Shown here: piece by piece, positions 1-64,000 of the stretch
How the letters are laid out: every line of letters begins with the position of its first letter
Position numbering within the stretch: position 1 is the stretch's first letter
Source of the DNA: an uncultured Gammaproteobacteria bacterium
Lineage (GTDB): Bacteria > Patescibacteriota > Patescibacteriia > UBA9570 > XYC2-FULL-38-9
Assembly: GCA_964344485.1 (NCBI GenBank)
Contig: CAYFNF010000001.1
Coordinates: 18,335 to 82,334 of the forward strand
Length of the DNA stretch: 64,000 nt
Direction of reading: 5' to 3'
Notes under the pieces: generated by a model
Database searches by the model: none
Told to the model about the DNA's origin: nothing
The model's input: only the letters and a program-made list of their open reading frames with translations
Program-made: the position numbers and the translations under genes

Positions 1-25
1 TCTTTTTCGAATTAACACTACCGTA

Positions 26-829
26 ATGTTTGATGTTCAGGGTAAAAATGCACTCATCACCGGGGCTTCCAGCGGCATTGGGAGAGATATCGCCGTGTTG
101 CTCGCAGCTAGAGGTATGAATCTTATTATCGTTGCACGTAGACGAGATCGTTTAGAAGAATTAAAAAAAGAGATTCAAGAGAAGCATGATGTTCAAGTGG
201 ACATCCTCACTATGGACCTCTCCACTCCAGAGAGCCCACGGGAATTGCATACAGCTGTTACCGAACTTGAAAGGCCTGTAGATATCCTCATTAATAATGC
301 TGGTTTTGGCATTAAGGACTATTTTATAGATATTGATTTTGAGAAAGAGAACAGTATGTTGAATTTGATGTTGAATAATGTTGTTCACTGTACAAAGCTG
401 TTTGTCAGAGATATGGTTAAGCAGAAGCGAGGGATCGTCATGAATGTGAGCTCAGTTGGTGCGTTTCAGCCGACTCCTGTTTATAACACGTACGCAGCAG
501 CAAAGACATTTATTCTTCATTTCAGTATTGCGCTCAATCATGAATTGCAAAATACAGGCGTCCAGTGTTGCGTGCTCTGCCCTGGCTTTACGATTACAGA
601 GTTTCAAAAAGTCGCCAAAGATGAACTGAATGCATCAATCAGCATGCCGAAGATGACTAGTCGTGAAGTCGCTGAGATTGCGGTGAAGAAGATGCTTAAA
701 GGAAAGGTCGTTATTGTTCCAGGTCTAATAAACCGATTTAACAGCAAGCTCTCTCGGATCCTCCCGTATTCAACTGTCACGTCTGTTGCTGCCAAGTCGA
801 TCGGTGAGCCAGCTAAGCATGAAGAGTAA
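26..829 (+). CDS. Short-chain dehydrogenase/reductase (SDR) family oxidoreductase
   Basis: N-terminal TGASSGIGRDIA Rossmann motif, NNAG motif, Y-x3-K catalytic pair (YAAAK); ~267 aa is typical SDR length. Confidence 0.8.
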   Translation: MFDVQGKNALITGASSGIGRDIAVLLAARGMNLIIVARRRDRLEELKKEIQEKHDVQVDILTMDLSTPESPRELHTAVTELERPVDILINNAGFGIKDYFIDIDFEKENSMLNLMLNNVVHCTKLFVRDMVKQKRGIVMNVSSVGAFQPTPVYNTYAAAKTFILHFSIALNHELQNTGVQCCVLCPGFTITEFQKVAKDELNASISMPKMTSREVAEIAVKKMLKGKVVIVPGLINRFNSKLSRILPYSTVTSVAAKSIGEPAKHEE

Positions 830-2072
830 CTACGATTTTTATATCGTTTCCATTGGTAGAGATCCTGCGCTGATGTCGTACTGTCATCCTGATTTGATCG
901 TGACATCCAATCGAGTACCTTTGTACGATGATTTCCCAGTAATCGCGCTTAATGATTTTATAAATGACACTCCTTTTCTGTCAATTTATGATACCGATCT
1001 CATGAGTGCATTTGTTCAATATACTTCACAAGCACAAGCTCCTTCGTATTTTTCCCAAGAGATATTTGAAGCGCTTCGTCCATTTCAAGAAGCGGTATTT
1101 CATGCAATTGAGGAAGGGGCGAAAGGGAGAAATGTACTTATTAATCCGTATTATAATGCGTTCACTGATGCATTTGGGATGAAGGGTTATGATATTGTTG
1201 GCCCTAATGATGATATTGCTTATGAGCTATCGCGCAAGACCTCAGCTTTTCTACTTGCGCAGCAAGCGCATGTACCAGCGCCAGAAGGCACTATTCTTTC
1301 TGGTAAGCGAGAAGTTGTGAGTTTTTATAAAGAGCATACATCGAAAGAGCGGGGAATTTTCGTAGCCTCTGATGATGATCCATATCATCCAACTAATATT
1401 CATATCACCAGCGAACAAGAATGTGATCAACTACAAGAGGATCAAAAATACCTTGCCACAGTATGGCAAAAATGTAGAAACAGCCAGAACACGCAAGTGA
1501 TTATTGGTAAGAATCAAGTATTCTATCTGGGTGTTACTGACCAGATTATTAAAGATGATGTGAAGTATTATGGAAATACATATCCAACGCGATCGTCTTC
1601 TGTTGTTCAAAATCAACTGAAGAAGTATACATTGCAGATGGCTTCAATAATGCAGGGCCAGGGATATCGTGGCATTGCGGGATTTGACTGGATTGAAACC
1701 CAGGATGGCGAAGTACTATTTGTAGAGATCAATCCGCGCAAGAATCGTTCCACTGCAATGCTTATTGGTTTTTTGGAGCGCTGTCGCCCCCCTGATGCAC
1801 AGTCTATTATTGAGTTGGAGATCGCAGCATCGTTGGATCGTGAGTGGGATACTGAGGAGTGGCCTGTTCCGAGCGATGTTCAGTGGTCCATGGAGATTAT
1901 AAAAGCAGAGGAAGAGATGATTATAAATGAGGACAAGAAGCCCGCTTATTCAGAAGTCAATATTTTTTCCACAGAACAAGCAGAGAGCATTCTAAATTAT
2001 CCTGAAAAAGGAACGGTAGTTTCACCAGCGAACCCTGATATTGCTCGTATAATTAACGTTCGAAAACAATGA
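819..2072 (+). CDS. ATP-grasp domain protein (carboxylate-amine ligase family)
   Basis: C-terminal GIAGFDWIETQDGEVLFVEINPR resembles the ATP-grasp Mg/ATP-binding core. The ATG at 819 overlaps the upstream stop (ATGA coupling). The ORF track start at 786 is an alternative. Confidence 0.6.
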   Translation: MKSNYDFYIVSIGRDPALMSYCHPDLIVTSNRVPLYDDFPVIALNDFINDTPFLSIYDTDLMSAFVQYTSQAQAPSYFSQEIFEALRPFQEAVFHAIEEGAKGRNVLINPYYNAFTDAFGMKGYDIVGPNDDIAYELSRKTSAFLLAQQAHVPAPEGTILSGKREVVSFYKEHTSKERGIFVASDDDPYHPTNIHITSEQECDQLQEDQKYLATVWQKCRNSQNTQVIIGKNQVFYLGVTDQIIKDDVKYYGNTYPTRSSSVVQNQLKKYTLQMASIMQGQGYRGIAGFDWIETQDGEVLFVEINPRKNRSTAMLIGFLERCRPPDAQSIIELEIAASLDREWDTEEWPVPSDVQWSMEIIKAEEEMIINEDKKPAYSEVNIFSTEQAESILNYPEKGTVVSPANPDIARIINVRKQ

Positions 2073-2569
2073 GTTATGTTATTCTAATTCGAGGCCCGTT
2101 AGGAGTAGGCAAATCAACTATTGGTGCTGCTGTCGCTGAGGAGCTGCAAGCCCATCGTATTTCTGTTGATACGGTGATGCGACAGCATGGTCTTGATCAG
2201 ACCGACCCCGAAGAAGGATTTATACCAGCAGATAATGTATTAGAAACAAATAAGATTATCCTGCCCGAGATTCAAGCTCAGCTATCGCAGAAGCGCTCAG
2301 TTGTTCTTGATGGGTGTTTTTATCATAAAGAGCAGATTTTAGATTTAGAAGAGAAGATTTCAGAAGATGTATTCACCATTACATTGCGAGCGCCGATTGA
2401 AGTATGCATTGAACGAGACGCAGGCCGTAAGAAGTCGTACGGAAAAGATGCAGCAACCGTGGTTCATGCATTTGTCTCTCGGTTCAATTATGGTACAGTG
2501 ATAGATAATTCTAAGCAGACAGTGGAACAAACCGTTCAAGAAGTATTATCTTTATTACCAACACCATGA
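2069..2569 (+). CDS. P-loop NTPase, predicted small-molecule or nucleotide kinase
   Basis: Walker A GPLGVGKST at the N-terminus; 166 aa. The start overlaps the upstream stop. Confidence 0.55.
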   Translation: MSYVILIRGPLGVGKSTIGAAVAEELQAHRISVDTVMRQHGLDQTDPEEGFIPADNVLETNKIILPEIQAQLSQKRSVVLDGCFYHKEQILDLEEKISEDVFTITLRAPIEVCIERDAGRKKSYGKDAATVVHAFVSRFNYGTVIDNSKQTVEQTVQEVLSLLPTP

Positions 2570-3213
2570 AAGAACAAGTTATCATATTTGATTACGATGG
2601 AACCATGGTCGATTCACTAGATCATTTAATTGATCTATATAATCGAGTCGGCCCGTAGTATCGTTGTCGTCCAGTGAATAAAAGCGACGTTCCACGCTTA
2701 CGCAGCATGAAGCCCCAGCAGATCATGAAAGAACTCAAGATTTCTTTTTGGAAGCTACCCATTCTGTTAATGAAGTTTCGTTCTGAGTTTTCCAAAATCA
2801 CAGCAAACATTCAATTCCAGCCCGGCATGAAAGAAGCAATTCAAGCGTTGAATCAAAGTGGATATACATTAGCTATTGTGACTACTAACTCTGCAGCAAA
2901 TGTGGCGAAGTATCTAGAGCAGCACGATATGAAGGATATGTTCGTAGGGGCATATTCAAGCAAACGGTCTTATCAAAAAGATGGCGTGCTTGCTCAAGTA
3001 CTGCAGCAGCATCAATGGGCACCTGAACAGGTTATTTATGTCGGTGATGAGGTACGTGACATTGAAGCATCAAAGAGAATTGGTATTCGCTCAATTGCTG
3101 TGGGTTGGGGGTATAGCTCTCGCGATGCATTGCTAGAGCAGGAACCGGACCACTACGTGGAGTCTGCAGAGCAGCTGTTGAAAGCACTGCGTATATATGA
3201 AATTGTGATTTAA
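2566..3213 (+). pseudogene. HAD-superfamily phosphatase (PGP-like) interrupted by an in-frame TAG at 2656-2658; the ORF track only calls the downstream part (2674..3213)
   Basis: HAD motif I (FDYDGT) is encoded at 2566-2655 in the same frame as the downstream ORF, which carries HAD motifs II-IV (IVTTNS..., K..., YVGDEVRDIEA). The two parts are separated only by the TAG. Confidence 0.6.
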
Positions 3214-3217
3214 TAGT

Positions 3218-4096
3218 ATGGACCATCAACTGTCACCGAAAATTCAACGGATGATCATTGCATCACAACGCAATGAGATTAGCGAATATCACATTTACAA
3301 GAAACTCGCTACTGTCATTAAAGGAGGGGGGAACAAGAAGACGCTTGAGCAAATTGCTGAAGATGAGTTACGTCACTACCATTTCTGGAAGAGCTATACA
3401 AAGCAGGATGCATCCCCGAAAGCACTGACTGTTTGGCGTTATACGGCACTTGCGCGCGTCTTTGGTATTACGTTTAGCGTGAAGCTCATGGAGCGCGGGG
3501 AGGCTGCAGCACAACAGAATTACGCAGTGATAGCGAAGGAGATTCCTGAGGTTGAACAAGTAATACAAGATGAGAATGATCATGAGCAGCAACTGCTTAA
3601 TGTGCTGGACGAAGAAGGGCTTCGGTATGTGGGGTCAATTGTATTAGGGTTAAATGATGCGCTTGTTGAACTCACTGGCGCGCTTGCTGGCTTTATCTTT
3701 GCGCTACAACATACAAATTTAATCGCGACTGTTGGGTTCATTACAGGTGTGGCCGCGTCATTTTCTATGGCTGCATCAGAGTACCTGTCTACCAAAACTG
3801 ACAATGACGGTAAGCATCCAATGAAAGCAGCGGTCTATACTGGCCTCGCGTATATCGCGACAGTTTTCTTCTTGATATTCCCGTACTGGATTTTTGAGAA
3901 TGTCTATCTCTGTTTGGGAGTGACACTCACGAATGCAATTATCGTGATTCTAGTATTTACATTTTATGTATCTGTTGCTAAGGATGAACCGTTTAAGAAG
4001 AATTTCATGCATATGGCGAGCATTAGTCTGGGAGTGGCTGCACTTACCTTTGTGATCGGTATTCTCATACGTACATTTTTTAACATAGAAATATAA
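3218..4096 (+). CDS. VIT1/CCC1-family iron/manganese transporter with N-terminal ferritin-like domain
   Basis: N-terminal ferritin-like region (E..H motifs), GLNDALVELTGALAG and SMAASEYLS motifs, several C-terminal TM helices. Confidence 0.7.
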   Translation: MDHQLSPKIQRMIIASQRNEISEYHIYKKLATVIKGGGNKKTLEQIAEDELRHYHFWKSYTKQDASPKALTVWRYTALARVFGITFSVKLMERGEAAAQQNYAVIAKEIPEVEQVIQDENDHEQQLLNVLDEEGLRYVGSIVLGLNDALVELTGALAGFIFALQHTNLIATVGFITGVAASFSMAASEYLSTKTDNDGKHPMKAAVYTGLAYIATVFFLIFPYWIFENVYLCLGVTLTNAIIVILVFTFYVSVAKDEPFKKNFMHMASISLGVAALTFVIGILIRTFFNIEI

Positions 4097-5025
4097 TGAC
4101 AAAAGGAAATATTATTGATGTCCATCAGTTTACTCAACAGGAATGGACATCGCTTATTCAACGCGCAGTTGAGTGTAAGGAAGATAAAGATCAATACAAG
4201 CAAGTACTTTCGGGGAAGCGCGTGGGTTTAGTATTTGATTCTAACTCACTGCGTACCAAGATTTCGTTTGAAACCGCAGCATATCTGTTAGGAGCAGATA
4301 GTTACTTTGTCTCTGTTGATACCGTAACTCAAGAGCGTGACGGCACACCACGAGAGATCTATGAAGACATCATTGAAACCCTGGATCGTATGGTGGACTG
4401 CTATGTGTTGCGTGATTACTCTCGAAAGCTTTACGATGTGTTTATTCGAAAAGAATATCCGCCGTTTATTAACGGACTCTGTGAAGTCGGCCATCCCAGT
4501 CAAGCACTGGCAGACCTTGGAGTACTGCAATGGAAAAAGAAGAAAGTAGAAGGATTGAACTATGCTGGAGTGTGTCCAGTAACCGGGAGCGGCGTGATAG
4601 AGTCCTATGTCTATGGAGTGTTGTTGTTGGGAGAAAATGTGACACTAATTACCCCTACCGGAGAGTTTGCAGGAAAGAACAAGGATTTTGACGAGCAGGT
4701 AAAGCGATTATCAAAAGAGCACGGTGGAACGTTATCAGTAACCAAAGATATCGCTAGCACCGTTGCTGCTGCGGATGTGTTGTATGTTGATGAGTGGTGG
4801 GAGAATGACCCGGATTTTCTGAAAAAGAAAATGGGAGAGTATAAGGTAGATAGTACATTTTTGCAGGGAAGTAAAAAAGACCTGTCTGTCTTGCATTGCC
4901 TGCCTGCACATCACGGAAGGGAGATTGAGAGTGATGTGATCTACGGAGACCAATCACTAATATTTGATCAAGCAGAATTCCGCGTCTATTCCGCGATGAG
5001 TCTGCTACTCTATTTATTTGAATAA
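4096..5025 (+). CDS. Carbamoyltransferase of the aspartate/ornithine carbamoyltransferase family; substrate unclear
   Basis: S-L-R-T-K (carbamoyl-phosphate-binding STRTR-like), HPSQ and HCLP motifs in the canonical order. No clear ornithine DxxSMG motif. Confidence 0.7.
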   Translation: MTKGNIIDVHQFTQQEWTSLIQRAVECKEDKDQYKQVLSGKRVGLVFDSNSLRTKISFETAAYLLGADSYFVSVDTVTQERDGTPREIYEDIIETLDRMVDCYVLRDYSRKLYDVFIRKEYPPFINGLCEVGHPSQALADLGVLQWKKKKVEGLNYAGVCPVTGSGVIESYVYGVLLLGENVTLITPTGEFAGKNKDFDEQVKRLSKEHGGTLSVTKDIASTVAAADVLYVDEWWENDPDFLKKKMGEYKVDSTFLQGSKKDLSVLHCLPAHHGREIESDVIYGDQSLIFDQAEFRVYSAMSLLLYLFE

Positions 5026-5029
5026 TATA

Positions 5030-5935
5030 CTACGCAGCCTGAGCCGTGATGCCGGCATCAGATCCTGTATCATGCCTGCGGCTAGAGCTAAGTTCACGTT
5101 CTACTGCTTCTCGTGCTTCACGTTGGATTTGGGCAAGCGCTACCCTACCTTCAGAAGTAGTATGGTACCAGCTTTGGCCTAAGTCCCAGAGCGATTCTGA
5201 CTCTCTCATCTGAACTGCAGGATCTAGTTTTTCCCCGACCAGGCGCTCTACCACAGGGAGTGCAGCAGCTGGATCCTCAAACGGTCTGCATTCGTGAATC
5301 GCCTCTGCGACTGCATAGACCGTACCGAGCTCTTGCTCTGGCATGCGCAGCCCTTCTTGGACGTGGTCGAATGCTAGATGTTCACCGTCTCCTAACTCTC
5401 TGACTTCAGCGAGCAGCACTTGAATTTCGCTTTCATGAGAACCGATCAGGTCCGGCAATCCAGCAACCCGTTGTTCGAAGTACGCACGAGACCTTCGCAT
5501 GGCTTCATCTCGAACTCGTGTTTCTACTATAGCATCGATCATTTCAGGGCTTGGGGCTTTTGCGGTATGCTCTCTTGCTTCTTGTACATGTAAAAGAAAA
5601 CCCTGTTCATCTCTTGTGACAGTCCACTCTCTCCCGTCATTTGCATGTCCAGTCACAGAGTCGCCTGCCTGCATTGCTTGAATTTCATTCACTTGACTTG
5701 CGCTCATTGCAATACCGCGGTCTACTTGCATCTCCTGGACTAAGCCATCTACTGTTTGATGAGCGATATGTTCTTTGCTTGTCGCACCAGCTTCCTCGAG
5801 CGGTTCTTGGTCATCTGGCTCTTGCCGCGCGAGACGCTCAGTAGTTGGTGATAGATCTGCTGACGCATCACCTCGGATCATATTTCCTCCAGTTCCAGCG
5901 TCGGAAAAACGTTGTCGTTCTGCAGCTGTGCTCAT
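5030..5935 (-). CDS. Hypothetical acidic protein
   Basis: Long ORF with consistent coding look and slightly elevated GC versus neighbours. No recognisable motifs. Confidence 0.4.
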   Translation of the reverse strand: MSTAAERQRFSDAGTGGNMIRGDASADLSPTTERLARQEPDDQEPLEEAGATSKEHIAHQTVDGLVQEMQVDRGIAMSASQVNEIQAMQAGDSVTGHANDGREWTVTRDEQGFLLHVQEAREHTAKAPSPEMIDAIVETRVRDEAMRRSRAYFEQRVAGLPDLIGSHESEIQVLLAEVRELGDGEHLAFDHVQEGLRMPEQELGTVYAVAEAIHECRPFEDPAAALPVVERLVGEKLDPAVQMRESESLWDLGQSWYHTTSEGRVALAQIQREAREAVERELSSSRRHDTGSDAGITAQAA

Positions 5936-6035
5936 ATTGGTATATTTAACTCTTATGACTATACAGTATAGCGTGTTTTCCCCTTTTTTTCAAGTACCAA
6001 TGCAAGGAATGCATGATTTGTGCTAGGATAGGTGT

Positions 6036-6923
6036 ATGAAAAAGTTTTTTCTTATATTCGTCATTATCATTGCCCCGCTTTTTCTTCTTGGATGCAAACC
6101 GCAGCAGCAGGACAGTACTCTAGAGCGCGCGAGTAATACGGCAGCAACAACGACTGTTACGGAGTCTCAAGATGATAGCAGTAGCACGACTGACTCTGCA
6201 GCTGTAAGCTCGGAGGGCGTTAAGATTATATTCCTTCATCACAGTACCGGCAGTAATATCTGGGCCGGAGGAGTAGAAGCATGGTTTGATGAGTATAATA
6301 ATGAAAGCGGAATACACTATACTGTTACAGAACAGGATTTTCCAAAGGACTCCCCGTATGGATGGAATAACTATCCATATGACTACTGGAACATCTGGGT
6401 GAATTATGCAGGCGAGAGTACATATATGGAAGAGCCGACTCTTGAGCTGCTTACTGAGCAGTATGACATGATTATTTGGAAGCACTGCTATCCAGTGAGT
6501 CAAGTGGAAGCAGATAGCGGCAGTCCAGACATTACATCCGAAGTGAAATCAATTGAGAACTATCAGCTTCAATATAATGCACTGAAAAAGAAGATGCGTG
6601 AGTTTCCAGACACTGACTTTATTGTCTGGACTGGTGCTGCACAAGTACAAGGAGAGACCGATGCAGCAAGCGCACGGCGCGCGCAGACGTTCTTTCACTG
6701 GGTGCGGGATGAATGGGATGAAGAAGGAGACAATATCTATATCTGGGACTTTTTTCAGTTGCAAACTTCTGGTGGCATTTATTTCCGAGCGGAGTACGCC
6801 GAAAGCAAGGACGACTCACATCCGAATGCATCGTTTTCATATAAAGCAGCACCGCTATTCGGGCAGCGTGTTGTGAATGTAGCTGAGGGCAAAGGGGATG
6901 CCTCTAGTCTGACCGGAGAGTAG
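6036..6923 (+). CDS. Secreted lipoprotein, function unknown
   Basis: Signal peptide with lipobox LLGC followed by a Ser/Thr-rich linker. Confidence 0.55.
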   Translation: MKKFFLIFVIIIAPLFLLGCKPQQQDSTLERASNTAATTTVTESQDDSSSTTDSAAVSSEGVKIIFLHHSTGSNIWAGGVEAWFDEYNNESGIHYTVTEQDFPKDSPYGWNNYPYDYWNIWVNYAGESTYMEEPTLELLTEQYDMIIWKHCYPVSQVEADSGSPDITSEVKSIENYQLQYNALKKKMREFPDTDFIVWTGAAQVQGETDAASARRAQTFFHWVRDEWDEEGDNIYIWDFFQLQTSGGIYFRAEYAESKDDSHPNASFSYKAAPLFGQRVVNVAEGKGDASSLTGE

Positions 6924-6955
6924 AACTATCAAATGTAATCTGATATACTGTTTCT

Positions 6956-7657
6956 ATGTCTGTGCAACGAAATACTCATCCAACATTCAATGGAGATAAA
7001 AAAGTAGTACCGCAATCCAGGCTGGGCCAGATGGAACGGCGGTTTATTGAAAAGCATATTGATAAATGGCCGAGCTGGATTGAAGGACATCACTTGACTA
7101 TGACGACTCTGTTGTGGAGTGGCGGGCTGTTAGTATTTGGATACCTTGCTCAAGGGAATGCACATTGGTTGTGGTTGTCGTCTTTCATGATTTTCTTGCA
7201 ATGGTTTACGGATTCTTTTGATGGAGCGCTCGGTAGACATCGAGATTTTGGCATTCCACGTTGGGGGTTTTATATGGATCATTTTCTAGACTACTTGTTT
7301 CTCTGTGCCGTGTTTGTGGGATATTCATTTCTTGTCTCAGGCATCTATCAAACGATACTATTTGTTCTACTTGGAGTTTCAGTCGGGTTAATGGTGAGCG
7401 TATATCTATTTTTTGGTGCTATGAATTCATTTCGTATAGAGCATTTTAAATTCGGTCCCACGGATATGAGAATTCTATTTATTGCAATAAACACATTCAT
7501 CATATTCTTTCCAGTTCGATACTTTGAGTACTCTCTGCCGATATTTCTAGCTGTATTTTCTGCAATTTTACTTGCTGTAGTGTATAAAATGCAGCGTAGT
7601 ATTTGGCAGAAAGACATGGAAGAGAAGGCGGCACAACAACAGCAGAAGCAGCAGTAG
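6956..7657 (+). CDS. CDP-alcohol phosphatidyltransferase family protein
   Basis: DG-x2-GR-x8-G-x3-D-x3-D motif (FDGALGRHRDFGIPRWGFYMDHFLD); polytopic membrane protein. Confidence 0.65.
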   Translation: MSVQRNTHPTFNGDKKVVPQSRLGQMERRFIEKHIDKWPSWIEGHHLTMTTLLWSGGLLVFGYLAQGNAHWLWLSSFMIFLQWFTDSFDGALGRHRDFGIPRWGFYMDHFLDYLFLCAVFVGYSFLVSGIYQTILFVLLGVSVGLMVSVYLFFGAMNSFRIEHFKFGPTDMRILFIAINTFIIFFPVRYFEYSLPIFLAVFSAILLAVVYKMQRSIWQKDMEEKAAQQQQKQQ

Positions 7658-7814
7658 AATTTGTCTAATATTAGCGAAATAATTGTAAAAACAACCCATC
7701 GCAGGTTGATTTTTTATCTTTTTTTTGATATATATTGATGCGGCAAATCGCACGCAGTGCGGTTTTGTCGTCAGAAGGAGTGGATGCGCAAAATGCAGAT
7801 GAGGAGGCAGAACC

Positions 7815-8300
7815 ATGCCACGTAGCGCAACACAGGAAACCCATGGTGTAGTCCCCGTCGTCCCACGTCGCGGGACACCCCCGTCCGACCACGAGGTCGC
7901 GGCGTTCACCCTGGCCAGCAAGCCGGAGACGGTTCCGCTGATCATCCGGAACGTGGTCCAGTACGGTACGGGCGCCACGCCCGTGACCAACACGGACATC
8001 CACCGCCTGCGCCGCGCCGGGCTCGCCCGTCGCAACCGCATGGGCTTCAAGGTGGTCCGGGTCTCGGACACGGTGTTCGACGTTCTGGTCTTCGGCTGTT
8101 CCGCCAAGGGGCGGGGCTGGACCCGCAGGCAGGTCGACGAGTGGGCTCGCAACATGCAGGAGGTCCTGCACGCGATCGCGGACTTCACCGCGGTACGCGA
8201 TGTTCGCATCGAAGACTGGGACCGCACGGTTCAGGTCCCGGGCCGCGGGATGCGGCTCTACACCGTCGCCACCAGCAAGATCACCATCAGGGTCTCCTGA
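7815..8300 (+). CDS. Hypothetical protein encoded by a high-GC (foreign-looking) island
   Basis: Strong SD GAGGAGG 7 nt upstream of the ATG. GC by eye ~65-70% versus ~43% in the flanks. A GC-rich hairpin plus T8 terminator lies immediately downstream. The overlapping minus-strand ORFs look like high-GC artefacts. Confidence 0.5.
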   Translation: MPRSATQETHGVVPVVPRRGTPPSDHEVAAFTLASKPETVPLIIRNVVQYGTGATPVTNTDIHRLRRAGLARRNRMGFKVVRVSDTVFDVLVFGCSAKGRGWTRRQVDEWARNMQEVLHAIADFTAVRDVRIEDWDRTVQVPGRGMRLYTVATSKITIRVS

Positions 8301-8321
8301 CAAGCGCACTTCGCTGACGCA

Positions 8322-8358
8322 CCCCCACGCCACCGCGGCGTGATCAGGGGTTTTTTTT
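8322..8358 (+). terminator. Intrinsic terminator: GC-rich hairpin (ACGCC..GGCGT core) followed by T8
   Basis: Seen directly, downstream of the island gene stop at 8300. Confidence 0.55.
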
Positions 8359-8838
8359 ATTCTTCTCGTACCACTCTTGGTACATCGCGTCCGCCTCTTC
8401 TTTTGTCTCTACTGCGTGTACTTTCTTATAGGTTTTAGCAAAGCGCGCGAGCATATTAATGAAGAACACCATGGATTGGGTCTGTCCGTAGAACACAGTC
8501 TGGCTATTCTGTGGATGGCGTAACATTTTTTTGTACAGATCCATGGAAGGTTCTGACGGGAACTCACTATCATCTGAGCGAGTCATGTCTACATAGATAA
8601 AGAACGGCGTATCTGGGTGTTGCGGTAGCCATTTTTCGACCGTCTGCTTGTAGAGCCACTCTGTCTCCTCAGAGTGCTGCTCTTCACTCGTAGTCGGGAA
8701 CCCAAAGTGCAGATGGATCTCTTGAGTTTCGGGATAGATGGTCATCCAATCATCCGGTGGTTTATAACGAGCAAACTTCTCTGGTGGAAGCTGTTCACAT
8801 CTTTCACATTGGAACGGATAGTCGTATTTGTTTGTCAT
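8344..8838 (-). CDS. Hypothetical protein with N-terminal CxxC motif (tandem paralog 2)
   Basis: Paralogous to the upstream gene. CERCEQ motif; start MTNKYDY overlaps the upstream stop (ATGA). Confidence 0.5.
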   Translation of the reverse strand: MTNKYDYPFQCERCEQLPPEKFARYKPPDDWMTIYPETQEIHLHFGFPTTSEEQHSEETEWLYKQTVEKWLPQHPDTPFFIYVDMTRSDDSEFPSEPSMDLYKKMLRHPQNSQTVFYGQTQSMVFFINMLARFAKTYKKVHAVETKEEADAMYQEWYEKNKKNP

Positions 8839-9263
8839 ATTATTTTCTTTTCTGCTTCGTACCACTCTTGGTATAGTGCGTCCGCTTCTTCTTTACTCTC
8901 CACAACAAAGGCTTGATCTTTCATGCCAGACATACGGAACAGCACTTGGAGTACCATTTTCATTGCATGTGTTACTCCATAGAAAATCGCGCGACCGTTC
9001 TGATCATGTTTAAGCATTTCTTTGTAGAGATCGATCGCTTTCTCTGACGGGAATTCACTATTATCTCCTCGTGTCATATCCACAACAATGGTAAACAGTG
9101 TATCTGGGTGTTTATTAAAACTTTCAGTAATCGCGCAGTCATATACCCACTGTGCTTCAGCAGTACTCTCTTCTTCACTAGTCGTTGAAGTCCCGTAATG
9201 TAGGTGTAATAGTTGCTTCTTTGGATATGCTTTAAACCACGCATCTGTGTCTGCAAAATGCAA
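8835..9263 (-). CDS. Hypothetical protein (tandem paralog 1); N-terminus uncertain
   Basis: Paralog of 8344..8838. The conserved CEKC segment lies in frame upstream of the first canonical start (a TTG), up to a TAG at about 9330. Confidence 0.45.
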   Translation of the reverse strand: MHFADTDAWFKAYPKKQLLHLHYGTSTTSEEESTAEAQWVYDCAITESFNKHPDTLFTIVVDMTRGDNSEFPSEKAIDLYKEMLKHDQNGRAIFYGVTHAMKMVLQVLFRMSGMKDQAFVVESKEEADALYQEWYEAEKKII

Positions 9264-9342
9264 AAACTCTTCTGGTGCGTGAGGAGCACATTTTTCACAT
9301 TCAAACGGGTGTGTGTGTTTTTGTAGACATATCTACGTTCTA

Positions 9343-10818
9343 TTATACCTTGTTTGCAATTCCTTTTAAAGCATCGAGTTTAATTTCGTCTCCGCTGCTG
9401 AATACCTGTGTTGCATGCTTTGTTCCGACAATGCACGGGGTGTTAAATTCTCGGCTTACCATTGCAGCATGACATGTTGCTCCACCGTCGTCAGTGATAA
9501 TACCCGCAGCCTTTTTCATTGCAGGGATGAAGTCCACTGTGGTCATCGAGGTAATCAGAATTTGCCCTTCTTGAATGTTTTGGTTGGCGTCCTTTGCGCT
9601 CGCAGTCACGAACGCTGTTCCTTGAACAGTACCTGCACATGCGGGCATTCCCTGTACTGATGAGTCTGAGTCAGGTTTCATTTTTTCAATTACTAGTTCA
9701 GTGCACAGCTTCATCGCGCGTGCTCCCACAATTCTCTCCGTGTGGTTGGAACTAATGAGCCAGGTGACTCCTTGTTGTCGCTCTGAAATTTGCTGTTTAG
9801 CAAGCACAGCGTCGTGCTCAAGGAGCGCTTCAATATCTGTCGGATAGTAGTGCAGTAGCTCCTGGTACGGCACAGTAGTCCGTTCGGGAATATGGCGAAG
9901 GATGCGAAAAATGATTTGATTACATCGCATCTGGATCTCTTTTCGCTTATCATGCAGCACGTTGAATGTATCCAGTAGCTCAGAGTATTTTTGAGTCTCT
10001 TTTAGATTAATACTGTGTTTTTGTAGTAGTTCTTCTCGCTGTTGCTGAATGGTCTGTGCATGATGCTCTAGCTCGTCTAGCTCCTGTTTTCGTGCAGCAG
10101 CTTCCTCTTGCTGTGCAGCATCAATATCTTGTTGTACTTGTTCTGGAGTAAGCTCATGTGATCCATCCCAACTCATTCGGAACCAGCTGAATTCATCGGT
10201 AATGTCATGAATAGTTGCGGCATCAATTGAAGTAGACAACGATTCTTTGAGAATTCGCTTTCTATACTCTGCGTTTGCTGAAAGTGTTGTTGGCTGAATG
10301 AAGTTTGTAAGTGCTTCTGGGCTGGGTGTTACGCCTGTGACTTTTTTTATCTCCTGAGAAAAGATCTCTGCAAAGAAGTCATCAAATTGGTCTACGGTAT
10401 ATTCAGCGTATAATAGATGTGAGAATCCAATCATGCGCACTTGATGGTACAGCTTCGCCATTTCTTTTTTTGACAAGGACGGTAGGTCGATTTGCTTATC
10501 TTGCCGAAGTTGGGCAGTGAATTGTTGGTGGTCGCTATTGAATTTACCAAGGTATTGGTCCCATACCGTATCTTTGTGTATCCACTCATCCATCCATGTG
10601 TAGAATGTTTCTCGTAGTAGATCGACATCACGCGCCCACCAGAACTGACCGTTTTTAAACGTTCCTACTTCCCAGCGTTGGTCCGGAATGTACGGATGTG
10701 TAGCGGCTTCTGCTTCAAATAGAGGGATATAACACGTTAATGACTGTATAAACAGATCACTTCGTTCATAGACACGAAGTGGGCGAGTGTGATCTGCTGT
10801 AAACACAGTGTTATCCAT
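9343..10818 (-). CDS. PEP-utilising enzyme mobile-domain protein (PEP synthase or PPDK-like phosphohistidine domain)
   Basis: C-terminal GGATCHAAMVSREFNTPCIVG matches the PEP-utilisers phosphohistidine domain. Confidence 0.65.
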   Translation of the reverse strand: MDNTVFTADHTRPLRVYERSDLFIQSLTCYIPLFEAEAATHPYIPDQRWEVGTFKNGQFWWARDVDLLRETFYTWMDEWIHKDTVWDQYLGKFNSDHQQFTAQLRQDKQIDLPSLSKKEMAKLYHQVRMIGFSHLLYAEYTVDQFDDFFAEIFSQEIKKVTGVTPSPEALTNFIQPTTLSANAEYRKRILKESLSTSIDAATIHDITDEFSWFRMSWDGSHELTPEQVQQDIDAAQQEEAAARKQELDELEHHAQTIQQQREELLQKHSINLKETQKYSELLDTFNVLHDKRKEIQMRCNQIIFRILRHIPERTTVPYQELLHYYPTDIEALLEHDAVLAKQQISERQQGVTWLISSNHTERIVGARAMKLCTELVIEKMKPDSDSSVQGMPACAGTVQGTAFVTASAKDANQNIQEGQILITSMTTVDFIPAMKKAAGIITDDGGATCHAAMVSREFNTPCIVGTKHATQVFSSGDEIKLDALKGIANKV

Positions 10819-10824
10819 ATTACT

Positions 10825-11079
10825 TTACTCTAGCCAAGCACCTTCTTTTTGTAAACGCTTCTTCTTTGCGACTGTTCCTTTGTTGTAGCCCCCTACTGCT
10901 CCATCAGAGCGCACAACACGATGACACGGAACCGCAGGGTCATGATTGCTGTTTAGAATGTTTCCTACTGCACGATACGCGCGTGGCCTTCCAGCACGCC
11001 GTGCTACTTCTTTATATGTTAATACCTCTCCTTCTGGGATCTGTCGTACGATTTGAAATACCCTTTCCTTAAATATCAT
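10825..11079 (-). CDS. Methylated-DNA-protein-cysteine methyltransferase (MGMT/Ogt) DNA-binding domain protein
   Basis: PCHRVV active-site motif; 84 aa. Confidence 0.7.
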   Translation of the reverse strand: MIFKERVFQIVRQIPEGEVLTYKEVARRAGRPRAYRAVGNILNSNHDPAVPCHRVVRSDGAVGGYNKGTVAKKKRLQKEGAWLE

Positions 11080-11107
11080 ATCTCTATTGTACCAATTTTT
11101 ACTGTGA

Positions 11108-12043
11108 ATGGTATACTACGCACGTATGGATAGAGAAAGAAAGAAAAAACAAGAAGCAATTGGCGTTAGTATAGCGCTGTTCTCTGCAGTGATGTGGGGG
11201 CTGTTTCCAGTGATTGTGGTTGTAGGCGTGAAAGAGATCTCGCCGTTGTCATACGCTGCTTTGAGCATGGTGATTGCCGCTATTGGAACGTTTATCTATG
11301 CAGCGTTCACCGGCAAGCTCCGAGAGTTCTCTGTTCGTAAAGCGTACGTTCCTTTAATCATGATCACACTATGTATTGTAGTGATCCCGTATATTCTGTT
11401 CTTCATCGGTGCAAGCAAGACCTCTGGTGTGAATACCTCGGTGCTGATGCTATCTGAAATAATTTTTACTCTCGTATTTACTCAATTTATTGGGGAGCCC
11501 ACAACGCGATTGAAGTTGTATGGTGCGGGTGGAATTTTGGTTGGTGCAATATGTATTCTGTTTAATGGAACGTTCACCATTAATATGGGTGACGTGCTGA
11601 TTATTGCTAGTACCGTCACCTATCCAGTAGGAAATTTCTATGCAAAGAAAGCGTTGAACATGGTTTCGCCAGCAATGATTTTATTCTTTCGATCCTTTTT
11701 TGGTGCGTTGTGTATTTTTATTGTCGCCCGAATCGTAGAGCCAGAGATTGCAATGGGGAGCCTTTTACAGGACCATTGGATTATTATTGTACTCAATGGA
11801 TTAATTCTTCTGGGTTTCGCAAAGATAGTATGGTATGAGGGGTTAAAACGTTTGGATATCTCTAAAGCCATCTCTCTGACCATGACATTCCCATTGTTCA
11901 GTTTAATTATACTGGTGTTGTTTTACGGAGAGACCGTCTCATGGTATCAAGCGACCGGTATTATCATTATGATGATCGGGGTTTATTTCTCAGTAAAACG
12001 CCAGTCAGTAGACCCTGAGCAAACACTATATAAAAAACAGTAG
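11108..12043 (+). CDS. EamA/DMT-family transporter
   Basis: About 10 TM helices in two repeated halves, typical of drug/metabolite transporters. Confidence 0.65.
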   Translation: MVYYARMDRERKKKQEAIGVSIALFSAVMWGLFPVIVVVGVKEISPLSYAALSMVIAAIGTFIYAAFTGKLREFSVRKAYVPLIMITLCIVVIPYILFFIGASKTSGVNTSVLMLSEIIFTLVFTQFIGEPTTRLKLYGAGGILVGAICILFNGTFTINMGDVLIIASTVTYPVGNFYAKKALNMVSPAMILFFRSFFGALCIFIVARIVEPEIAMGSLLQDHWIIIVLNGLILLGFAKIVWYEGLKRLDISKAISLTMTFPLFSLIILVLFYGETVSWYQATGIIIMMIGVYFSVKRQSVDPEQTLYKKQ

Positions 12044-12070
12044 CGCGCTATAAAAACAACTACTGTTTTA

Positions 12071-12784
12071 TTATTGAGAAAGAGCTGAAATCAGTGATCG
12101 AATTTCGGTTGTAATACCCTGCATCTGCGTTCGGATTGTTTGGACTGCTGTCTTTACAGATTCTGGGCTGCTGGTATCCACACTTGATAAGGAGTCTACA
12201 TACTCTTGATGTTCTTGGATCAATGTTTGTAGGGCTGTAGTATCTGCGCCAGCGGTCTCGAGCTTTTCTACCACGGCTTCCAGTTTTGTAACAATGGTCT
12301 TTGATTTTTCTTGTATCAGAGAGATCTGCTCTTGTGTCTTTGGTGCAATCACATTTTCGCGAATCTGTTTCACACGGTTCTTATGGTTTTGTATAAACGC
12401 AAATACGCGGTCTGCAATCACGCGCAACTCTGCTGGGGCGGAGATGGAGTCTAGTGCAGTATCTTGTTCCTGGAAGAACTGAATGTCTTGTTCTAAGCGT
12501 GAAAGGATGTGATTCTGTTCATCGGTTGATAGTGCGGTATTGGATTCAATCACTGAGTACTGGTGTTGGAGTTTTTCTAACGTATCATCTACTACTGTTT
12601 GCACACGTTGCAGCGCGTTTTGGAACGATTCTTGATTTACCGGAAGGGTCTTAGGTTGTGATGCCTTCAATTCCTGGTTGATATTATTCATTGGGGCAGC
12701 ACTTGAGCAGAGTGGTAGCACAAGAAGGAAGCCAACAACCATGATGGATAACTTGATATGTAGTTGTGTTCTATTCTGTGTCAT
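12071..12784 (-). CDS. Secreted coiled-coil protein, unknown function
   Basis: Signal peptide; Q/E-rich helical content. Confidence 0.4.
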   Translation of the reverse strand: MTQNRTQLHIKLSIMVVGFLLVLPLCSSAAPMNNINQELKASQPKTLPVNQESFQNALQRVQTVVDDTLEKLQHQYSVIESNTALSTDEQNHILSRLEQDIQFFQEQDTALDSISAPAELRVIADRVFAFIQNHKNRVKQIRENVIAPKTQEQISLIQEKSKTIVTKLEAVVEKLETAGADTTALQTLIQEHQEYVDSLSSVDTSSPESVKTAVQTIRTQMQGITTEIRSLISALSQ

Positions 12785-13644
12785 ATGGTTGAGATATCTT
12801 CAATGATCGTGTTCAAATCACTGGATGGTTGGTCAAGAGAGCCTTCAAGTTGATCTACTTGCTCCAACAGATTTTCTAAATCCGCAATAGTACTTTCTAG
12901 CTCTTCTTGCAGTGATTCAATATCACTCGCGCTGCTCTCTAATCCCGCAAGGTCGATTGATGTGTCAGAATCAGTATTTGGCAGCTCAGAGTCTTGTTGA
13001 TTGACGTTGGCTATGCTTGCAGTACCTGACCCTTCATCGTCGCTTGTTTGTTCATCGGATGTTTGTTCATCAGTACCAGTGCCTTGCTCTGCAGCGGCTT
13101 CTTCAGGAGTATCCTCTGGGTTTTCTTGTAGTGCTGCGCTTGATGTTGCTGATCCAAACGCAACTACGTCTTCCTGAATGTCCTCTGTAGTGCTCGCATC
13201 TGTCACTACTGCCTCTTCAGTTGCTTTTAATGTGCTTACTGCAGGTTGTGTTCCAGTTGTGGTGTCCATTCGTTGTACAAGAACGAATATTAGCGCTGCA
13301 ACAGCTGCAACAGAGAACGATGGAATCAGTAGAATATTAAACCACTTTTTCTTTTTCGGTGCAGGCGGTTCATGTGAAGGAGTTGTGTGTTCTTGTAATA
13401 TGATTTGTTCCAGCTCTTCTTTAAAGTCGTCATCAATTTCTGAGTTTGAAGTCATGACATGGAGCTTGAGCGCGGCCTGAAACTCTGGATCATTAGAGAA
13501 TGATCGAGGAGAGCGACCTTTCTTCAGATCATTCAGCACCTGGTTGAGCTTCTCAGTTTTTTCTGGCGAGGAATGGGAAGAAAGTTCTGACTCTAGCTCA
13601 TCAGCGATGTCTTTGATATTCGGTTGTTCTGGTAGTGTCTTCAT
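12781..13644 (-). CDS. Putative anti-sigma factor (single-pass membrane protein with acidic extracytoplasmic domain)
   Basis: Immediately downstream of the ECF sigma gene with 4-nt overlap. One TM helix (IPSFSVAAVAALIFVLV), D/E/T-rich C-terminus. Confidence 0.4.
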   Translation of the reverse strand: MKTLPEQPNIKDIADELESELSSHSSPEKTEKLNQVLNDLKKGRSPRSFSNDPEFQAALKLHVMTSNSEIDDDFKEELEQIILQEHTTPSHEPPAPKKKKWFNILLIPSFSVAAVAALIFVLVQRMDTTTGTQPAVSTLKATEEAVVTDASTTEDIQEDVVAFGSATSSAALQENPEDTPEEAAAEQGTGTDEQTSDEQTSDDEGSGTASIANVNQQDSELPNTDSDTSIDLAGLESSASDIESLQEELESTIADLENLLEQVDQLEGSLDQPSSDLNTIIEDISTI

Positions 13645-13645
13645 A

Positions 13646-14212
13646 CTATTCGTTTGATTCTATGGGTCCGAGGGTTGCTGCTTTCTTCAGGGCTCGGTGC
13701 TGCAGGACCTTTGCATTGCTTATGGTGATATCCATTGCTTCAGCAGTCTCTTTAATGGAGTAGTTTTTTAGAAATCGGTACTCAAGCACTGTTCTGTAAT
13801 TATCTTTGAGTTTACTGAGCAAGTGTGCAGTCTGCTCTTCTTTAAACTGTTGATGCGCCTCTTCTTCTTCCTTGTCTTCAGCAAATTCTGGACTGGTATG
13901 AATACCAAGCACCGCATCGATATCTACTGTTGGCATCTTATACTTCTCTCTCCATAAGTCGGCGATCTTTCTTTTTGCTATTTCGTAGCACCAGTTACGG
14001 AACTTCGCTTCACCACGGAAGTTTTTCAGCCCTTTAAACGCTGCCATCATCACGTCTTGCGTCAGGTCTTCCGCATCTTCCCTGTTTCCAACTTTATAGT
14101 AGATAAAACGATAGACCTCGCGGACATGCTCTTCATATAACTGCGAAATAGCTTGTTGATTGCCTTGTTTCGCCTCTTCTATGAGCTCGTGATTTTCCAT
14201 ATGGATTTGCAC
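13646..14212 (-). CDS. ECF-type RNA polymerase sigma-70 factor
   Basis: Sigma-70 region 2 motifs (VYRFIYYKVGNREDAEDLTQDVMMAAF) and a region 4 HTH near the C-terminus. Confidence 0.75.
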   Translation of the reverse strand: MQIHMENHELIEEAKQGNQQAISQLYEEHVREVYRFIYYKVGNREDAEDLTQDVMMAAFKGLKNFRGEAKFRNWCYEIAKRKIADLWREKYKMPTVDIDAVLGIHTSPEFAEDKEEEEAHQQFKEEQTAHLLSKLKDNYRTVLEYRFLKNYSIKETAEAMDITISNAKVLQHRALKKAATLGPIESNE

Positions 14213-14312
14213 TATAAGTCAAGTACAGGTTACAGGCCGCATAGTAGCGCTATTACACAAATAGTGCAAGTAAAAAAAGGACAAGTTGACTACTGAACAA
14301 CAGCGATGAGAA

Positions 14313-15290
14313 TTATCGGATTTGCAGCAGCAGGTCGTTTAATATCGTAAAGATTTGCTTTCTTTTTTTATTCGGTTGCGGGTATCTTTGAACTGTGGCT
14401 CCTGCGATGTCAAGAAGAGTGCGTTGTGAGAAGTAGTGCAGGTCTTGTTGGACCAACCGTTGTTTCTTGCGCGAGGAGTTATTATGGTATCCACCCAGAA
14501 AGGAGAGTAGCCATTTATCAATGGTCTCTTTTGAAAAGAACGGGTGGAGCATGACAGAGGTGTGCATGAGAAATGTCGCGACGTCTAACGCAGGGTGGAA
14601 GCGCTCTGCCTCGGTGAAATCAATAACGCCGATAGTCCTGGTTGATGAGTTGAACAGTATGTTTGAAGCTTCAAAATGTCCGTGGTTGAGAACCGCATGT
14701 TCGGGCTTTGCAACGGTTCGTGCTTGTTTTCGTAGTTGCATAGCGAGCTGATGCCACACTGCGTCAAGCGTGCTTCTAGATTCTAATTTCTTTTTCAAGT
14801 GGTCGAGGAATGTCTTTTCATTTGACGCAGTGCGTTTATGGATATACGGCGCACGTGTAGAATGAATCTCTGCCAAACACTTTCCTAGCGTCTCACTATA
14901 GGTGTTCCAGAACTGAGCATTTCGTTTTGTCTCTTCCAAGGTTTTACCTTCCAGTTCAATATACAGCGCATACTGCAGCCCTGGGTTGTAGAAGATATTT
15001 CTTGGAGTGTGAAAACTTAGGACTTTTGCAGAGAGTGCATCCATGAGTTTATTGATGACTGGCTCCATATGCTTTCCTCGCACAGTCAGCTGTTTGCTCC
15101 TGTTCTCCTGAATGTATTGAATGCGATGTCGGGTTGGTAAGCTTTCATGCGCTGACAATGTACTTGGATATTCAGTTTGAACATTTTCAATCTCGGACCC
15201 TGGAAGTAGCCCGCGTTTCTGCAGCTCTTCAAATAACTCGGCCATCTGTAGCGAGTCTTGCAATGATTGTATTGTCGTGAATGAACTCAT
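14313..15290 (-). CDS. Aminoglycoside/choline-kinase-like phosphotransferase (APH family)
   Basis: HGHFEASNILF (HGD-x4-N-like catalytic loop) and IDFTEAE (DFG-like). Confidence 0.55.
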   Translation of the reverse strand: MSSFTTIQSLQDSLQMAELFEELQKRGLLPGSEIENVQTEYPSTLSAHESLPTRHRIQYIQENRSKQLTVRGKHMEPVINKLMDALSAKVLSFHTPRNIFYNPGLQYALYIELEGKTLEETKRNAQFWNTYSETLGKCLAEIHSTRAPYIHKRTASNEKTFLDHLKKKLESRSTLDAVWHQLAMQLRKQARTVAKPEHAVLNHGHFEASNILFNSSTRTIGVIDFTEAERFHPALDVATFLMHTSVMLHPFFSKETIDKWLLSFLGGYHNNSSRKKQRLVQQDLHYFSQRTLLDIAGATVQRYPQPNKKRKQIFTILNDLLLQIR

Positions 15291-15358
15291 AGCGCAGTAT
15301 TCAGTTTTGATTGGATTCTATTTGAAAACGTCCCCCAGCATGGAACGATGATGCGTGA

Positions 15359-15673
15359 TTACCGTTTTAGTAGTCTTTCAATTCTTCGTTTCCAGCGTTT
15401 TCGTTTCCATACAGAAAAGGTCTCTCGGTGTCCGTTCTTTTTTCGTATGATAATGCCTTTTGAAAAGACCCGTAGAAAATTTTTCATCTCCACTGCATGA
15501 ATATCGCTCAACACTATAGTTAAATCGTACTGACGAAAGTTCAACGGGTGAGTAGTGAAGAACAACCGCTGGTTTGTAAGGTAGAGCTTACCAGTATGTC
15601 CGATTGGGCCAATAAAATGAAACGCAAGCCCATGCCGAATGACTTTTTCTTTTGGTTGTAGTGTAATTTTCAT
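15359..15673 (-). CDS. Bacterial PH (bPH_2/YdbS-like) domain protein
   Basis: GKLYLTNQRLFF motif typical of bacterial PH domains. Confidence 0.45.
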   Translation of the reverse strand: MKITLQPKEKVIRHGLAFHFIGPIGHTGKLYLTNQRLFFTTHPLNFRQYDLTIVLSDIHAVEMKNFLRVFSKGIIIRKKNGHRETFSVWKRKRWKRRIERLLKR

Positions 15674-15725
15674 ATGATAGTGTTATTTTACAGAATCCGT
15701 AATCCAGTGTCTAATACCTATAAGT

Positions 15726-16148
15726 ATGAATATCACTATTGCCTCGATCGGCAAGACAAAAAGCGATTCGCTGCGGTCAGTAGAGGATCAATATGAAAAA
15801 CGTATCTCTGGGCGGATGCGGTGTTCCCGCCAATACGTAAAAAATGAAAAAGAACTCATTCAGCTAGTGTCTCAGTTCTCTGGAACAGTCATTGCGTGCG
15901 ATGAACGGGGAATGCAGATGACTTCATCTGAATTTGCATCGTTCATGGACCGATTGTCCCAAGAAACTCATAATGTGCTGTTTTGCATAGGTGATGCAGA
16001 AGGGTTGCCAGAAGTAATTATAGAACAAGCGCAGTCACAACTTGCACTGTCACAGATGACGCTACCACATGATCTAGCGCGAACCGTGCTACTAGAACAG
16101 TTGTATCGTGCGTACACCATACTACAAGGTCACCCGTATCATAAATAG
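15726..16148 (+). CDS. rlmH: 23S rRNA (pseudouridine1915-N3)-methyltransferase RlmH
   Basis: SPOUT fold with CDERG, FCIGDAEGL and terminal LEQLYRAYTILQGHPYHK, matching RlmH end to end. Confidence 0.85.
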   Translation: MNITIASIGKTKSDSLRSVEDQYEKRISGRMRCSRQYVKNEKELIQLVSQFSGTVIACDERGMQMTSSEFASFMDRLSQETHNVLFCIGDAEGLPEVIIEQAQSQLALSQMTLPHDLARTVLLEQLYRAYTILQGHPYHK

Positions 16149-16158
16149 AGGCTTGAAG

Positions 16159-17130
16159 TTATGAGCGCGTTTTCTTTTTACGTGCTTGCTTCTTTTTCCA
16201 TTTCTCCCATGCATCGTAGATCATGGGTCCGAAGAATATCGCATATCCAGCCAGTACTGCTCCAGCAAGAATATCAACAACGTAATGCCAACGTAGGTAC
16301 ATGGTCGAGAACCATAAACTCAAGATCATTGGCGCATAGATGTAGAAGAGCCATCGGACGTACTTCCAAGTGAAGAACCAGAACACTGCGGTTACAGCAA
16401 AGTGCAACGAAGGGAAGCAGTGAAAGTAGTCGCGATACGATCCGTATATCTCCACTACACCCTGGTACCAGGCAAATGCACCGTCTCCCTGCAGCGGCAC
16501 AGTGTGTAAATGGTGTTGAGCGAGGATCGGCCCGACACACGGGAACAGAAGATACCCAATATACCCTACATAGATCGTGAGCATAACAGAGAAGCTTGTA
16601 ATGTGGAACGCTTTTTTGTCTTTCAACATGTACATCACACCGAGCGTCAGTGGGAAGTACAAGAAATAGAGCGCATAGCATAGTCCGAACCATTCAGTCG
16701 CAATTGGTGAAACTACTTTTTCAAAGATGGTGGTTGGGTGATGCCCAAGAAACAGAATTTTATCAACGGTGATAAAGAATTGGTCAAAGTTGTACGGGTT
16801 CATCAGGCGAACGATGTCGTGTAAATTGTCGTAGACCCAGATAAAAAGGAATAATGGAATCCAGTCTCGAATAAAGTGCAGCACCTTTTTTATTGAAAAC
16901 ACCTTTCGGAGGTCTCCTTTACTCAGGAAGAGCCGAATACAGAGTATAGTGAGGTACGTGAGAAAAATCAGCAGCATCCAGATCGTGAGTGCCTTTGGGT
17001 AAAAACCCAACCCAAAGTACCGGTAGAGCACCACCATGACAATAAAAAAGAATAGTCCCATTATCTCCAGCGGCCGCAGAACTATAAAGATTGTTTTTAT
17101 AAATTTTTTCAGTTGATGCATGCCTTGCAA
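16159..17130 (-). CDS. PAP2-superfamily membrane protein (AUR1/sphingomyelin-synthase-like)
   Basis: FPSLH and H-YVVD motifs in polytopic membrane context. Confidence 0.5.
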   Translation of the reverse strand: MQGMHQLKKFIKTIFIVLRPLEIMGLFFFIVMVVLYRYFGLGFYPKALTIWMLLIFLTYLTILCIRLFLSKGDLRKVFSIKKVLHFIRDWIPLFLFIWVYDNLHDIVRLMNPYNFDQFFITVDKILFLGHHPTTIFEKVVSPIATEWFGLCYALYFLYFPLTLGVMYMLKDKKAFHITSFSVMLTIYVGYIGYLLFPCVGPILAQHHLHTVPLQGDGAFAWYQGVVEIYGSYRDYFHCFPSLHFAVTAVFWFFTWKYVRWLFYIYAPMILSLWFSTMYLRWHYVVDILAGAVLAGYAIFFGPMIYDAWEKWKKKQARKKKTRS

Positions 17131-17176
17131 TATTATATTAAATATTCTATAATAGCAACATTAAAAGAAATTATAT

Positions 17177-18049
17177 ATGCAAAAAGTACGAAAAGCAGTG
17201 ATCCCAGTTGCTGGCTTAGGCACGCGCTTCTTGCCCGTGACCAAGGCTCTTCCAAAGGAGATGTTGCCCATCGTTGATAAGCCAGTGATCCAGTACATTG
17301 TAGAAGAAGCAGTGGAGTCTGGAATTGATGAGATCATATTTGTTACTTCAGAGAATAAAATTGCGATTGAAAACCATTTTGATCGTAATGCAGCACTTGA
17401 ATGTTTGCTCGAACAGAAGAAAAAGAGCAATGAATTGTCAGCAGTAAAGGATGTTGCAGAGATGGCGGAGTTTATCTTCGTTCGACAGACCGATCCTTTG
17501 GGATTGGGCCATGCAGTCTTGCAAGCAAAGGACGTTATCGGTGACGATCCATTTGTGGTATTTGGTGGTGATGATGTCGTAGAATATGAGTCTGCTCCAG
17601 CAGCAAAACAGTTGATCGATGTCTATGAACGACACAGCGATCCAGTGATTGGCGTGCTGGAAGTTCCGAAAGAAGCAGTGAATCGATATGGAATTATCGA
17701 CCCTGTAGAGGACATGGGAGAAAACGTTGCTCGTATAAAGGATATTATTGAAAAACCAGACGTGGACGTCGCTCCATCCCAATTGGGTGTGGGTGGACGG
17801 TGGCTGCTCACTCCGGATATCTTTGACCATTTAGAACAGACCAAACCTGGCGCTGGAAATGAGATTCAGTTAACCGATGCGATCAGAGAACTCATGAATC
17901 ATCGTGATGTTTATGCCAAGACCTATGACGGTATTTATCGCGATTGTGGGAACAAGACCGAGTACATTAAAGCGATGATTGCGTTTGCAGTTCGTCACGA
18001 AGAGCTTGGTCCAGCAGTCAAAGAGTATATTCAATCATTGGATGTGTAA
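17177..18049 (+). CDS. galU: UTP-glucose-1-phosphate uridylyltransferase
   Basis: AVIPVAGLGTRFLPVTKALPKEMLPIVDKPVIQY is a classic GalU N-terminus. Confidence 0.85.
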   Translation: MQKVRKAVIPVAGLGTRFLPVTKALPKEMLPIVDKPVIQYIVEEAVESGIDEIIFVTSENKIAIENHFDRNAALECLLEQKKKSNELSAVKDVAEMAEFIFVRQTDPLGLGHAVLQAKDVIGDDPFVVFGGDDVVEYESAPAAKQLIDVYERHSDPVIGVLEVPKEAVNRYGIIDPVEDMGENVARIKDIIEKPDVDVAPSQLGVGGRWLLTPDIFDHLEQTKPGAGNEIQLTDAIRELMNHRDVYAKTYDGIYRDCGNKTEYIKAMIAFAVRHEELGPAVKEYIQSLDV

Positions 18050-18053
18050 TATT

Positions 18054-19433
18054 ATGAAGAGATTTCTTACACAGCACAAAGCACGGTCGTACTGGCTTGG
18101 AATTGTTGTGTTATTGGCAGTACTCACTACTTCAGGCGCACTATGTGGTGGGCAGAACTTAACGCCACTAGAAGCTGTCTCACTAGAGATTTGGCGCTCT
18201 GAAGATACTGAAGCTGATCTCTCTGCTGCAATGGCAGCATATGCAGGCGTATACCCACATGTATCGTTTACCTACCGGCAGTTAAAAGAAGAGGAGTACG
18301 AAGATGAGCTGTTCAAAGCATGGTCTAAGGGTGAGGGGCCGGACATTTTCTCCATTCCAAATTCGCATGTCGGGAAGTATGTAGATTTTATCACCACCAT
18401 GCCGGATGCAGTAGCATTGAAGACCGCACACATGGAGTCGAATTTCGGTAAGAAAGAAGTGGTGACTGAAGTGAACAACATTGTATTTCCAACTGCGTCG
18501 CAGTTACAAGATCAATACGTTCAAGCAGTGACCGACGATGTGGTAATTGGAGACAAGGTGTATGGACTGCCAATGAGTATTGATACGCTTGGGTTATATT
18601 ACAACCGCGAATTACTAGCAAAAGCGCAGATAGCAATCCCACCGCAGACTTGGGAAGAGTTCCGAGATGCAGTGCAGATTATGACCGAGCTTGATGATGA
18701 GCGAAATATTGTGCGTCCAGCTGCAGCACTGGGAACTGCGGAGAACGTTCCGTACTTCTTTGACATTGTTTCGGTCCTAATGATGCAGAATGGAGCAACT
18801 ATGACCTCAAAGTCTGGGCGCGTGACCTTTAATGCTGGCACTGAAGAAGGACGAAAACCTGCTGAGGAAGCGCTGGATTTCTATACCAAGTTCAGCAATC
18901 AGCAGTATAAGACCTATACATGGAATGATGAGCAGATGAATGCGCTTGAAACGTTTACGCAGGGTAATCTCGGCTTCTACTTCGGGTACTTATCGGATAA
19001 TGAAGTAATTGAAAAACGAGCGCCAAACTTGAACTACTCGTATACCTATCTTCCGCAGATCGATCCGAATAATTTTACCAATTATCCTCGGTACGCTGTG
19101 GAGACTGTTCATATCGGTTGTGAGAATCCAGAGCATGCATGGAATTTTATTCGTTTCATTGCTTCCGAGCAACAGGTGGGGGCGTATCTTGAGAGCACGT
19201 TCCGTGTCTCTGCGTTGAAATCAATAGTTAATGACCAGCAAACAGATCCAGAACGCGGAGTATTTGCCCAACAAGCACTGACCGCAAAAACGTGGTATCA
19301 TGGATTTGATCCTGGCGCAGCAGCTGCAGCGTTTCAAGAAATGATTGATACTACCAATGAGCACACTACACCGATTGAGGAAGTCATCAATCTCGCGGTA
19401 TCGAAGGTGCGGCTTACCGTCCAAGAAGAATAG
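18054..19433 (+). CDS. ABC transporter substrate-binding protein (family 1, carbohydrate-type); orphan
   Basis: Signal anchor plus SBP_bac_1-like features. No permease or ATPase is adjacent. Confidence 0.55.
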   Translation: MKRFLTQHKARSYWLGIVVLLAVLTTSGALCGGQNLTPLEAVSLEIWRSEDTEADLSAAMAAYAGVYPHVSFTYRQLKEEEYEDELFKAWSKGEGPDIFSIPNSHVGKYVDFITTMPDAVALKTAHMESNFGKKEVVTEVNNIVFPTASQLQDQYVQAVTDDVVIGDKVYGLPMSIDTLGLYYNRELLAKAQIAIPPQTWEEFRDAVQIMTELDDERNIVRPAAALGTAENVPYFFDIVSVLMMQNGATMTSKSGRVTFNAGTEEGRKPAEEALDFYTKFSNQQYKTYTWNDEQMNALETFTQGNLGFYFGYLSDNEVIEKRAPNLNYSYTYLPQIDPNNFTNYPRYAVETVHIGCENPEHAWNFIRFIASEQQVGAYLESTFRVSALKSIVNDQQTDPERGVFAQQALTAKTWYHGFDPGAAAAAFQEMIDTTNEHTTPIEEVINLAVSKVRLTVQEE

Positions 19434-19444
19434 TGAATCATCAT

Positions 19445-20122
19445 ATGAAAAAACAACTCCTTACATTTCTCATCGCTGGAATTCTACTGAGCCTTCCGTT
19501 TGTTGTTGATGCAGCGCTGCTTCCATCATGTACGACCAGCGGTAATTGTCACACCTGTGACTTCTTAGTGTTTATCGATAACCTAGCGAGTGAGATTCTT
19601 CGATACATCGGAGCGATTATAATCCTAGTGTTTGTGATCGGTGGTGTATTTTGGATTATCTCTGGGGGAAGCGCTGAACGAGTGAAGAAAGGCCAGACCA
19701 TTATGGTAGGTGCATTGATCGGACTAGGATTTGTATTTGGAGCATGGATGATAGTACATATGATCATTGCAGCGTTTGTTGCTCCGACCACGGATACTGG
19801 CGCAACTGATTGGTCAAAAGTGTCATTATTTGATAGCGGACAGAATTGGTATGAATTCTGTGTTGAAGGAACCGCGCCGAGTGGTGCGACTACTAATTGT
19901 AAAGATGAGTCAGACGGTACTGAGTGTCAGGCAGACTCTTGTACTGCAGTGGGTGTTTGTGTCTGTAAATCCGACACGTGCATCTCTTTATGTCAGTATC
20001 ATGCAGAAGAAGCAGGGCAGTCTGGTTCTTGTGTGGATGAAGTCGGCGATTGTTCCGGGGTGACAGATTCATCTACTGGTCTCTGTCCAGGCGAAACTAT
20101 ATGTTGCCGTGTTGATAGTTAA
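19445..20122 (+). CDS. VirB2/TrbC-like pilin paralog with Cys-rich C-terminal extension
   Basis: Signal peptide, two TM helices flanking the GGSAERVKKGQ loop (shared with 5 neighbours), then ~90 aa with about 20 Cys. Confidence 0.55.
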   Translation: MKKQLLTFLIAGILLSLPFVVDAALLPSCTTSGNCHTCDFLVFIDNLASEILRYIGAIIILVFVIGGVFWIISGGSAERVKKGQTIMVGALIGLGFVFGAWMIVHMIIAAFVAPTTDTGATDWSKVSLFDSGQNWYEFCVEGTAPSGATTNCKDESDGTECQADSCTAVGVCVCKSDTCISLCQYHAEEAGQSGSCVDEVGDCSGVTDSSTGLCPGETICCRVDS

Positions 20123-20143
20123 TAATTACTTACTATATATCCT

Positions 20144-20491
20144 ATGAAGAAATTACAGATAAAAACCTTTGGCACATCACTTCTCTTATGGTCTGTGTTG
20201 GCCATGCCAGTATTAGCAGACACTATGATCGAGAATCCGCTACCGTCATCTGATCCAAATGAGATCATCGCGAATATTGTTTCTGTGATCTTGGGCGTGG
20301 TTGGAGCGATTGCGCTGATGTTCTTTGTATGGGGCGGAGTTCTTATGTTGATCTCTGGAGGTAGTCCTGAAAAGACAAAAAAGGGACGAGACACGTTGAT
20401 GTGGGCAACACTCGGATTGATTATTATCTTCGGCAGCTTCGGTATTGTACGCGCAATCTTTCAAGCAATGGGCGGCGAAAGCATCGTATAA
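20144..20491 (+). CDS. VirB2/TrbC-like pilin paralog
   Basis: Signal peptide, TM-GGSPEKTKKGRD-TM architecture. Confidence 0.55.
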   Translation: MKKLQIKTFGTSLLLWSVLAMPVLADTMIENPLPSSDPNEIIANIVSVILGVVGAIALMFFVWGGVLMLISGGSPEKTKKGRDTLMWATLGLIIIFGSFGIVRAIFQAMGGESIV

Positions 20492-20502
20492 CTATTCCAA
20501 CA

Positions 20503-20531
20503 ATAAAACACCCGACGAACGGGTGTTTTTA
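20503..20531. terminator. Bidirectional intrinsic terminator (ACACCCG-ACGAA-CGGGTGT flanked by A and T runs)
   Basis: Perfect 7-bp stem; lies between convergent pilin genes. Confidence 0.65.
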
Positions 20532-20543
20532 TATTTCTATTGT

Positions 20544-20966
20544 TTATGCAAACAATGCAGAGTCTAAGTAGGAGACGATTCCTAGTGCAGAGAGAATGAT
20601 GATCGCACCGATCACTGCCCATTGAATCACGTCCTTTCCTTTTTTAATCTGGGTAGATTTCCCTGCGTAATCGCCAACTCCTAGAATACCGCCACCACTC
20701 ATAATTAGATATCCACCGTAGACGATGAACAACACCACTACTACACCCAGTACTTGAAGTAGAGTTTTGATAATGTTCAGTGCGACAGTTACTGGGTCAT
20801 CTGTTGGCATGAAGCCAGAAAAGTATCCTGAAGGGAAGTAGTCAGATGGGCTTGCAGCCAGAGCACTTAATGGAAAGCAGGCGATCAAAGAACAGACAGC
20901 AAGGATACCGCCCCATAATAGAAATGCGGTATGTTTTTTTTGCAAAGAGATCTGTTGTAGTCTCAT
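20544..20966 (-). CDS. VirB2/TrbC-like pilin paralog
   Basis: Same architecture (loop GGGILGVGDYAGKSTQIKKGKD). Confidence 0.5.
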   Translation of the reverse strand: MRLQQISLQKKHTAFLLWGGILAVCSLIACFPLSALAASPSDYFPSGYFSGFMPTDDPVTVALNIIKTLLQVLGVVVVLFIVYGGYLIMSGGGILGVGDYAGKSTQIKKGKDVIQWAVIGAIIILSALGIVSYLDSALFA

Positions 20967-20986
20967 ATATACTTAATGAATGTTGA

Positions 20987-21388
20987 TTACACTGGGACTG
21001 CTCCTTGGCCGGTCGCGCTTTCGATCACACTAAAGACATATATTGCAATTCCGTACGATGAAAGGATAATAAGCAAACCGAGTACTGCTGCTTGTAGGAT
21101 ACCGCGAGCTTTCTTAATTTTCTCTTCATTTCCAGCAGCAAACATCCAGGTGAACCCAGCGTAGACGATTAATCCAATTGCGATAACACTTAAAAAACCG
21201 AGAATAGCTGCGATAATGTTCGCTGCAGTAACTAACGGGCTCTGTGCACTCATTCCAGTAGTTGATGAGATCAAGTTTTGCATAGTTGCTGGTAGTAGAC
21301 TGCCAGCAAAGACAGCATCTGCGTATCCAAAAAGCATACAGCCGCTGACTGTGACGATGCTTGCGATTTTAGAAAGTACGTGTTTCAT
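20987..21388 (-). CDS. VirB2/TrbC-like pilin paralog
   Basis: TM-AAGNEEKIKKARG-TM. Confidence 0.5.
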   Translation of the reverse strand: MKHVLSKIASIVTVSGCMLFGYADAVFAGSLLPATMQNLISSTTGMSAQSPLVTAANIIAAILGFLSVIAIGLIVYAGFTWMFAAGNEEKIKKARGILQAAVLGLLIILSSYGIAIYVFSVIESATGQGAVPV

Positions 21389-21406
21389 ACGTATAAAAGA
21401 AATTGT

Positions 21407-21817
21407 TTATTTTGTTGCAGCTTCGATGACCTCGATCCAGAACAAAGTAATCCCCCATGCAGCCATGATGATCAGTAAACCAATTGCTCCGTTCAATAGA
21501 ATGCCTTTTGCTTTCTTTACCTTCTCTTCATTACCACCAGAGAACATCCAGGTGAAGCCACCGTACAGTACAATGATCATCGCAATGATTGCCAGAATAC
21601 CGAGCACGAGGTTTAGTATAAATGCAGCGATATCGATCGGATCATTCGAACCCAGGCCTGTTGCAGCACCGACATCCGTACCTGAAGCGTTCATAATATG
21701 TGATTGAGCGAAGGTCAGTACCGGCACTGTGGTTCCTACAAGAACTGTAAAAAAAGTAGCCACATGTTTTGGTACTGTTTTTATGTGTTGCGACATTGAA
21801 GAAAGCGCAATTTTCAT
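21407..21817 (-). CDS. VirB2/TrbC-like pilin paralog
   Basis: TM-SGGNEEKVKKAKG-TM. Confidence 0.5.
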   Translation of the reverse strand: MKIALSSMSQHIKTVPKHVATFFTVLVGTTVPVLTFAQSHIMNASGTDVGAATGLGSNDPIDIAAFILNLVLGILAIIAMIIVLYGGFTWMFSGGNEEKVKKAKGILLNGAIGLLIIMAAWGITLFWIEVIEAATK

Positions 21818-21929
21818 ATGTTTTTACAATAGAAATAGTTCATTTGGATTATACCAGATGGATCTGATTTTGTAAATACCTGAGCGTGAAATCTACGACA
21901 AACCATAGGAGATTTTTCAACATTCTGGA

Positions 21930-21958
21930 TTGACTTTCGGGTAAAAGTGTGTTAGAGT
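21930..21958 (+). promoter_or_regulatory. Sigma70-like promoter TTGACT-N17-TAGAGT upstream of the pilin gene at 22003, followed by SD AAAGGAGG
   Basis: Hexamers and spacing read directly from the sequence. Confidence 0.45.
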
Positions 21959-22002
21959 GGTGCACATAACAAGTAAACACTCATCGAAAGGAGGTGACAT
22001 AC

Positions 22003-22359
22003 ATGAAAAAATTAGCAACAACAGGGCTAACCGCTCTTGGATGGTTAGCAGCAAGTCCAGCATTCGCTCAAGTAAACACCAGTATCAGTATTACCGGATA
22101 CGGTACTAATGATCCAGAGACCATTGTCATTAACCTATTGAACTGGGTACTTGGTATTCTCGCATTAATCGCAGTCGTATTGATCCTTATCGGTGGTTTC
22201 CGATGGATGACTGCAGCAGGTAACGAAGAAAAGGTAGAATCTGCGAAGAAATTACTCGTCGCAGCAGTTATCGGACTCGTTATCATTATGGCAGCTTGGG
22301 GAATCTCACTGTACGCAGTAGGAATCCTCGCAAGCGCTACAAATGCACAAGTTGTATAA
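22003..22359 (+). CDS. VirB2/TrbC-like pilin paralog
   Basis: TM-AAGNEEKVESAKK-TM. The ATG at 22003 is preceded by an SD; the ORF track GTG at 21994 is less likely. Confidence 0.55.
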   Translation: MKKLATTGLTALGWLAASPAFAQVNTSISITGYGTNDPETIVINLLNWVLGILALIAVVLILIGGFRWMTAAGNEEKVESAKKLLVAAVIGLVIIMAAWGISLYAVGILASATNAQVV

Positions 22360-22397
22360 CATTCTATAAGCGAATTCAATTCGCGTTTGCAACATAC

Positions 22398-22426
22398 AGC
22401 CCGCCGAGATGGCGGGCTTTTCGTTT
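22398..22426 (+). terminator. Intrinsic terminator GCCCGCC-GAGAT-GGCGGGC followed by a T run; an adjacent palindrome GCGAATTCAATTCGC lies at 22370-22384
   Basis: Perfect 7-bp GC stem followed by TTTTCGTTT. Confidence 0.7.
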
Positions 22427-22428
22427 GA

Positions 22429-24069
22429 CTATTTTTTTGTGGAATATATTTGGTACTCGTCGTTCGTGAGTGCGACCGGGTAGCGTTGCGAGAAGAATTG
22501 ATCGTCTATCGTGAAAACCTCTCGTTCATACGGGCCGATGACTATAAACGAAATATTATATTTTTTTATTAATTCCTCCGCGTTCTCGCTTCCACTATAT
22601 ATATTTATAATATCCTGTTCGAGTTCATTAAAGAAGAAGCCGTATGTCCCGTTCCACTTACGGTTCCCCAATAGTATCTGCCTACCAGTGAGTGACGGTA
22701 CCCAGTGATTGTAGCGATCTGAAGTAAGCACAATATCAGTAGGCTCGGAGAAAGTTTTAAACTCTTCAGCAAGTGCAATTTCCTGAGTGGTCCATAAGAG
22801 CATGGACCGATCACTTGGAGTGCGTGCCATATGATAGAGGTCAGCAGCGCCAGTTGCAGTCATAACAAAGAATAGTACTACCACGAGAAATTTTATTGCA
22901 ATATTCTTTTGTTTCCATAGACGCTGCATATAGAGAAGAACAGGAATGATGAATATGCAGTAACTCCATGTAAATAGTTTTGAGTTATCCCACACCCATG
23001 GTTGAAAGCTGAAGATGTTCGCGAGGAGGAAAATGAGAATACCCCCAACCACCAATGGGTTCTTATACTGTTTGGTTCGCCAGATTGCAATGATGCTCAG
23101 CGGTAGAAAGAATCCCCAGTTAATGAACCAGAACCAAAGCACGTTCATGTCAGCAATACTTGTAGAAGACATCCACCCGAGTTGTAAGCGGATCATCTGG
23201 TAGTCAATCTGCCCTTGGATTAATACAAAGTTAATAAAGAAAAGCGGTATAGCAGCTGACACGGCGTAGATCGCCCATTTCTCCCAGTGCGCACGAGAGA
23301 ATAATGCGAGCACTACGCAGAACAGAACGAGCGCGAGAGTGGAGTGCGGATGAATCAGGAATAAGCATGCAGAGATGAGCCCTAAGGCAACCAAGCGCAT
23401 GAATGTCGCGTCTTTGAAGTTATTCTTAGTCCATCGGTAGAGCAGGTATAAGATGATCAGGGCAATTGGGAACCCTAGCAGCATAGCGCGTTGTGGTAAG
23501 AATTCTGAAGTAACGATATTAGTCCATGCGCAGCAACGAAAATCCCGCACTGGAAACATCAACCCAAATGCTCCGTTCATTAAAAATAGGGAGAGCGCAA
23601 AGAACGAAGCGACTACGGATTTTAAGAAGCGATTATAGAAGGCGAGCAGCAAGAATAGCAGCACCAAGGTCAGGATAATCGAGGGGATGATCACTGCTGC
23701 AATGGAGTCGATTCCAAATCGAATCAGAATACCAGAGAGTGCATCAGCAACGAACGGATAGGTGAAGTGCTTTTGTATATGAATTGGATGTGTTTGAAAC
23801 CAGTTCGTTACGGGTCGGTACGCGAATACTGCGATGTAGGTAAAGTGAGCAGCCCAGTCAGTAACGTACGGAGTAGTGGCGCTTTCGACACCTCGAGCGG
23901 TTTTCATGATCACCCGTGGCCACAGGTAGAAGAAGTACACCCCCCAAGTACAGAGCACCGCACAACACCCCCAAAACATTGGAGGGAGTGCACGACATCT
24001 TTGCCCCCAGGTCTTGGTCGCGCCAGTTTTTTTATTGGATTGCTGCGTGGCTTGTTGTGTCGACTTCAT
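22429..24069 (-). CDS. GT-C-fold membrane glycosyltransferase-like protein (PMT/ArnT-like)
   Basis: More than 10 TM helices, loop motifs and a C-terminal soluble domain typical of GT39/GT83-like enzymes. Confidence 0.5.
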   Translation of the reverse strand: MKSTQQATQQSNKKTGATKTWGQRCRALPPMFWGCCAVLCTWGVYFFYLWPRVIMKTARGVESATTPYVTDWAAHFTYIAVFAYRPVTNWFQTHPIHIQKHFTYPFVADALSGILIRFGIDSIAAVIIPSIILTLVLLFLLLAFYNRFLKSVVASFFALSLFLMNGAFGLMFPVRDFRCCAWTNIVTSEFLPQRAMLLGFPIALIILYLLYRWTKNNFKDATFMRLVALGLISACLFLIHPHSTLALVLFCVVLALFSRAHWEKWAIYAVSAAIPLFFINFVLIQGQIDYQMIRLQLGWMSSTSIADMNVLWFWFINWGFFLPLSIIAIWRTKQYKNPLVVGGILIFLLANIFSFQPWVWDNSKLFTWSYCIFIIPVLLYMQRLWKQKNIAIKFLVVVLFFVMTATGAADLYHMARTPSDRSMLLWTTQEIALAEEFKTFSEPTDIVLTSDRYNHWVPSLTGRQILLGNRKWNGTYGFFFNELEQDIINIYSGSENAEELIKKYNISFIVIGPYEREVFTIDDQFFSQRYPVALTNDEYQIYSTKK

Positions 24070-24117
24070 ACGTGTGGTTGTTGGTATGTACGTATTGTAG
24101 TATAGCAGACCGAATTA

Positions 24118-26217
24118 ATGAAATTTGTTTTTCAGGAGATCTGCTTTATACTGATACATATGCTTCAACAGTTACGAACAATAGCAATGCGACCTGTGCT
24201 ACGTATCCCGCTCATAGTATGGGCCATGGTAGCAGTATATGTGGTTGTAATGATAGTAGTCTGCGCGTTTCAGTGGACTCATTACATTTATGGAGGGTAT
24301 GATTTAGCAATTTTTGATCAGGTGTTTTGGAACAGTGCACACGGGCGATGGTTTGAGTTTTCGTTTAGTCCGTACTCCTATTTAGTTGACCATCGTTCGT
24401 TGCTCATCCCGATTCTCGTACCGTTGTATTGGATTATTCCGCATCCCATGACACTGCTAGTGTTACAGACGTTGGTTGTTGCGTCTGGTGCTCTAGCGCT
24501 GTACTTTCTTTCACGAAAAATTTTAGGCCACCTCTCTCCGCAGCCGTTTATAAGCGTTGTGATCGTTGCGCTTTACTTGATACAGCCAACCGTGCACGCA
24601 ATGAATTTGTTTGAGTTCCACATGTTGCCGTTTATTATTCCGTTGTCTTTTTTATTATGGCTCGCAGTAGAGTATAGAAAATGGCCAGTAGTGATATGTT
24701 TGTTTATTGTCATACTGTTGTTACGCGAAGATACCGCGCTTATGACAGCGGGTATTGGATTGTTACTCATTCTCACCAAACAGAAGGCGGAGCCACGCAC
24801 GCGATGGATCGTTGGCGCAGCGATGATGATAGTGAGCATGTGTTGGTTTGTGTTTATGATGTGGCTCGGCATGTTCTTTGCGCCAGACGGAACGTCGAAG
24901 TTTATTATCTTCTATGAATGGATGGGGAATACACCAGTAGAAGCTGCGCAATTTATTGTGCAGCATCCGTTACAGACTCTGGCGACGTTGGGAGATTACG
25001 ATCATAGCATTGTGGTGTTGTTCTTGTTTGCAACCGTGGGCTTCTTACCGCTCTTTCGCATTCGATATTTTATCCCAGCGGTTATTCAGCTCACACTATT
25101 CTTGTTGATCAATCAGCACATGATGCCGTCTGTATTAAAGAGCCACTACCCCGCGGTGTTTGTTCCATGGCTATGTATCGGCGCACTCTATGGATTCAGT
25201 CATGCGCACGAGAAGTTTCAGCGCTATATGAAAAAGCGACCAGCTCTGAAAGACGCTGGCGCTCCAATGGTGCTTGTTATTCTGATCTGTACTATTATTG
25301 TCGCACAGTCAGCGGCTATTGGGCCGATATGGGGTACGATTCACAATTTTAATTTGATGAAAGACCGAAATATAGAGCAGTATGATGTAGTAGTTCAAAT
25401 GGTTGGGCCAGAGGATTCAGTGATAACGACCTCTCGATTGTATTCCCACTTTGCCCAGCGTGAAAAGCTCACGCCCGCGTTACACATCTTTACTGGACGA
25501 AAACATTTTTCTGATGTTCCGTACCCGCTACCTGAAGATGTGGATTGGATTATACTTGAACAGGAGCTTATTTTACGTTGGGGAATCTACTTACGGTTAG
25601 TTGATCGGTCTGGAGCAGGAGAACGACTGCAAAGTATTATAGAACAGAGCGAGTTGGTGCCAGTCATGGCAACAGAAGACCTGGTGGTGTTTGGACGTCC
25701 ATCAGCAGGAATGCCGACAGTACCATTAGTTGAAACTTCAAATGAACCGCTAGATAATCCAGTGGATGTTACTGCTAATCAAACGATTCACTTCGATAGT
25801 TGGGAGTATGAAGAGACAGATGCAACGAGCGGGGTGCTATCACTTCTGTTTGACCGAACAAATAAGCAGTCAGTGATTAAGAATGACCAGCACATTCAAC
25901 TGACGTGGAAAGATGAGCGCGGGCAGGTGATTCGCGAAAAGATATTCGCGCTTGGGTTTGGGCTGCACCCGACGTATAATTGGGAGAAGGGAACACAGGA
26001 GCATTGGTTAATTCACCAGCCAATAGTGCAACCAGCAAACGCAGCGTCAGTTGAGTTGCATATTGGCCCGCTGGATTCAAAGTTTGGACCGTTTTTTACA
26101 CTATGGGTTGCTGACCCGATATTAAAAGAAGGGGATACGATCTCTGTTCCTCTCCGATCATTAGCACCATTAGATCAAGATCACTCAGTAGTCGCTTCTT
26201 CAGGTGCGGCATTTTGA
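24118..26217 (+). CDS. Large polytopic membrane protein with C-terminal extracytoplasmic domain (DUF2079/GT-C-like)
   Basis: GGYDLAIFDQVFWN motif near the N-terminus, multiple TM helices, ~300-aa soluble C-terminal region. Confidence 0.45.
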   Translation: MKFVFQEICFILIHMLQQLRTIAMRPVLRIPLIVWAMVAVYVVVMIVVCAFQWTHYIYGGYDLAIFDQVFWNSAHGRWFEFSFSPYSYLVDHRSLLIPILVPLYWIIPHPMTLLVLQTLVVASGALALYFLSRKILGHLSPQPFISVVIVALYLIQPTVHAMNLFEFHMLPFIIPLSFLLWLAVEYRKWPVVICLFIVILLLREDTALMTAGIGLLLILTKQKAEPRTRWIVGAAMMIVSMCWFVFMMWLGMFFAPDGTSKFIIFYEWMGNTPVEAAQFIVQHPLQTLATLGDYDHSIVVLFLFATVGFLPLFRIRYFIPAVIQLTLFLLINQHMMPSVLKSHYPAVFVPWLCIGALYGFSHAHEKFQRYMKKRPALKDAGAPMVLVILICTIIVAQSAAIGPIWGTIHNFNLMKDRNIEQYDVVVQMVGPEDSVITTSRLYSHFAQREKLTPALHIFTGRKHFSDVPYPLPEDVDWIILEQELILRWGIYLRLVDRSGAGERLQSIIEQSELVPVMATEDLVVFGRPSAGMPTVPLVETSNEPLDNPVDVTANQTIHFDSWEYEETDATSGVLSLLFDRTNKQSVIKNDQHIQLTWKDERGQVIREKIFALGFGLHPTYNWEKGTQEHWLIHQPIVQPANAASVELHIGPLDSKFGPFFTLWVADPILKEGDTISVPLRSLAPLDQDHSVVASSGAAF

Positions 26218-27815
26218 TGCGCATCTTTGCGCGGTACGCGATAGACAGTCACTTCATCGTCAGTATACGCTTCTTTGAATCGTCCGTCAGCAACGATATT
26301 CTTTTTCATCGCAGTATGTTCGTGGTCGATAATAATGAACCGGGCATTAAAGTCTCCTTGAATGATCTCTAGTAGTTGATCTTCTTGTTTGCCGATCGTG
26401 ATATTCACCCATTTCCAGTAGAGGTCTCTATCATAGTTGTACATAAACGTTGGGTCCAGCCCTACAATGTAGCGAGCACGCGCTGCATTATAAAAGAGCA
26501 TTGGGAAATCGTCCCAGTCGTTGTGGAACACTACATCTCCTTTTGTGGCGTGGTCTCTCAGCCACTCCCCGAGTTGGTCAAAGTGATATACTGAGATACC
26601 CCGATGCAGCGATTCATGCGTTTTACGAGCTTCAGTGATCATGATCCCTGGAATGATAAATACAAAATAGACCAGCACTGCAGCGGTGATTCCTTGTAGG
26701 AACGTTTCGCCGATGATACTTTTTCTTGCTGAACTGATCGCGTGTTTCACTTGATCAAGCGCGCCACCCGCGTGAAGCGTTAGTGCAACAAAAATATAAC
26801 CCCATGGAATATAGTATTCAATATACCGTTGAGACTTTAGTGTAAAGACAAAGAAAATGATGGTCATGATAAGCGCAGTGATAGATGCAGCAGTCTGTTT
26901 CTTTATTTTTACAATAAAGACAATAATACTAATGATGATGAGCGACGACAGAATGATCGGAGAAGTGATAAGATTTTCGATCTCTGTTGGATACCATTCA
27001 CCTCCAACTCCGATGACCTCTTGATAATTGATTAAACCAATCTGCACCACTTGCTGCCAATAGAACTTTAAGTGATGCGGGAACGCTGGGTGGATAAGAA
27101 GGCCGGCAACGACACCAGCGCACGCAGCAAAGAACGGTGTGAAGTACGACCACAGTTGTCTTAATGACGGTAGTTTCTTACGGTCTTTTAGCATTGCTAG
27201 CAACCACGTCACTATTGAGTATATTCCAGCGACCACGAGCAAGAGAATGAATCCACCGTAGCTCCAGACGTAGAAGAATCCCAAGAGTATTAGAAGCCGA
27301 TGTTTTTTATGCGCTAATAATAGAAAGGCGGTGACTAAGAACAGGAATCCTACACTCGGGGCTTTCGCTAGCCCCATACGAAACGCAAATGAGGAGGTGA
27401 AGAGTAAGAAGAGCGTAAAGAGTGTTGCGTACTTAACGTGCAGAGACCGGAGCAAGATGTAGAACACCGTCAGAGTGGATGCAGCAAGGAGAACAGTCGC
27501 AACCTTCATTCCAATGAATTCATCCAAGAAGAGAATAAACGGGATCAGGAAGACGTGATACAGGAAATGATGATCGACAAATGCATCTTTTAGAGTGGTG
27601 AACTGCAGCCAGGGGAATTCAACAATTGCTTGCTGTCGTTTCATCATGATTTTTGTGATCTTCAAGTGGTAGAATGAGTCCGGATCAGAAAATACTGGCC
27701 CAGAACTCCATATTGCAAACGCAGTTATGGCAATGATAAATATCACGCACGCTCCAATCCATTCATGTTCGAGCCAGAACTTTTTTATTTGTAATGTTTT
27801 AGATTTTCGATACAT
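26181..27815 (-). CDS. GT-C-fold membrane glycosyltransferase-like protein
   Basis: Polytopic membrane protein plus C-terminal soluble domain. Start chosen at MYRKSK (27815). The ORF track extension to 27935 runs through a structured leader. Confidence 0.5.
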   Translation of the reverse strand: MYRKSKTLQIKKFWLEHEWIGACVIFIIAITAFAIWSSGPVFSDPDSFYHLKITKIMMKRQQAIVEFPWLQFTTLKDAFVDHHFLYHVFLIPFILFLDEFIGMKVATVLLAASTLTVFYILLRSLHVKYATLFTLFLLFTSSFAFRMGLAKAPSVGFLFLVTAFLLLAHKKHRLLILLGFFYVWSYGGFILLLVVAGIYSIVTWLLAMLKDRKKLPSLRQLWSYFTPFFAACAGVVAGLLIHPAFPHHLKFYWQQVVQIGLINYQEVIGVGGEWYPTEIENLITSPIILSSLIIISIIVFIVKIKKQTAASITALIMTIIFFVFTLKSQRYIEYYIPWGYIFVALTLHAGGALDQVKHAISSARKSIIGETFLQGITAAVLVYFVFIIPGIMITEARKTHESLHRGISVYHFDQLGEWLRDHATKGDVVFHNDWDDFPMLFYNAARARYIVGLDPTFMYNYDRDLYWKWVNITIGKQEDQLLEIIQGDFNARFIIIDHEHTAMKKNIVADGRFKEAYTDDEVTVYRVPRKDAHQNAAPEEATTE

Positions 27816-27931
27816 AGAATACCCCATATATTGAAATCTCCCGCTATCAAGCATGGGGCTAGCGGGAGTTTTCCCGCTAAACCTCCGTGGTGCGGGAAGC
27901 ACCTTGACCTTACCAAGGTCATTTTTCCCTG
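27816..27931 (-). promoter_or_regulatory. Structured 5' leader with mutually exclusive hairpins (TAGCGGGA / TCCCGCTA / TAGCGGGA) and possible SD sequestration
   Basis: On the minus strand TCCCGCTA can pair with either of two flanking TAGCGGGA copies (8 bp each). CCCCAT is complementary to ATGGGG adjacent to the start codon. An additional TGACCTT-GGT-AAGGTCA hairpin is present. Confidence 0.4.
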
Positions 27932-28996
27932 TCAAGCATTCTTCAACTCGTCTTTTAGAAAGTTGACATTTGGGATCGGTGATGGGTCTAGGTTGTTCAG
28001 AATTGCTAGGTATAACGAGATATAACTACCGATTAACAGCAGCTCTAATGCTTGATGTAGTTTATTCTTTCCCTGTAGTGAAAGTGTTGTTGATGGGATG
28101 TTGTTGTTTTGTACTACTTGATCAGTAATCTTGTGCCGCAGCTGATTTCTTTCGTGATAGAGATCGCTTGTAATGAACACAAAAAGTAATCGGTCTAAAG
28201 ACTCGCGTGCATGTACCAGCCCTTCAATTAAATGGTGGTTCATTTCTGGTATCGGAAAGCGCACAGCAAACTGTTTTGCGTTTTCGTTGATCTGATTTGT
28301 GAATACATGCGTGCTTCCTTCCAGGAATTCTGAGCTAACAAGTACTGGGAGCGTTTCATGCATTTTTTGTGCGAGCTGTTTTGCGGCGTTGTCATCGAGT
28401 GCAACTTCTGCTCCGTGCTGTTCGTGCAAGGAAGCGATATAGGCCGTTGCTTCTGCGATGTCATTATCTGTTAATGACAACACTCCAAGCGATGATAGCG
28501 CACCACAGATGCCCATAATCGAGTATCCTACTGCCATGCGCGGTTGCTTGCTTGGATTGTACTGTGGGTCAAAGATATACGCAGGAACGTTGTGCTCTTC
28601 AGCGAATTGTTGTAAGTCGCCACCTGTAGTCACTACAAATACTTTGTTGGTTTTGTCTAAAATTGTTTTACTCGCATTCACTGTCTCTTCGGTTGTTCCA
28701 GAGTAACTGGAGAGAATTGCCAGCGTTCGTTCATTTACTGTTCCTGGAATGTCGTAGTCATTAACGATTTGAATCGGAACAGTAATTTGATCTGAGAGCA
28801 GTGCTTGAATGACATGAATTCCCAGCGCTGATCCTCCCATGCCAAAGAGAACGATACGATCGATTTCGCTATAGTGTTCTGGGAAGTGAATTTGTGTTGA
28901 TGCAGACCACGCATCGGAACATTGCTTATCCAAGACCTCAATAGAGGAAAGCATGTTCTGTGAGTCTAGTTGTTGGATGTTCTTTTTTTCTAACAT
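27932..28996 (-). CDS. SIS-domain bifunctional phosphoglucose/phosphomannose isomerase-like protein
   Basis: LFGMGGSALGIHV SIS motif; ~350 aa, typical of the archaeal-type PGI/PMI family. Confidence 0.65.
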   Translation of the reverse strand: MLEKKNIQQLDSQNMLSSIEVLDKQCSDAWSASTQIHFPEHYSEIDRIVLFGMGGSALGIHVIQALLSDQITVPIQIVNDYDIPGTVNERTLAILSSYSGTTEETVNASKTILDKTNKVFVVTTGGDLQQFAEEHNVPAYIFDPQYNPSKQPRMAVGYSIMGICGALSSLGVLSLTDNDIAEATAYIASLHEQHGAEVALDDNAAKQLAQKMHETLPVLVSSEFLEGSTHVFTNQINENAKQFAVRFPIPEMNHHLIEGLVHARESLDRLLFVFITSDLYHERNQLRHKITDQVVQNNNIPSTTLSLQGKNKLHQALELLLIGSYISLYLAILNNLDPSPIPNVNFLKDELKNA

Positions 28997-29043
28997 AGTA
29001 GTTGTATCATAGCGCTGTTATATTGAATGAGCAAGCACAAGGA

Positions 29044-29072
29044 TTGACAGTTTTTTTCCTGGGTCATAAAAT
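29044..29072 (+). promoter_or_regulatory. Sigma70-like promoter TTGACA-N17-TAAAAT giving a leaderless or near-leaderless mRNA for the HAD gene at 29079
   Basis: The -10 ends 6 nt before the ATG and no SD is present. Confidence 0.5.
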
Positions 29073-29078
29073 GGCTGC

Positions 29079-29732
29079 ATGGAAAAACACAAAGCTGCAG
29101 TATTTGACATGGACGGGGTAATCATTGATTCCGGCCCAGTCCATTTAGAAGCGTGGAAGCGCACATTCGAAGCGCGCAACCTTCCGTTTGATGAAGGCCG
29201 TTTTCGGCAGTCGTATGGGATGCGGGACTCTGAAGTGATTCCGCGACTCATCGGTATTATGAGTGATGAGGAGACACAACAGCTCGCGGATTTTAAAAGT
29301 AGAGTATTTCAAGAGCTGATCCGATCTTCAGCACAAGTCGTTGATGGGCTATCAGAGTATATTGAGCGTTTGCACGAGTGGCAGGTGATTACTGCGGTTG
29401 CTTCTTTAGCGTCATCCGCTGAGATTGAGGCTATGTTGAGCGCAGCGGGCCTGCATGAAAAACTACAGGTGATCATCACGCGAGACCAAAGCATGAAAGA
29501 TAAACCAGCGCCCGATATTTTCTTGACCGCAGCATATCGATTAGGATTTCAGCCATCAGAGATTGTAGTATTTGAAGATGCGGTAAATGGCGTGGAGGCT
29601 GCTCGTTCTGCAGGCGCGACCACTGTGGCAATCACAACAAGTTATTCTCCTGGAGAGTTATCACACGCGGATCTGGTGGTAGAGAATTTCCACGATCCAG
29701 CGCTGTTACAACTCTTTTCTTCTGCTTCATAA
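29079..29732 (+). CDS. HAD-superfamily hydrolase, subfamily IA (beta-phosphoglucomutase-like)
   Basis: FDMDGVIIDS motif I, cap region, C-terminal D-rich motif IV. Confidence 0.75.
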   Translation: MEKHKAAVFDMDGVIIDSGPVHLEAWKRTFEARNLPFDEGRFRQSYGMRDSEVIPRLIGIMSDEETQQLADFKSRVFQELIRSSAQVVDGLSEYIERLHEWQVITAVASLASSAEIEAMLSAAGLHEKLQVIITRDQSMKDKPAPDIFLTAAYRLGFQPSEIVVFEDAVNGVEAARSAGATTVAITTSYSPGELSHADLVVENFHDPALLQLFSSAS

Positions 29733-29736
29733 GCGT

Positions 29737-29765
29737 TGACAATCTAGCTAAAAGTCGGTAGACTT
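29737..29765 (+). promoter_or_regulatory. Sigma70-like promoter TTGACA-N17-TAGACT upstream of yebC
   Basis: Read directly; ~25 nt upstream of the ATG at 29793. Confidence 0.45.
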
Positions 29766-29792
29766 GATGCGATTCTTTTAATTATTGGTGAT

Positions 29793-30518
29793 ATGTCAGG
29801 ACACTCTAAATGGTCAACAATTAAGCGAAAAAAAGCAGCAACTGATGCAAAGAGAGGTGCGCTTTTTACAAAAGCAGTAAAGAATATTGCAGTAGCTGCG
29901 CGTCACGGCAAAGACCCAGAATCGAACGCTGCGTTGCGAACTGCGATTGCCCAAGCTCGGACTGTTAATCTTCCAAAGGATAAAATTGAAAATGCAATTT
30001 TAAAAGGCGCGGGAGAGCTTCCCGGAGCAGTGTACGAAGAGGTAGTCTATGAAGGATACGGCCCCGGAGGTGTGGCATTTGTTATTGAATGTGTCTCTGA
30101 TAATACTAATAGAACAGTGGCTGATGTGAGAAGCATGCTGACAAAGAGCGGTGGGTCCTTAGGAAACAGCGGGAGCGTGATGTACATGTTCAATCAGAAA
30201 GGTGTGGTGCGCATCTCCAAGGAAGACCTTACAGAGCACACTGCTGATGACGTTGAATTACTCGCCATTGATGCTGGAGCAGAGGATATTCAGTCTGAAG
30301 AAGAAGGTTTGACTATTACGGTTCCTCGAGAGCAGTTTCATTCCATGATTGATACATTTGAAAAGCAGCAAATACCCCTTGCATCGTCAGAACTGGAATG
30401 GATCACCGATACCATGATGCAACTTCCTCCAGAGGACGCTGCAAAGATCGAGAAGCTCATTGAAGCGTTGGAAGACAATGATGATGTGAATAATGTGTAT
30501 ACGAATGCTGACATTTAG
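29793..30518 (+). CDS. yebC: YebC/PmpR-family transcriptional regulator
   Basis: MSGHSKWSTIKRKKAATDAKRG is the hallmark YebC N-terminus. Confidence 0.9.
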   Translation: MSGHSKWSTIKRKKAATDAKRGALFTKAVKNIAVAARHGKDPESNAALRTAIAQARTVNLPKDKIENAILKGAGELPGAVYEEVVYEGYGPGGVAFVIECVSDNTNRTVADVRSMLTKSGGSLGNSGSVMYMFNQKGVVRISKEDLTEHTADDVELLAIDAGAEDIQSEEEGLTITVPREQFHSMIDTFEKQQIPLASSELEWITDTMMQLPPEDAAKIEKLIEALEDNDDVNNVYTNADI

Positions 30519-30521
30519 AGT

Positions 30522-31010
30522 ATGAAGTGCTTGGGTATAGATCCAGGAATTGAGATAACAGGATTCGGTATATTAGAAGCGAATGGTTCTTCACAGCAAC
30601 TGATAGAGTACGGGGTGATCCGTACTTCTAAAGATGATAGTACGCCAGACCGTTTGCTTCAGCTGCACACAGATCTGATGCAAGTGCTACAGAAGCATCC
30701 AGACATTGCAGTAGCTGGAGTTGAGGAATTATTCTTTGCTAAGAATGCAAAGTCAGCATTCCAAGTTGGACAGGCGCGAGGAGTGATTCTACTCACTCTG
30801 GAGATGCATCACATCCTCATTCGAGAGGTGAAACCAGTTGAAGTAAAAGCTGCAATTGTCGGCTCAGGAAATGCAGATAAAAAGGAGGTGCAGAAAATGG
30901 TTCAATTAACATTTAATTTGGATACGCCACCACAACCTGACGATGCCGCAGATGCAATCGCAATCGCACTCTGCATGGCGTTTGATCAAGAATTGAAACA
31001 ACAACTATGA
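30522..31010 (+). CDS. ruvC: Crossover junction endodeoxyribonuclease RuvC
   Basis: LGIDPG N-terminus and DDAADAIAIALC C-terminal catalytic region. Confidence 0.9.
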   Translation: MKCLGIDPGIEITGFGILEANGSSQQLIEYGVIRTSKDDSTPDRLLQLHTDLMQVLQKHPDIAVAGVEELFFAKNAKSAFQVGQARGVILLTLEMHHILIREVKPVEVKAAIVGSGNADKKEVQKMVQLTFNLDTPPQPDDAADAIAIALCMAFDQELKQQL

Positions 31011-32587
31011 CACATTCCATATCATTACGCGTACTGATCTCTTCACTCATTGTATTTTTTGGAATGACCGCAGCGGTCCTTCCAGCAGCAGCACAAACAG
31101 CAGAGACGTCTGAAGAGATAGTAAGTGAGCAAGTAGTATTGAAGGCAAATGCTGGTAAGGACAGAAACGTTGTTGCAGGACGAACAGTGTTGTTTGATGC
31201 TGAGACTTCCACGATTCCAACAGACGAGGTATTAACATACTCGTGGGATTTTGGTGATGGACATACTTCCACTGGAATCGACGCCACACATATCTACTCT
31301 ACAAGTGGAACGTACCGCGTTACATTAACTGTTGAATCTTCCTCAGGCACTGCTAGTGAAGATAGCATTATCGTTTCAGTACAGGATACGTTAGTGGTGG
31401 TGATTACAGACCAGAGCGTCTCTGCGGAGCAAGTTGAGGATTTACAGGTTTCAGGACTGACCCAAGGAGTGTTGGTGGTACCAATTCGAGATACCGGTGT
31501 AAACCAGGAGTATCTGACGATTCAAAATCTCGCACAGCAGATCTCTGAGAATGAAGAGGATATTAGTTCAGCAAATATCATTGTTACGTGGACTGCTGGT
31601 AATGTGGGCTTAAACTCTCTTGTTGAGCTATCTCGTATTTCATCATTTGGAGATGGGTCGTTAGAGCAGTTCGGTTTCGGATCCAAAGCCATTATTGCGA
31701 TTAATGATCAGTCGTTAGTGACGAGCTTTAAGATTGCGCAGACTACGTTTCAGAGCGTGCAGCCGTCATACTTAGTGGTCTCTGACAGCAAGATCCTTGA
31801 TGATGTGATCCAAGCAGGTACTGCTGAGAATCTGCGAGAGAATTTGAGCAACAGCGATGCGGACTACCAAGTAATTACGGAATATACGGCTCGAGGCCTT
31901 GGAAACTTGAATCCGCTGAATTTCATGTCCTGGACTGTGAATTACATGATTAATAAAGGCGTGCCTATTAATTCGTTGTATTTGATTCTGATGCTACCGG
32001 TGATGGCAACGATTATCGCAGCCGGCCGACAGATGATTGGCATTAAGGCATTCGGTATTTTTGCGCCTACGGTCATCGCATTGTCGTTTCTAGCTACGGG
32101 CATCAAATACGGGGTGACACTGTTCATCGCGATTATCATTATTGGAACTATTGCGAGGTTAATAGCGCGGAAATTCCGATTGCTGTACCTCCCGCGCATG
32201 GCGATTGTACTTTCTATCTTGGCGCTGTCTATCTTTGCAATGTTCTTTGTTGGTGCTGTGTTCAATAAAACAGGCTTCATTGCAATTTCTATCTTCCCGA
32301 TTCTGATTATGACTGTGCTGACAGAGCATTTTGTGTCAGTGCAGATTGAGCAAGGGTACCGTACCGCAATTCGCATGACCCTAGAGACCCTGTTTCTGTC
32401 ATTAATTGGATTCTGGATTGGAGACTGGACCGTGTTCAAAACCATCATTCTTGCATATCCAGAGTTGATCCTCTTAACATTTGTAGTGAACTACCTCATG
32501 GGTAAATTCTCTGGACTGCGGTTAACTGAGTATCTTCGTTTTAAAGAAGTGTTTAAACACATGAAGGATGCTAAAGGGAAGAAATAA
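31007..32587 (+). CDS. Membrane protein: signal peptide, PKD domain, extracytoplasmic region, C-terminal 7-TM module
   Basis: WDFGDGHTS..YRVTLTV PKD signature; seven hydrophobic helices in the last ~230 aa; overlaps ruvC by 4 nt. Confidence 0.6.
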   Translation: MTHSISLRVLISSLIVFFGMTAAVLPAAAQTAETSEEIVSEQVVLKANAGKDRNVVAGRTVLFDAETSTIPTDEVLTYSWDFGDGHTSTGIDATHIYSTSGTYRVTLTVESSSGTASEDSIIVSVQDTLVVVITDQSVSAEQVEDLQVSGLTQGVLVVPIRDTGVNQEYLTIQNLAQQISENEEDISSANIIVTWTAGNVGLNSLVELSRISSFGDGSLEQFGFGSKAIIAINDQSLVTSFKIAQTTFQSVQPSYLVVSDSKILDDVIQAGTAENLRENLSNSDADYQVITEYTARGLGNLNPLNFMSWTVNYMINKGVPINSLYLILMLPVMATIIAAGRQMIGIKAFGIFAPTVIALSFLATGIKYGVTLFIAIIIIGTIARLIARKFRLLYLPRMAIVLSILALSIFAMFFVGAVFNKTGFIAISIFPILIMTVLTEHFVSVQIEQGYRTAIRMTLETLFLSLIGFWIGDWTVFKTIILAYPELILLTFVVNYLMGKFSGLRLTEYLRFKEVFKHMKDAKGKK

Positions 32588-34049
32588 TGTATTAGGCTTG
32601 AACGCTCGCAGCGCAATCTACTTGCGCGGAAATAAAAAGCGAGCTCGAGCTATTGCAGACAATAAAATAGACACAAAGAAGCGACTGAAGAAGCACGGCA
32701 TTGCTACTGCAGATATGTTGGCGGTGATTCGAGAGCGTAGCGAAGCCCGTGAGTTTGATTGGGAGTCGCTACCACCTAGTTTTGTGATTAAACCGAATCG
32801 TGGACTTGGCGGGGAAGGAATACTGATTATCTTTAACCGTCTGAAGAATGGGAATTGGTTAACTACTAATAAGCGGCAGCTAACTGCCGAGGATCTTTCT
32901 GTGCATGTTCATAATATTCTAGATGGGAATTATTCCTTGTTAAATACTCCAGATATTGCATTATTTGAAGCTCGTCTTTCTATTGATCCGTTGTATAAGC
33001 GGTTTTCAACGCAAGGCATTCCTGATATTCGAGTGGTGGTGTATAACAACGTGCCGGTGATGGCGATGCTGCGGGTCCCTACAAAGAAGTCGAACGGAAA
33101 AGCAAATTTAAACCAAGGTGGGCTCGGTATTGGTATTGATATCGCGACCGGGCTGACTACTCATGTGGTGACCAAGTCATTTCTATATGAAAAGGAGATT
33201 GAGCGGCATCCAGACACGAACCTGAGTTTACGGGGTGTACGTGTTCCGTATTGGTCTGAGATATTAAAGACTGCTGTTATTGCTTCGCGTGTTATTGGGC
33301 TGAAGTACGCTGGAGTAGATATTTCTGTGGATAAGAAGCGCGGCCCGGTGGTGCTGGAGTTAAACGCGCGACCAGGTTTGGGAATTCAAGTGGCGAACAT
33401 GGCTCCATTACAGGAGCGTCTTCGTCGCATTCATGGATTGAAAGTAGACACTCCAGAGCGTGGCATCTCGATTGCAAAAGAATTATTTGCCGGACGAATT
33501 GAGCAACGCATTGCGAGCATTACCGGACGACATATCATTGGCCTCATTGAGCCGATTACTCTGTTTGGGAAAGAGAAGGCGATAAAAAAGGTGCGGGCGA
33601 AGATTGATACTGGGGCAGATAATAGTTCTGTGGATACAGCGCTGGCGCGGGAGCTTGGATATGGAGACGCTATTGATCTGTTTGATTCGTATGATATTCC
33701 AGAGGAGTTAACACACGAAGAAGCAAAAGAGCGCGCTCGAGAGATAGAGAAGAATTTAATAAAAGAGAATCGTGATATTCAAGGCCTCTCTATTGTGAGT
33801 TCTTCGCATGGAGTGTCATTGCGTATTCGAATTAAGATGGCAGCGACGCTTTCTGGATATAAGATGAACATTGAACCCACAGTAGTTGACCGTTCACATT
33901 TGAAATATCCAATATTGGTTGGACGCCGCAATCTCGCGCACTTCCTGATTGATACAACAAAAGTTTCACTAAGAAAACGAAAGGTAGTGTCTAAGAAAAG
34001 CACTGCCAAAACCACAAAAGCAAGTACAGCAGGAAAAGCTGCAGTGTGA
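32568..34049 (+). CDS. RimK-related (alpha-L-glutamate-ligase-like) ATP-grasp fused to a C-terminal retropepsin-like aspartic peptidase domain
   Basis: N-terminal LGLNARSAIYLRGNKKRARAIADNKIDTKK and ATP-grasp core. C-terminal IDTGADNSSV is the DTGA aspartic-peptidase signature. Overlaps the upstream 7TM gene by 20 nt. Confidence 0.6.
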   Translation: MLKGRNNVLGLNARSAIYLRGNKKRARAIADNKIDTKKRLKKHGIATADMLAVIRERSEAREFDWESLPPSFVIKPNRGLGGEGILIIFNRLKNGNWLTTNKRQLTAEDLSVHVHNILDGNYSLLNTPDIALFEARLSIDPLYKRFSTQGIPDIRVVVYNNVPVMAMLRVPTKKSNGKANLNQGGLGIGIDIATGLTTHVVTKSFLYEKEIERHPDTNLSLRGVRVPYWSEILKTAVIASRVIGLKYAGVDISVDKKRGPVVLELNARPGLGIQVANMAPLQERLRRIHGLKVDTPERGISIAKELFAGRIEQRIASITGRHIIGLIEPITLFGKEKAIKKVRAKIDTGADNSSVDTALARELGYGDAIDLFDSYDIPEELTHEEAKERAREIEKNLIKENRDIQGLSIVSSSHGVSLRIRIKMAATLSGYKMNIEPTVVDRSHLKYPILVGRRNLAHFLIDTTKVSLRKRKVVSKKSTAKTTKASTAGKAAV

Positions 34050-34061
34050 TACAATACCACT

Positions 34062-34640
34062 ATGATTTCATACTTAAAAGGAACAATAAAAGAGGTAGAG
34101 AGCGATCAGTGCTTGGTGCTTGTACAGGACGTTGGGTATACGGTGTATGTGCCAACACGTGTGTTAGAGACATTTAAACCAGAGCAAGAAGTAGAGCTCT
34201 ATACCTATCAATATGTACGAGAGGACACATTGGACTTATATGGTTTTATAGAGAAAACTGATTTGAACTTATTTGATAAGCTTATCCATGTTTCTGGGGT
34301 AGGTGCACGCACAGGATTAACACTGCTATCGCAGTACGCAGCTGAGGACATTCGTCGTGCGATCATCCACGGAGATATTAGCTTGCTCTCGAGTGTATCT
34401 GGTGTAGGCAAGAAAACTGCTGAACGAATCGTCCTTGATTTAAAAGAGAGCATCGCGGTTGCGGCTGGGGTAGAAGCAGTCGAAGAGTCTGGTACTGTGA
34501 CTGAGGCTTCTGCTCTTGATGCGTTACTTGCACTCGGATACTCACAATCTGAAGCCCTCGCATCACTGAAAGGAATAGACCAGACAGCATCATTAGAAGA
34601 ACAGGTGCGTCAGGCATTGAAACAAGCATCAAAGGAGTAA
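34062..34640 (+). CDS. ruvA: Holliday junction DNA helicase RuvA
   Basis: OB-fold N-terminus, two HhH motifs (VSGVGARTGL, VSGVGKKTAERI) and C-terminal domain III. Confidence 0.9.
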   Translation: MISYLKGTIKEVESDQCLVLVQDVGYTVYVPTRVLETFKPEQEVELYTYQYVREDTLDLYGFIEKTDLNLFDKLIHVSGVGARTGLTLLSQYAAEDIRRAIIHGDISLLSSVSGVGKKTAERIVLDLKESIAVAAGVEAVEESGTVTEASALDALLALGYSQSEALASLKGIDQTASLEEQVRQALKQASKE

Positions 34641-34644
34641 TGCT

Positions 34645-35670
34645 ATGAAGTCTGCTGTTCAACAGATTACCGACCGACAGGTATGGGAGGAGTTTGCTGG
34701 AAGAATTGAGCCCTCCTCTTTTTTGCATTCTTGGGAGTGGGGAGAGATGCAGAAAGAGTACGGTCGCCCGATCTATCGCTTTGGATTATTTCAAGACGAC
34801 ATATTGGTCGCCGCATTTTTGTGTATTGTATTGCCGCTCCCTGCTGGAAGGACCTATCTGTTCTCCCCACATGGACCAATAGTAGCAGCATCGCAGACCG
34901 AACAGAAAATTTCTTTTTCTGAGATCGTGGCTAGTAAGGAAATTCAAGCGGTTATTGAACAGCATCAAGTAATCTTTTGGCGAGTAGAGCCTCTAGTGGA
35001 GTCAGTTGCTCAAGCACCGGAGTTACACCGCGTTGCTGATGTGGAGCCAGCTACTACCAGCGTGCTGAACCTCTCTGAAACTGAAGAAGATCTGCTAGCT
35101 GCAATGAAACAGAAGACGAGATACAATATCCGTTTAGCAGAGAAGAAAGGTGTACAAGTGGAGTTCATCACTATGCAAGATGAGCATACGTGGGACCATG
35201 TCATGAAGCAGCTCGGTCCGTTACTTGAAGAGACAAATCAGCGACACGGGATTCGCAGTCATCCAAACGCGTACTATGATGTCATGATTCGTCAGCTTGG
35301 TGATGCGCGCCTACTCGAATGTAGTGCTGCCACGCACCAAGGAGATCTTCTCGCTATGAACATCATGATTCAGTATCGAGATACGGTAACGTATTTACAC
35401 GGCGCAGCAACTCATCATAGAAAAAACGTTATGGCTCCGTACTTGTTACAGTGGCGAGCAATTCAGCGCGCAAAGAAACAAGGGTATCAGTACTATGACT
35501 TTTATGGCATCAGCCCTGAAGACAACACAACACACGCGTTGCAAGGTGTGACCCGTTTTAAGAAGGGTTTTGGCGGGAATACTGTACAATATCCTGGAAC
35601 GTACGAGTTTCCAATTTCCACAATTTGGTATAAGATATATCGTACTATTAAGAGACTTCGATCCATATGA
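34645..35670 (+). CDS. FemAB-family peptidyltransferase (FemX-like)
   Basis: KTRYNIRLAEKKGV motif and overall length match the FemAB family. Confidence 0.75.
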   Translation: MKSAVQQITDRQVWEEFAGRIEPSSFLHSWEWGEMQKEYGRPIYRFGLFQDDILVAAFLCIVLPLPAGRTYLFSPHGPIVAASQTEQKISFSEIVASKEIQAVIEQHQVIFWRVEPLVESVAQAPELHRVADVEPATTSVLNLSETEEDLLAAMKQKTRYNIRLAEKKGVQVEFITMQDEHTWDHVMKQLGPLLEETNQRHGIRSHPNAYYDVMIRQLGDARLLECSAATHQGDLLAMNIMIQYRDTVTYLHGAATHHRKNVMAPYLLQWRAIQRAKKQGYQYYDFYGISPEDNTTHALQGVTRFKKGFGGNTVQYPGTYEFPISTIWYKIYRTIKRLRSI

Positions 35671-36386
35671 TAGAAACCATTGTTATCGCAGCTGCAGGAA
35701 AGGGAGAACGCATGGAGCATCTGTCTAAGGAGCAGCCGAAACATCTAGTGAAAGTTGCGGGGAAGCCATTTTTACACTACGTATTGCAACAGGCAGATCG
35801 TGTTGGGTGTAAGAAGATGGTAGTCGTGGTTGGGTATATGGCTGACATGGTGCGAGAGTTTCTGGCTGAGCAACCGTACGATATTGTCGTAGTGGATCAG
35901 AACGAGGTGCTTGGCGACAAATACGGAACCGCGGCAGTCATTGAAGCTGTTGAACAAGAGGTGGGCGACCAACCGTTTGTTGTTCAGAATGGAGATTCGC
36001 TCTATTCAAAGAGTGTATTTGAGAGTGTTATGGTGGATGATGGAATGAATCGTGTCGTGGGTACTCACCATCCAGATCCTCAGCATTACGGTGTGATTGA
36101 AGCAGGCACTGACGGGTTGCTCGTTCGTATTGTAGAGAAACCAAAAGAGCCGATGTGCAATGTGATTAATCTAGGGATCTATCTATTTCAACCCGAGATT
36201 TTCTCTGCAGTGAAACAAGTAGAGAAATCACCGCGCGGAGAGTATGAAGTCATTGACGCAATTAATACTCTGGCAGATGAAAAAAAAGTAAAAGTCGAGC
36301 AGTTAATTGGCGAGTGGGTAGACCTTGGAACACCAGAGGACATTCATACCGTAGAGAAATTTTTAGTTAAGCACCATTATATTTAG
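35667..36386 (+). CDS. Sugar-phosphate nucleotidyltransferase
   Basis: N-terminal G-x-G-x-R ... PKHLVKVAGKP motif of NTP-transferases. Confidence 0.65.
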   Translation: MIETIVIAAAGKGERMEHLSKEQPKHLVKVAGKPFLHYVLQQADRVGCKKMVVVVGYMADMVREFLAEQPYDIVVVDQNEVLGDKYGTAAVIEAVEQEVGDQPFVVQNGDSLYSKSVFESVMVDDGMNRVVGTHHPDPQHYGVIEAGTDGLLVRIVEKPKEPMCNVINLGIYLFQPEIFSAVKQVEKSPRGEYEVIDAINTLADEKKVKVEQLIGEWVDLGTPEDIHTVEKFLVKHHYI

Positions 36387-36388
36387 GC

Positions 36389-37312
36389 ATGGGAAAGAAG
36401 ATAGTAACGATTGGTGGCGGGAAAGGGCAACCAGAGCTGTTGCGTTATTTAAAGCACTACGATCACTCCATTACTGCAGTAGTCACTATGATGGACGACG
36501 GAGGTTCTAGTGGTGAGATTCGGCAAGAGAAAGGGTTGTTGCCACCAGGTGATATACGGCGCTGTATTGGAGCGCTCTCTTCAGATCCGGAGTTGTTGGA
36601 TCGTTGGAATGAACGGCGTAAGGACGGACATGCAGTAGGAAACATTGAGATCATTGAAGAAGTAGAGAAGCGCGGCTCTTATGAACAAGCAGTTGACGCA
36701 CTATGCGAGCAGTACGGTGTGAGTACTGGCGTGCCCGCACATCAAGTCCTTCCTGTCACCGTAGATAGCGCAGAGTTAGTTGCTCGGCTAGAGAACAGCG
36801 AAGAGATTCACGGTGAATGCAATATCGATGTTCCTCAGCACGATGCGTCGTTACATATTCAGGATGTATGGCTAGAGCCAGATGCGCAGGTAACCGAACG
36901 TGTGAAACAGGCGTTGTTAGAAGCAGATTTGGTTGTGCTGTCTATGGGAGACCTGTACACGAGCGTCATTGCCAATTTATTAGTGCAAGGTGTTTCAGAA
37001 GCGATCTCTCAAAGCAATGCAGTAGTATCTTATGTATGTAACCGTTCCACTAAGCAAGGTGAGACGCATGATTTCTCTACCATGGAGTACTATACAGAAC
37101 TCTCCCGATATTTAGCTCCAGCGACAGTACAGTATATGATAGTAGACACCGGCGAAGTGGCAGTCCCGTCCACACATCAAGCTGTGCGCTTTGAAGCACT
37201 TCCGGCTGAAGTAGAAGTGATGCGCGCAGAGTTGTCACATAGCGACATGTTACACTTTGCTTCTGGGGAGAAAGCAGCAGCAGTAATCAATACATTATGC
37301 ACATCGTTATAG
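36389..37312 (+). CDS. YvcK/CofD-family (gluconeogenesis factor/UPF0052) protein
   Basis: IVTIGGGKG and TMMDDGGSSGEIR motifs. Confidence 0.75.
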   Translation: MGKKIVTIGGGKGQPELLRYLKHYDHSITAVVTMMDDGGSSGEIRQEKGLLPPGDIRRCIGALSSDPELLDRWNERRKDGHAVGNIEIIEEVEKRGSYEQAVDALCEQYGVSTGVPAHQVLPVTVDSAELVARLENSEEIHGECNIDVPQHDASLHIQDVWLEPDAQVTERVKQALLEADLVVLSMGDLYTSVIANLLVQGVSEAISQSNAVVSYVCNRSTKQGETHDFSTMEYYTELSRYLAPATVQYMIVDTGEVAVPSTHQAVRFEALPAEVEVMRAELSHSDMLHFASGEKAAAVINTLCTSL

Positions 37313-37905
37313 ACTTTGATAATACACTATTTAACACAGACGCTATGCGCGCTGCTTTATTAGAGGCATTGGAGCAGTTTGGGGTAACAAAAGAACAGTA
37401 TCAGTCAACAGAGAAGGAGTTGATCTCACACCAAGGGACTTATAATTTAGAAGGTCATTTAGATTTGATGTTGTCTGGCTCAAAGCGTGAGCAGGCTGGT
37501 ACATTGGCTGATCAAGTTCTAGACCAGGCTGATGAGTATCTATATCCAGACGCGCAGCATTTTTTACAGCAGTATAATGAAGAGCAGTTAACGATTCTAA
37601 CCTTTGGCCCACCTGAATGGCAGCAGCGCAAGATAAAGAATGCAGGACTAGACAATGCTGTGACTGAAGTCATTACAACTCTCGGTGAAAAGAAGGACAT
37701 CATCGCTGATATGACCGAAACGGAGGTAATAGTGATAGAAGATAAAGCAAGCGAGATAGACGCAATGAAGCAGGCACGACCAGAATACACTTACATCTGG
37801 ATACGACGCGAGGGTACGAGTTATTATGATCAGCCGTGTCGCTTTGCAGATTATGAAGTGCATGATCTAGCTTTTGATGTGCGCGAGTTGATGAATTCGA
37901 AGTAA
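37297..37905 (+). CDS. HAD-like hydrolase
   Basis: IVIDFDNTLF motif I; ~200 aa. Confidence 0.5.
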   Translation: MHIVIDFDNTLFNTDAMRAALLEALEQFGVTKEQYQSTEKELISHQGTYNLEGHLDLMLSGSKREQAGTLADQVLDQADEYLYPDAQHFLQQYNEEQLTILTFGPPEWQQRKIKNAGLDNAVTEVITTLGEKKDIIADMTETEVIVIEDKASEIDAMKQARPEYTYIWIRREGTSYYDQPCRFADYEVHDLAFDVRELMNSK

Positions 37906-37916
37906 CGAGCAGGGGC

Positions 37917-39074
37917 ATGAAGATATATTCAGTCACAGAGTTTAGAGAAGAAGTGAATGACCTCCTAGATGAGGTCACTGTTGCAATTCAGGGCGAGATC
38001 TCAGACATGAATATCTCTCAGAATCGGTTTGTGTGGTTCTCATTAGTGGATGATACTACTGTACTGAAGTGTTTCATGTTGACGTTTCAATTGAAGCAAC
38101 CACTCGAAGATGGGATGGAGATTCAGGCCATTGGTTCTCCCACGTTGTTTAAGAAAGGTCAGTTCGTATTTCGACCTCGGCAGATAGAGTTAGTAGGTGA
38201 GGGATCACTCAAGCGCGCATATGAGTTACTCAAGAAAAAGCTAGAGAAAGAGGGGCTGTTCGATGAGACACGAAAGCGAGCACTACCGCGGTTCTCTGAA
38301 AAGATTGGCTTGATTACTAGCAAAGACGCAGCTGCATATACAGACGTACTACGAATTTTGAAAAACCGCTGGGCCGGGCTAGATATTCGTCATATGAACG
38401 TTCAAGTGCAGGGCGCTAAGGCAACGAACAGTATTGTCAACGCGCTCACTGAGTTGAATGAGTCACAACAGGATTTAGATTGTATTATTCTCACACGTGG
38501 AGGTGGTTCATTAGAAGATTTGCAAGCGTTTAATACTGAAGAAGTAGTGCGAGCGATCTATGCGTCAAAGATCCCTGTAGTGTGTGGTGTTGGCCATGAA
38601 CGGGACGTCACACTCTCTGATTTAGTTGCAGATGTTCGAGCCTCGACCCCATCGAATGCAGCTGAAATTGTGGCACCAGACAAACAGGACGTAATTGCGG
38701 AGCTAGAGTATATGAAAGAACGCTGCGTCACGAGTGTAGAGTCTGTGGTGAAGCAGTATCAGGACGGTGTTCAGCAAGCAGTATCCGTGTTAGAGAGCAA
38801 GATACATGAGCAGCACAGTCGCTTTGAGACGCTCCAGTATGCATTTCTCTCGAAGTTTCAGGAGTATCAAGCGCAGATTCAATTGCGCAAGGAGCAGATT
38901 GGCCACATGCAGCAGCTGATCCACTCATACAACCCACTGCATGTGTTAAAACGCGGATATACATTGACAAAAGACTCAAAAGGCAGAATGATTACTACTG
39001 CGAAAAAAGCAAAGCAACAGAAGCAGATCACTACGGTGTTTCGTGATGGCTCTGTAGAATCTACAGTTGATTAA
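37917..39074 (+). CDS. xseA: Exodeoxyribonuclease VII large subunit
   Basis: N-terminal OB fold, GLITSKDAAAYTDVL and LTRGGGSLEDLQAFN catalytic-domain motifs, C-terminal helical region. Confidence 0.85.
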   Translation: MKIYSVTEFREEVNDLLDEVTVAIQGEISDMNISQNRFVWFSLVDDTTVLKCFMLTFQLKQPLEDGMEIQAIGSPTLFKKGQFVFRPRQIELVGEGSLKRAYELLKKKLEKEGLFDETRKRALPRFSEKIGLITSKDAAAYTDVLRILKNRWAGLDIRHMNVQVQGAKATNSIVNALTELNESQQDLDCIILTRGGGSLEDLQAFNTEEVVRAIYASKIPVVCGVGHERDVTLSDLVADVRASTPSNAAEIVAPDKQDVIAELEYMKERCVTSVESVVKQYQDGVQQAVSVLESKIHEQHSRFETLQYAFLSKFQEYQAQIQLRKEQIGHMQQLIHSYNPLHVLKRGYTLTKDSKGRMITTAKKAKQQKQITTVFRDGSVESTVD

Positions 39075-40098
39075 TACTATGCTAGAAACAAAGAAGTACG
39101 ATAAGAAGAACGTTAAGGAGATGGTAGGCGAAATATGGCATTCTCCATTGCGCCTATATTCTCAAGCTGCAGTTCAACAAGGGTGTACAGTGGAGTACTA
39201 TCCCGGGCTAGTGATGGCACGTATGACCTGTCCGAAGAAAGAGTTTTTTATTAAAGACGCTGCGACTCCGCTGAATAACCATACTGCAGCTACTATCGCA
39301 AGCCATAAGTATGTAACTAATATATTGCTAGCAGAAGCGGGCCTTCCAGTATCAAAAGGAGCGTTGGTTAAGAAGAAGGAGTTTGTTGGGGATGAGTGGG
39401 ATATTGGCGACCTTCCGTTTCCGTTGTTAGCAAAACCAGCACACTCTTCTTTTGGTGGGGCTGGAATCCACTCCAATATTCAATCCATGGATGACTTGAA
39501 GAAGGCACTGACTGAGAGTTTTAAAAAGTACACCGCAATGCTTGTGGAGGAGTTCCATCAGAATTTGATTGACTATCGCATCTTGGTGCTAGATGGAGAA
39601 GTGCTAAGCTCTGTTAAACGTACTCCAGCAACAATATATGGAGATGGTAGTTCTACCGTACAAGCATTAGTAGATGCAAAAACAGAGGAACGAAAACGAT
39701 TGAAAACATTATCGTATCCAGTAGTAAAAATAGATGATGAAGTACTTCGTTCGCTCCAAGAGATGAACCTATCATTAGATGCTGTGCCAGAGAAGGGCCA
39801 GCGAGTGCAGCTTCGGGAACAGTGCAACTTAAATCTTGGAGGAGAAACAGAGAATGTTGATGATCAAATTTGTGAAGAGAATAAACAGATCGCGATTCGT
39901 GCTGCAGAAGTGCTAGGCCTTCGTTTGGCAGGAATGGATTTTTTATGTGAGGATATTAGCGTTCCAATGACTGAGTCGCGAGGAGTGATCGTGGAAGCAA
40001 ATCAGCACCCCGGTATTACATTAAATGCTCTTCCAACCATTGGGGAGGGTACTGATGTTGCTACGCCAATTATAAAAACGATTATAGAGACAGGGTGA
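39067..40098 (+). CDS. Stand-alone cyanophycin-synthetase G-domain-like ATP-grasp ligase (paralog 1)
   Basis: Collinear with the CphA ATP-grasp domain: LLAKP..GGAGI, DYRILVLDGEVL, GDGSSTVQALVD, NLNLGGETENV, GLRLAGMDFL, GVIVEANQHPG. Confidence 0.65.
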   Translation: MINTMLETKKYDKKNVKEMVGEIWHSPLRLYSQAAVQQGCTVEYYPGLVMARMTCPKKEFFIKDAATPLNNHTAATIASHKYVTNILLAEAGLPVSKGALVKKKEFVGDEWDIGDLPFPLLAKPAHSSFGGAGIHSNIQSMDDLKKALTESFKKYTAMLVEEFHQNLIDYRILVLDGEVLSSVKRTPATIYGDGSSTVQALVDAKTEERKRLKTLSYPVVKIDDEVLRSLQEMNLSLDAVPEKGQRVQLREQCNLNLGGETENVDDQICEENKQIAIRAAEVLGLRLAGMDFLCEDISVPMTESRGVIVEANQHPGITLNALPTIGEGTDVATPIIKTIIETG

Positions 40099-40099
40099 T

Positions 40100-41116
40100 A
40101 TGAAAAAACGAAAAATTGTAAGAGTCACCAAACAAAACATTGATACTATCATGCCGAAGAAGCTTGAGGCATTGATTATTAAAGAAGCGTATGAGATGGG
40201 GTATCGGATTGATGTATATACTGGAACAAATAACTATCGGCTCACACATAAAGATGGGCGTCAGAAATGGATTCGTGGAATTTTCTTTCCGTTGAATACG
40301 TTTTCAGGAATTGTGTTTACCAAAGACAAGTATTGGACCAACCTGCTGTTAGATCAGGAGGGCTTGCCGGTCCCTAATGGACGACGAATTTCTGCAGCAA
40401 AGATTAACGCAAAGAAGTACTCGGTCGCTGGAGTGAAATTTCCAGTAGTAGCTAAGCCGTCGTTTGGTACGGCATTTGGTAAGGGTGTTATCACTGGCAT
40501 CCCAAACAAGAAGGAGTTACATCAGCACTTGGCGCGTCTCGCCAAGCGATATAATAATGTTTTAGTTGAAGAGTATCACACGAATGTTGAGGACTACCGT
40601 GTGTTAGTGTTGGATGGAAAAGTTATTGGCGCGCTGCATCGTATCCGTCCATTTGTCACTGGCGACGGTATGCATACCATTCAAGAGTTGGTGGAACAAA
40701 AAAATAAGGAGCGAGCAGAGCGTACTGAGATGACGTATTTACCAATTCCACTGGATACAGAGCTGAAGCAGACCATACGCACTCAAGGACATACTCTTAA
40801 AAGCATTCCAAAAAAAGACGAATACGTCTTAGTTCGCAATATCTGCAATCTGTCTGCTGGAGGCGACATTGGAGACGTGACTGACACCATGCATTCGAAG
40901 AACAAAGAGATTGCAATTCGCGCTGCAGAGGTGTTGGGCCTTCGTTTGGCCGGTGTGGATATTCTCTGTAAGGATATCACTGTTCCGATTACAAAAAATG
41001 GTGGTGTAATAATAGAGGTGAATAGCTTGCCAGGATGTGCACTGCACTACTATCCAGAGTACGGCAAACCTCGAAGAGTAGCGAAAGAGATCGTTAAAGC
41101 GATTTTTTCTAAATAA
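40100..41116 (+). CDS. Stand-alone cyanophycin-synthetase G-domain-like ATP-grasp ligase (paralog 2)
   Basis: Paralog of 39067..40098 with the same motif order (VVAKPSFGTAFGKGV, DYRVLVLDGKVI, GDGMHTIQELV, NLSAGGDIGDVTD, GLRLAGVDIL, GVIIEVNSLPG). Confidence 0.65.
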   Translation: MKKRKIVRVTKQNIDTIMPKKLEALIIKEAYEMGYRIDVYTGTNNYRLTHKDGRQKWIRGIFFPLNTFSGIVFTKDKYWTNLLLDQEGLPVPNGRRISAAKINAKKYSVAGVKFPVVAKPSFGTAFGKGVITGIPNKKELHQHLARLAKRYNNVLVEEYHTNVEDYRVLVLDGKVIGALHRIRPFVTGDGMHTIQELVEQKNKERAERTEMTYLPIPLDTELKQTIRTQGHTLKSIPKKDEYVLVRNICNLSAGGDIGDVTDTMHSKNKEIAIRAAEVLGLRLAGVDILCKDITVPITKNGGVIIEVNSLPGCALHYYPEYGKPRRVAKEIVKAIFSK

Positions 41117-41122
41117 TTGTCA

Positions 41123-41151
41123 TTGACATAACCGGTAAATACACGTACTCT
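41123..41151 (+). promoter_or_regulatory. Sigma70-like promoter TTGACA-N17-TACTCT with a very short leader upstream of xseB
   Basis: Read directly; the -10 ends ~10 nt before the ATG at 41162. Confidence 0.4.
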
Positions 41152-41161
41152 AGTATTAAAT

Positions 41162-41407
41162 ATGGCTAAAAAACAGGGAAAAAAACGAACAACTGCTGGA
41201 GCAAAGTCATCCAAGACGTTTGCAAACCGCTTTGAAGAGTTGGAAAAGATTGTTGAGTCTTTTGACTCCGAAGAGCTGGATGTAGATGCAAGCGTTAAGC
41301 AATTCGAAAAGGGCTTGAAGCTTGCAGAAGAGTTAAAAGAAACATTAGAATCCGTAGAGAATAAGATTGAAACTCTGAAGAAGAAATATCACGTGGAGGA
41401 AGAATAA
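41162..41407 (+). CDS. xseB: Exodeoxyribonuclease VII small subunit
   Basis: 81 aa; FEELEKIVESF..FEKGLKLAEEL matches the XseB helical core. Confidence 0.75.
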   Translation: MAKKQGKKRTTAGAKSSKTFANRFEELEKIVESFDSEELDVDASVKQFEKGLKLAEELKETLESVENKIETLKKKYHVEEE

Positions 41408-41421
41408 GTAACAACACCCCC

Positions 41422-42270
41422 ATGCGATTTTTTTGTATTACCAGTCCAGCGCAACAGCAGTCGAACGACTTGCTGAAACAAGCGTGTGATGCACGCTCAT
41501 TTGAGTATATTGAGGTGGATGTAGAAGGATTTGATTATTCCGAGCAACTCATTGTTGATGCTCGAGATATTTTGTATAACACTATTGGTTTTGGGAAGTC
41601 TCGGGAGATAGAGAAGTTCTTTATACAGAGAGGAGTGAACAGTTTTTTTGCATATAGTAAGCGACCGTACGCAGTGTATTCTCAATTACATTTGTTTGCA
41701 GCTTCTGGGATTCCAATACCAGAGACCATATTTCATCTCACCAAGGATCGAAAGCGGTTACAAGCGTACGTTGAGAAGCTCAGTGGCTTTCCAGTGATTA
41801 TCAAGCGATCTTCAGGTGGTAGTCACGGTGTAGGTGTGATGAAAGTAGAGTCAAATGATGCGTTATTTTCTGTTGTAGACTATCTCCTGTCTTCTACGAA
41901 AGACATCTTTGTATTGCAGCAGTATATTCCAGCAAAGACATCCGCGCGATTGATTGTACTGAAAGACAAGGTGATAGACAGCATCGAATACCAAGCGCCA
42001 GATGATGACTTTCGATCAAACGAAGGTAAGAAACCGACCGTGGCTGCTAAAGAATTCCCTAAACAGTATCAAGACATTGCAGTGCAAGCAGTGCAAGCCA
42101 TGGATGTGGAGTTTGGTGGAGTGGATATCCTTACGCACGACAATAAGCTCTATGTTACTGAAGTGAATTTTCCATGTTTCTTTCCACGTGCGCAGTTAAC
42201 GACTGGTGTAGATATCGCAGGAATGATGTTAGATCACCTACAGAGTAAGACTCCGCCAGATGATAGATGA
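41422..42270 (+). CDS. RimK/GshB-like ATP-grasp ligase
   Basis: FPVIIKRSSGGSHGVGV and GGVDILTHDNKLYVTEVNFPCFF. Confidence 0.6.
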   Translation: MRFFCITSPAQQQSNDLLKQACDARSFEYIEVDVEGFDYSEQLIVDARDILYNTIGFGKSREIEKFFIQRGVNSFFAYSKRPYAVYSQLHLFAASGIPIPETIFHLTKDRKRLQAYVEKLSGFPVIIKRSSGGSHGVGVMKVESNDALFSVVDYLLSSTKDIFVLQQYIPAKTSARLIVLKDKVIDSIEYQAPDDDFRSNEGKKPTVAAKEFPKQYQDIAVQAVQAMDVEFGGVDILTHDNKLYVTEVNFPCFFPRAQLTTGVDIAGMMLDHLQSKTPPDDR

Positions 42271-43543
42271 GGAGTATAAGAAAATTGTTATTACCGGCAC
42301 CAAAGGCAAGACCACGATTGTCCGGTTGCTTGATCATGTGCTACTGGAGCTAGGGTTCCACACGTTGAGAGTGGATACTGACGGGCACTTTAAGGACGGA
42401 AAGCAACGTAGTTCTTATGAAGAGTCGCGAAAGTATTGGGGTATGGTGCCGAACGTCTGCCCAGGACGTTACCTCTATGATTTGGAGGGATTGCCAGTGA
42501 ATAGAACTGTAGTATTGCTAGAAGCAGCAATTGGATCCTCTTCATTGCGTGGTCTCGGGTATTCGTATCATCAAATTGGGGTGTTTACGAATGTATTTGA
42601 GGATCATATTACAAAGGTGCGAATCAAGAATAGAAAAGACATTTACGACGCAAAACGGTTTGCATTTACACGACTCAGAAAGGACGGGCAGTTTATTTAC
42701 AATTCCAGTGATTCGTTTTTGGCAAAACAGTTACAGCAAGAAATCATTGGCCGTCGAATGATAGCAGTAGGGGAGGAATTGAAATATGTACAACCGCAGT
42801 CGTTCTTTAAAGGCGGCAATGTTCATTTTTTAATTGAAGGATCACGCATTTTCTACATGACTGCAAAAACAAAGCGACTGCTCGTAGACACTGCTACTAT
42901 TCCATTGTCGTTTAACGGAATGTTTGTACCGAATAACTACAACATCGCGTTCGCATTAGGAGTGTTGTATGCGCATTTTGGGTCTACACAGTTCTTTAGA
43001 AAATTACATAAAATTCGAGCAGCGTTAGAATCTTATACGTTGGACACTGCCGGTGGAAGACTGTTGTTATTACAGTCCAAGAATAAAGACCTGTCTGTAT
43101 TAATTGATTTTGCGCATGAAGCGCGATCATTACGGGAAGTGGGTAAACTGGCAAAGAAGCTGAGTAGCAACAGAGTCATTGGAGTATTACGGCTCGATCC
43201 ATCTCGAACAAACAAGGAGATTCAGCAAGCTGCACGTGCAATCAAAACTGCGTATGATGAGATTATTATCTACGATAAGGTAGACGGCGTACAGCAAAAA
43301 AAGAGCAGAACTGTTGCCGAGGGGAAGCGCAGAACCGTTGGTCAGACCGCGCGTCTATTTGTACGAGAGCTAAAGCGTGCAGGGCACAAGAATGTGCAAA
43401 TGGAGTTACGCGAGCAACGTGCATTTAACAGCGCAGTACAGCAAGCCGAACCCGGAGACGTAATAGTGTATATTGGTCGCGGAGAGGATCACAGGAAAAC
43501 GTACGATGTTGTTAAGAAGAAGCTTAGGAGCATTCGATCATGA
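42260..43543 (+). CDS. Mur-ligase-family amide ligase (CphA M-domain / PgsB-like), stand-alone
   Basis: ITGTKGKTT P-loop of the Mur-ligase central domain at the N-terminus; overlaps the upstream gene. Confidence 0.6.
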   Translation: MIDEEYKKIVITGTKGKTTIVRLLDHVLLELGFHTLRVDTDGHFKDGKQRSSYEESRKYWGMVPNVCPGRYLYDLEGLPVNRTVVLLEAAIGSSSLRGLGYSYHQIGVFTNVFEDHITKVRIKNRKDIYDAKRFAFTRLRKDGQFIYNSSDSFLAKQLQQEIIGRRMIAVGEELKYVQPQSFFKGGNVHFLIEGSRIFYMTAKTKRLLVDTATIPLSFNGMFVPNNYNIAFALGVLYAHFGSTQFFRKLHKIRAALESYTLDTAGGRLLLLQSKNKDLSVLIDFAHEARSLREVGKLAKKLSSNRVIGVLRLDPSRTNKEIQQAARAIKTAYDEIIIYDKVDGVQQKKSRTVAEGKRRTVGQTARLFVRELKRAGHKNVQMELREQRAFNSAVQQAEPGDVIVYIGRGEDHRKTYDVVKKKLRSIRS

Positions 43544-44499
43544 TAAAAGCTTGCGTACTCATCGGACTAGGCTGTGGACGCCGAAATCATCCCTTCGTAA
43601 AAGGGAGTATTTATGAAGGAGCGTATAGAGTATTATCACAACAAGCTGAGGAGCAGGGGGTGCAGTTCTATCGATGCAAGAATAAATCATTTAGTTTTAC
43701 AACTGGCCGTTTTTCTAGTGGATGGACATTGAGAAATAATAAATGGGTTCGTGTGAAAAATATTAAACCAGATGTGTTACTGGATAAATCAACAGCTATT
43801 TATCGGTCCGAGACGTTTCGTCATAAAGTGAGGATGTCAACCTATGCGCCAATCGTGAATTCGTTAGACTTTACTATGCTATTTGGAAGTAAGATGTTTA
43901 CGTACACAATATTCAGTAAGTTTATGAAAAAAAGCATTCGCGTAACGAATGCGTCAGAATTGCGGGATGCGGCGAAACAGTTAAAGACCAATCGTATAGT
44001 GGTAAAGCCGGTGTACGGGTCTTCTGGAAAGGATATTTCAATAGTGACTAAGGATAAAATTCGCACTGTCCAAATTAATCGCCCCATGATCGCACAGGAG
44101 TTTATCGATAGTTCAAAAGGCATTAAGGGGCTGACAGATACTGTTCATGATCTTCGTTTAGTATTTGAAAGTGATTCATTCATTTATAGTTATATCCGTA
44201 CGCCAGTGAAAGGCTCGCTATTAGCAAATGTCGCCCAAGGAGGATCTATGAAGATAGTGACTAAGAAAGAGATGCCGAAAAAAGTATGGGATATCATTAA
44301 GGAAGTTCATGCGTCATTACGACCGTATTTTCCAGGTATCTATACTATAGATCTTATGTTTGATAAACAGCAGCAACCATGGATCGTCGAGTTAAATACC
44401 ATGCCGGGTATCTATTTTTATGAGGATCAAAAGAAATGGCAAGATCGGTTTTATGCAGCACAGATAAAGATATTAAAGAATGCAGTAAATAAGAGATAG
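43540..44499 (+). CDS. ATP-grasp protein (YheC/YheD- or TTL-like), paralog 1
   Basis: IVVKPVYGSSGKDISIV and LANVAQGGS motifs. Confidence 0.45.
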   Translation: MIKACVLIGLGCGRRNHPFVKGSIYEGAYRVLSQQAEEQGVQFYRCKNKSFSFTTGRFSSGWTLRNNKWVRVKNIKPDVLLDKSTAIYRSETFRHKVRMSTYAPIVNSLDFTMLFGSKMFTYTIFSKFMKKSIRVTNASELRDAAKQLKTNRIVVKPVYGSSGKDISIVTKDKIRTVQINRPMIAQEFIDSSKGIKGLTDTVHDLRLVFESDSFIYSYIRTPVKGSLLANVAQGGSMKIVTKKEMPKKVWDIIKEVHASLRPYFPGIYTIDLMFDKQQQPWIVELNTMPGIYFYEDQKKWQDRFYAAQIKILKNAVNKR

Positions 44500-44500
44500 A

Positions 44501-45451
44501 ATGAAAGAACAAATCATCGGGTTTATTTATAACGATTCGGATTGGGAGCGGACTGTACCGTTTCAAAAGCCCGCGATGCGGGAGTCATATGAGCGCATGT
44601 ACGATCGCGCGGTACAGAAATACGGCATGCGGATCTACCGTATGAGTAAGGAATGGTATAAGGACGGCGCGTTTCATCGTGCATGGACATGGAAAGACGG
44701 GAAATGGATAAAAGTGCGACAACGCATCAAGGCAGACATCTACTATGACAAGATGTCCACTACGTATCAAAGCATGTCTTTTCAGCAGCAGTTCTATCAA
44801 GAGAATCGCGTGGTGAATGCGCCAGAGTTTGATTTAGTTGCTTCAGATAAGTTATTAACCTATCTTGCGTGCGGTGATATCATGACCAAGACCTACGTTG
44901 TGAACTCTACAGTTGATTTAAAGAATGCACTTGCGAAGATATCAACAAAGAAAGCAGTATTGAAACCACGGCTTGGGTATGGGGGCGCTGGTATTCAGAT
45001 AACTAGCAAAGCACAGTTACTAAAGAAGCGAGTCTCTGGGAGCTATATAGTGCAACCGTATGTCGACACATCAGGTGGCGTGCCAGGGTTGTTTAAGGGA
45101 ACGCATGATTTTCGGGTGATATTAGCAAACGATAAGCCAGTCATGGCGTATATCCGCACTCCAGCGCCAGGTACTGAGTTGTGCAACATCTCTTTAGGAG
45201 GAGGGATCTGTTTTGTGCCAGTATCTAAGATGCCAAAGACAGTAAAGCCATTACTACGGAGAATGTCAGAAGCGTTTGCGGTCTTTCCGCAGAAGTTTTA
45301 CGGAGCAGATTTTTACTTTCAGAACGGTAAACCACAGTTAGTAGAGATAAATACTAAACCGAACATGGTCTATTTCTTGGATAACTTACAGCAAGAGGCC
45401 AAGATGCACGACAACGTACTGTCATATATGCAGTCAATTATTCAATCATGA
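44501..45451 (+). CDS. ATP-grasp protein (YheC/YheD- or TTL-like), paralog 2
   Basis: Paralog of 43540..44499 (VLKPRLGYGGAGIQIT, NISLGGG). Confidence 0.45.
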   Translation: MKEQIIGFIYNDSDWERTVPFQKPAMRESYERMYDRAVQKYGMRIYRMSKEWYKDGAFHRAWTWKDGKWIKVRQRIKADIYYDKMSTTYQSMSFQQQFYQENRVVNAPEFDLVASDKLLTYLACGDIMTKTYVVNSTVDLKNALAKISTKKAVLKPRLGYGGAGIQITSKAQLLKKRVSGSYIVQPYVDTSGGVPGLFKGTHDFRVILANDKPVMAYIRTPAPGTELCNISLGGGICFVPVSKMPKTVKPLLRRMSEAFAVFPQKFYGADFYFQNGKPQLVEINTKPNMVYFLDNLQQEAKMHDNVLSYMQSIIQS

Positions 45452-46275
45452 GAAAGTTTTTCGCATTCATTGTTGGTTTCATAGTGAGTTTCATCTGCTG
45501 CTGTATTGTGTTTATGATTGCGGTATATATTACTGCTCCATCGCACTATAATGTGCTGTTTGTTGGGTCTGATCAACGCGAGAATGAGCGAGCACGATCT
45601 GATGTCCTATTTGTGGTGTCGCTTCCAAAAAGCGGCGATGAACAGCCGTTCTTTTTAACTATCCCGCGTGATACTAAGATTGAACACGATGAATGGGGAT
45701 TGCAGAAGATTACGCACTTCTACGCGCTTGGTGAGCGGCCAGACGATGGAAAGCTACTTGGTAATATTGACTTAGTAGAAAGCGTGGTGGAAGAGCTACT
45801 CGACATCAAGATCCATGCGACCGCAGAGGTAACGTTTACCAGTTTTGAAGAGATTATAGATGAGCTGGGTGGCGCTGTTCTAGATGGACAGGTGATCTCT
45901 GGCCAAGAAGCGCTTGATGTGGTGCGTGATCGTTTTACCGAAGGTCGATCGGATTTCGACCGGCAAGCAGATGCGCGAGAGATCCTTCGTTCATTGATGA
46001 CAAAAGTGAAGAGTCCTTCTACTGTAAAAACAGTACTGCAGTACTTTAATGATGCGACGTATGCACGCGTGGACTACGGCAAGATGAAAGCAGTCCACTT
46101 TTTAATCGGAGCTGGCATCTCTCGTAAAGGAGATGTGAGAATCGGGGAGATGGAGGAAGAAGCGTTGCCAGGGCAGAGTGACCGGATCTACACTCCGGCA
46201 TTCGGCAAAGAACTGTACTACTGGGTCCCCGACCAAGAAGCGTTAGAAGAGATTATTGATAATCACTTTAAATAA
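45448..46275 (+). CDS. LytR-CpsA-Psr (LCP) family polymer-to-peptidoglycan transferase
   Basis: N-terminal TM anchor, RSDVLFVVS and IPRDT motifs. Confidence 0.7.
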   Translation: MRKFFAFIVGFIVSFICCCIVFMIAVYITAPSHYNVLFVGSDQRENERARSDVLFVVSLPKSGDEQPFFLTIPRDTKIEHDEWGLQKITHFYALGERPDDGKLLGNIDLVESVVEELLDIKIHATAEVTFTSFEEIIDELGGAVLDGQVISGQEALDVVRDRFTEGRSDFDRQADAREILRSLMTKVKSPSTVKTVLQYFNDATYARVDYGKMKAVHFLIGAGISRKGDVRIGEMEEEALPGQSDRIYTPAFGKELYYWVPDQEALEEIIDNHFK

Positions 46276-47036
46276 TGTTTTCCGCCTCCCCATTCAAGTT
46301 ACGCATGTTTGAGACCTGCCCTCGGCAGTACAAGTTTACGTATGTTGATGACTTGGCAAAAGAGTATAAAAAGCCTAAGCCGTACTTGACCATGGGGGCG
46401 CACGTGCATAATGCGTTGAAGGATTTCTATGAACAGTTAGATCTAGAGAGCCGCACGTATGAGGAGCTAGAAAAAATTCTGCGCCGACGATGGACCGAGA
46501 ATAGGAAGGGATTCAGTGACAAGGATGATGAAGCAAAGTGGGGCACCAAGGCACTGAACATGTTGCGGCTGTTTGTGCATCGCATGGATGTCTCTGTTGA
46601 CCCAGCCATGCTCGAAGACTACTACGATGTGGAGCTAGATGAGAGCTTGAAGTTAATTGGACGTATTGACCGTGCGGATGAGTTAGAAGACGGTTCACTC
46701 CATGTGATTGATTATAAAACTGGAAAGTTTGATCCGGAGGACGTCTCTGACCTGCAGTTGATCTTGTATGCGTTAATTGTCTCTGCGAATCAGAAGAAGC
46801 CGGTGACCAAGGCGAGTTATTTATATCTGCAGACCTGGGACTGGCATACGATTGATGTAGGGCAAGACGAAGCCGAGCATGCAGTAGAGATGGTGAAAGA
46901 ACAGGTAGAGAAGATCAAGCAAGAGAGCGAGTTTGCTCCACAAGTGAACAAGTACTGCAAGAACTGTGATTACTTAAGTATCTGCCCAGCTAAGGATCAA
47001 GTAGAAATTGGAATCAGCTCAGAAGAATCAGAGTAA
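46275..47036 (+). CDS. PD-(D/E)XK nuclease (Cas4/RecB-like, with Fe-S Cys cluster)
   Basis: IDRADE...VIDYKTGK nuclease core; one N-terminal Cys (ETCPRQ) plus C-terminal CKNCDYLSIC. Confidence 0.6.
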   Translation: MFSASPFKLRMFETCPRQYKFTYVDDLAKEYKKPKPYLTMGAHVHNALKDFYEQLDLESRTYEELEKILRRRWTENRKGFSDKDDEAKWGTKALNMLRLFVHRMDVSVDPAMLEDYYDVELDESLKLIGRIDRADELEDGSLHVIDYKTGKFDPEDVSDLQLILYALIVSANQKKPVTKASYLYLQTWDWHTIDVGQDEAEHAVEMVKEQVEKIKQESEFAPQVNKYCKNCDYLSICPAKDQVEIGISSEESE

Positions 47037-47042
47037 ATCAAA

Positions 47043-47071
47043 ACACCCCAGCTGAAGTTACCGGGGTGTTT
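47043..47071. terminator. Bidirectional intrinsic terminator (CACCCC..GGGGTG hairpin between A and T runs)
   Basis: Lies between convergent genes. Confidence 0.55.
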
Positions 47072-47082
47072 TATTGTATATC

Positions 47083-48654
47083 TTACTTAAATAGGTTTTC
47101 TTTTTGACCGAGGATTACTTTTACGGTTCCTTGTTCTGAAACCACATTATAATCTGATAACACAACAAAGTACCACTCCTGATCGTATCGGTGTTTTGCA
47201 ATGTGGTTCATGTATGTGTAGTTATTTGATGCATCTAACACACCGTATGGAGTCTCCTCTCCAACTTCCCATGCGTAGATCTTGGAATCATCTAAGGTTT
47301 CTCGATCACGCATCTGAGTGTAGTAGTCTGATCCATCTTCTGAGCGTGTAGAGTCCAACAGCCAGCTGAAGCGTACATCGTCGTATGATTTTTTAAGCCA
47401 CGTCACTTCAGCGTCCCACTCTTTTGTGTCTGGGCGATAGAACGCATCGTACCACCGGTCTCCGTATTTACAGATAATTTGGATAGTTCCGTCTTTATAC
47501 GTATAAATATCTTGCACTCCAGCTTTTCCGCCAAAAGAACCTTTCTCTTGCCACCCAGTGCTGCCCTTCCACATCTTGTAATACGTCTTATTCTTTCCCT
47601 TATGCCAAGAGACAATATATTGCCCTTTTCCGTAGTCATTATATGCCACTGCATATCTTCCGGACCGAAATCCTTTCTTCTTTGCAATCCGCTCCGGTGT
47701 GGTTGCGGTTTTTTCAGAAATATTCACTATAGCGCTTCGTACATATCCTTTTCGTTTGAATAGAATATGAATAGAATCTGTATCTCCCCAACGAGCATCA
47801 AGTACTGTTGTTTTCTTCTTGCCAGAAATGGTTGCAACAGACGACTTTTCTCCTTCATATGTTTTTGTCACTACAACGTCATTATCAGCTACACCAACGA
47901 AATAGATACCAGAGCCCGCACCAACAGAACCGTTTTCTGAAGTTGACGGTAAAACGAAAAAGTTTTTTTCAGGGTCTACCTTTTTTTCTCCGAGAGTGAC
48001 GAGCGAGAAATCGCTACTTGTATCGATCATCCAATCAATCGTGTGAAGTTTGCCGTCTTCTCGCCATACCACCCAATAGGAGTTGCTTCCAGTTTGAGAG
48101 CGCGGGAATATCTTGAAATAAGCATCATCAGCGTTGTCTACTATTAAGTTTAGGTCTGTGCCCCAGATACTATCATCCCCTCCAAAGAAAAGTGAGTCAC
48201 GCAGGGTGACGCTCTCAGCACCACCCCGTCCAATATTGTTCGCTTCATAGCTGATGCCAACCAGATTGTCATCTGCGTCAAAGTGTTTTGCCATGAAGCT
48301 TACTGTCCAGTTTGTGCGTAGAGCAACAATGTCGATGTTATATGCCTTCACTGTCTCTGCACCTTCGATTGGGTCCGTAGTAATGGAAGCAGAGTTCCAT
48401 GAATCGGTGTTGTTCGAATAGACGTAGACTTTTACAGTATTTTGATCTGTTGCGAGATGAGCGAGCGCCATCTCACCACCATTCTTTTTAATTCGTGCAT
48501 CGGAAGCGAACCACGCACCTGACTCATCTGCTATAGCATCCATGGAGTGGGTGAGGTTTAGGTCTTCGGTGACAGTCGTGGTTTTTGCTTCCGCGGTACT
48601 GACGAATAAGAAAACAGCCAGTACACTTACTAAGAACCAGCTTTTTTTCATCAT
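47083..48654 (-). CDS. Secreted protein, unknown function
   Basis: Signal peptide MMKKSWFLVSVLAVFLFVSTAEA at the chosen start; ~520 aa rich in W/Y/G/D. Confidence 0.45.
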   Translation of the reverse strand: MMKKSWFLVSVLAVFLFVSTAEAKTTTVTEDLNLTHSMDAIADESGAWFASDARIKKNGGEMALAHLATDQNTVKVYVYSNNTDSWNSASITTDPIEGAETVKAYNIDIVALRTNWTVSFMAKHFDADDNLVGISYEANNIGRGGAESVTLRDSLFFGGDDSIWGTDLNLIVDNADDAYFKIFPRSQTGSNSYWVVWREDGKLHTIDWMIDTSSDFSLVTLGEKKVDPEKNFFVLPSTSENGSVGAGSGIYFVGVADNDVVVTKTYEGEKSSVATISGKKKTTVLDARWGDTDSIHILFKRKGYVRSAIVNISEKTATTPERIAKKKGFRSGRYAVAYNDYGKGQYIVSWHKGKNKTYYKMWKGSTGWQEKGSFGGKAGVQDIYTYKDGTIQIICKYGDRWYDAFYRPDTKEWDAEVTWLKKSYDDVRFSWLLDSTRSEDGSDYYTQMRDRETLDDSKIYAWEVGEETPYGVLDASNNYTYMNHIAKHRYDQEWYFVVLSDYNVVSEQGTVKVILGQKENLFK

Positions 48655-48780
48655 ACTTCGTATATTAATAGTATTCCTTATATAGATTATACAAACATGA
48701 AGTGCAATATTTGTAAATATGTCTTTATGGGCAGCATGTGATCCTTGCTGGACACCGGTATACATAGTAGTATTACTCAT

Positions 48781-49584
48781 ATGGATAGCATGACAGATAA
48801 AAGAATCGTTTTCGATATAGAGACCAAGAAGACGTTTGATGAAGTCGGGGGGCATGAGAATCAGGCAGAGCTAGGCGTATCGTATGTTGGTGTGTATTCC
48901 TATACACAACAGAAGCCGTTCGGCTTTTTTGAGAATGATTTGGATAAACTAGAGAAGATACTGCAAACAGAGAAACCTATGTTGATTGGGTTTAACTCTA
49001 TACATTTTGACGTGCCTGTGTTACAGCCGTACTTTAAAAATTTTGATCTGACCACATTGCCACATTTGGATATGTTAAAGGAGATAGAGAAGAGTTTGGG
49101 GCATCGAGTGAAGCTAGATAGTGTTGCAGACGCAACGTTATATGAAGGGAAGTCCGGCTCGGGACTAGATGCGATTCGATGGTTCCGTGAAGGAGACTTT
49201 GAGTCGCTGGTCAAGTACTGCATGGATGATGTGCGCATTACCAGAGATCTCTATGAATATGGACTTCGGCATGGGCGGATATTCTATCCAACTGGCGGTG
49301 AGTATAAACCGATTGATATTGGTTGGGGTGAGCACCCGACTATTCGGGAGCAGCTAGAAGAGGCGTTCAAGAAGCACGTGCAAATTGATATCGAGTATTT
49401 TGATGTGGATCAGGATCGTAGTAAAGAGAATGTGGCACGCACTATTGAGATTTTGTCATTTGACGGAGAGCATTTTGATGCGTTCTGCCATCACTCGAAC
49501 GACAAAAAGCGATACCACCTCTCTCGAGTGTGGGAGATAAAAGATACTGGCGATACTTTTGCGCACCAAGGGTCGCTGTTCTAG
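48781..49584 (+). CDS. DEDDy-type 3'-5' exonuclease (PolA/PolB-exo-like)
   Basis: Exo I (IVFDIE), Exo II (FNSIHFDVPVL) and Exo III (YCMDDVRITRDLY) motifs. Confidence 0.6.
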   Translation: MDSMTDKRIVFDIETKKTFDEVGGHENQAELGVSYVGVYSYTQQKPFGFFENDLDKLEKILQTEKPMLIGFNSIHFDVPVLQPYFKNFDLTTLPHLDMLKEIEKSLGHRVKLDSVADATLYEGKSGSGLDAIRWFREGDFESLVKYCMDDVRITRDLYEYGLRHGRIFYPTGGEYKPIDIGWGEHPTIREQLEEAFKKHVQIDIEYFDVDQDRSKENVARTIEILSFDGEHFDAFCHHSNDKKRYHLSRVWEIKDTGDTFAHQGSLF

Positions 49585-49865
49585 AGCAAGGTCATTACAT
49601 TTGCTGCTATACGAAGACGCTGAAATAGCGTTTTTTTGGTTGTAGCTTGAGGAAGCGCTGGAGTTACCGCTGGTTTTTTCTTTTGCGCAATAGAGAGGTT
49701 GTTCGTTACTACGCGAATACTGGGGCCAAATAACTCAATGAGCACCTTTTCAGGCATGCGTTGAAGTTGTCCTGCAGTGTGAATATCTAAATCATGGAGT
49801 ACTTGTGCGGTACGTACACCGATTCCAGGGAGAAATTGTACAGGAGTGTTTGATGCAAACGACAT
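49581..49865 (-). pseudogene. Remnant of a Y-family DNA polymerase (DinB/UmuC thumb-HhH region only)
   Basis: FLPGIGVRTAQVLHDLDIHTAGQL is the Y-family HhH/thumb signature. Only 94 aa; no palm or fingers domains anywhere nearby. Located immediately downstream of lexA. Confidence 0.45.
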
Positions 49866-49869
49866 AGAT

Positions 49870-50508
49870 TTAGAATTTACGGATGATGCCCACTACTTTC
49901 CCTTGAATCACAACGTTTTTTACTTTTATCGGCGGGTACTTTTTATTTCGTGGTTGTAACCGAATATATGTTTTCTCTTTATGAAACTCTTTCAACGTTG
50001 CAGAGCCGTCTTCCAGGAGCGCGACGACAATATCTCCGTCATTTGCCATGTCTTTCTTTTCTACTACTACAAAGTCGCCGTCATCTATAAAGCTTTCGAT
50101 CATTGAGTCTCCTTTGACCTTTAATACATAGCAGTCCGGACGTTGTGCTAGTTCGCGGGGCACGGTGAGCATTTGAGTGCGGTCTTCCACTGCTTCAATT
50201 GGAGCACCAGCAGTAATTAACCCTGCAATAGGGAGCTGTACTGAAGAACCTTCTATAAAGACATCTTCTGCTGTTGATCCGTCTGATAATGTACTCTCTT
50301 TTGTATTGATAATCTCTATATCTCTTCCGTCACGTTTAATAAACCCGTGTTTTTCCAGATAGCCCAAGTGCTCATGGACGGTTGCTGGAGATGATAGTTT
50401 AAACTTTTTAGCTATATCACGCAGAGTAGGGGCGTATCCACGATCTTGAATATACTCCTTTAAATACTCCAAGATCTTCTGTTTTTTCTTTGGAAGCATT
50501 GTAGGCAT
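49870..50508 (-). CDS. lexA: LexA repressor (S24 peptidase)
   Basis: N-terminal wHTH (LRDIAKKFKLSSPATVHEHL), AG cleavage site, GDSM Ser and downstream Lys of the S24 fold. Confidence 0.9.
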   Translation of the reverse strand: MPTMLPKKKQKILEYLKEYIQDRGYAPTLRDIAKKFKLSSPATVHEHLGYLEKHGFIKRDGRDIEIINTKESTLSDGSTAEDVFIEGSSVQLPIAGLITAGAPIEAVEDRTQMLTVPRELAQRPDCYVLKVKGDSMIESFIDDGDFVVVEKKDMANDGDIVVALLEDGSATLKEFHKEKTYIRLQPRNKKYPPIKVKNVVIQGKVVGIIRKF

Positions 50509-50544
50509 ATATTTCAGGGTTAATAGTGATTATATACACCGTAC

Positions 50545-50600
50545 CCGAACAAAACCCGAATGTCAAATATCACCTGTGGATAACCGAATAAAACCCGAAT
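50545..50600. promoter_or_regulatory. Two copies of a GAAC/GAAT-N7-GAAT direct-repeat motif (CCGAAyAAAACCCGAAT) upstream of lexA; candidate LexA operator
   Basis: Read directly. It resembles, in reverse complement, the alphaproteobacterial GTTC-N7-GTTC LexA box. Confidence 0.3.
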
Positions 50601-50799
50601 AAGTATTGACTTCCGTGCAGTTGCGTAATAACGTGACAGTCTGAGAAATCAGATTAGGTCCAACAATTTGTATCCTCTTCTCCACTATAGCTGAAAGTAG
50701 AAGTGCGTAACTCCTATTTTCAACTGTATTGGATGGACGGAACAACGAGAATGGCCCAAGAACGGACGGGCCAGTGACGCCTCGGAGGAGGGCGACAAC

Positions 50800-51249
50800 A
50801 TGATTGTGAGACCGAGTGACGAGTACGTGGGAGACGCCTACGTCTTCCAGGTGGACGGGCAGTGGTTCGAGGCCCTGCCGTTCGTCAAGCCGGACGACAA
50901 GGGTCCGGACGACCGCCAGAGCGTGGACGGCCGCACCATGCTGGAGCGCGTGCCCGTGAGCGATGCCCAGGGCACCAAGGCGCAGGGCCAGCTGTGCATG
51001 GAGCACCAGCTCGACATGAGCGTGCTCACGCACAAGCCGCTGGGCCAGCGCGGGATGACCGTGACCGGTGTCGTGCACCTGGTGTTCGCGAACTGGGAGG
51101 CACAGCCCATCGTGGACGGGCTCACCGAGCTGTTCTACGACGCCGGGCAGTGGAGGCCGGGCAGCATGAGTCTGGGTAGCCAGTTCTTCGCGCACCACCG
51201 AGTGGTCCGCCCCTGCGACCCGCCGCCCGAGGCCGGTGACGCGAGCTGA
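50800..51249 (+). CDS. Hypothetical protein, high-GC island gene
   Basis: SD GGAGGAGG 8 nt upstream; abrupt GC increase at ~50740. The minus-strand ORF 50563..51198 crosses the GC boundary and is rejected. Confidence 0.4.
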   Translation: MIVRPSDEYVGDAYVFQVDGQWFEALPFVKPDDKGPDDRQSVDGRTMLERVPVSDAQGTKAQGQLCMEHQLDMSVLTHKPLGQRGMTVTGVVHLVFANWEAQPIVDGLTELFYDAGQWRPGSMSLGSQFFAHHRVVRPCDPPPEAGDAS

Positions 51250-51486
51250 GGCACTGGACCTCTTTTTTTATTTTCATACTTTGTAGGATATGTTTCTAAG
51301 CGCTTAACAGCACAGAAAAAGCTGAAAAATCGCATTAATGTAATCTTCGTCATTTCTTTAAAAAAAGAGCGGTTTTTCTATTGACAACATATGCACAGAA
51401 ATGTCTTGACATATACTATTCCTCTACTACTATGGGTATCACGCACGCAGATCCTCTGGACATGGAGGTGGAAGGGAGTGTGCATT

Positions 51487-52890
51487 ATGTCGAAAACCGC
51501 GTTGGTTTTCGGAGGTGTTGGCTTGGTGGGCGGAGAGGTCATCCGCCTGCTGGCCAGTCAGTTCAACCTGAGCATCGTGGTCTGCGATCGCAGGCCACCC
51601 GAGGAGGAGATCGACGGCGTGGTCTACGTGACCGGTGACCACGTCAACGTGTTCAGTCGTTCGTTCGTGGACGACATGATCGCGCAGCACGCCCCGGCCC
51701 TGATCGTGGACGCGGTCAACATCGCGAGCATCGCGAGCCGGAGCGGCGACCTGGAACAGATGGTCCGCGCCTACTGCTTCAACGTGATTCGGCCCACGAT
51801 CCGGCGTGGCATCACATGGATCGACATCGGCACGGTCGCGACCGGCGGCCTGGGCCTCGAGATCCCGTACACCCACAACGAGGAGTCCGACGGTGGGATC
51901 GCCCCCGGGCTGATCCTCAAGAACGAGGCGGCCGAGATCCACGGCGGGTTCCTGGACCTGTTCGGTCGTACACCCGGCATGCGCGTGGGACGCGTGATCC
52001 CCAGGGGCATGATCGGCTTCGAGACGCCGACGTTCGGCGCCATGACCGTGGCGCACCTGAACGGCACCCCGACGCGCTACCGCAGCATCCGCGTGGACGT
52101 GGCCGACGCGCAGGCCGTGACGTTCGTGCCCCTGGGCGAGTACCAGGACGTGGGTGTCCGGTGCGGTGAGAACGGCCAGTTCGGGGTCGAGGAGACCATC
52201 GCGATCACCGCGATCGGCCAGATGGAATCCGTGACCGCGCAGGCCGTGGCCCGTGGGTGCGGCCGTGTCTACGGCTGTCTGCTCTCGGGTGCCGGCGAGT
52301 ACGTGCAGTGCAACATCGACCCGGACCTGACGTCCTTCGCCGCGCGCAACCGCGTGATCAAGCGCATGAACGACCTGTCCGGTCGGCACCGCGTGCACAG
52401 CATCGCGTTCGGCAACCTGGGCCCGTACATCACGTGCGACCTGTGGGAGCTCCACGTGCTGGCGCGTCACGGCTTCACGCCGCAGAACCTGGCCGAGTTC
52501 GAGGGCGCGGTCCTGTGGCAGGACGAAGTCATCGAGGAGATGGCCACCTGGCTCCCGGGCCTGGGCATTCCCATCGCCATGGACGGGCATCTGTACCCCG
52601 CGTTCCAGGGCGAGGTCGAGCTGAGCCGCGACGACGTGGCCGAGCAGATCCAGGCCGTGACCACGGGCAACGAGCCCAAGCTGTGGTACGTGGACCTGCG
52701 CACCGAGCGCGTGCTCCACTGGGCCAGGATCGCGAGACAGATCCAGCAGGCCGATCCGGAGGACTACCCCCGGAGCCACCTGCCGCTTTCCGCGGGCAAG
52801 CTGGTCCGCCCCGGTTCCTTCTGGGCCGCGTACCAGACCGTGACCGGGCACAGCCGCAACGCGTACAGCGAAGGCGCGCGCTACGTCTAG
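51487..52890 (+). CDS. NAD(P)-binding Rossmann-fold protein (saccharopine-dehydrogenase-like N-terminus), high-GC island gene
   Basis: ALVFGGVGLVGGEV GxGxxG at the N-terminus; SD GGAGGTGGAAGGGAG upstream; AT-rich spacer with TTGACA boxes upstream; hairpin plus T7 terminator at 52924-52956. Confidence 0.5.
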   Translation: MSKTALVFGGVGLVGGEVIRLLASQFNLSIVVCDRRPPEEEIDGVVYVTGDHVNVFSRSFVDDMIAQHAPALIVDAVNIASIASRSGDLEQMVRAYCFNVIRPTIRRGITWIDIGTVATGGLGLEIPYTHNEESDGGIAPGLILKNEAAEIHGGFLDLFGRTPGMRVGRVIPRGMIGFETPTFGAMTVAHLNGTPTRYRSIRVDVADAQAVTFVPLGEYQDVGVRCGENGQFGVEETIAITAIGQMESVTAQAVARGCGRVYGCLLSGAGEYVQCNIDPDLTSFAARNRVIKRMNDLSGRHRVHSIAFGNLGPYITCDLWELHVLARHGFTPQNLAEFEGAVLWQDEVIEEMATWLPGLGIPIAMDGHLYPAFQGEVELSRDDVAEQIQAVTTGNEPKLWYVDLRTERVLHWARIARQIQQADPEDYPRSHLPLSAGKLVRPGSFWAAYQTVTGHSRNAYSEGARYV

Positions 52891-52923
52891 GCAGGACACG
52901 TCCTGCACGGGCGTGACCAACAA

Positions 52924-52956
52924 CCTCATGGGATGAGGAGCCTACGAGGTTTTTTT
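52924..52956 (+). terminator. Intrinsic terminator CCTCAT-GGG-ATGAGG followed by T7
   Basis: Read directly, downstream of the island gene stop. Confidence 0.5.
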
Positions 52957-53072
52957 AATTCCGTAATATTTCGCTCTGAATAGCGAAAAAATGCGGTTTC
53001 CGCAGCTTTAGCACGCAAAAAGTAGCAATTACTGCGACGCAGGGAAAGCGTGATTTTCCACCTGTAGAACTT

Positions 53073-53101
53073 GACATTTCAAGCTTTTTTTTATACGATT
53101 G
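53073..53101 (+). promoter_or_regulatory. Promoter-like TTGACA-N17-TACGAT in the AT-rich spacer ahead of a high-GC gene; a 7-bp hairpin ACTCGCC..GGCGAGT lies in the leader
   Basis: Read directly. Confidence 0.35.
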
Positions 53102-53188
53102 GTTACTCGCCCTGGAATAATGGCGAGTCCAAACTGGGGAACGATCAACGTATCGACGATAGTATATTCCACCAGACGGGAGAAGGTA

Positions 53189-53604
53189 TGCTGGCACCTG
53201 ACGCAGCAGACCACGTCCGACAAAGCGCATTCATGCGCTACCTGAGCCGCCTCATGATGCTGCGCGGCATCGGGGCGTCGGACCTCACCGATCGACTGAT
53301 GGTGGCCGATGACGGCCCCACGGTCCAACGCGCAGCGCAAGACCAGCTCTTGCTCAAGTCCACGACAGCGCTTCCGCGAGACGTGGTGCGCAGCCTGCCG
53401 GCCGAGGAGCACATCCAGGACATGCTCGACAACGCCGAGCTTCTGGAGGCCATCCACGACCTGGCGCAGGCAGCAGCACGCAGTGCGGTACAGGCAACTG
53501 GACACGACGTGGACTGGGTCCAGATCCTGAACGTGGACCTGGCGACGAGCTTCGCGGTCGCGCGGCGACTGTTCGGTGATGCCCGCATGGAGGGCAGAGC
53601 CTGA
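53189..53604 (+). CDS. Hypothetical small protein (possible regulator), high-GC island gene
   Basis: SD GGGAGAAGG before the ATG at 53189; high GC. Confidence 0.35.
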
Positions 53605-53681
53605 CCTGATCGGACGGTCAACTGCAACCCACACCTGAGGCCGAAGAGAGAGACGACCATCAGGCTTTTTTATACCCAAAT

Positions 53682-53708
53682 AAAAAAAGCGGCACGAAGC
53701 CGCTTTTA
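53682..53708. terminator. Bidirectional intrinsic terminator GCGGC-ACGAA-GCCGC between an A7 and a T4 run
   Basis: Perfect 5-bp GC stem flanked by A and T runs. Confidence 0.6.
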
Positions 53709-53718
53709 TGTATATCAC

Positions 53719-54198
53719 TTATTCAGTACAGCCGTCAGTATCGATACAGTTATCAATGATATGTACCATGTCAGTTGTATAGTCGTCTTTCCACTTGTCT
53801 AGATTATCTGCCTCTCCATAGATACCGAGGTCAATTAAGTTTTCTTCGCGATCATTTTCCACTGTATCTCTCATGTCGTTTACTTTGTTCTCTGCAATTT
53901 CTTCTGCGCGTTCATCAACATGAACATTGAACTGCCCCTCGTCAAAATATGCTGAAGGACCGAGTACAGCGTCAGGATTTGTTTCTAGATATTCTTTTAT
54001 TTGTTCATCTACAAGTGCATTTAGTTTAGCTTTATTTATGCCCGTGCCAGCATAAGATTGTTGTGACATCATGAAGAATGCTGCCGCACTTCCTCCAACT
54101 AAAATCACTGCGGCTGCAACCGCGACACCGATTTTAGTTTTAGTTCGTGTTACCGTGGTGGTTTGTTCCATGTTTTTATGGTTACGTATTTGTTTCAA
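53719..54198 (-). CDS. Membrane-anchored hypothetical protein (host-like composition)
   Basis: N-terminal TM helix; acidic C-terminal domain. Confidence 0.4.
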   Translation of the reverse strand: MKQIRNHKNMEQTTTVTRTKTKIGVAVAAAVILVGGSAAAFFMMSQQSYAGTGINKAKLNALVDEQIKEYLETNPDAVLGPSAYFDEGQFNVHVDERAEEIAENKVNDMRDTVENDREENLIDLGIYGEADNLDKWKDDYTTDMVHIIDNCIDTDGCTE

Positions 54199-54347
54199 TT
54201 ATATACCTTTGAGCATAGAATACAAATGCGACTGGCTACATTGTTGATAACTGTTTATTAGTTATTCGAATAAAAAAAAGAGGTGCGTGCTCCTCCGGCA
54301 ATCAAACCTCTAGCCCCTGTGCAACGGGCTTGGGTCTACGCCGTGGA

Positions 54348-55679
54348 TCAGCTGTCCTCGGACCCGCTGTCCTGCAGGTAGGTGCGCTCGACGTAGAAGA
54401 AGCGCGACACCGCGATGTAGGCCAGGGCCATGACGACCATGAAGGCCGCGAAGAACAGGTAGTACGTCGGACCGCTCATGTTCGTCAGCGTCTCGCTGGA
54501 GCTGATGACCCAGTTCACCGCGGCGGTGAACAGGTTGCCCAGCGCGATTGCGACGCAGAACAGTCCGAAGACCAGGCTCTTCAGCTTGGGCGGTGCCTGG
54601 GTGTAGAAGAACTCCAGGGCGGTGCCGTAGGTCAGCGTTTCGCCGATGGACAGGATCAGCCAGGCGAGCATCTGCCACTTGAGGTTGAGCACCACGTCGG
54701 CGTCCAGCTGCGACTGGATCCAGGCCGCGAGCACGAACGAGCCGGCCGCGAAGAACAGGCCGGTGCCGATCTTGCGGATCGCGGTGAACTCCACGACGTG
54801 GTTGATCCACTTGTAGACCCAGCGGTTGAAGACGAACACCAGCACGATGATCATCACCGGGTTCACCATCGGGACCTGCGCCGGGAGCCACTTGAAGCCC
54901 AGGAAGTGCAGGTCCATCTCCTTGGCCTGCAGCACCCAGCGCGACGCGCCCTGGTCGTAGAGGCTGAAGAACCCCGTGATGAAGACGAGCAGCATGGAGA
55001 TGCGTGCCAGCACCACGAGGGTCTCGCGGGTGAAGACCTCGCGGCGGAAGGACGGCCAGTCCGGCGGGGTGTGGTTGTAGTGGTGCCGCCCCAGCCAGAA
55101 GATGAAGATGGCCACGAGCATCAGCACCGCCGGGATGCCGAACGCCACGCGCGGACCGAACCACTCCAGCATGAACGGGCTGATCACCGAGGAGAGGAAC
55201 CCCCCGGCCTGGATGCCCATGTAGAAGTAGCTGATGCCCTTGTCCAGCAGGCTGGCGTTCTCCTTGCTGTACAGGTCGCCGACCATGGCGACCATGCAGG
55301 GCTTGATGCCGCCCGAGCCGAGCGCGATCAGGCCCAGGCCCAGGTACAGGCCGAGCCGCGTCTGGTCCATCGCCAGGACGATGCAGCCCGCGGCGTAGAC
55401 CAGGGAGAGGCTGAGCACGGTCTTGTATTTCCCGATCAGCAGGTCCGCCAGGAAGCTGCCCAGCAGCGGGCAGAAGTAGTTGGCGAACGCGAACAGGTGG
55501 AACACCACCGCGGACTCTTCCTCGCTCATGGGTGAGAGCACACCGGCCCGGTTCACGATGTAGTCGGTCATGTAGACCACGAGGATCGACCTCATCGCGT
55601 AGTAGGTGTAGCGCTCTGCTGCTTCGTTGCCGACCAGGAACTTCAGTCCCGGCGGCATTCTCGTTTTGTTGGTTGTCAT
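54348..55679 (-). CDS. POT/PTR2-family proton-dependent di/tripeptide transporter, high-GC island gene
   Basis: GGIKPC, FYMGIQAGGF and a 12-14 TM layout typical of DtpT-like POT transporters. SD GGAGAG upstream (minus strand). GC by eye ~65%. Confidence 0.75.
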   Translation of the reverse strand: MTTNKTRMPPGLKFLVGNEAAERYTYYAMRSILVVYMTDYIVNRAGVLSPMSEEESAVVFHLFAFANYFCPLLGSFLADLLIGKYKTVLSLSLVYAAGCIVLAMDQTRLGLYLGLGLIALGSGGIKPCMVAMVGDLYSKENASLLDKGISYFYMGIQAGGFLSSVISPFMLEWFGPRVAFGIPAVLMLVAIFIFWLGRHHYNHTPPDWPSFRREVFTRETLVVLARISMLLVFITGFFSLYDQGASRWVLQAKEMDLHFLGFKWLPAQVPMVNPVMIIVLVFVFNRWVYKWINHVVEFTAIRKIGTGLFFAAGSFVLAAWIQSQLDADVVLNLKWQMLAWLILSIGETLTYGTALEFFYTQAPPKLKSLVFGLFCVAIALGNLFTAAVNWVISSSETLTNMSGPTYYLFFAAFMVVMALAYIAVSRFFYVERTYLQDSGSEDS

Positions 55680-55876
55680 CCCAACTCTCCTTTCCCTTGT
55701 GATTCACGTATCTGCACGTAATCACCGGACGTGGGGTGTAGAACGTTGTTGCTTTCCTCCGAAGCAAGTCCTTATCAAGGAACTCACTGCTAGAAAGCAG
55801 CTTGCACAGGCAGTCATTGAAGCAGAATTCGAGCTAATCCGTCAAGTTTTTACTAGTAAAATGATTAATATAAAAT

Positions 55877-55897
55877 CCCCGGAGAAATCCGGGGATT
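55877..55897 (-). terminator. Intrinsic terminator CCCCGGA-GAAA-TCCGGGG followed by a T-rich tract on the minus strand (downstream of the M23 gene)
   Basis: Perfect 7-bp stem with a GAAA tetraloop. Confidence 0.6.
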
Positions 55898-55901
55898 GAA
55901 G

Positions 55902-56399
55902 TTATGGTAGTGTGACAAATTGTAAAGGATTCACGAAGTGCTTTTTTTTCTTAATCATGAAGTGTAGATGTGGTCCAGTGCTTCTATACGATCCTTTGGT
56001 ACCTGGCTTGCCACCGCTCAAAGCAATAAGTTGTCCAGCAGTAACTCTATCGCCTTTTTTTACATAGACTTTGTTGAGTTGCGCGTAGACAGATTTGTAT
56101 TTCTTATTGTGCTTGATGACAATACGTGCAGGCCGTTTTTTATGACGCTTCTTTGGCTTGTTCACCTTAATCACTTTCCCATCTGCTGCTGCATACACTT
56201 CACTTTTTTGTGGAATTGCTAGGTCGATCCCTTTATGATTACGAAAAGGGTATCCGATCATGAAGCCAAATGGTTGAGTGAGAAAAGCTTCTTCTTGAAT
56301 GGGCGCCTCCCATTCAATCGCTGCGTCTGCGTGATTCGGTAGAATCACAATTGATAGAACGAATAGTGCTACGAATAACACTAATGGTTTTTTTAACAT
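55902..56399 (-). CDS. M23-family metallopeptidase (LytM-like)
   Basis: Signal peptide; HKGIDLAIP ... GPHLHF motifs. Confidence 0.8.
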   Translation of the reverse strand: MLKKPLVLFVALFVLSIVILPNHADAAIEWEAPIQEEAFLTQPFGFMIGYPFRNHKGIDLAIPQKSEVYAAADGKVIKVNKPKKRHKKRPARIVIKHNKKYKSVYAQLNKVYVKKGDRVTAGQLIALSGGKPGTKGSYRSTGPHLHFMIKKKKHFVNPLQFVTLP

Positions 56400-56625
56400 A
56401 TAAGATGTTAATGGATTAGTTAGATTGTCAAAGTGCGAAACGCATCATGATACGCAGTGAACAAGGCTAGCATAGATAGCTAAAACCGCAACACTAGAAT
56501 TATGTGGATAATCAGAACAAGATTACCCTTGTATTTACTATGTCACTGGTCGATTTTGGAAAAAAGGGCTCGGATCAGAAAGGGTGTTTTTTTTCGTTTC
56601 AATGAGCGTATACTTGAAAGCGACC

Positions 56626-56654
56626 TTGCAAAAAAGCAAAAAAAATGGTAAAAT
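56626..56654 (+). promoter_or_regulatory. Promoter TTGCAA-N17-TAAAAT with a TGn extended -10, giving a leaderless mRNA for the S8 protease
   Basis: The -10 ends 6 nt before the ATG at 56661; no SD. Confidence 0.5.
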
Positions 56655-56660
56655 GCTTGT

Positions 56661-59618
56661 ATGAAACAAATACAAATCCGTGCTTTTTTTGTATGGACTC
56701 CTCAGCGAGTAATCACAAGTGTCGCGGCACTCGTACTGCTCGTTTTTATAATTTCATCGGTTTCTAGTACTGCACAAACCGCAGAGACGCCAAGCACTGA
56801 CGTTCCTGTCACGCCAACAGCCATTGAACAAGTAGAAGATGAGTTAATCGTGAAGTACACCGAAGGAAGCGAGCCAGAGAGTAGTGCGAACCAGCATGCT
56901 GGCCTGTCCATCGCCTCAATAGATCAAGAACAGACTCAAGAGATAGGAAACACTGGATATTGGAAGCAGCAAGTTCCAGAAGGCCAAACGGTTGAACAAG
57001 CAATCGAAGAGTTAGAACAAGATCCAACCGTAGAGTCTGCAGAACCAAATAGAATTCGCCGCATGACCGTTACCCCGGACGATACCTACCTCTCCCTTCA
57101 ATTACATTTACTGGATGCTGCAGGCGGTATCGATGCATATGATGCTTGGGACATCGGCACAGGTTCTTCGGATGTCGTTGTAGCAGTTATTGACACTGGA
57201 GTAGACACGGACCATGAAGATCTTGCTGCTAATATGTGGACCAACACCGGCGAGATCGCGAGTAACGGTATAGATGACGACGGAAACGGGTATGTAGATG
57301 ATGTGTATGGATATGACTTTGTAGATGATGACAACGATCCAAATCCATCACCGAACGGTTTGGATGATGATGACTACGGAGGTGCGGACACTGGAATTAC
57401 GCACGGAACCCATGTAGCTGGTATTGTTGCTGCAGTTGGAAACAACACCACTGGTGTTACGGGTGTAGCGTGGACTGCTTCTATTATGGCGCTGCAAGTA
57501 TTAGATGATGAAGGGATTGGTGCAGACGCTGATATCTCTGAAGCAGTAGAGTACGCAGCTGACAACGGCGCTGACATCATTCAAATGAGTCTCGGCGGAT
57601 ATGGTTCTACTTCGGTCCTTGAAGACGCTATTGAGTACGCTGCAGGCAAGGGCGTTCCAATTATCGCTGCTACTGGAAACGACGGAATAAATATCAATAA
57701 CGATCCGTTCTACCCTGCGTGTTATGATGACGTGCTCGGAGTTGCTTCTGTTGATGCAAATGATGCCGCGTCATACTTTACCAATTACGGAACGAACTGT
57801 GCGGACTTGAGTGCACCAGGAGAGTTTGTTCTCTCTACACTGTATACTGATGATGCAACGTACGGATTCACTACAGACTATGACTACATGTCTGGAACTT
57901 CCATGGCAACACCGAGTGTAAGTGGCGTAGCTGCATTAATCCTTGGTCAAGATGACACCATTGAACGAGATGACCTGTACAGCATTATTACATCCACCAC
58001 CGAAGACGTTGGGCTAGCAGCAAAATACGGAAGCGGACGTTTAGACGCAGAAGCTGCATTGCTCGGCATGGACATCGCTTCGTATCCATCTACTCCAGGA
58101 AATCTACAAGCATACGGCGGCTCCAGCAAAGGCACGGAATACGAAGACGGAGATCGTACAACTGACACCACGCCGTACTTTACTTGGGATGCTTCAACTG
58201 ACGATGTTGCAGTGACTGGGTACTATGTCTATTTTGGAACAGATAATGCTGCTGATCCGGAAACCGCAGGAACGCTCCAAACTGAACGAACGTATGAGCC
58301 AACCGTGAGCGAAGGGAATGAAGTGTCGTACCACTTGCGCATAAAAGCAACGGACGATGAGGGAAACACATCACTCACTGCTGCGTCGTTTGAGTATATT
58401 GTTGACACCACGGTCACAAAACCGAAAAAAGTAACAGCCACTAGAACATCTAATGGAGTGAAAGTCACATGGAAAAAAGTCACGGGCGAGCATGTAAATA
58501 AATATAAAGTGTTGCGCAAGAATCTTTCAAAGAAGAAGGGGAAGTATAAAGTGATCAAGTCCCTAAAGAGCAGCAAGACGCAGTATATTGATAAAAGCGT
58601 GAAGCCGAATAAAACGTATCGATACAAGGTACGTGCAGTCGATGACTTAAAGAACAAGAAAGTCTCTAAGAATAAGAAGGTGACGTTCTACCCACGTGAT
58701 CGTTTGGTCGTTACTGCAGGAGACGGCGGCGGCCCAGTAGTTGGAATTTATAACGTCAAGACCAAGGAATGGGAGCAAGCGTGGTATGCGTTTAAGAAGA
58801 GCAGCTACTTCGGGTTGGAAGTTGCAGTTGGGAACTTTGATAAGGACTCTAAAGATGAAATAGTCACAGCACCAACCAGCGGTAGCTCAAAAGTACGCAT
58901 CCTTGAAGCAGGCGGTAAAAAGAAGAAGACATTTTATGCATATGGGAAGGATTTCACCGGAGGCGTCCGAGTTGCAGCTGGAGACGTGGATAATGACGGA
59001 GTAGATGAGATTATCACTGCACCAGGACCAGGAGGCGGACCGCATATAAAAGTATTTGAAAAGAACGGCAAGCTAAAATGGGACTGGATGGCGCTGGACG
59101 GTGCATTCACTGGCGGTGCGTTTGTCACTGCAGTGAATTGGGATGGAAAAGGCCGTGATGAAATTGCAGTCTCTGCTGGTGAAGGTGGCGGCCCAACAGT
59201 CTATATCTACAACCCCAAAACCGGTGCACGCATTACATCCTTTACTCCATACGCGTCAGAGTTTACCGGAGGCGTCCGAGTTGCAACATCACGCTTAAAG
59301 AACGAGACCAAAGAAGCAGTAGTGACTGTTCCGGAGTCTGGTGCTACTCAAGTGCAGAAATATAAGAAAAAAGGAAGCTCAGCAAAGAAGGTAAACGGCG
59401 GTTTCTACGCATTTGTTCAGACGTATACTGAAGGTGGAATTGTTGCTGCAGGTGATTTGTATCAAAAGAATAAGGATAACTTGATGATCGGCAGTAACGG
59501 AGTGCGCATGTCTACTGTCCAGATCTATAATAATACTGGAAAGACTTTAAAAAAGACGCTCTATCCATTTGGGTCGTACTACGGAGCAGTGCACGTAGCG
59601 TCTGGGTGGGTCTACTAA
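56661..59618 (+). CDS. Subtilisin-like (S8) serine protease with Fn3-like and FG-GAP/VCBS repeat C-terminal region
   Basis: Catalytic triad motifs (VAVIDTGVD, HGTHVAG, GTSMATP); signal anchor; repeated GDVDNDGVDEIITAPGPGGGP units. Confidence 0.85.
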   Translation: MKQIQIRAFFVWTPQRVITSVAALVLLVFIISSVSSTAQTAETPSTDVPVTPTAIEQVEDELIVKYTEGSEPESSANQHAGLSIASIDQEQTQEIGNTGYWKQQVPEGQTVEQAIEELEQDPTVESAEPNRIRRMTVTPDDTYLSLQLHLLDAAGGIDAYDAWDIGTGSSDVVVAVIDTGVDTDHEDLAANMWTNTGEIASNGIDDDGNGYVDDVYGYDFVDDDNDPNPSPNGLDDDDYGGADTGITHGTHVAGIVAAVGNNTTGVTGVAWTASIMALQVLDDEGIGADADISEAVEYAADNGADIIQMSLGGYGSTSVLEDAIEYAAGKGVPIIAATGNDGININNDPFYPACYDDVLGVASVDANDAASYFTNYGTNCADLSAPGEFVLSTLYTDDATYGFTTDYDYMSGTSMATPSVSGVAALILGQDDTIERDDLYSIITSTTEDVGLAAKYGSGRLDAEAALLGMDIASYPSTPGNLQAYGGSSKGTEYEDGDRTTDTTPYFTWDASTDDVAVTGYYVYFGTDNAADPETAGTLQTERTYEPTVSEGNEVSYHLRIKATDDEGNTSLTAASFEYIVDTTVTKPKKVTATRTSNGVKVTWKKVTGEHVNKYKVLRKNLSKKKGKYKVIKSLKSSKTQYIDKSVKPNKTYRYKVRAVDDLKNKKVSKNKKVTFYPRDRLVVTAGDGGGPVVGIYNVKTKEWEQAWYAFKKSSYFGLEVAVGNFDKDSKDEIVTAPTSGSSKVRILEAGGKKKKTFYAYGKDFTGGVRVAAGDVDNDGVDEIITAPGPGGGPHIKVFEKNGKLKWDWMALDGAFTGGAFVTAVNWDGKGRDEIAVSAGEGGGPTVYIYNPKTGARITSFTPYASEFTGGVRVATSRLKNETKEAVVTVPESGATQVQKYKKKGSSAKKVNGGFYAFVQTYTEGGIVAAGDLYQKNKDNLMIGSNGVRMSTVQIYNNTGKTLKKTLYPFGSYYGAVHVASGWVY

Positions 59619-59622
59619 TGAT

Positions 59623-60570
59623 ATGTCTATGACTCTGTGGCAACTCGTACTCGTGTTTGGCGGAAGCATCTATGTGCTAGTAAAAGCCGCGGGTATGTTC
59701 ACGAAATCTGCTGAAAAGATCGGGCGTGCATTGAATATGCCGAATTTTATTATTGGTACTGTCATTGTTGCCATTGGTACATCCGCTCCAGAAGCGCTGA
59801 CTTCTATTTTCGGTACTACTGCTGGAGAAGAACAGTTCTTAGCTGGAAACGTCATTGGTACGGTGTTGGCGAATACGTTACTCGGATTAGGAATCGCTGT
59901 GTTGTTAACTAAAAAGATTGTTCGCTTTGATTGGGATTTGATCTCTAACGATCTGCCGATCTTTTTTGCTGCAGCGATATTTCTTGCGGTCATGCTCATT
60001 GACGGACAGTTCACGACCACGGAAGCGATCATTATGTTCTTGGGGTACGGTGTGTATCTGATGTATGCCTATCGCATGCATCGTGTACATCAAGATGAGT
60101 TTAAGCTTGAACGCAAACGGAAGCTTTCGATAAAGATGGTGTTAATGTTTATACTCTCTTTAGCTATTCTGTTTTTTGCATCTAAGATAGTAGTGGATTC
60201 GATTGTGGAGATCTCTCATATGATCGGAGTGGGCTCTTCTGTGCTTGCCGCATCTGCAGTTGCGCTTGGTACGTCGCTGCCAGAAATTCTCGTCGCGACC
60301 ATTGCAGTGCGCAATGGAAATATGGACTTGGCGCTGGGTGACATAGTAGGGTCGAATATCTTTGACTTGTTTGTGATTTTCGGAGTTGGTGGTTTGATCT
60401 CTACGCTCTCAATTAGTCAGACCATGCTGTCGTTCTCACTGCCGTTACTCCTGGGCACCATAGTCTTATTGTGGCTCGTTCTTATTGATAAGAAGTTTAC
60501 AAAAACAGAGGCAGCGTTGTTCTTGTTGGTCTACGTCTTGTTTATTGGCAAATTGTTTTACTTTATATAA
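59623..60570 (+). CDS. CaCA-family Na+/Ca2+ antiporter (YrbG-like)
   Basis: Two alpha-repeats, GTSAPEALTS and GTSLPEILVA. Confidence 0.75.
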   Translation: MSMTLWQLVLVFGGSIYVLVKAAGMFTKSAEKIGRALNMPNFIIGTVIVAIGTSAPEALTSIFGTTAGEEQFLAGNVIGTVLANTLLGLGIAVLLTKKIVRFDWDLISNDLPIFFAAAIFLAVMLIDGQFTTTEAIIMFLGYGVYLMYAYRMHRVHQDEFKLERKRKLSIKMVLMFILSLAILFFASKIVVDSIVEISHMIGVGSSVLAASAVALGTSLPEILVATIAVRNGNMDLALGDIVGSNIFDLFVIFGVGGLISTLSISQTMLSFSLPLLLGTIVLLWLVLIDKKFTKTEAALFLLVYVLFIGKLFYFI

Positions 60571-60579
60571 AATACCTGT

Positions 60580-61020
60580 ATGGAATTACAACTGATTGTT
60601 ATAGGAAAAATTTTACTTTCATCGATTCTTGGTGCGATTGTTGGATATGAGCGATGGCATGAGCATAAGGAAGCAGGCATCCGAACGCATGCGCTGGTTG
60701 CTATGGGCGCAACGTTATTCACCCTAATCTCTTTATATGGTTTTGAAGGTCTAGTGGACATGAGTCGTGTTGAGCACTCCCGTATTATGTCGCAGGTGGT
60801 TACTGGCGTTGGGTTTTTAGGTGCAGGTATGATTATCTTCCGCGGACATCGTGTACACGGGTTGACCACAGCTGCTGGCCTATGGGTCTGTGCAGCAGTG
60901 GGAATGGCTGTGGGTGTGGGGTGGTACGCAGCAGCAGCAGCAGGCACTATCATCATGTTGTTGTTTCTACATCTTATTGGTAGATTATTTCCAAAGGAGG
61001 ATTTTGACAGTGAAGATTAA
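60580..61020 (+). CDS. MgtC/SapB-family membrane protein
   Basis: ILGAIVGYERWHEHKEAGIRTHALVAMGATLFTLIS core. Confidence 0.8.
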   Translation: MELQLIVIGKILLSSILGAIVGYERWHEHKEAGIRTHALVAMGATLFTLISLYGFEGLVDMSRVEHSRIMSQVVTGVGFLGAGMIIFRGHRVHGLTTAAGLWVCAAVGMAVGVGWYAAAAAGTIIMLLFLHLIGRLFPKEDFDSED

Positions 61021-61025
61021 CCGTC

Positions 61026-62333
61026 GTGAAAGAACTCATTAAAAAAATTATTCCCGAACCACTACTCTCTCTGTATCATAAGACGCTCGCAATTATTGCG
61101 GCGTTTTGGTATCGCCACCCATCTCGGGAGATGATCGTTATTGGAGTAACTGGCACCAAGGGTAAGTCTACGACATCAAACATCATCTGGAAGTTGTTGA
61201 CTGATGAAGGGTATACTGTTGGTCTGACTGGGACTATAAATGTCCGCGTTGGTAAGAAGAATACACTTTCAACCAACAAGATGACTATGGTTGGGCGGTT
61301 TCAGATGCAGAAGTTACTGCGTGAGATGGTGAAAGCTGGATGTACAGCAGCAGTGATCGAAACCACATCCGAAGGGATAAAACAGTGGCGACACTACGGA
61401 ATACAGTATGACATCGGTGTGTTTACCAATTTAACACCAGAGCACTTAGATGCGCACGGTGGATTTGAAAACTACAAGAAAGCAAAGCTACAGCTGTTTG
61501 AACATATTGCGCGCAGCCCCAAGAAGGTGATTTCTGGCCAAGAAGTGGCACGGGCGTCAGTAGTGTTTATGGACTCTGAGCACGGAAAGGACTTTGCTGC
61601 TGTAGGTGACTATAACAAAGTTTCAGTTGGAAGCGGGCAAGACGTTGATGTGCAGATCTCTGAGGTGCAATCTACGACTTCTGGAACCACATTTGCGTTG
61701 AATCAGTTAAGCGCGTTTATACCGTTACTTGGAGAGTGGAACGCCATGAACGCTGCGATGGCTGTGGGCGTGGGCACGGTTCTGGACGTTTCTTTAGAGC
61801 ATATGGTGAAGTCATTGAAGACTATAGAACAAGTTCCAGGCCGTATGGAGTTTGTAGATGCAGGGCAGCCGTTCTCTGTGATTGTGGACTATGCATATGA
61901 AACCGTCAGCTTATCCTTATTGTATGAATTCTGCCGCAAGTTGATTGACCCAGGTCGACGCATGATTACATTAATGAGCTCGACTGGAGGAGGGCGTGAT
62001 ATTGGACGTCGTTCAACAAACGGAGCAGTAGCTGCAAAGTATTGTGACTACGTGATCGTGACAGATGAAGATCCGTATGATGATGACCCGCAAGAGATTA
62101 TCGATCAAGTTGCTGAAGGTGCAAAAGAGGCCGGGAAAGAAGAAGGAAAAAATATGTGGAAAGTTCTAGATCGGCGAGAGGCGATAAAGAAAGCATGCTC
62201 TCTTGCACAATCTGGAGACCTGGTGATTCTAACGTGCAAAGGAGCGGAACAGAAGATGTGCGTGAAAGGTGGGAAGAAGATCGACTGGGATGATCGCGAG
62301 GTTGCTCGAGAGATTATTAACGGAATGAAATAA
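61026..62333 (+). CDS. Mur-ligase-family protein (MurE/MurF/MurT-like)
   Basis: VIGVTGTKGKSTTS P-loop and central-domain features; ~435 aa. Confidence 0.65.
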   Translation: MKELIKKIIPEPLLSLYHKTLAIIAAFWYRHPSREMIVIGVTGTKGKSTTSNIIWKLLTDEGYTVGLTGTINVRVGKKNTLSTNKMTMVGRFQMQKLLREMVKAGCTAAVIETTSEGIKQWRHYGIQYDIGVFTNLTPEHLDAHGGFENYKKAKLQLFEHIARSPKKVISGQEVARASVVFMDSEHGKDFAAVGDYNKVSVGSGQDVDVQISEVQSTTSGTTFALNQLSAFIPLLGEWNAMNAAMAVGVGTVLDVSLEHMVKSLKTIEQVPGRMEFVDAGQPFSVIVDYAYETVSLSLLYEFCRKLIDPGRRMITLMSSTGGGRDIGRRSTNGAVAAKYCDYVIVTDEDPYDDDPQEIIDQVAEGAKEAGKEEGKNMWKVLDRREAIKKACSLAQSGDLVILTCKGAEQKMCVKGGKKIDWDDREVAREIINGMK

Positions 62334-63562
62334 TGGTTATGAGATCAGCGCGTCGAACACCGGCACCAGAGCCACGACGTCGAACTACTCCACCGAGAAA
62401 ACGCCCTGACGTGGAGGAGCAACTCCAGCTGTTTGAACAGCGGTTGCCAGGGGAGAATGCAGAGCAGTTGCGAGGGATTGCGGCACGGGTGCAAGAGTTG
62501 CGTGCAGTACATCCGCCTCGTGATATGGTGGAGTTGAATACACCGACTGATACTCCAGAACCGTTGCAAGCAAGCGCTGCTGAAGCGCAAACCGCAGAAG
62601 TGGAAGAGCAGCACGTGAAGGGGTCAGAAGCGTTAGAGGATTTTATTGAAAGCGCGCGCAGCCCGCAGGATTATTTCTATTTAGATCGAACCCTCCCTGT
62701 TGAAGAGCTGGAAGAGCGACGACAGGTGCTAGACGAGTTATATCAGCTGTATTTAAACGCATCTGCTGATGAGCGCATGTATATGGAAGAGGCGATTAAT
62801 CGGTTGTTCGGTATTGCGCGGATCTCTGACAAGGCAGCAGCGTACTTAGATTATATCGATGGGCTTGCATCTACTGGAAAGTCTCAAGGAGCAGAGAACC
62901 GGAATCTCATGTTTGTGGACCATACGCAGAAATCGCAAGTTATTAAGATCTCTCTTGAAAGACATGATTTTGATTTCACTTCTATATTGAAATTGATGCG
63001 TGATATGCATGCATTAGCGTTGCACATGAATTCGGATCATGAATTGCCAGACGGCACTCCAGTACATATACGTACCATGATGCACGATATGATGGTCTAT
63101 ATGGACGGGGATTCAAATTATAAACGCATGATGCGACAGGACTTTGCACCTGGCATGCCGATTGGTCAAGTCACTGAAGAGATGCGACAGGATCCACAGT
63201 ATCAGCAAGCATGGAAGCTGTTCTTAGGGCAGGTGGATACTATGAAAGAGCCGCATGGAGTGTTTTTAGACGTCTCTGATTCTAGTAAATCCACACCTGC
63301 GCGTGGGAATGTCGCGAATACAGAGAATGTATTTGTTTATCAATTGCCTGAAGGCGGGTATCTATTTTCAATTGTAGATTTAGATGTGTTTGATGTGCGC
63401 GGAACCGGCGTTCATAAGTTTGATCCTTTAGAGTACGAGTTTCATTCTGAGGCAGCCCCATCATTGCGAAAAAAAGCACGGAAAGTGCGATTAACGAATT
63501 GGTCACGTGATACATTGGTATCGCGATGGCAGGATAACTACTCACAAAAAGAGCAGGAATAA
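62333..63562 (+). CDS. Hypothetical protein (acidic, Arg/Pro-rich N-terminus)
   Basis: ORF only; no motifs recognised. Confidence 0.35.
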   Translation: MVMRSARRTPAPEPRRRTTPPRKRPDVEEQLQLFEQRLPGENAEQLRGIAARVQELRAVHPPRDMVELNTPTDTPEPLQASAAEAQTAEVEEQHVKGSEALEDFIESARSPQDYFYLDRTLPVEELEERRQVLDELYQLYLNASADERMYMEEAINRLFGIARISDKAAAYLDYIDGLASTGKSQGAENRNLMFVDHTQKSQVIKISLERHDFDFTSILKLMRDMHALALHMNSDHELPDGTPVHIRTMMHDMMVYMDGDSNYKRMMRQDFAPGMPIGQVTEEMRQDPQYQQAWKLFLGQVDTMKEPHGVFLDVSDSSKSTPARGNVANTENVFVYQLPEGGYLFSIVDLDVFDVRGTGVHKFDPLEYEFHSEAAPSLRKKARKVRLTNWSRDTLVSRWQDNYSQKEQE

Positions 63563-63578
63563 AAAAAGCAGGAGTAGC

Positions 63579-63878
63579 TCACTCAGTCGTGTGCTTCCTG
63601 CGCTCGGTTTTGCGTCCGAGCTCGTACGCCATGTCGAGCAGGTCGTCCACGGTCTCCCAGATCGGATCCGAGACGCTCATGATCGCGCGGAGCGCATCCA
63701 AGCCTTCTCCGTCGATCTTGTGCCCGTCCAGCTTCACGCAGTGGACCATGGGCTCTCCGTCGTACGTCTGCGACTCGAGGTTTTCCTGGTCGCAACCGGT
63801 GAGCAGGATTTCGTGGAACCCGCCTTGGTCCGTGTGTTCGATCACGGTCAGGGTGTACGTCCATTTCTTTTCGCTCAT
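63579..63878 (-). CDS. Hypothetical protein, high-GC island gene
   Basis: SD GAGGAGGAG before the ATG; high GC. The plus-strand ORFs over the same span are rejected as artefacts. Confidence 0.4.
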   Translation of the reverse strand: MSEKKWTYTLTVIEHTDQGGFHEILLTGCDQENLESQTYDGEPMVHCVKLDGHKIDGEGLDALRAIMSVSDPIWETVDDLLDMAYELGRKTERRKHTTE

Positions 63879-64000
63879 GACTCCTCCTCTGTACGCTGCT
63901 TGCGCATTTTTTTCTCAGCTGCGATGCCGGCCATTGCCGCGGTGGTGACGAACTTGCTGAAGTCGTCGTCCGCGACGTAGAGCCAAGCCACCCTGGTGAG
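63875..64000 (-). CDS. C-terminal end of a further high-GC ORF running off the window (ATGA-coupled to 63579..63878)
   Basis: In-frame translation ...VADDDFSKFVTTAAMAGIAAEKKMRKQRTEEES ends in a TGA that overlaps the next ATG. Confidence 0.3.
   Translation of the reverse strand, partial: LTRVAWLYVADDDFSKFVTTAAMAGIAAEKKMRKQRTEEES

Follow-up and report, generated by a model that had tools for sequence, protein, structure and literature searches.

Two dissimilar GC-rich ORFs behind one conserved promoter and leader in related bacteria

Phage morons are independent promoter-ORF-terminator units within prophages (PMC3594210). The gene described here resembles a moron in that a single ORF has its own predicted sigma-70-type promoter (TTGATT-N17-TG-A-TATATA) and factor-independent terminator (11-pair stem and T8), as read at the sequence level, and in that its composition is distinct from that of the adjacent, unrelated genes (GC 0.67 vs 0.44). 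It differs in lying among cellular genes that are syntenic in relatives, with no prophage neighbourhood, in having a promoter and leader that predate the ORF behind them, and in that at least six such units lie in the 64 kb of chromosome analysed, the whole of which is referred to below as the window. The Lawrence-Ochman model reportedly accounts for compositionally atypical orphan islets by horizontal transfer with amelioration. Our locus is like such an islet in its atypical GC, GC3 and codon usage, its orphan protein and its variable interval. However, no donor was found, the ORF or transcript, and not a DNA fragment, sets the borders, and the same site is GC-rich in the diverged relative L084, where there is no empty or differently bounded site. 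Moreover, GC3 in the window is bimodal without ameliorating intermediates, a peptide transporter (POT) island combines extreme GC3 with amino acids of a GC-poor type, and mobility signatures (border repeats, tRNA genes, an integrase next to the islands examined) were not found. Integron cassettes are likewise single-ORF modules of varied and often unknown function, exchangeable at a fixed expression site, but the units in the window share no attC-like repeat, the only common trait of their 3' ends being hairpin-T-run terminators of differing sequence, and they are scattered rather than arrayed, each with its own promoter and with no integrase adjoining those examined. GC-biased gene conversion in bacteria (Lassalle et al. 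2015) would lift GC3 in place, at loci that recombine often, with little change to the protein, as in the POT gene. Bacterial shifts of this kind are reportedly far below the ~45 points of the present case, and a conversion tract would not be expected to end at an ORF border.

The GC content of the gene is 0.67 (0.65/0.51/0.86 at the three codon positions), compared with 0.441±0.023 for 59 host ORFs in the window, of which GC3 is 0.424±0.051 (maximum 0.56). This places it at z-values of 10 for GC, 8.5 for GC3 and -8.7 for the host-referenced CAI, and the GC jump previously put at ~25 points measures ~23 points against the host mean. Along the DNA, the GC content is 0.24 in the intergenic stretch 7658-7737, 0.55 in the leader, 0.67 in the ORF, 0.70 in the 3' UTR and 0.44 in the next gene. 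The ORF is compositionally foreign in its host genome. The period-3 pattern of GC assigns coding to its plus-strand frame, and two long minus-strand ORFs over the same stretch (219 and 220 aa) show the mirror-image, antisense pattern and match no family, which speaks against a real gene on the minus strand. The other doubt raised in the earlier note, an assembly artefact, is countered by a second contig (ENA k127_29507, 1880 bp) that corresponds to positions 7184-9063 at 99.95% identity and spans both junctions; it may share the sample of the window, and its sole mismatch, at 8362, lies outside the island. An analogous GC-rich island is found at this site in a contig that derives from a different sample. 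The 161-codon ORF is a real gene on the plus strand.

Table 1. Features of the GC-rich unit, its surroundings and the other GC-rich islands of the window (positions in the window).
Feature	Position	Strand	Details
CDP-alcohol phosphatidyltransferase gene	6956-7657		Upstream of the island; Pfam PF01066
Terminator-like hairpin	7692..7708	+	CAACCCATCGCAGGTTG then ATTTTTT; terminator scan; ends CDP-alcohol phosphatidyltransferase gene
Predicted sigma-70-type extended -10 promoter	7706..7734	+	Read from sequence; -35 TTGATT 7706-7711, 17-nt spacer, TG 7726-7727, -10 TATATA 7729-7734
5'-terminal stem-loop of leader	7740..7771	+	MFE fold; then TTTT
Conserved leader block	7774-7787	+	GAAGGAGTGGATGC; alignment with L084
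Putative 13-codon upstream ORF	7784-7825	+	MRKMQMRRQNHAT, then stop; stops just beyond main ATG
GC-rich orphan ORF	7815..8300	+	161 aa; ATG start; SD GAGGAGG 7801-7807
Intrinsic terminator	8321..8358	+	11-pair bulged stem 8321-8350, T8 8351-8358, then ATTC
Convergent host gene, CxxC family	8344..8838	-	No Pfam match
Island, 149-aa orphan ORF	50800..51249	+	GC3 0.91; own SD (GGAGGAGGG); hairpin-T7 terminator
Island, 467-aa ORF	51487..52890	+	GC3 0.92; weak Rossmann/epimerase-like N-terminus; predicted promoter TTGACA-16-TACTAT at 51406-51433
Island, 138-aa orphan ORF	53188..53604	+	GC3 0.78; predicted promoter TTGACA-17-TACGAT at 53071-53099
Island, POT/PTR2 peptide transporter	54348..55679	-	GC3 0.96; GC1/GC2 0.55/0.39; ~150-nt leader (by reading); hairpin-T8 terminator
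Island, 99-aa orphan ORF	63579..63878	-	GC3 0.84; last gene of a GC-rich operon cut by the window end

Judged by its sequence, the segment 7706-8358 appears to be a complete, self-contained transcription unit with promoter, leader, SD, ORF and intrinsic terminator (Table 1). Its left border is the hairpin at the end of the upstream gene, which overlaps the -35 of the island promoter. This promoter is absent from our program scan, which demands a T at position 6 of the -10, but the block TTTTTTTTGATATATA and the -35 are kept in L084 (TTGACG-N17-TATATA). Transcription is predicted to start near 7740, and the leader of 77 nt bears the 5' stem-loop. The hairpin CGCAC-GCA-GTGCG described earlier in this region is real and represents the tip of that longer structure, which is present in the MFE structures of the window and L084 leaders (two sequences only). 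Its 3' arm, AGTGCGGTTTT, is identical in both, and its lower stem is altered on both sides (C-G to U-A, by reading). At gathering thresholds Rfam returned nothing for the leader, and below them only RNAI (E = 0.56). The conserved leader block is also found in L084, together with a putative upstream ORF of 12 codons (MQILKRRQGICC, then stop) that stops 7-8 nt past the main ATG; the SD-to-ATG spacing of the putative upstream ORF is poor (3 nt). At the other end, the terminator has a fold energy of -21.6 kcal/mol (57-nt fold). The L084 unit likewise terminates with a hairpin, followed by GGGTTTTTTTATT, and every island in the window ends with T6-8 and then A. The suggestion that the GC hairpin and T8 end the island gene holds for the plus strand, but the element does not double as the terminator of the convergent gene, because no T-run follows the hairpin on the minus strand; this is an overlap of ORFs and not a bidirectional terminator. 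The stop codon of the convergent gene (8344-8346) sits in the hairpin bulge, its last codons cross GGGG and T8, and altogether the stop and last five codons overlap the island terminator. The product of this gene has a C-terminus four residues longer than in relatives and orthologues in L084 (59% identical) and L086 (51% identical). The convergent CxxC genes are indeed a pair of paralogs, as had been stated, with 48% identity to each other.

The relative L084 is syntenic with the window. The 10-kb neighbourhood is collinear with neighbouring proteins that are 59-78% identical, and other syntenic proteins go down to 18-38% identity. The neighbours, namely the CDP-OH transferase, the CxxC pair, a PEP-utilizers protein, an MGMT-like protein and an ECF sigma factor, are all syntenic in both L084 and L086. 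Directly after the CDP-alcohol phosphatidyltransferase gene, L084 keeps the promoter, the 5' stem-loop and the leader up to the ATG. The leader alignment has a mean column identity of 73%, with invariant blocks until the ATG, where similarity ends, and the occupant of L084 (L084:7952-8452) is a different GC-rich ORF of 166 aa with a pI of 10.1 and a GC3 of 0.73. No match was obtained between the two occupants by BLASTP, their Smith-Waterman and global alignment scores were below those of shuffles, hhalign gave P = 0.56 with a non-significant collinear match of 37 residues, and their DNA alignment was no better than codon-shuffled controls. Tests for orthology found the position and regulatory region to be conserved, with no detectable similarity of sequence or profile; the traits common to the two proteins are their length (161 and 166 aa), their basic pI (11.1 and 10.1) and their GC-rich genes. 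A socket of promoter and leader is conserved at the same site, and its two occupants are dissimilar. Because promoter and leader are conserved in L084 before a different ORF, they did not arrive with the 161-aa ORF. The view of the flanks as passive host background has to be abandoned accordingly.

The interval that separates the CDP-OH gene from the CxxC genes is plastic, with an extra PolyA_pol gene in L084, and the more distant L086 has other genes at the socket site, the interval there including a 608-aa gene and a COX2-like gene. A scan of JGI metagenomes with the CxxC family revealed no further relatives with the socket, and none of the 80 loci from a scan with the CDP-OH family (43-55% identity, 27-70% GC) had a GC-rich island as the immediate downstream neighbour of the CDP-OH gene. 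The leader was not found by nhmmer and motif in 1.07 Mb of fetched loci, nor by pattern in viral contigs. One locus, L125, was considered as a candidate and rejected, since the gene concerned proved to be DprA-like.

The 161-aa protein has a pI of 11.1 (R 13%, K 2.5%) and no hydrophobic N-terminal stretch by eye. It found only itself among 5.8 billion clusters and 1.84 billion cluster representatives (~15 billion proteins). There were zero matches in Pfam, PHROGs and PADLOC, no match by tblastn against plasmids and phages and none among IMG/VR viral contigs. The one NCBIfam match (13.9 bits vs a cut-off of 492) and the two PDB matches (both E>1) are not credible. The earlier statement that no homology is recognisable is upheld by these homology and family searches, and the protein appears, by sequence comparison, to be a strict orphan. 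Its AlphaFold2 single-sequence model (pLDDT 42) is too low in confidence for a fold search and has scant regular structure ahead of residue ~59, with an alpha/beta C-terminal half after it. Solely from the basic pI of this protein and of its L084 counterpart, the lack of a hydrophobic N-terminus and the little-structured N-terminal third of the low-confidence model, one might guess at a nucleic-acid-binding or conflict-related role. We infer that 7706-8358 encodes a real, lineage-restricted, strongly basic small protein that is probably expressed.

The same pattern had been proposed for other genes of the window, and it recurs there in five more islands (GC3 0.78-0.96), which are the same kind of unit as 7706-8358. 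GC3 is bimodal, with host ORFs at 0.56 or less, islands at 0.78 or more, and none between. The base composition at 4-fold sites is C 0.45 and G 0.44 in the islands and C 0.49 and G 0.44 in the 70%-GC contig L171, compared with C 0.16 and G 0.25 in host genes. The codon usage of the islands is homogeneous and cannot be told apart from the usage in a genuine genome of 70% GC. GC steps track the parts of transcription units, and a 237-bp AT-rich spacer separates the islands 50800..51249 and 51487..52890. Another 70%-GC contig, L111, which has a CDP-OH homologue, is without AT-rich intergenic dips, so that a donor of this type would not supply the AT-rich spacers seen here. The orphan proteins of the islands show no relationship among themselves, and those outside the socket are acidic, unlike the two basic socket occupants. 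Exact look-ups of the other island proteins returned nothing on record, and no island protein matched a PHROG. The window lacks tRNA genes, direct or inverted repeats were not found at the island borders, and no integrase was seen adjoining the islands examined. The comparison of island flanks for shared repeats or att-like sequences, which had been put forward as a check, revealed only T-runs in common.

The POT island permits a comparison across genomes. The nearest relatives of the window POT are single-gene GC-rich islands in other GC-poor genomes and not GC-rich donors. The gene has a GC3 of 0.69-0.96 and saturated 4-fold sites in five or more GC-poor genomes that come from different samples, at protein identities of 57-64% between sublineages and 84-90% within the L082/L167/L168 trio. 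Despite its GC3 of 0.96, the window POT has a GC2 of only 0.388 and 23.7% G+A+R+P. The GC2 of its six closest relatives is 0.383, compared with 0.422±0.019 (G+A+R+P 28.3±2.0) for the other 93 homologues and 0.453 (31.4%) for the POT from a genuine genome of 70% GC. The GC of this island at synonymous sites is decoupled from that of its amino acids, whose make-up is GC-poor in type. In a two-state ML fit of the trio, a model with GC3 stationary at 0.73 does as well as the free one, and a host-like equilibrium of 0.43 is worse by 2dlnL = 7.1; with 4-fold sites alone this difference drops to 2.4 and loses significance, and the result is not robust to among-site rate variation.

We tentatively favour, at a probability of about 0.4, turnover at the level of the ORF in a conserved native expression socket that is fed by a GC-rich pool of genes not yet sampled. 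Promoter, leader and terminator style, as a regulatory shell, would be native and vertically inherited, and the socket, directly downstream of the CDP-alcohol phosphatidyltransferase gene, would be older than the split between the window and L084. Its coding content would be replaced ORF by ORF from a pool unsampled in public data, possibly GC-rich members of this uncultured lineage or the mobile elements that they carry, and what the window shows would be the present occupant and not a newly inserted gene with flanks of its own. We infer both the horizontal origin of the socket ORF and the replacement event. In favour of turnover we count the match of composition at all codon positions and of codon usage to a genuine GC-rich genome, with R far above K, as well as the conserved socket, the dissimilar occupants, the plastic interval and the second contig over the junctions. 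The bimodal GC3 fits young occupants with fast turnover. A survey of groundwater Patescibacteria that describes genomic islands and transfers of single genes, for the most part inside the phylum (PMC12455944), is counted on the same side. Against turnover stand the absence of a donor or homologue of the 161-aa protein in ~15 billion proteins and the lack of repeats, tRNA genes and matches of island proteins to phage families. Moreover, we know of no recombination mechanism that exchanges an ORF exactly between leader and terminator. Both occupants are GC-rich, basic and ~160 aa long, which resembles orthology more than random replacement, and the POT island, with its kin in GC-poor genomes and its GC-poor-type amino acids, argues against simple import.

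The main rival, which we hold to be somewhat improbable, is that the 161-aa and 166-aa ORFs are orthologues diverged past recognition, inherited and kept GC-rich in place. Such divergence is possible because other syntenic proteins are already at 18-38% identity. A defined subset of units (socket, POT) would be held at high GC by a gene-bounded force, such as selection on mRNA or codon choice, or gene conversion with a GC bias at accessory loci prone to recombination, and the amino-acid make-up would follow only in weakly constrained proteins. This would agree with the conservation of GC-richness in both comparable cases (GC3 0.86/0.73 for the window and L084 sockets, 0.69-0.96 for POT), the low GC2 of the window POT and its closest kin, the ML equilibrium of the trio, the GC steps that follow transcription-unit parts, the AT-rich spacer between two adjacent islands, the failure to find a donor anywhere and the similar length and basic nature of both socket proteins. 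However, the ML result is fragile as described, the codon usage of the islands is indistinguishable from that of a real GC-rich genome, and no similarity between the two socket proteins could be demonstrated. Mutation in bacteria is generally AT-biased, and to our knowledge no mechanism produces an ORF-bounded GC3 shift of +45 points in bacteria. We regard it as unlikely that the islands are not foreign DNA at all but a second, heritable compositional class of native genes, with a GC3 of 0.7-0.96 held across speciation. The force could then be selection for GC-rich mRNA, for example to withstand an RNase with a preference for A/U sites or in reliance on a separate decoding regime, or it could be an unusually strong, locus-limited GC-biased conversion. 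A classical recent insertion, in which one foreign gene, or what is left of a prophage moron or mobile element, came in between two host genes with its own signals, would suit the sharp compositional contrast, the moron-like promoter and terminator and the several units in one window. This is quite improbable in view of the promoter and leader conserved at the same L084 site before a different ORF, the conserved synteny of the cellular neighbours, the lack of PHROG matches to the island proteins, of repeats and of tRNA genes, and a protein that matches nothing in phage, plasmid and viral collections. The earlier idea of repeated single-gene insertions from one donor stands as far as the foreign composition, the at least six single-ORF islands and their homogeneous codon usage are concerned, but not with respect to the native conserved promoter and leader, the missing donor homologue, the lack of repeats and the POT kin in GC-poor genomes. 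Very little weight can be given to an artefact, be it an assembly chimera or a non-coding GC-rich stretch with chance ORFs and perhaps a real gene on the minus strand. GC-rich DNA does give long ORFs in several frames, as on the minus strand here, and the protein has no homologue, but the second contig, the analogous unit in another sample, the period-3 pattern specific to the plus frame and mirrored in the minus frames, the correctly placed SD, promoter and terminator and the unmatched minus-strand ORFs all speak against this.

The gene content of the host (ATP-grasp genes, Mur ligases, bact-PGI_C), together with relatives in 0.2-um groundwater filtrates, suggests an ultra-small, CPR-like organism. 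Its YebC is at best ~50% identical to those of diverse phyla, among the matches listed. The pattern described here was not encountered in a literature search. Compositional islands are routinely read as recent horizontal transfer, and this reading is strained here by four facts: the conserved native shell, the absence of a donor in ~15 billion proteins, the GC-richness that persists across GC-poor genomes and the decoupling in the POT gene. Turnover of ORFs in a fixed socket would amount to gene exchange in the manner of cassettes without the machinery known for these. Maintenance of GC in place would represent a gene-specific compositional regime that is undescribed in bacteria and that, in such lineages, would undermine the use of GC content to call horizontal transfer. 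In both cases the locus provides a small and well-defined test case, with a single socket, two occupants and six islands.

The ORF 7815..8300 (+), which encodes 161 aa from an ATG located 7 nt 3' of the SD sequence GAGGAGG, lies in a 620-bp stretch (7761-8380) with a GC content of 0.65-0.70, in a window with a mean GC of 45.7%. Its GC1/GC2/GC3 values were 0.65/0.51/0.86, as compared to 0.537/0.363/0.424 for 59 host ORFs (GC3 s.d. 0.051, maximum 0.56), corresponding to z-scores of 8.5 for GC3, 10 for total GC and -8.7 for the host-referenced CAI. The view expressed in an earlier note that this is a GC-rich outlier gene amid GC-poor host DNA is thus borne out. The GC step tracked the parts of the transcription unit, with values of 0.24 for the intergenic region 7658-7737, 0.55 for the leader (7738-7814), 0.67 for the ORF, 0.70 for the 3' UTR hairpin and 0.44 for the next gene. 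The two long minus-strand ORFs at this position matched no protein family and mirrored the period-3 pattern of the plus-strand ORF. Therefore, the gene is the plus-strand ORF, and the possibility that the real gene is host-like and on the minus strand, which the earlier note had raised, was not upheld. An assembly artefact, raised there as well, is very unlikely, because a second contig (MEGAHIT k127_29507 from ENA, ERZ930068; 1880 bp) covers window positions 7184-9063, crosses both island junctions and differs by a single base at 8362, outside the island. The exact sequence of the upstream CDP-alcohol phosphatidyltransferase (CDP-OH; P0125, 6956-7654) is on record from an NCBI contig, and the 161-aa protein only from the ENA contig, so that the NCBI record may not annotate the latter.

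Positions of predicted transcription signals of the island unit and of further GC-rich islands in the window
Feature	Position	Strand	Remarks
Predicted extended -10 promoter	TTGATT 7706-7711, 17-nt spacer, TG-A-TATATA 7726-7734	+	from sequence
Stem-loop opening the predicted transcript	7740-7771	+	includes the hairpin noted earlier
3' end of predicted transcript	bulged 11-pair stem 8321-8350, then T8 8351-8358	+	
Island	50800-51249	+	
Island	51487-52890	+	
Island	53188-53604	+	
Island	54348-55679	-	POT/PTR2 transporter gene
Island	63579-63878	-	

The predicted promoter overlaps the terminator of the CDP-OH gene, and the 5' hairpin reported previously is indeed present within the stem-loop that opens the predicted transcript. 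The terminator had been described as shared with the convergent host gene 8344..8838 (-), which encodes a CxxC protein. On the plus strand there is a GC hairpin with T8, and the CxxC stop codon (8344-8346) sits in the hairpin bulge. However, the minus strand has no T-run after the hairpin, which means that two gene ends overlap and that the terminator is not bidirectional. The last codons of the CxxC gene cross the GGGG and T8 sequences to give ...KNKKNP, and its product is four residues longer at the C-terminus than in relatives.

No homology of the 161-aa protein was recognisable, in line with what had been claimed from the sequence. It matched only itself among 5.8 billion clusters and in a full phmmer search of 1.84 billion representatives, and it had no match in Pfam, PHROGs or PADLOC. 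Nothing credible emerged from NCBIfam, where the single match reached 13.9 bits (cut-off 492), or from PDB sequences (two matches, E>1), plasmid records, phage records or IMG/VR. The single-sequence AlphaFold2 model (pLDDT 42) is unreliable. The protein is strongly basic (pI 11.1; R 21 versus K 4), with no hydrophobic N-terminal stretch detectable by eye. A nucleic-acid-binding or conflict-related role would be a guess from its charge, size and turnover.

For the CxxC protein, two homologues were found in other samples, and both of their contigs (L084 and L086) are syntenic with window 5-16 kb. In L084 (overall GC 41%), the identities to the window are 78% for the ECF sigma factor, 76% for the CDP-OH transferase, 68% for the MGMT-like protein, 59% for the CxxC protein, 56% for the GRAM protein and 18-49% for the other syntenic proteins. 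Directly downstream of its CDP-OH gene, L084 carries a GC-rich orphan of 166 aa (7952-8452; GC 0.62, GC3 0.73) that has no Pfam match. The promoter region is kept as far as the ATG, including the -35, the block TTTTTTTTGATATATA, the sequence AGTGCGGTTTT that forms the 3' arm of the 5' stem-loop, a further block, GAAGGAG(T/C)GGATGC, and the SD; a leader stem-loop is predicted for both units, and their terminators are similar in form. Motif-level conservation of this type between the two contigs is also seen in an unrelated regulatory region, 5' of the sigma-factor gene; we therefore regard the leader as a constrained native element, part of what is here termed a ‘socket’ for an ORF. No similarity could be detected between the two occupants: BLASTP gave no match, local and global alignment scores were below those of shuffled controls, hhalign gave P = 0.56, and the DNA alignment was no better than codon-shuffled controls. 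Both proteins are nevertheless about 160 aa long and basic (pI 10.1 in L084), unlike the remaining island orphans, which are acidic. The conserved leader also contains possible upstream ORFs, of 13 codons in the window (7784-7825; MRKMQMRRQNHAT, then stop) and 12 codons in L084 (approximately 8453-8491, minus strand; MQILKRRQGICC, then stop). Both start 3 nt past GAAGGAG and stop 7-8 nt beyond the main ATG, with different frame offsets, and they could serve translational coupling or attenuation, or be coincidental.

The socket was found in two genomes only, the window and L084. In the more distant L086 (55% GC), other genes occupy the interval between the CDP-OH and CxxC genes, and more distant CDP-OH loci (43-55% identity, 27-70% GC) have no GC-rich island directly 3' of the CDP-OH gene. 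L084 has a PolyA_pol gene (CCA-adding enzyme family; region 6212-7804) between island and CxxC gene, of which no homologue occurs anywhere in the 64-kb window. The window CxxC ORF reaches into the island terminator by four codons, which would fit a deletion that brought the CxxC gene and the island together. In the CxxC paralog (8835-9341, -), the CxxC motif (..HPFECEKC..) lies 5' of the first ATG/GTG/TTG and immediately 3' of an in-frame stop, meaning either a non-canonical start codon or a decaying N-terminus.

Similar GC-rich genes are present at the other sites that had been singled out before: the five further islands have GC3 values of 0.78-0.96, and no gene has a GC3 between the host and island ranges. 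They are built alike: the promoter is of the TTGACA type and lies in AT-rich DNA, the leader measures 70-150 nt, the SD is strong, and at the 3' end a hairpin precedes T6-8 and then A. The 237-bp spacer between two adjacent GC-rich ORFs (51250-51486) is clearly AT-rich. The island orphan proteins showed no kinship when compared with one another; the others were subjected to family scans, and the 467-aa protein was also compared with plasmid, viral and PDB sequences. Not all islands are single genes, since the last one (63579-64000, -) is an operon of at least two genes, cut off at the window end; the SD of its 99-aa ORF falls within the upstream GC-rich ORF. Four of the six islands directly adjoin lexA (49870-50508, -) and a 94-aa ORF (49581-49865), and the divergent region 50509-50799 between lexA and the first of them contains repeated AAACCCGAAT-like motifs. 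Two host-type genes with locally raised GC, but whose GC3 is not raised, are not islands, namely 5030-5935 (-), encoding an acidic Ala/Glu-rich protein of 301 aa (GC1 0.71) with a syntenic, 37% identical L084 orthologue, and 62333-62520, the Arg/Pro-rich N-terminus of the 409-aa protein at 62333. Their raised local GC is an effect of amino-acid composition. Elsewhere in the window, a dense series of RimK/ATP-grasp and Mur-ligase-like genes (39067-45451) and a PKD + 7TM_transglut gene paired with an ATPgrasp_ST + Zn_protease gene (31007-34049) suggest a host peptide-ligation or modification cluster.

The POT island served as a test case. The nearest homologues of the window transporter are 56-61% identical, and all four with fetched DNA (P0002, P0003, P0004 and P0007) are single-gene GC-rich islands (GC3 0.69-0.77) on contigs whose other genes have GC3 values of 0.24-0.43; some of these come from 0.2-um groundwater filtrates, and they have partly different genomic contexts. 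POT forms a single-gene island of this kind in no fewer than five GC-poor genomes, which come from different samples (window; L082, L083, L167-L170). Among fetched DNA, the nearest homologue placed in a uniformly GC-rich genome (L171, 70% GC) is 49% identical. Fourfold sites are saturated between POT sublineages (58-70% of sites differ), so that the GC3 of 0.96 cannot be explained by a single ancient import and neutral amelioration. In the syntenic trio L082/L167/L168, synonymous divergence of POT is similar to that of flanking genes. A two-state ML fit with a stationary GC3 of 0.73 was as good as the free model, and a host-like equilibrium of 0.43 was worse (2dlnL = 7.1 for all synonymous third positions, but only 2.4 for fourfold sites alone), although this test is not robust to among-site rate variation. 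The window POT combines its GC3 of 0.96 with GC-poor-type amino-acid content (GC2 0.388, G+A+R+P 23.7%), close to its six closest relatives (0.383, 24.8%), as compared to 0.422+-0.019 and 28.3+-2.0% for the other 93 homologues and 0.453 and 31.4% for L171; amino acids of the GC-rich type would be expected had the gene been imported recently from a donor of 70% GC. The leader of the window POT gene, about 150 nt long (55680-55830), has mid-range GC and no Rfam match. L083 also carries a GC-rich orphan island (4628-5038, -; 136 aa, lipoprotein-like N-terminus) adjoining a XerC-like integrase on a contig of 36-40% GC; its GC3 of 0.70, like the 0.69 of the POT island there, hints that the GC level of islands is specific to each genome.

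The simple recent insertion proposed in the earlier note is contradicted by the conserved socket, by the absence of a donor for the 161-aa gene in homology searches, and by borders that follow the ORF or transcript and are unmarked by repeats, tRNA genes or phage-family matches. We tentatively favour turnover of ORFs within a native socket, drawn from an unsampled GC-rich gene pool (probability roughly 0.42). This is consistent with an island codon usage that could not be told apart from that of a genuine GC-rich genome, the GC-rich-type amino-acid content of the island orphans, the bimodal GC3 across window ORFs and the plasticity of the CDP-OH-CxxC interval among the window, L084 and L086, and with the report that transfer in groundwater Patescibacteria is mainly within the phylum (PMC12455944). 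Alternatively, and somewhat doubtfully, the genes may be vertically inherited with their GC held high in place. This would fit the retention of GC-rich status in both testable cases, the decoupling of synonymous from amino-acid GC in POT, the elevated equilibrium preferred by the stationarity fit, and the charge and size common to both socket proteins.

Like a phage moron (PMC3594210), the island unit combines a promoter and a terminator of its own with a deviant composition, but the defining prophage context is absent. None of the donor, empty site and mobility marks expected of a fresh horizontal-transfer islet was found, nor were the attC and array of an integron cassette. We regard it as a variant of the compositional islet or moron-like unit, without membership in any of these families. 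Both ORF turnover and maintenance of GC in place require something hitherto undescribed: the former needs a means of exact ORF swapping between leader and terminator, and the latter a gene-bounded pressure towards GC.

Follow-up and report, generated by a model that had tools for sequence, protein, structure and literature searches.

Six small paralogous genes, located on both strands of a 64-kb stretch of DNA (hereafter, the window), raise the question of what family of proteins they encode and why one cell should carry so many copies. The sequence-only reading took them for VirB2/TrbC-like pilins of a conjugative-type pilus. The host is a Kerfeldbacteria-like member of the class ABY1 of the ultrasmall Patescibacteria, and the array is chromosomal; the nearest related loci belong to Candidatus Kerfeldbacteria and other ABY1 MAGs. 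The six genes (g1 to g6, 19445..22359) were confirmed as ORFs at the positions originally noted. They are listed here with their neighbors and regulatory features:

17177..18049, plus strand: galU-type UDP-glucose pyrophosphorylase (Pfam NTP_transferase, E 3e-32), apparent first gene of the g1-g2 unit
18054..19433, plus strand: orphan MalE-like solute-binding protein (Pfam SBP_bac_8, 1.3e-24; SBP_bac_1, 6.3e-20)
19445..20122, plus strand: g1, 225 aa, 16 Cys; alternative GTG start at 19433
19781..20119, plus strand: C-terminal extension of g1, linker and 13-Cys module, predicted outside the cell
20144..20491, plus strand: g2, short pilin, 115 aa
20505..20529, both strands: bidirectional intrinsic-terminator hairpin between convergent g2 and g3 (terminator scan)
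20544..20966, minus strand: g3, pilin paralog, 140 aa, variable block
20987..21388, minus strand: g4, pilin paralog, 133 aa, variable block
21407..21817, minus strand: g5, pilin paralog, 136 aa, leads the minus-strand unit
21848..21876, minus strand: promoter-like TTTACA-N17-TATAAT with TG extension, 11/12 matches, faces g5-g4-g3
21930..21958, plus strand: promoter-like TTGACT-N17-TAGAGT with TG extension, faces g6
22003..22359, plus strand: g6, pilin, 118 aa, most conserved copy, monocistronic
22398..22418, plus strand: intrinsic-terminator hairpin after g6, 9-bp stem with 7 GC pairs, then a T run
22429..24069, minus strand: 546-aa polytopic membrane protein flanking the array, distantly linked to the DUF2079 superfamily
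24118..26217, plus strand: DUF2079 membrane protein (Pfam DUF2079, E 9e-55; context)
26181..27935, minus strand: 584-aa membrane protein of cluster c5 (context)

Family of the six pilins

In a profile search for pilin families, all six genes match the Pfam family PF18895 (T4SS_pilin), with E-values from 1.5e-15 to 5.7e-5. The curated cut-off of this family, 26.6 bits, is passed by four genes (g2, 51.1 bits; g3, 31.1; g5, 42.9; g6, 57.5), while g1 (24.5 bits, E 2.9e-5) and g4 (23.6 bits, E 5.7e-5) are just under it. The cut-off of the TrbC/VirB2 family PF04956 is passed by g2 (28.8 bits) and g6 (30.4 bits). For g2, g4, g5, and g6, the best NCBIfam match is NF045849 (Mbov_0395 pilin-like; E 3e-10 to 4e-5), covering nearly all of the 80-position model, at scores that are all below the curated cut-off of 40 bits (the best being 39.6, for g6). 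A profile HMM built from the six genes retrieved 464 matching ORFs across 79 related loci; hence, given also the PF18895 matches, the similarity of the six genes is not due to chance. One relative is named "pilin" in the databases. No rival family, e.g., of holins, was found, and the VirB2-like assignment of all six genes is borne out: judged by sequence, they are members of the Patescibacteria-type VirB2-like pilin family PF18895. No solved structure related by sequence to the array pilins was found, and Foldseek matched the hairpin best, though below significance (E about 2), to the PDB entries 8dfu and 8exh, both conjugative pili.

The common architecture holds for all six proteins: a signal-peptide-like N-terminus with an AxA-type site is followed by two long hydrophobic segments with a short basic loop between them. 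The loop sequence is GGSAERVKKGQT in g1, GGSPEKTKKGRD in g2, AGNEEKIKKARG in g4, GGNEEKVKKAKG in g5, and AGNEEKVESAKK in g6; g3 has AGKSTQIKKGKD at this place, with a nine-residue insertion before it. Pairwise identities range from 25 to 55% (g4 and g5, 47%; g4 and g6, 43%; g5 and g6, 55%). When conserved and variable positions are mapped on the alignment, identity is 28–51% in the hairpin, 2–13% in the mature N-terminal segment, and 11–18% in the C-terminal tail.

The six-gene array itself is of an already published kind, given 441 arrays of 2–11 VirB2-like genes with mean identity of 25% (maximum 54%) in 383 Patescibacteria assemblies (PMC12102498) and the array of Southlakia epibionticum, where a series of pilins within a T4SS cluster is essential (PMC10633639; PMC12857230). 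It shares with such arrays (Quinonero-Coronel et al., 2025, PMC12102498; Wang et al., 2023, PMC10633639) the family PF18895, the architecture, the chromosomal location, and the phylum; the six copies fall within the published range, at identities of about 25–55%. At that, the published arrays are most abundant in Microgenomatia and Saccharimonadia (PMC12102498), whereas this one comes from ABY1, and, in contrast to the essential Southlakia array, it is neither adjacent to virB4 nor located within a T4SS cluster.

The diderm VirB2/TrbC/TraA pilins (PF04956; T-pilus, F-pilus) resemble the array proteins in the small hairpin, the long signal peptide, and the lumen-facing basic loop, as well as in the PF04956 matches of g2 and g6 and in the top non-significant folds, which are T-pilus and archaeal conjugative pilus subunits. 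In contrast, the host here is monoderm, there are six paralogs instead of one and no adjacent virB operon, and one copy, g1, has an ectodomain of roughly 110 aa. To our knowledge, no classical VirB2 carries an ectodomain of this kind. Nor did the window reveal a VirB5-type tip protein. The pilin-like proteins of Mycoplasma ICEs (Mbov_0395, ICE_MMCAP2_0565; NF045849) are the best NCBIfam match and likewise come from wall-poor or monoderm hosts, but the scores are below the cut-off, and the array has no conjugative-element context, relaxase, or coupling protein.

Transcription units and the conserved frame

The array had been described as bounded by strong terminators and served by a dedicated promoter. 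Terminators were indeed found at the right end (22398..22418; −18.1 kcal/mol, z −3.9) and at the g2/g3 junction (20505..20529; −15.5 and −16.6 kcal/mol on the two strands, z −4.4 and −3.9), but there is none at the left edge, where the binding-protein gene starts 4 nt past galU and g1 starts 11 nt past the binding-protein stop. The TTGACT-N17-TAGAGT site is present as well, but it faces only g6. Thus, we reject the array as an isolated unit with its own promoter; it is laid out as three transcription units, namely, galU–binding protein–g1–g2 (apparently transcribed from galU), g5–g4–g3, and g6 alone.

The only long intergenic gap in the array, 185 nt between g5 and g6, contains the minus-strand promoter-like site, which matches better (11/12) than the TTGACT site of g6. 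The promoter scan as a whole does not exceed chance expectation (8 sites found, 8.4 expected). The CTTGA of the g6 −35 element and its extended −10 element TGnTAnAGT are conserved in two related loci (L002, L003), and a third (L004) has the −35 element. The g6 ORF opens at a GTG at 21994, and the ATG at 22003 is 9 nt downstream of AAAGGAGG; the ribosome-binding site GAAAGGAGGTGA is conserved in L003 and L004.

Comparison with the related loci revealed a conserved frame that looks new: g1, g2, and g6 have positional orthologs, and the minus-strand block between them varies from one to eight copies. Identity to the positional orthologs in the closest loci is 35–36% for g1, 42–54% for g2, and 66–78% for g6. 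The g2 ortholog occupies the same position in all close relatives (in L002, L003, and L006 it is the second gene, with 53–54% identity), and that of g6 comes last in L002, L003, and L004 (78, 78, and 66%). For g3, no clear ortholog was found in the relatives. Neither near-identical DNA cassettes nor invertible or recombination repeats were found among the paralogs, the best DNA repeat being 72% over 99 nt.

The first pilin and its neighbors

The domain added to g1 was originally described as having about 90 aa and some 20 cysteines. The cysteine-rich extension is real, but it is about 110 aa long, consisting of a linker of some 35 aa and a core of some 80 aa, and the actual count is 16 cysteines in the whole protein, with 3 before helix 1 and 13 in the extension. 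These 13 are packed in about 83 residues and include a CxC motif. Among 21 g1 homologs, 20 have 16 cysteines in total and one (L004) has 18; the 3 + 13 pattern is invariant in all 21. The extension matches no Pfam family and no solved fold, and a profile search with the 13-Cys module recovered only 18 clusters among 1.84 billion representatives. The AlphaFold2 models are of moderate confidence overall (pLDDT 66 and 61), with the core of the extension at 63–86 and the linker below 50. In a g1-type relative from L002 the module occurs three times in tandem, and in proteins of 1015–3167 aa the g1-type pilin domain is joined to domains of the families Big_5, Big_7, TIG, and He_PIG. The earlier suggestion of a disulfide-rich tip or adhesin gains support from these same-subfamily fusions to tandem cysteine modules or Ig-like adhesin-type domains. 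The g1 protein represents an apparently undescribed pilin subfamily, which in its clade carries a rare 13-Cys module, and this association also looks new.

Upstream of g1, the MalE-like protein has an N-terminal hydrophobic anchor or signal, and its solved relatives are sugar- and maltodextrin-binding proteins; no ABC permease or ATPase gene lies alongside. In 37 related loci, a homolog of this gene is directly followed by a pilin gene, at spacings from −52 to +60 nt. The pilins so coupled form an orthologous subfamily of their own (87% of top cross-locus matches, against a background of 8%). This coupling of a g1-type pilin gene to an orphan MalE-like gene looks new. In L081, L083, and L084, the galU position is occupied by a UDP-sugar pyrophosphorylase of PF01704, non-homologous to the galU type.

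On the other side, the 546-aa membrane protein has no match in Pfam, NCBIfam, or PDB. A chain of hhalign comparisons leads from it to cluster c18 (97%), from c18 to c5 (96%), and from c5 to DUF2079 (94%), whose Pfam clan we take to be of the GT-C/glycosyltransferase type. A DUF2079 protein is immediately to the right of the array in 10 related loci, c5 proteins flank it directly in 9, and proteins of cluster c1, linked to c5 by hhalign at 99%, do so in 25 more. Altogether, 44 related loci have DUF2079-superfamily membrane proteins adjoining the array, with two differing arrangements. The published accounts of pilin arrays (PMC12102498, PMC10633639) mention neither the conserved frame and the binding-protein coupling, nor cysteine-rich or Ig-like extensions and DUF2079-like neighbors.

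Possible functions of the array

As had been noted, no VirB4, VirB6, or VirD4 gene was found among the 56 ORFs of the window that were compared with Pfam (the six pilin genes plus 50 more, which include most, though not all, ORFs of at least 150 aa), nor are there T4SS ATPase or channel genes within 10 kb of about 80 related pilin loci. Thus, of the proposed T4SS-like pilus, the homology of the pilins stands, while the absence of T4SS genes from the window and from the vicinity of related arrays makes the link to a T4SS one that is suggested by sequence similarity. According to Table S1 of PMC12102498, VirB4 is present in 7 of the 9 Kerfeldbacteria assemblies read there; assembly of PF18895 proteins into a pilus has been raised as a possibility only (PMC10633639; PMC12857230).

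We consider it fairly probable that this chromosomal VirB2-like array supplies pilins for a pilus or filament made via a T4SS-type machine, with g6 as the major and g1 as a display subunit. The Sec-type signal peptide would be cleaved, leaving membrane-embedded hairpins whose two ends face the exterior and whose basic loop faces the cell interior, and a monoderm-class VirB4/VirB6-type machine, encoded elsewhere in the genome, would extract and polymerize them into a pilus or wall-spanning filament reaching the host cell. The candidate major subunit is g6, since no other copy is as well conserved and since it is equipped with a separate promoter, a strong ribosome-binding site, and a separate terminator; minor or alternative subunits may be encoded by g2 to g5. 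The g1 protein could be a low-copy subunit or membrane anchor displaying a disulfide-knotted domain (eight disulfides from 16 cysteines) for binding, possibly in cooperation with the co-transcribed sugar-binding protein. Its place in the pilus is conjectural, since a VirB2-type helical filament could accommodate a 110-residue appendage on each subunit only with difficulty.

It is also conceivable, but unlikely, that no T4SS is involved and that the hairpins belong to an envelope or nutrient-capture module, e.g., a surface-glycan or uptake apparatus, in which they act as membrane anchors or form a docking platform. The pilin-like hairpin would then tether ectodomains (the cysteine module, Ig-like domains, perhaps the binding protein), and the module would comprise the operon of a UDP-sugar pyrophosphorylase, an orphan sugar-binding protein, and a g1-type pilin, together with the flanking DUF2079-like proteins. 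The binding-protein coupling in 37 loci with its orthologous subfamily, the DUF2079-superfamily flanks in 44, the two non-homologous pyrophosphorylases in the galU position, the giant proteins with a g1-type domain as the N-terminal anchor, and the lack of T4SS genes near related arrays are all consistent with this. However, g2 to g6 have no ectodomain and only about 15–35 exposed residues, so that as monomers they would tether nothing; many divergent short copies suit filament subunits better, and elsewhere in Patescibacteria PF18895 proteins occur within T4SS clusters and are essential there. Moreover, the common neighbors could reflect inherited synteny of one class rather than a common function, and the GT-C/glycosyltransferase nature of the flanking proteins depends on one hhalign link of 94% to DUF2079 and on the clan to which that family is assigned.

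That the copies serve mainly surface variation, with pilins swapped or co-expressed against host defenses or phages or to fit host strains, seems to us improbable. The exposed mature N-terminal segment (2–13%) and C-terminal tail (11–18%) are the least conserved parts, the minus-strand block ranges from one to eight copies, and the same idea has been put forward in the discussion of published arrays (PMC12102498), as it has for the multiple VirB2 copies found in Bartonella and Anaplasma. Nevertheless, g1, g2, and g6 are stable positional orthologs across relatives, the array lacks near-identical silent cassettes as well as repeats of the invertible or recombination type, and the layout suggests constitutive promoters rather than a switch; hence, antigenic diversification, originally offered as the cause of the copies, is not favored. 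The tandem VirB2 paralogs of Bartonella and Anaplasma are likewise divergent side-by-side copies varying mostly in exposed parts, but they are located within or beside virB loci of diderm animal pathogens, whereas the array here is detached from T4SS genes and has stable positional orthologs. Finally, it is very doubtful that the g1 cysteines bind metal (zinc or an iron-sulfur cluster), the extension being a redox or metal-handling domain. The density of cysteines and the CxC motif would fit, and Patescibacteria are often found in groundwater without oxygen, a setting less favorable to disulfides. However, by the positive-inside rule the extension should lie outside the cell, the total of 16 cysteines is even in 20 of 21 homologs with both the 3- and 13-Cys segments outside, the extension has a single histidine and lacks the regular spacing of ferredoxins or zinc fingers, and metal-binding Pfam families do not match.

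Under the preferred pilus reading, g1 may be compared with tip proteins and adhesins (VirB5; type IV minor pilins with large C-terminal domains) by functional analogy only. There is no relation in sequence or fold, g1 retains the full VirB2-like hairpin, and the class III signal peptide of type IV pilins is missing from the array pilins. What g1 would share with them is that a single specialized subunit gene heads the array and encodes a putative binding-type ectodomain.

Architecture and family of the six pilins

The six small neighbouring genes g1–g6 form an array of VirB2-like pilins, and the sequence-only reading is confirmed in this respect, since all six ORFs encode a signal, two helices, and a basic loop and all six match the PF18895 profile.

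Pilin genes of the array, with scores against the Pfam families PF18895 (T4SS_pilin; gathering cut-off 26.6 bits) and PF04956 (TrbC/VirB2; gathering cut-off 27.9 bits)
19445..20122, plus strand: g1; PF18895 24.5 bits (E 2.9e-5), just under the cut-off; no PF04956 match
20144..20491, plus strand: g2; PF18895 51.1 bits and PF04956 28.8 bits, both passing
20544..20966, minus strand: g3; PF18895 31.1 bits, passing; PF04956 16.5 bits, failing
20987..21388, minus strand: g4; PF18895 23.6 bits (E 5.7e-5), just under the cut-off; no PF04956 match
21407..21817, minus strand: g5; PF18895 42.9 bits, passing; PF04956 13.9 bits, failing
22003..22359, plus strand: g6; PF18895 57.5 bits and PF04956 30.4 bits, both passing

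The curated PF18895 cut-off is reached by four of the six genes (g2, g3, g5, and g6); g1 and g4 are 2–3 bits short of it. The latter is tied to the other copies by paralogy (43–47% identity with g5 and g6), and PF18895 matches are precomputed for orthologues of g1. With g2 and g6 passing PF04956 as well and no rival family found, the proposed assignment to the VirB2-like pilins was right. Among NCBIfam models, g6, g2, g5, and g4 score best with NF045849, the 'Mbov_0395 pilin-like conjugal transfer protein' of Mycoplasma ICEs (39.6, 35.4, 31.0, and 23.1 bits, respectively, all missing the cut-off of 40); the VirB2 model PRK13857 has a cut-off of 103 bits and scores 15.4. The g6 product is 0.4 bits short of the NF045849 cut-off, and a relation to the Mycoplasma ICE pilin-like proteins is conceivable; in the published view, the MPF-FATA class of monoderms is devoid of VirB2 homologues.

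By sequence and hydropathy, all six N-termini are basic and then hydrophobic, and end in an AxA-type site (cleavage sites were read by eye), followed by a variable Ser/Thr-rich stretch of 15–35 residues. Next come two hydrophobic segments of ~30 residues each, with a short basic loop (GGNEEKVKKAKG type) between them. The paralogs share 25–55% pairwise identity. The alignment proposed for mapping conserved and variable positions shows that the hairpin is the best-conserved region (28–51% identity), the mature N-terminal segment (2–13%) and the C-terminal tail (11–18%) being the least conserved. No solved structures related by sequence to the pilins were found. The AF2 model of g1 (pLDDT 66; 68–79 over the hairpin) contains the expected helical hairpin, and its top PDB matches in Foldseek are the conjugative pili 8dfu and 8exh, at non-significant E-values of 1.9–2.8 and target-relative TM scores of 0.46–0.58.

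Several other identities were considered. Type IV pilins of the PilA/ComGC type are ruled out by the Sec-type signals, the two hydrophobic helices, and the lack of any Pfam match to type IV pilins; their characteristic motif (class III signal peptide, G|F/M-T-L-x-E) is absent from all six proteins. A holin-like or DUF membrane protein, the alternative named at the outset, did not compete in the profile search: no holin family occurs among the Pfam or NCBIfam matches at E up to 1, and the neighbours are housekeeping genes, so this identity was rejected. A phage or plasmid origin was rejected as well; a tblastn search of 72,556 plasmids with g6 gave no match.

Transcription units and the conserved frame

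The array is organized into three units, namely, galU – binding protein – g1 – g2, then g5-g4-g3 in the opposite direction, and g6 alone.

Features outside the pilin coding regions
17177..18049: galU, first gene of unit 1
18054..19433, plus strand: MalE-like solute-binding protein, second gene of unit 1
20505..20529: hairpin closing unit 1, folding well on both strands
185-nt gap where the g5-g4-g3 unit starts: promoter-like TTTACA-N17-TATAAT, 11 of 12 matches
upstream of g6: promoter-like TTGACT-N17-TAGAGT with ribosome site AAAGGAGG
22398..22418: g6 terminator

Spacings within unit 1 are 4, 11, and 21 nt, and the g5-g4-g3 unit runs into the same hairpin that closes unit 1. Taken as a whole, the promoter scan does not exceed chance (8 sites observed, 8.4 expected), hence a promoter-like site is by itself weak evidence; terminator-like sites are above chance (11 observed vs. 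2.8 expected). Amid an otherwise diverged spacer, two close relatives of the array (loci L002 and L003) keep both the -35 and the extended -10 element of g6, and a third, L004, keeps the -35; the ribosome site is shared with L003 and L004. The TTGACT-N17-TAGAGT site, previously described as the promoter of the array, is present, but serves the g6 unit only. Similarly, the terminator after g6 does bound the array on that side, but unit 1 apparently begins upstream, at galU.

To find related loci, one genome per bacterial or archaeal species was scanned with a profile built from g4, g5, and g6, because an alignment of all six paralogs was too divergent. The scan returned 79 loci, the closest ones from Candidatus Kerfeldbacteria and other Patescibacteria of the class ABY1; as the best locus is 79% identical, the species of the window itself is not among the species representatives. 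With an HMM of the six paralogs, 68 of the 79 loci were found to have 2–13 pilin genes. Contigs with these arrays are often titled 'uncultured Gammaproteobacteria bacterium' (L002, L006, L008, L009, L012, and many more), one 'Bdellovibrionales', and one 'Candidatus Binatia', titles that appear to be placeholders or mistaken taxonomy. In three loci dnaA lies 6–9 kb from the pilin array (L026, 3262..4617; L036, 2188..3576; L043, 880..2235), echoing a published remark that in some Patescibacteria T4SS components are found close to the origin of replication.

The closest loci (L002–L004, L006, L009, L010, L012, and L014) and, independently, L081, L083, and L084 share a common frame, in which two plus-strand pilins, one long and Cys-rich and one short, are followed by one to eight minus-strand pilins and then by one plus-strand pilin. 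The last gene of the frame is 78, 78, and 66% identical to g6 in L002, L003, and L004, respectively, the second (in L002, L003, and L006) is 53–54% identical to g2, and the first pairs with g1. The minus-strand genes g3–g5 have no clean orthologues in the relatives. Judged by these comparisons, the array resembles a group of specialised subunits combined with a block of variable copy number. Antigenic diversification, suggested earlier, is not favoured: g1, g2, and g6 have positional orthologues, and neither near-identical DNA cassettes nor invertible repeats were found among the paralogs, on which grounds a cassette system of antigenic variation was rejected.

Such an array is in itself an already published phenomenon, ordinary for Patescibacteria: VirB2-like pilins have been reported in 1,948 assemblies also carrying VirB4, with 441 arrays of 2–11 genes and a mean identity of 25% (Quinonero-Coronel et al., 2025, PMC12102498).

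The cysteine-rich pilin and the adjacent binding-protein gene

Only g1 continues beyond helix 2, for ~110 residues. Its cysteines number 16 and not about 20 as first counted: the segment preceding helix 1 (LLPSCTTSGNCHTCD) has three and the extension the other 13. Identical counts (3 + 13) are observed in 21 homologues. By the positive-inside rule, an extracellular position is predicted for the extension; 16 cysteines, an even number, spread over two external segments would suggest eight disulfides. No thioredoxin-type CxxC protein (disulfide oxidoreductase) was found within the window.

A profile of the 13-Cys module matched only 18 clusters among 1.84 billion representative proteins; in full-length matches the module is always C-terminal to a pilin-sized N-terminal part, and neither Pfam families nor solved folds match it. 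It occurs in three tandem copies in L002, and extensions with 35–66 cysteines are found in L016, L078, and L039. Two further loci encode giant proteins with the PF18895 pilin domain at the N-terminus, i.e., one of 3167 aa in L023 (9914..19417) and two in L037 (1015 aa, 6846..9893; 1566 aa, 9947..14647). Behind the pilin domain, they contain Big_5, Big_7, TIG, He_PIG, and DUF4215 domains and 32–116 cysteines, and may be described as pilin-anchored, adhesin-like proteins. By their domain composition, these relatives show the module to be an apparently swappable ectodomain.

The g1 gene directly follows the gene of the orphan MalE-like solute-binding protein (18054..19433). The latter scores above the cut-offs of both SBP_bac_8 and SBP_bac_1, and its PDB relatives are sugar-binding proteins; neither an ABC permease nor an ATPase gene was recognised near it, the neighbours checked being those in the window and in three related loci. 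The same pairing of a binding-protein gene with a PF18895 pilin gene was observed in 37 related loci across ABY1 (L002–L079), at distances from -52 to +60 nt, mostly from -7 to +12 nt and often with an overlap of a few bases, including loci whose main array is 5 kb off. Among the top ten cross-locus matches of coupled pilins, 87% are themselves coupled (background 8%; 1.4% for uncoupled pilins). By this similarity pattern, the coupled pilins are identified as an orthologous subfamily of their own. The coupling is mentioned in neither of two papers on T4SS of Patescibacteria (Quinonero-Coronel et al., 2025; Wang et al., 2023), and no publication combining the two subjects was found in the literature searched; judged by the literature within reach, this Cys-rich and binding-protein-coupled subfamily of pilins is an undescribed variant.

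A UDP-sugar pyrophosphorylase gene precedes the binding-protein gene in the window and in L081, L083, and L084.

Coordinates of the pyrophosphorylase gene
17177..18049 in the window
7312..8553 in L081
7371..8573 in L083

The families are unrelated: the gene of the window belongs to PF00483 (GalU type) and those of the three other loci to PF01704 (UDPGP), which looks like a non-orthologous replacement at a fixed position.

Genomic setting and possible role

The earlier statement that the window lacks VirB4, VirB6, and VirD4 is upheld: none of these, nor any other T4SS component, was found among the 56 ORFs compared with Pfam (the six pilins and 50 others). No T4SS genes were found within 10 kb of about 80 related loci either, including the lone-pilin locus L077 on a closed Kerfeldbacteria chromosome. 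In this survey, neighbouring proteins were clustered across 79 loci, recurrent clusters were annotated with Pfam, and Walker-A proteins of at least 450 aa were checked; it yielded housekeeping genes only (SMC, ComM-like Mg-chelatase, DnaA, IF-2, FtsH, PolA, P-type ATPase, and tRNA synthetases). The pilins are not linked to VirB4 or VirB6 in the window or, within 10 kb, in the related loci. In Southlakia epibionticum, by contrast, the predicted pilin series is located inside a T4SS cluster and is essential (Wang et al., 2023, PMC10633639).

Both in the window (22429..27935) and in 44 related loci, the arrays directly abut large polytopic membrane proteins of one superfamily, in two different arrangements. 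They fall into clusters c1, c5, c12, and c18 in L002–L080, connected by profile–profile links (c1–c5 99%, c5–DUF2079 94%, c5–c18 96%, c18–window protein 22429..24069 97%). Searches meant to name the flanking membrane proteins gave no Pfam match up to E = 5 and none in NCBIfam or the PDB, the links to DUF2079 coming from profile comparison only; one of the clusters adjoins a GT2 glycosyltransferase. Together, the pyrophosphorylase and the DUF2079-linked neighbours hint at a possible glycosylation of pilins or the envelope.

We consider it fairly probable that the products are hairpin subunits that would be exported by Sec and build a T4SS-type pilus or a wall-spanning filament, with g6 as the putative major subunit and g1 as a specialised subunit bearing a binding domain. 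We go no further than this because the dependence on a T4SS is drawn solely from family homology. The sole evidence for a T4SS ATPase is indirect: VirB4 is recorded for seven of the nine Kerfeldbacteria assemblies consulted in the published Table S1. Pilus formation by PF18895 proteins has been described as a possibility only (PMC12857230, PMC10633639), and a 2025 review considers these systems unique among monoderms in their potential for conjugative pili (PMC12857230). In the one species tested, the T4SS-like system and pilin series are essential, and their function is called completely unknown (PMC11665869). The main rival, which we regard as unlikely, is a T4SS-independent surface or uptake module formed around the binding-protein–pilin pair and the DUF2079-like proteins; the surroundings of the related loci agree with it, and the membership of all six copies in the T4SS_pilin family speaks for the pilus or filament.

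A further reading, which we likewise regard as unlikely, is that the ABY1 VirB2-like hairpin serves as a general mount for binding domains on a surface filament or on the membrane. The g1-type subfamily would then be translationally coupled to the orphan sugar-binding protein, bear disulfide-knot or Ig-like ectodomains, and form the end of the apparatus that recognises the host or captures ligands. Its role would resemble that of VirB5, a tip protein unreported among T4SS components of Patescibacteria systems, and glycosylation of the subunits would fall to the pyrophosphorylase and DUF2079-like neighbours. Were the binding protein to dock on the g1-type pilin, a T4SS-type filament would be linked to nutrient acquisition from the host.

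Patescibacteria constitute a large share of bacterial diversity and apparently live attached to other microbes. Little is known of the way they hold on to their hosts and draw on them, and the comparison of arrays provides concrete handles: a conserved, separately transcribed candidate major subunit (g6), a middle block varying in copy number, and a distinct pilin subfamily tied to a sugar-binding protein and, in this clade, either to a rare ectodomain of the 16-cysteine kind or to giant Ig-like adhesin domains. Such handles suggest gene products to seek at the site of host contact, and they raise a testable doubt as to whether class ABY1 arrays depend on T4SS at all.

Three other regions of the window deserve mention. 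A long plus-strand run (31007..47036) shares synteny at its start with L081 and L083. Its products are a protein with PKD and 7TM_transglut domains, several ATP-grasp enzymes (ATPgrasp_ST fused to a Zn-protease domain, RimK-like, and YheCD-like), FemAB, and Mur-ligase-like proteins; its content suggests a peptide-ligation or cell-wall-modifying cluster. The GC-rich island at ~50500..56000 (54–60% GC vs. about 44% elsewhere), adjoined by lexA, contains overlapping ORFs on both strands, among them one of 499 aa whose N-terminus is of the Rossmann type and a putative MFS/POT-like transporter of 443 aa. The five ORFs scanned had no Pfam match, and the island may be horizontally acquired. Finally, a 985-aa subtilase (56661..59618) with a fervidolysin-type prodomain and fn3 and FG-GAP domains adjoins an M23 peptidase (55902..56399), and the two may be host-cell-wall-degrading or surface-processing enzymes.

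Follow-up and report, generated by a model that had tools for sequence, protein, structure and literature searches.

A fused ATP-grasp ligase and retropepsin-like peptidase with a seven-helix membrane partner: a conserved Patescibacterial variant of RloABC

Genes for 7TM_transglut membrane proteins (PF14402), ATPgrasp_ST ligases (PF14397) and Zn_protease or 'RimB-like' proteins (PF05618) were reportedly predicted by Iyer et al. in 2009 to form a neighbourhood. An earlier note on the DNA considered here called this trio functionally uncharacterised, but that description is outdated. The RloABC system of P. aeruginosa and gammaproteobacteria was studied by Lormand et al. (mBio 2025; PMC12239564), who report that in Pseudomonas it has effects on how cells tolerate osmotic stress, on their shape, on biofilms and on sensitivity to beta-lactams, that RloA cleaves polyglutamate, and that mutations at K46, D48, R114 and R137 abolish the cleavage. 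Of the RloB matches in their published distribution, 96% come from Proteobacteria (PMC12239564). A Shewanella mutant in an RloB homolog hypervesiculates. The other system close to this locus is RimK-RimB (with RimA), which polyglutamylates ribosomal protein S6 (PMC11957791, PMC7343187) and in which RimB acts as a dimeric peptidase that trims polyglutamate.

The window, the whole stretch of 64,000 nucleotides that was analysed, carries two genes between ruvC and ruvA that bring all three families together. Their parts and the genes that matter to the argument are these:

29793..30518, plus strand: yebC (TACO1/YebC family; Pfam Transcrip_reg, 5e-56), which opens the conserved yebC-ruvC-7TM-fusion block
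30522..31010, plus strand: ruvC (Pfam RuvC, 1.6e-43; NCBIfam equivalog, 190.7 bits, cutoff 163)
31007..32587, plus strand: RloB-like membrane protein of 526 aa, with signal peptide, PKD domain, alpha/beta mid-domain, seven-helix (7TM) module and basic cytosolic tail
31007..31093, plus strand: its signal peptide or N-terminal anchor, residues 1-29, ending ...LPAAA|QT (hydropathy peaks at 2.19 over residues 9-27, and the model has a helix at 3-22)
31139..31384, plus strand: its extracytoplasmic PKD domain, residues ~45-126, with WDFGDGHTS (PKD_4, 4e-22, residues 47-120)
31388..31891, plus strand: its extracytoplasmic alpha/beta mid-domain, residues ~128-295 (flavodoxin/CheY-like fold; no Pfam family)
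31913..32584, plus strand: its 7TM_transglut (RloB-type) seven-helix module and amphipathic basic C-terminal helix, residues 303-526 (PF14402, 105.7 bits against a cutoff of 25)
32568..34049, plus strand: fusion protein of 493 aa, an RloC-type ATP-grasp ligase joined to an RloA/RimB-like retropepsin domain
32616..33488, plus strand: its ATP-grasp ligase domain, residues ~17-307 (ATPgrasp_ST, 2e-65, residues 17-289; TIGR02291, 3e-81)
33525..33965, plus strand: its retropepsin-like (clan AA) peptidase domain, residues ~320-466 (PF05618, 4.7e-7; RloA3, 9e-8)
33606..33617, plus strand: catalytic motif D347-T-G-A350 of the peptidase, preceded by K345 (K345, D347, G349 and A350 invariant in 54 homologs)
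33969..34046, plus strand: its Lys-rich disordered C-terminal tail, residues 468-493 (pLDDT below 50; not conserved)
34062..34640, plus strand: ruvA (TIGR00084, 187.6 bits), 12 nt after the fusion gene
43540..45451, plus strand: a tandem pair of free-standing ATP-grasp genes, 43540-44499 and 44501-45451 (matched in tblastn by proteins encoded downstream of the fusion in loci L027 and L003)

The order of genes from ruvC to ruvA is as the earlier note gave it, and so are the junctions. The ruvC stop and the start of the membrane protein's frame share an ATGA (an overlap of 4 nt), and the stop codon of the latter, at 32585-32587, lies inside the fusion gene, which starts at 32568 and so overlaps it by 20 nt. 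That start is backed by an N-terminus, MLKxRNKVLG[MLI]NARS, conserved among homologs. In line with the noted absence of ruvB, none of the window's reading frames contains a Walker A motif of the RuvB type. The base composition of the module is that of its flanks.

What does not hold is the idea that the module was inserted locally and breaks up a ruv operon. The module is a conserved, lineage-wide Patescibacterial variant of RloABC, not a one-off. The fusion of ligase and peptidase occurs in all 80 of the reference loci fetched, with a 7TM gene directly 5' in 79 of them. The two genes overlap in 32 of 78 loci, and most others lie no more than 25 nt apart. The gene directly 5' of the 7TM gene is ruvC in 52 of the 71 loci with enough flank, and yebC, present in 43/80, stands just 5' of ruvC wherever gene order was read. 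The block from yebC to the fusion is thus old. It is different with ruvA: its position after the fusion is real here, but the adjacency is lineage-specific and recurs only in L001, the closest relative, whereas four other loci have ruvA 3.5-6 kb downstream. The window's genes at 43540-45451, 30-37% identical to proteins encoded downstream in L027 and L003, may be displaced members of the cluster, homologs directly following the fusion in many other Patescibacteria. The fusion turns out to be the norm of the phylum. The PKD ectodomain is confined to some lineages: in most loci (69/79) the 7TM protein is bare, about 218 aa long and with no ectodomain.

The protein encoded at 31007-32587 is an RloB-type seven-helix membrane protein, with its ectodomain facing outward and its conserved residues and basic C-terminal tail in the cytoplasm. 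The 7TM_transglut profile matches residues 325-515 (3.6e-30), and the C-terminal part of RloB matches at 2e-21. Hydropathy and the AlphaFold model (pLDDT 84.5) both give the seven helices that had been claimed, plus the N-terminal signal or anchor helix, whose putative cleavage site is placed by an AXA-like motif. Lys and Arg number 17 on the inside loops and 3 on the outside, which by the positive-inside rule gives an N-out/C-in topology, and the invariant residues of the 7TM part cluster at the cytosolic face. I took the locus L086 on the Legionella adelaidensis plasmid NZ_LR134414.1 as the canonical rloABC-type reference. Its inactive-transglutaminase/7TM protein aligns with the window's protein over the 7TM part only, all helices and the cytosolic tail included (30% identity, 243 aa, 1e-25), while the ectodomain shows no similarity to that of this Legionella RloB-like protein. 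A PKD domain, a beta-sandwich with its WDFGDG motif, does stand in place of the inactive transglutaminase, as had been proposed; no transglutaminase family matches. The earlier note did not mention the second, unannotated alpha/beta domain of the ectodomain. This mid-domain has a flavodoxin/CheY-like fold and is not a transglutaminase.

The N-terminal half of the fusion is, as claimed, a RimK-related ATP-grasp, of the TIGR02291 (RloC) type. It matches PF14397 over the full length of the profile, from position 6 to 277 out of 278, with 221.1 bits (cutoff 31.4), and it is clearly homologous to the 'alpha-L-glutamate ligase-like protein' of the Legionella reference, the two being 40% identical across 310 aa (2e-73). 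At 272.7 bits the top family, TIGR02291 (3.4e-81), stays under the curated cutoff of 314.2, and on the other half of the protein the models for RloA and RimB miss theirs by far, so these matches speak for homology to Rlo rather than for equal specificity. RimK family models miss their cutoffs as well (TIGR00768, 50.7 bits against 143.4; PRK10446, 25.5 against 331), only the C-terminal Mg/ATP motif aligning in that comparison, and BLASTP finds no similarity between the ligase and the window's own RimK-like gene. By structure, RimK comes out best (Foldseek on the model, 1.3e-10), ahead of ArgX/LysX, the best match being RimK in complex with RpsF, and RimK can be aligned with it at the motifs DIR, NLxxGG and GVD...ELNxxPG. 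The catalytic and ATP/Mg-binding residues are intact: K75, D153, N180, D251, E264 and N266 are invariant among 54 homologs, at least 90% of which also retain R155.

The same polypeptide continues, as had been noticed, into a clan AA domain with an intact DTGA. PF05618 covers residues 325-465 with 30.2 bits against a cutoff of 27, so all three families of the neighbourhood score above their gathering thresholds. The domain has what clan AA proteins of PF05618 have, a half-barrel that carries a single D-T/S-G-A in each chain, followed towards the C-terminus by G-R-x-D/N-L (here VGRRNL, residues 451-456, with G452 and L456 invariant). Such half-barrel peptidases must form homodimers to be active. 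DTGA or DSGA is kept in 120 of the 120 top homologs of the fusion, and K345, D347, G349, A350, R419, R442 and G452 are invariant among the 54. The peptidase profile matches crystal structures of RloA, 9g58 (5.5e-9) and 9g59 (3.4e-8), and also 2pma (8.6e-7). Its K-x-D...R...R aligns to K26, D28, R94 and R117 of 9g58, with 23 residues between the two arginines in both; by a constant offset of 20, these probably correspond to K46, D48, R114 and R137 of P. aeruginosa RloA. Identity to the Legionella RloA-like protein is 27% over 146 aa (3e-4). The RloA1-3 models give 21-32 bits (cutoffs 210-280) and the RimB model NF052261 20.6 (cutoff 200). The domain is modelled as beta-rich, with block-mean pLDDT of about 84-95 over residues 321-460. 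Homologs span ~94% of the fusion and are typically about 465 aa long. The fusion is cytoplasmic, and its peptidase keeps the catalytic DTGA and the Lys and Arg residues that bind polyglutamate in RloA.

The locus therefore resembles RloABC in its RloC-type ligase, its RloB-type 7TM module, its retropepsin fold with DTGA and conserved K/R residues, and the tight coupling of its genes in one operon. It differs in having the peptidase at the C-terminus of the ligase, whereas RloA is a separate, secreted protein with a signal peptide and a disulfide; in an ectodomain of PKD and flavodoxin-like domains (absent in most Patescibacteria) where RloB has an inactive transglutaminase; in gene order, B-(C~A) rather than A-B-C; in yebC-ruvC upstream and, among relatives, extra ATP-grasp genes and a class A penicillin-binding protein (PBP); and in its host, a probable monoderm Patescibacterium. 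It departs in the same way from the usual context of PF14402, the inactive transglutaminase being missing and PF14397 and PF05618 lying in a single polypeptide. The fused peptidase has neither cysteines nor a signal peptide, so it would act in the cytoplasm, not in the periplasm, and with the Pseudomonas enzyme at a different site, Pseudomonas genetics may not carry over. In its location and its lack of cysteines it resembles cytosolic RimB. RimK-RimB likewise pairs, physically, a cytosolic ligase of the ATP-grasp glutamate-ligase fold with a cytosolic retropepsin-like endopeptidase, but as a complex, not a covalent fusion, with a ligase outside the TIGR02291/ATPgrasp_ST branch, and with no counterpart of the obligate 7TM partner; here, conversely, there is no RimA-like EAL protein.

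I propose, at somewhat better than an even chance, that the two genes encode a two-protein, three-module relative of RloABC. Its most likely function would be to make and trim, docked at the membrane, an acidic peptide that resembles polyglutamate and is linked to the envelope. The fusion would dock where the 7TM protein faces the cytosol, as a dimer or higher oligomer, since one DTGA per peptidase chain means that chains must pair to build the active site. Spending ATP, the ligase would extend an acceptor or a free chain by alpha-linked acidic residues, of which glutamate is the likeliest, and the built-in peptidase would trim or release that chain, as RimB does for RimK, setting the length or the turnover of the product. 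The 7TM protein would be the scaffold and possibly the route by which product or signal reaches the envelope. Co-transcription and translational coupling with yebC-ruvC would reflect inherited operon structure, not shared function. Counted towards the envelope link were the ATP-grasp ligases and class A PBP that trail the module in many lineages, the nearby FemAB, the Rlo mutant phenotypes and the Shewanella hypervesiculation. Against the proposal, a search among the window's proteins for a polyacidic tract or tail as a candidate substrate found none, apart from one weak case at 60580-61020.

An alternative view, possible but unlikely, is that the module modifies membrane-bound precursors of the cell wall, or envelope polymers: on these the ligase and the extra ATP-grasps would build or lengthen a peptide, for the 7TM protein to present or translocate and the peptidase to edit. 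What would differ is the acceptor, an envelope precursor in place of a free or protein-bound polyglutamate chain. The neighbours speak for this view. In about 57 of 80 loci the fusion gene is trailed by one to three ATP-grasp genes of types also present in the window, 48 of 85 loci have a class A PBP no more than ~6 kb downstream, GT4 and BacA adjoin the cluster in Moranbacteria, and FemAB, an LCP transferase and a Mur-ligase-like gene lie on the same strand of the window; Rlo phenotypes also point to peptidoglycan homeostasis. Yet the argument is wholly one of neighbourhood. Some trailing ATP-grasp genes may be housekeeping Ddl, to judge by their Dala_Dala_lig_C matches, and the window itself has no class A PBP, while ruvA through xseA sets its ligase array apart from the pair. 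Moreover, retropepsin-like RloA and RimB cut alpha-linked polyglutamate, not stem peptides. A transmembrane sensor, whose PKD and alpha/beta domains bind an external ligand or a host-cell surface while the 7TM part switches a ligase-peptidase acting on a cytosolic protein, is less probable still. The ectodomain does vary by lineage as in modular receptors (transglutaminase-like, PKD with alpha/beta, or none), and the conserved 7TM residues do face the cytosol, but sensing by an ectodomain cannot be the core function where the 7TM protein is so often bare, and the module has no recognisable signalling output domain.

It is harder to believe that the fusion acts as RimK and RimB do, polyglutamylating and trimming the C-terminus of a cytosolic protein such as S6, with the membrane protein a mere anchor. 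The two activities are cytosolic and joined, in keeping with a RimK and RimB that bind each other; the closest structure is that of RimK with RpsF; and an L10-like ribosomal gene precedes the pair in Dojkabacteria-like loci. Nevertheless, the ligase is of the RloC type, well under the RimK cutoff and dissimilar to the window's RimK-like gene, and Rim systems offer no parallel to a 7TM partner that is nearly obligate. Least probable of all is a link to Holliday junctions, by which modification or regulation of YebC, RuvC or RuvA would explain the conserved adjacency. The frequency of ruvC and yebC upstream and the overlap of the ruvC stop with the 7TM start speak for it; against it, the linkage is absent from Dojkabacteria-like loci and from the proteobacterial locus examined, no domain of the module has a function related to nucleic acids, and none of RuvC, YebC and RuvA ends in an acidic tract. 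Strings of co-directional genes with tiny gaps are typical of the window, which makes adjacency weak evidence.

On the reading I prefer, that of an RloABC relative, the locus bears on the family at large. A natural fusion of ligase and peptidase, always paired with a 7TM protein, argues that the three activities share one product and one complex, and it offers biochemistry a simpler, two-protein system. A peptidase on the cytoplasmic side, at least in this lineage, constrains models in which it meets its substrate outside the membrane. The published distribution of RloB (PMC12239564) missed a large Patescibacterial group.

With an RloB-type partner and yet a cytoplasmic peptidase joined to its ligase, the fused form could be an evolutionary and mechanistic link from RimK/RimB to RloABC, and, with the trailing ATP-grasps and the class A PBP, may constitute a conserved Patescibacterial pathway by which an acidic peptide polymer or a peptide modification is made, trimmed and brought to the envelope, a suggestion I offer as speculation, possible but unlikely. 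Such a pathway is not known to have been described in these reduced-genome organisms. That genomes so small keep this module and several amide ligases beside cell-wall genes suggests a function that matters there.

The genes for the seven-helix membrane (7TM) protein and for the fusion of an ATP-grasp ligase with a retropepsin-like peptidase lie exactly where the earlier note had put them, in the layout ruvC-7TM-fusion-ruvA and with both claimed overlaps. The first, between ruvC and the 7TM gene, is 4 nt (ATGA, on inspection of the junction sequence), and the second, between the 7TM stop codon and the fusion ORF, is 20 nt.

Features of the window, by window position
22429-24069, reverse strand, ORF of 546 aa
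24118-26217, DUF2079 membrane protein
26181-27935, reverse strand, ORF of 584 aa, clearly a multi-pass membrane protein
27932-28996, reverse strand, bact-PGI gene
30522-31010, ruvC, the ORF upstream of the 7TM gene
31007-32587, 7TM protein, 526 aa (ORF call)
32568-34049, fusion, 493 aa (ORF call)
34062-34640, ruvA, 12 nt after the fusion
34645-37312, forward strand, FemAB-family peptidyltransferase, nucleotidyltransferase, and CofD/YvcK-family protein, after ruvA, at junctions that overlap or leave at most 4 nt
39067-45451, forward strand, six amide-ligase genes (family matches)
45448-47036, forward strand, LCP (LytR-CpsA-Psr) glycopolymer transferase, then Cas4/AddB-like nuclease, directly after the ligase array

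The fusion start at 32568 is supported, because homologs keep the N-terminal motif MLKxRNKVLG[MLI]NARS. Where some homologs have an internal methionine, the window protein has leucine, and therefore no alternative start. No intergenic gap in the stretch from yebC to xseA exceeds 12 nt, and four junctions overlap. Promoter-like sites lie 5' of the HAD gene and of yebC, in a scan whose totals are not above shuffle expectation. The claimed absence of ruvB holds: a search of all frames of the 64-kb window for a RuvB-type Walker A motif came up empty, and no RuvB emerged when neighbouring ORFs were scanned for families. With the genes at 34645-37312, one co-directional string interleaves recombination genes and cell-wall-type genes. 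The 584-aa and 546-aa ORFs have no Pfam match.

The N-terminal half of the fusion is indeed a RimK-related ATP-grasp. Residues 17-289 match ATPgrasp_ST (2e-65), and the top NCBIfam family is TIGR02291, "alpha-L-glutamate ligase-like protein" (3.4e-81), at 272.7 bits, below the cutoff of 314.2. In a structure model (pLDDT 83.7), the ATP-grasp domain is followed by a short low-confidence linker (310-318), a beta-rich domain (320-466), and an unconserved, Lys-rich, disordered tail. The nearest structure to the ligase half by Foldseek is RimK (1.3e-10), then ArgX/LysX, PsnB, and cyanophycin synthetase, and the Mg/ATP motifs align with those of RimK. The C-terminus is of the clan-AA type, also as claimed: residues 325-465 score 30.2 bits with PF05618, whose cutoff is 27, and give weak matches to the models of RloA1-3 and RimB. 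A profile of this domain matches the structures 9g58 and 9g59, identified as RloA in PMC12239564, and Legionella 2pma (5.5e-9 to 8.6e-7).

Among 54 homologs, K75, D153, N180, D251, E264, and N266 of the ligase are invariant and R155 is nearly so (at least 90%); K345, D347 (of DTGA), G349, A350, R419, R442, and G452 of the peptidase are likewise invariant. The pattern K-x-D...R...R aligns to RloA residues, with an R-R spacing of 23 residues in both, and mutation of the corresponding K/D/R/R residues of RloA abolishes polyglutamate cleavage (PMC12239564). Judged by sequence, then, the catalytic and acidic-substrate-binding residues of the fusion are intact.

In the 7TM protein, Pfam recognizes PKD_4 (4e-22, residues 47-120) and 7TM_transglut (3.6e-30, residues 325-515); the NCBIfam model of RloB covers just the C-terminal 195 residues (2e-21). 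An AlphaFold model built with 50 homologs (pLDDT 84.5) has, in order, an N-terminal helix (residues 3-22), a PKD sandwich, a mid-domain, the seven membrane helices that had been claimed, and a basic amphipathic C-terminal helix. The first helix is read from the model as a signal peptide or anchor, with an AAA/Q site. The mid-domain (residues 128-295, encoded at 31388-31891) has no Pfam family; it is predicted well, as an alpha/beta domain of CheY/flavodoxin-like fold, with invariant D135, T196, K227, and R296. The predicted loops carry 17 Lys and Arg residues inside vs 3 outside, and the topology is therefore N-out/C-in. Most invariant residues of the protein (R341, Q342, R384, P396, E440, Q446, E460, R505, E508, R511, F512) are at or near the cytoplasmic face.

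A typical three-gene locus, on a plasmid of Legionella adelaidensis, encodes a peptidase, an inactive-transglutaminase/7TM protein, and an alpha-L-glutamate-ligase-like protein. The window's ATP-grasp domain is 40% identical to that ligase (310 aa, 2e-73), its 7TM part 30% identical to the 7TM protein (243 aa, 1e-25; the ectodomains are not similar), and its peptidase domain 27% identical to the peptidase over the whole domain length (3e-4). By these similarities, all three modules are homologous to the Rlo trio: RloA (retropepsin-like peptidase), RloB (7TM protein), and RloC (ATP-grasp ligase). The Legionella peptidase as annotated seems to lack a signal peptide, but an in-frame upstream methionine supplies one, and the protein is a normal secreted RloA. 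The window's module differs from the trio in architecture, gene order, and the location of the peptidase. Periplasmic RloA has a conserved disulfide that cytosolic RimB lacks, and the fusion's peptidase domain has no cysteines; ligase and peptidase both lie in the cytoplasm. The window's ATP-grasp domain also shares 38.6% identity with an archaeal RloC-type ligase, encoded on a plasmid of Halobacterium sp. DL1 (CP007061.1, 106116-107015).

The trio can no longer be called functionally uncharacterised, as the earlier note had it: RloABC was first described in 2025 (PMC12239564). The RloA enzymes, secreted dimers of retropepsin-like type, cut runs of at least 8 glutamates. Loss of all three is lethal under hypo-osmotic conditions and impairs shape, biofilm formation, and beta-lactam tolerance; deletion of rloB or rloC suppresses these defects, which implies that the product of RloB and RloC needs processing by RloA (PMC12239564). 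RimB, the cytosolic relative, binds RimK, stimulates it, and shortens polyglutamate tails (PMC11957791), and a Shewanella mutant in an RloB homolog hypervesiculates (PMC12096838). Matches to RloB are 96% proteobacterial (PMC12239564). That paper does not mention Patescibacteria, neither it nor PMC11957791 mentions a ligase-peptidase fusion, and literature searches on CPR/Patescibacteria or the fused form (family accessions, "Patescibacteria + RimK") found no paper.

The nearest homologs of both proteins are in Candidatus Kerfeldbacteria and other Patescibacteria. A scan that took a single genome from each species turned up at least 591 loci with relatives. Of these, 80 were fetched, mostly labelled as Patescibacteria MAGs, about a third otherwise (e.g. 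Bdellovibrionales, Fimivivens, plain "bacterium"). Ligase and peptidase share one polypeptide in all 80. The 7TM gene directly precedes the fusion in 79, and the two overlap in 32 of 78 loci, most others being 25 nt or less apart. The pairing is near-obligate, and chance adjacency of unrelated neighbours is rejected on these counts. The best 120 fusion matches span 451-688 aa and all have DTGA or DSGA. The peptidase domain, searched against cluster representatives, gave 385 matches (E <= 1e-3): fusions of about 460-500 aa, stand-alone proteins (about 120-190 aa), and a small number with longer architectures. Three longer fusion homologs (P0070, P0084, P0099; 675-688 aa) have an additional PF04794 (YdjC-like) domain; others reach 854 (P0288) and 916 aa (P0249), and the fusion ORFs of loci L053 and L055 are 800 and 957 aa. 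Duplicated peptidase modules, as extra stand-alone retropepsin-like genes (about 178 aa, no signal peptide), lie 3' of the fusion in L002 (~3856-4784), L013 (~6560-7090), and L072 (~2867-3313).

In 69 loci the 7TM protein consists of the bare module alone, at about 218 aa; the form with PKD and mid-domain, found in 10, is chiefly from Kerfeldbacteria-, Falkowbacteria-, and Kuenenbacteria-type lineages. Bare-7TM loci often encode a separate PKD-containing protein just 5' of yebC. PKD matches 5' of yebC occur in L029, L036, L041, L042, L045, L049, L057, and L077, and L084 has a separate LTD + PKD protein there (6197-7678).

The earlier note saw an insertion interrupting the ruv operon. It is not one, and recent horizontal insertion is rejected: the base composition of the 7TM-fusion region equals that of its flanks, and the order yebC-ruvC-7TM-fusion is conserved across distant Patescibacterial lineages. 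The gene directly 5' of the 7TM gene is ruvC in 52 of the 71 loci with enough flank, and yebC is found in 43 of 80. Dojkabacteria-like loci (L065-L068, L071, L076, L078, L080) have an L10-like ribosomal protein gene 5' of the pair and not yebC-ruvC. Only in the closest relative, L001, does ruvA directly follow the fusion; in four other loci it is 3.5-6 kb further on. What does follow, in about 57 of 80 loci, is one to three stand-alone ATP-grasp genes, 22-41% identical to window ORFs at 39067-45451. A class A PBP (transglycosylase + transpeptidase) lies within about 6 kb 3' of the module in 48 of 85 loci, L081-L085 included; tblastn with a downstream PBP gave no match in the 64-kb window or L001. 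One annotated example reads yebC-ruvC-PKD7TM-fusion-ATPgrasp-ATPgrasp-PBP-SMC, and the Moranbacteria order is ruvB...yebC-ruvC-7TM-fusion-ATPgrasp-GT4-PBP-BacA. Four Falkowbacteria-/Kuenenbacteria-type loci (L081, L082, L083, L085) have 4-8 tandem T4SS_pilin genes and a bact-PGI gene 5' of yebC (upstream 0-5.5 kb); these loci and the window have the bact-PGI and DUF2079 genes in common.

Between the pair and the six-ligase array of the window lie ruvA, femAB, the nucleotidyltransferase, cofD, the HAD hydrolase, and xseA. The array opens with two tandem ATP-grasp genes matching the cyanophycin synthetase G-domain (1e-60 and 2.5e-73). Third comes a RimK-family-like gene and fourth a Mur-ligase that matches the M-domain of cyanophycin synthetase (6.5e-42); a further pair of ATP-grasp genes closes the array. 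It resembles a split cyanophycin-synthetase-like assembly; all scores are far below family cutoffs. The fusion ligase has no BLASTP similarity to the window's RimK-like gene and is not its recent paralog.

I propose that the 7TM protein is the docking site of the fusion, which would oligomerise so that two DTGA domains form one active site. The ligase would add acidic residues, probably glutamate, at the expense of ATP; the peptidase would trim the ligated chain, by analogy with RimB and RimK; and the 7TM protein may be a scaffold or conduit to the envelope. A search of the window for an encoded polyacidic substrate gave none convincing.

Other views compete with this one. The module might modify a cell-wall precursor, or a ribosomal protein in the manner of RimK. 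It might be a sensor driven by the ectodomain, an idea weakened by the fact that most relatives have no ectodomain. A link to recombination has adjacency in its favor and nothing else. Anti-phage defence is rejected, as PADLOC matches neither protein.

The earlier reading was, overall, of a real finding, and largely right in interpretation. The module does not make a category of its own; it is a variant of the recently characterised Rlo kind and is common in one large phylum that has been studied poorly. It is of value as a two-protein, fused version of the Rlo system, and for the conserved, ligase-rich context, adjoining cell-wall genes, that it reveals.
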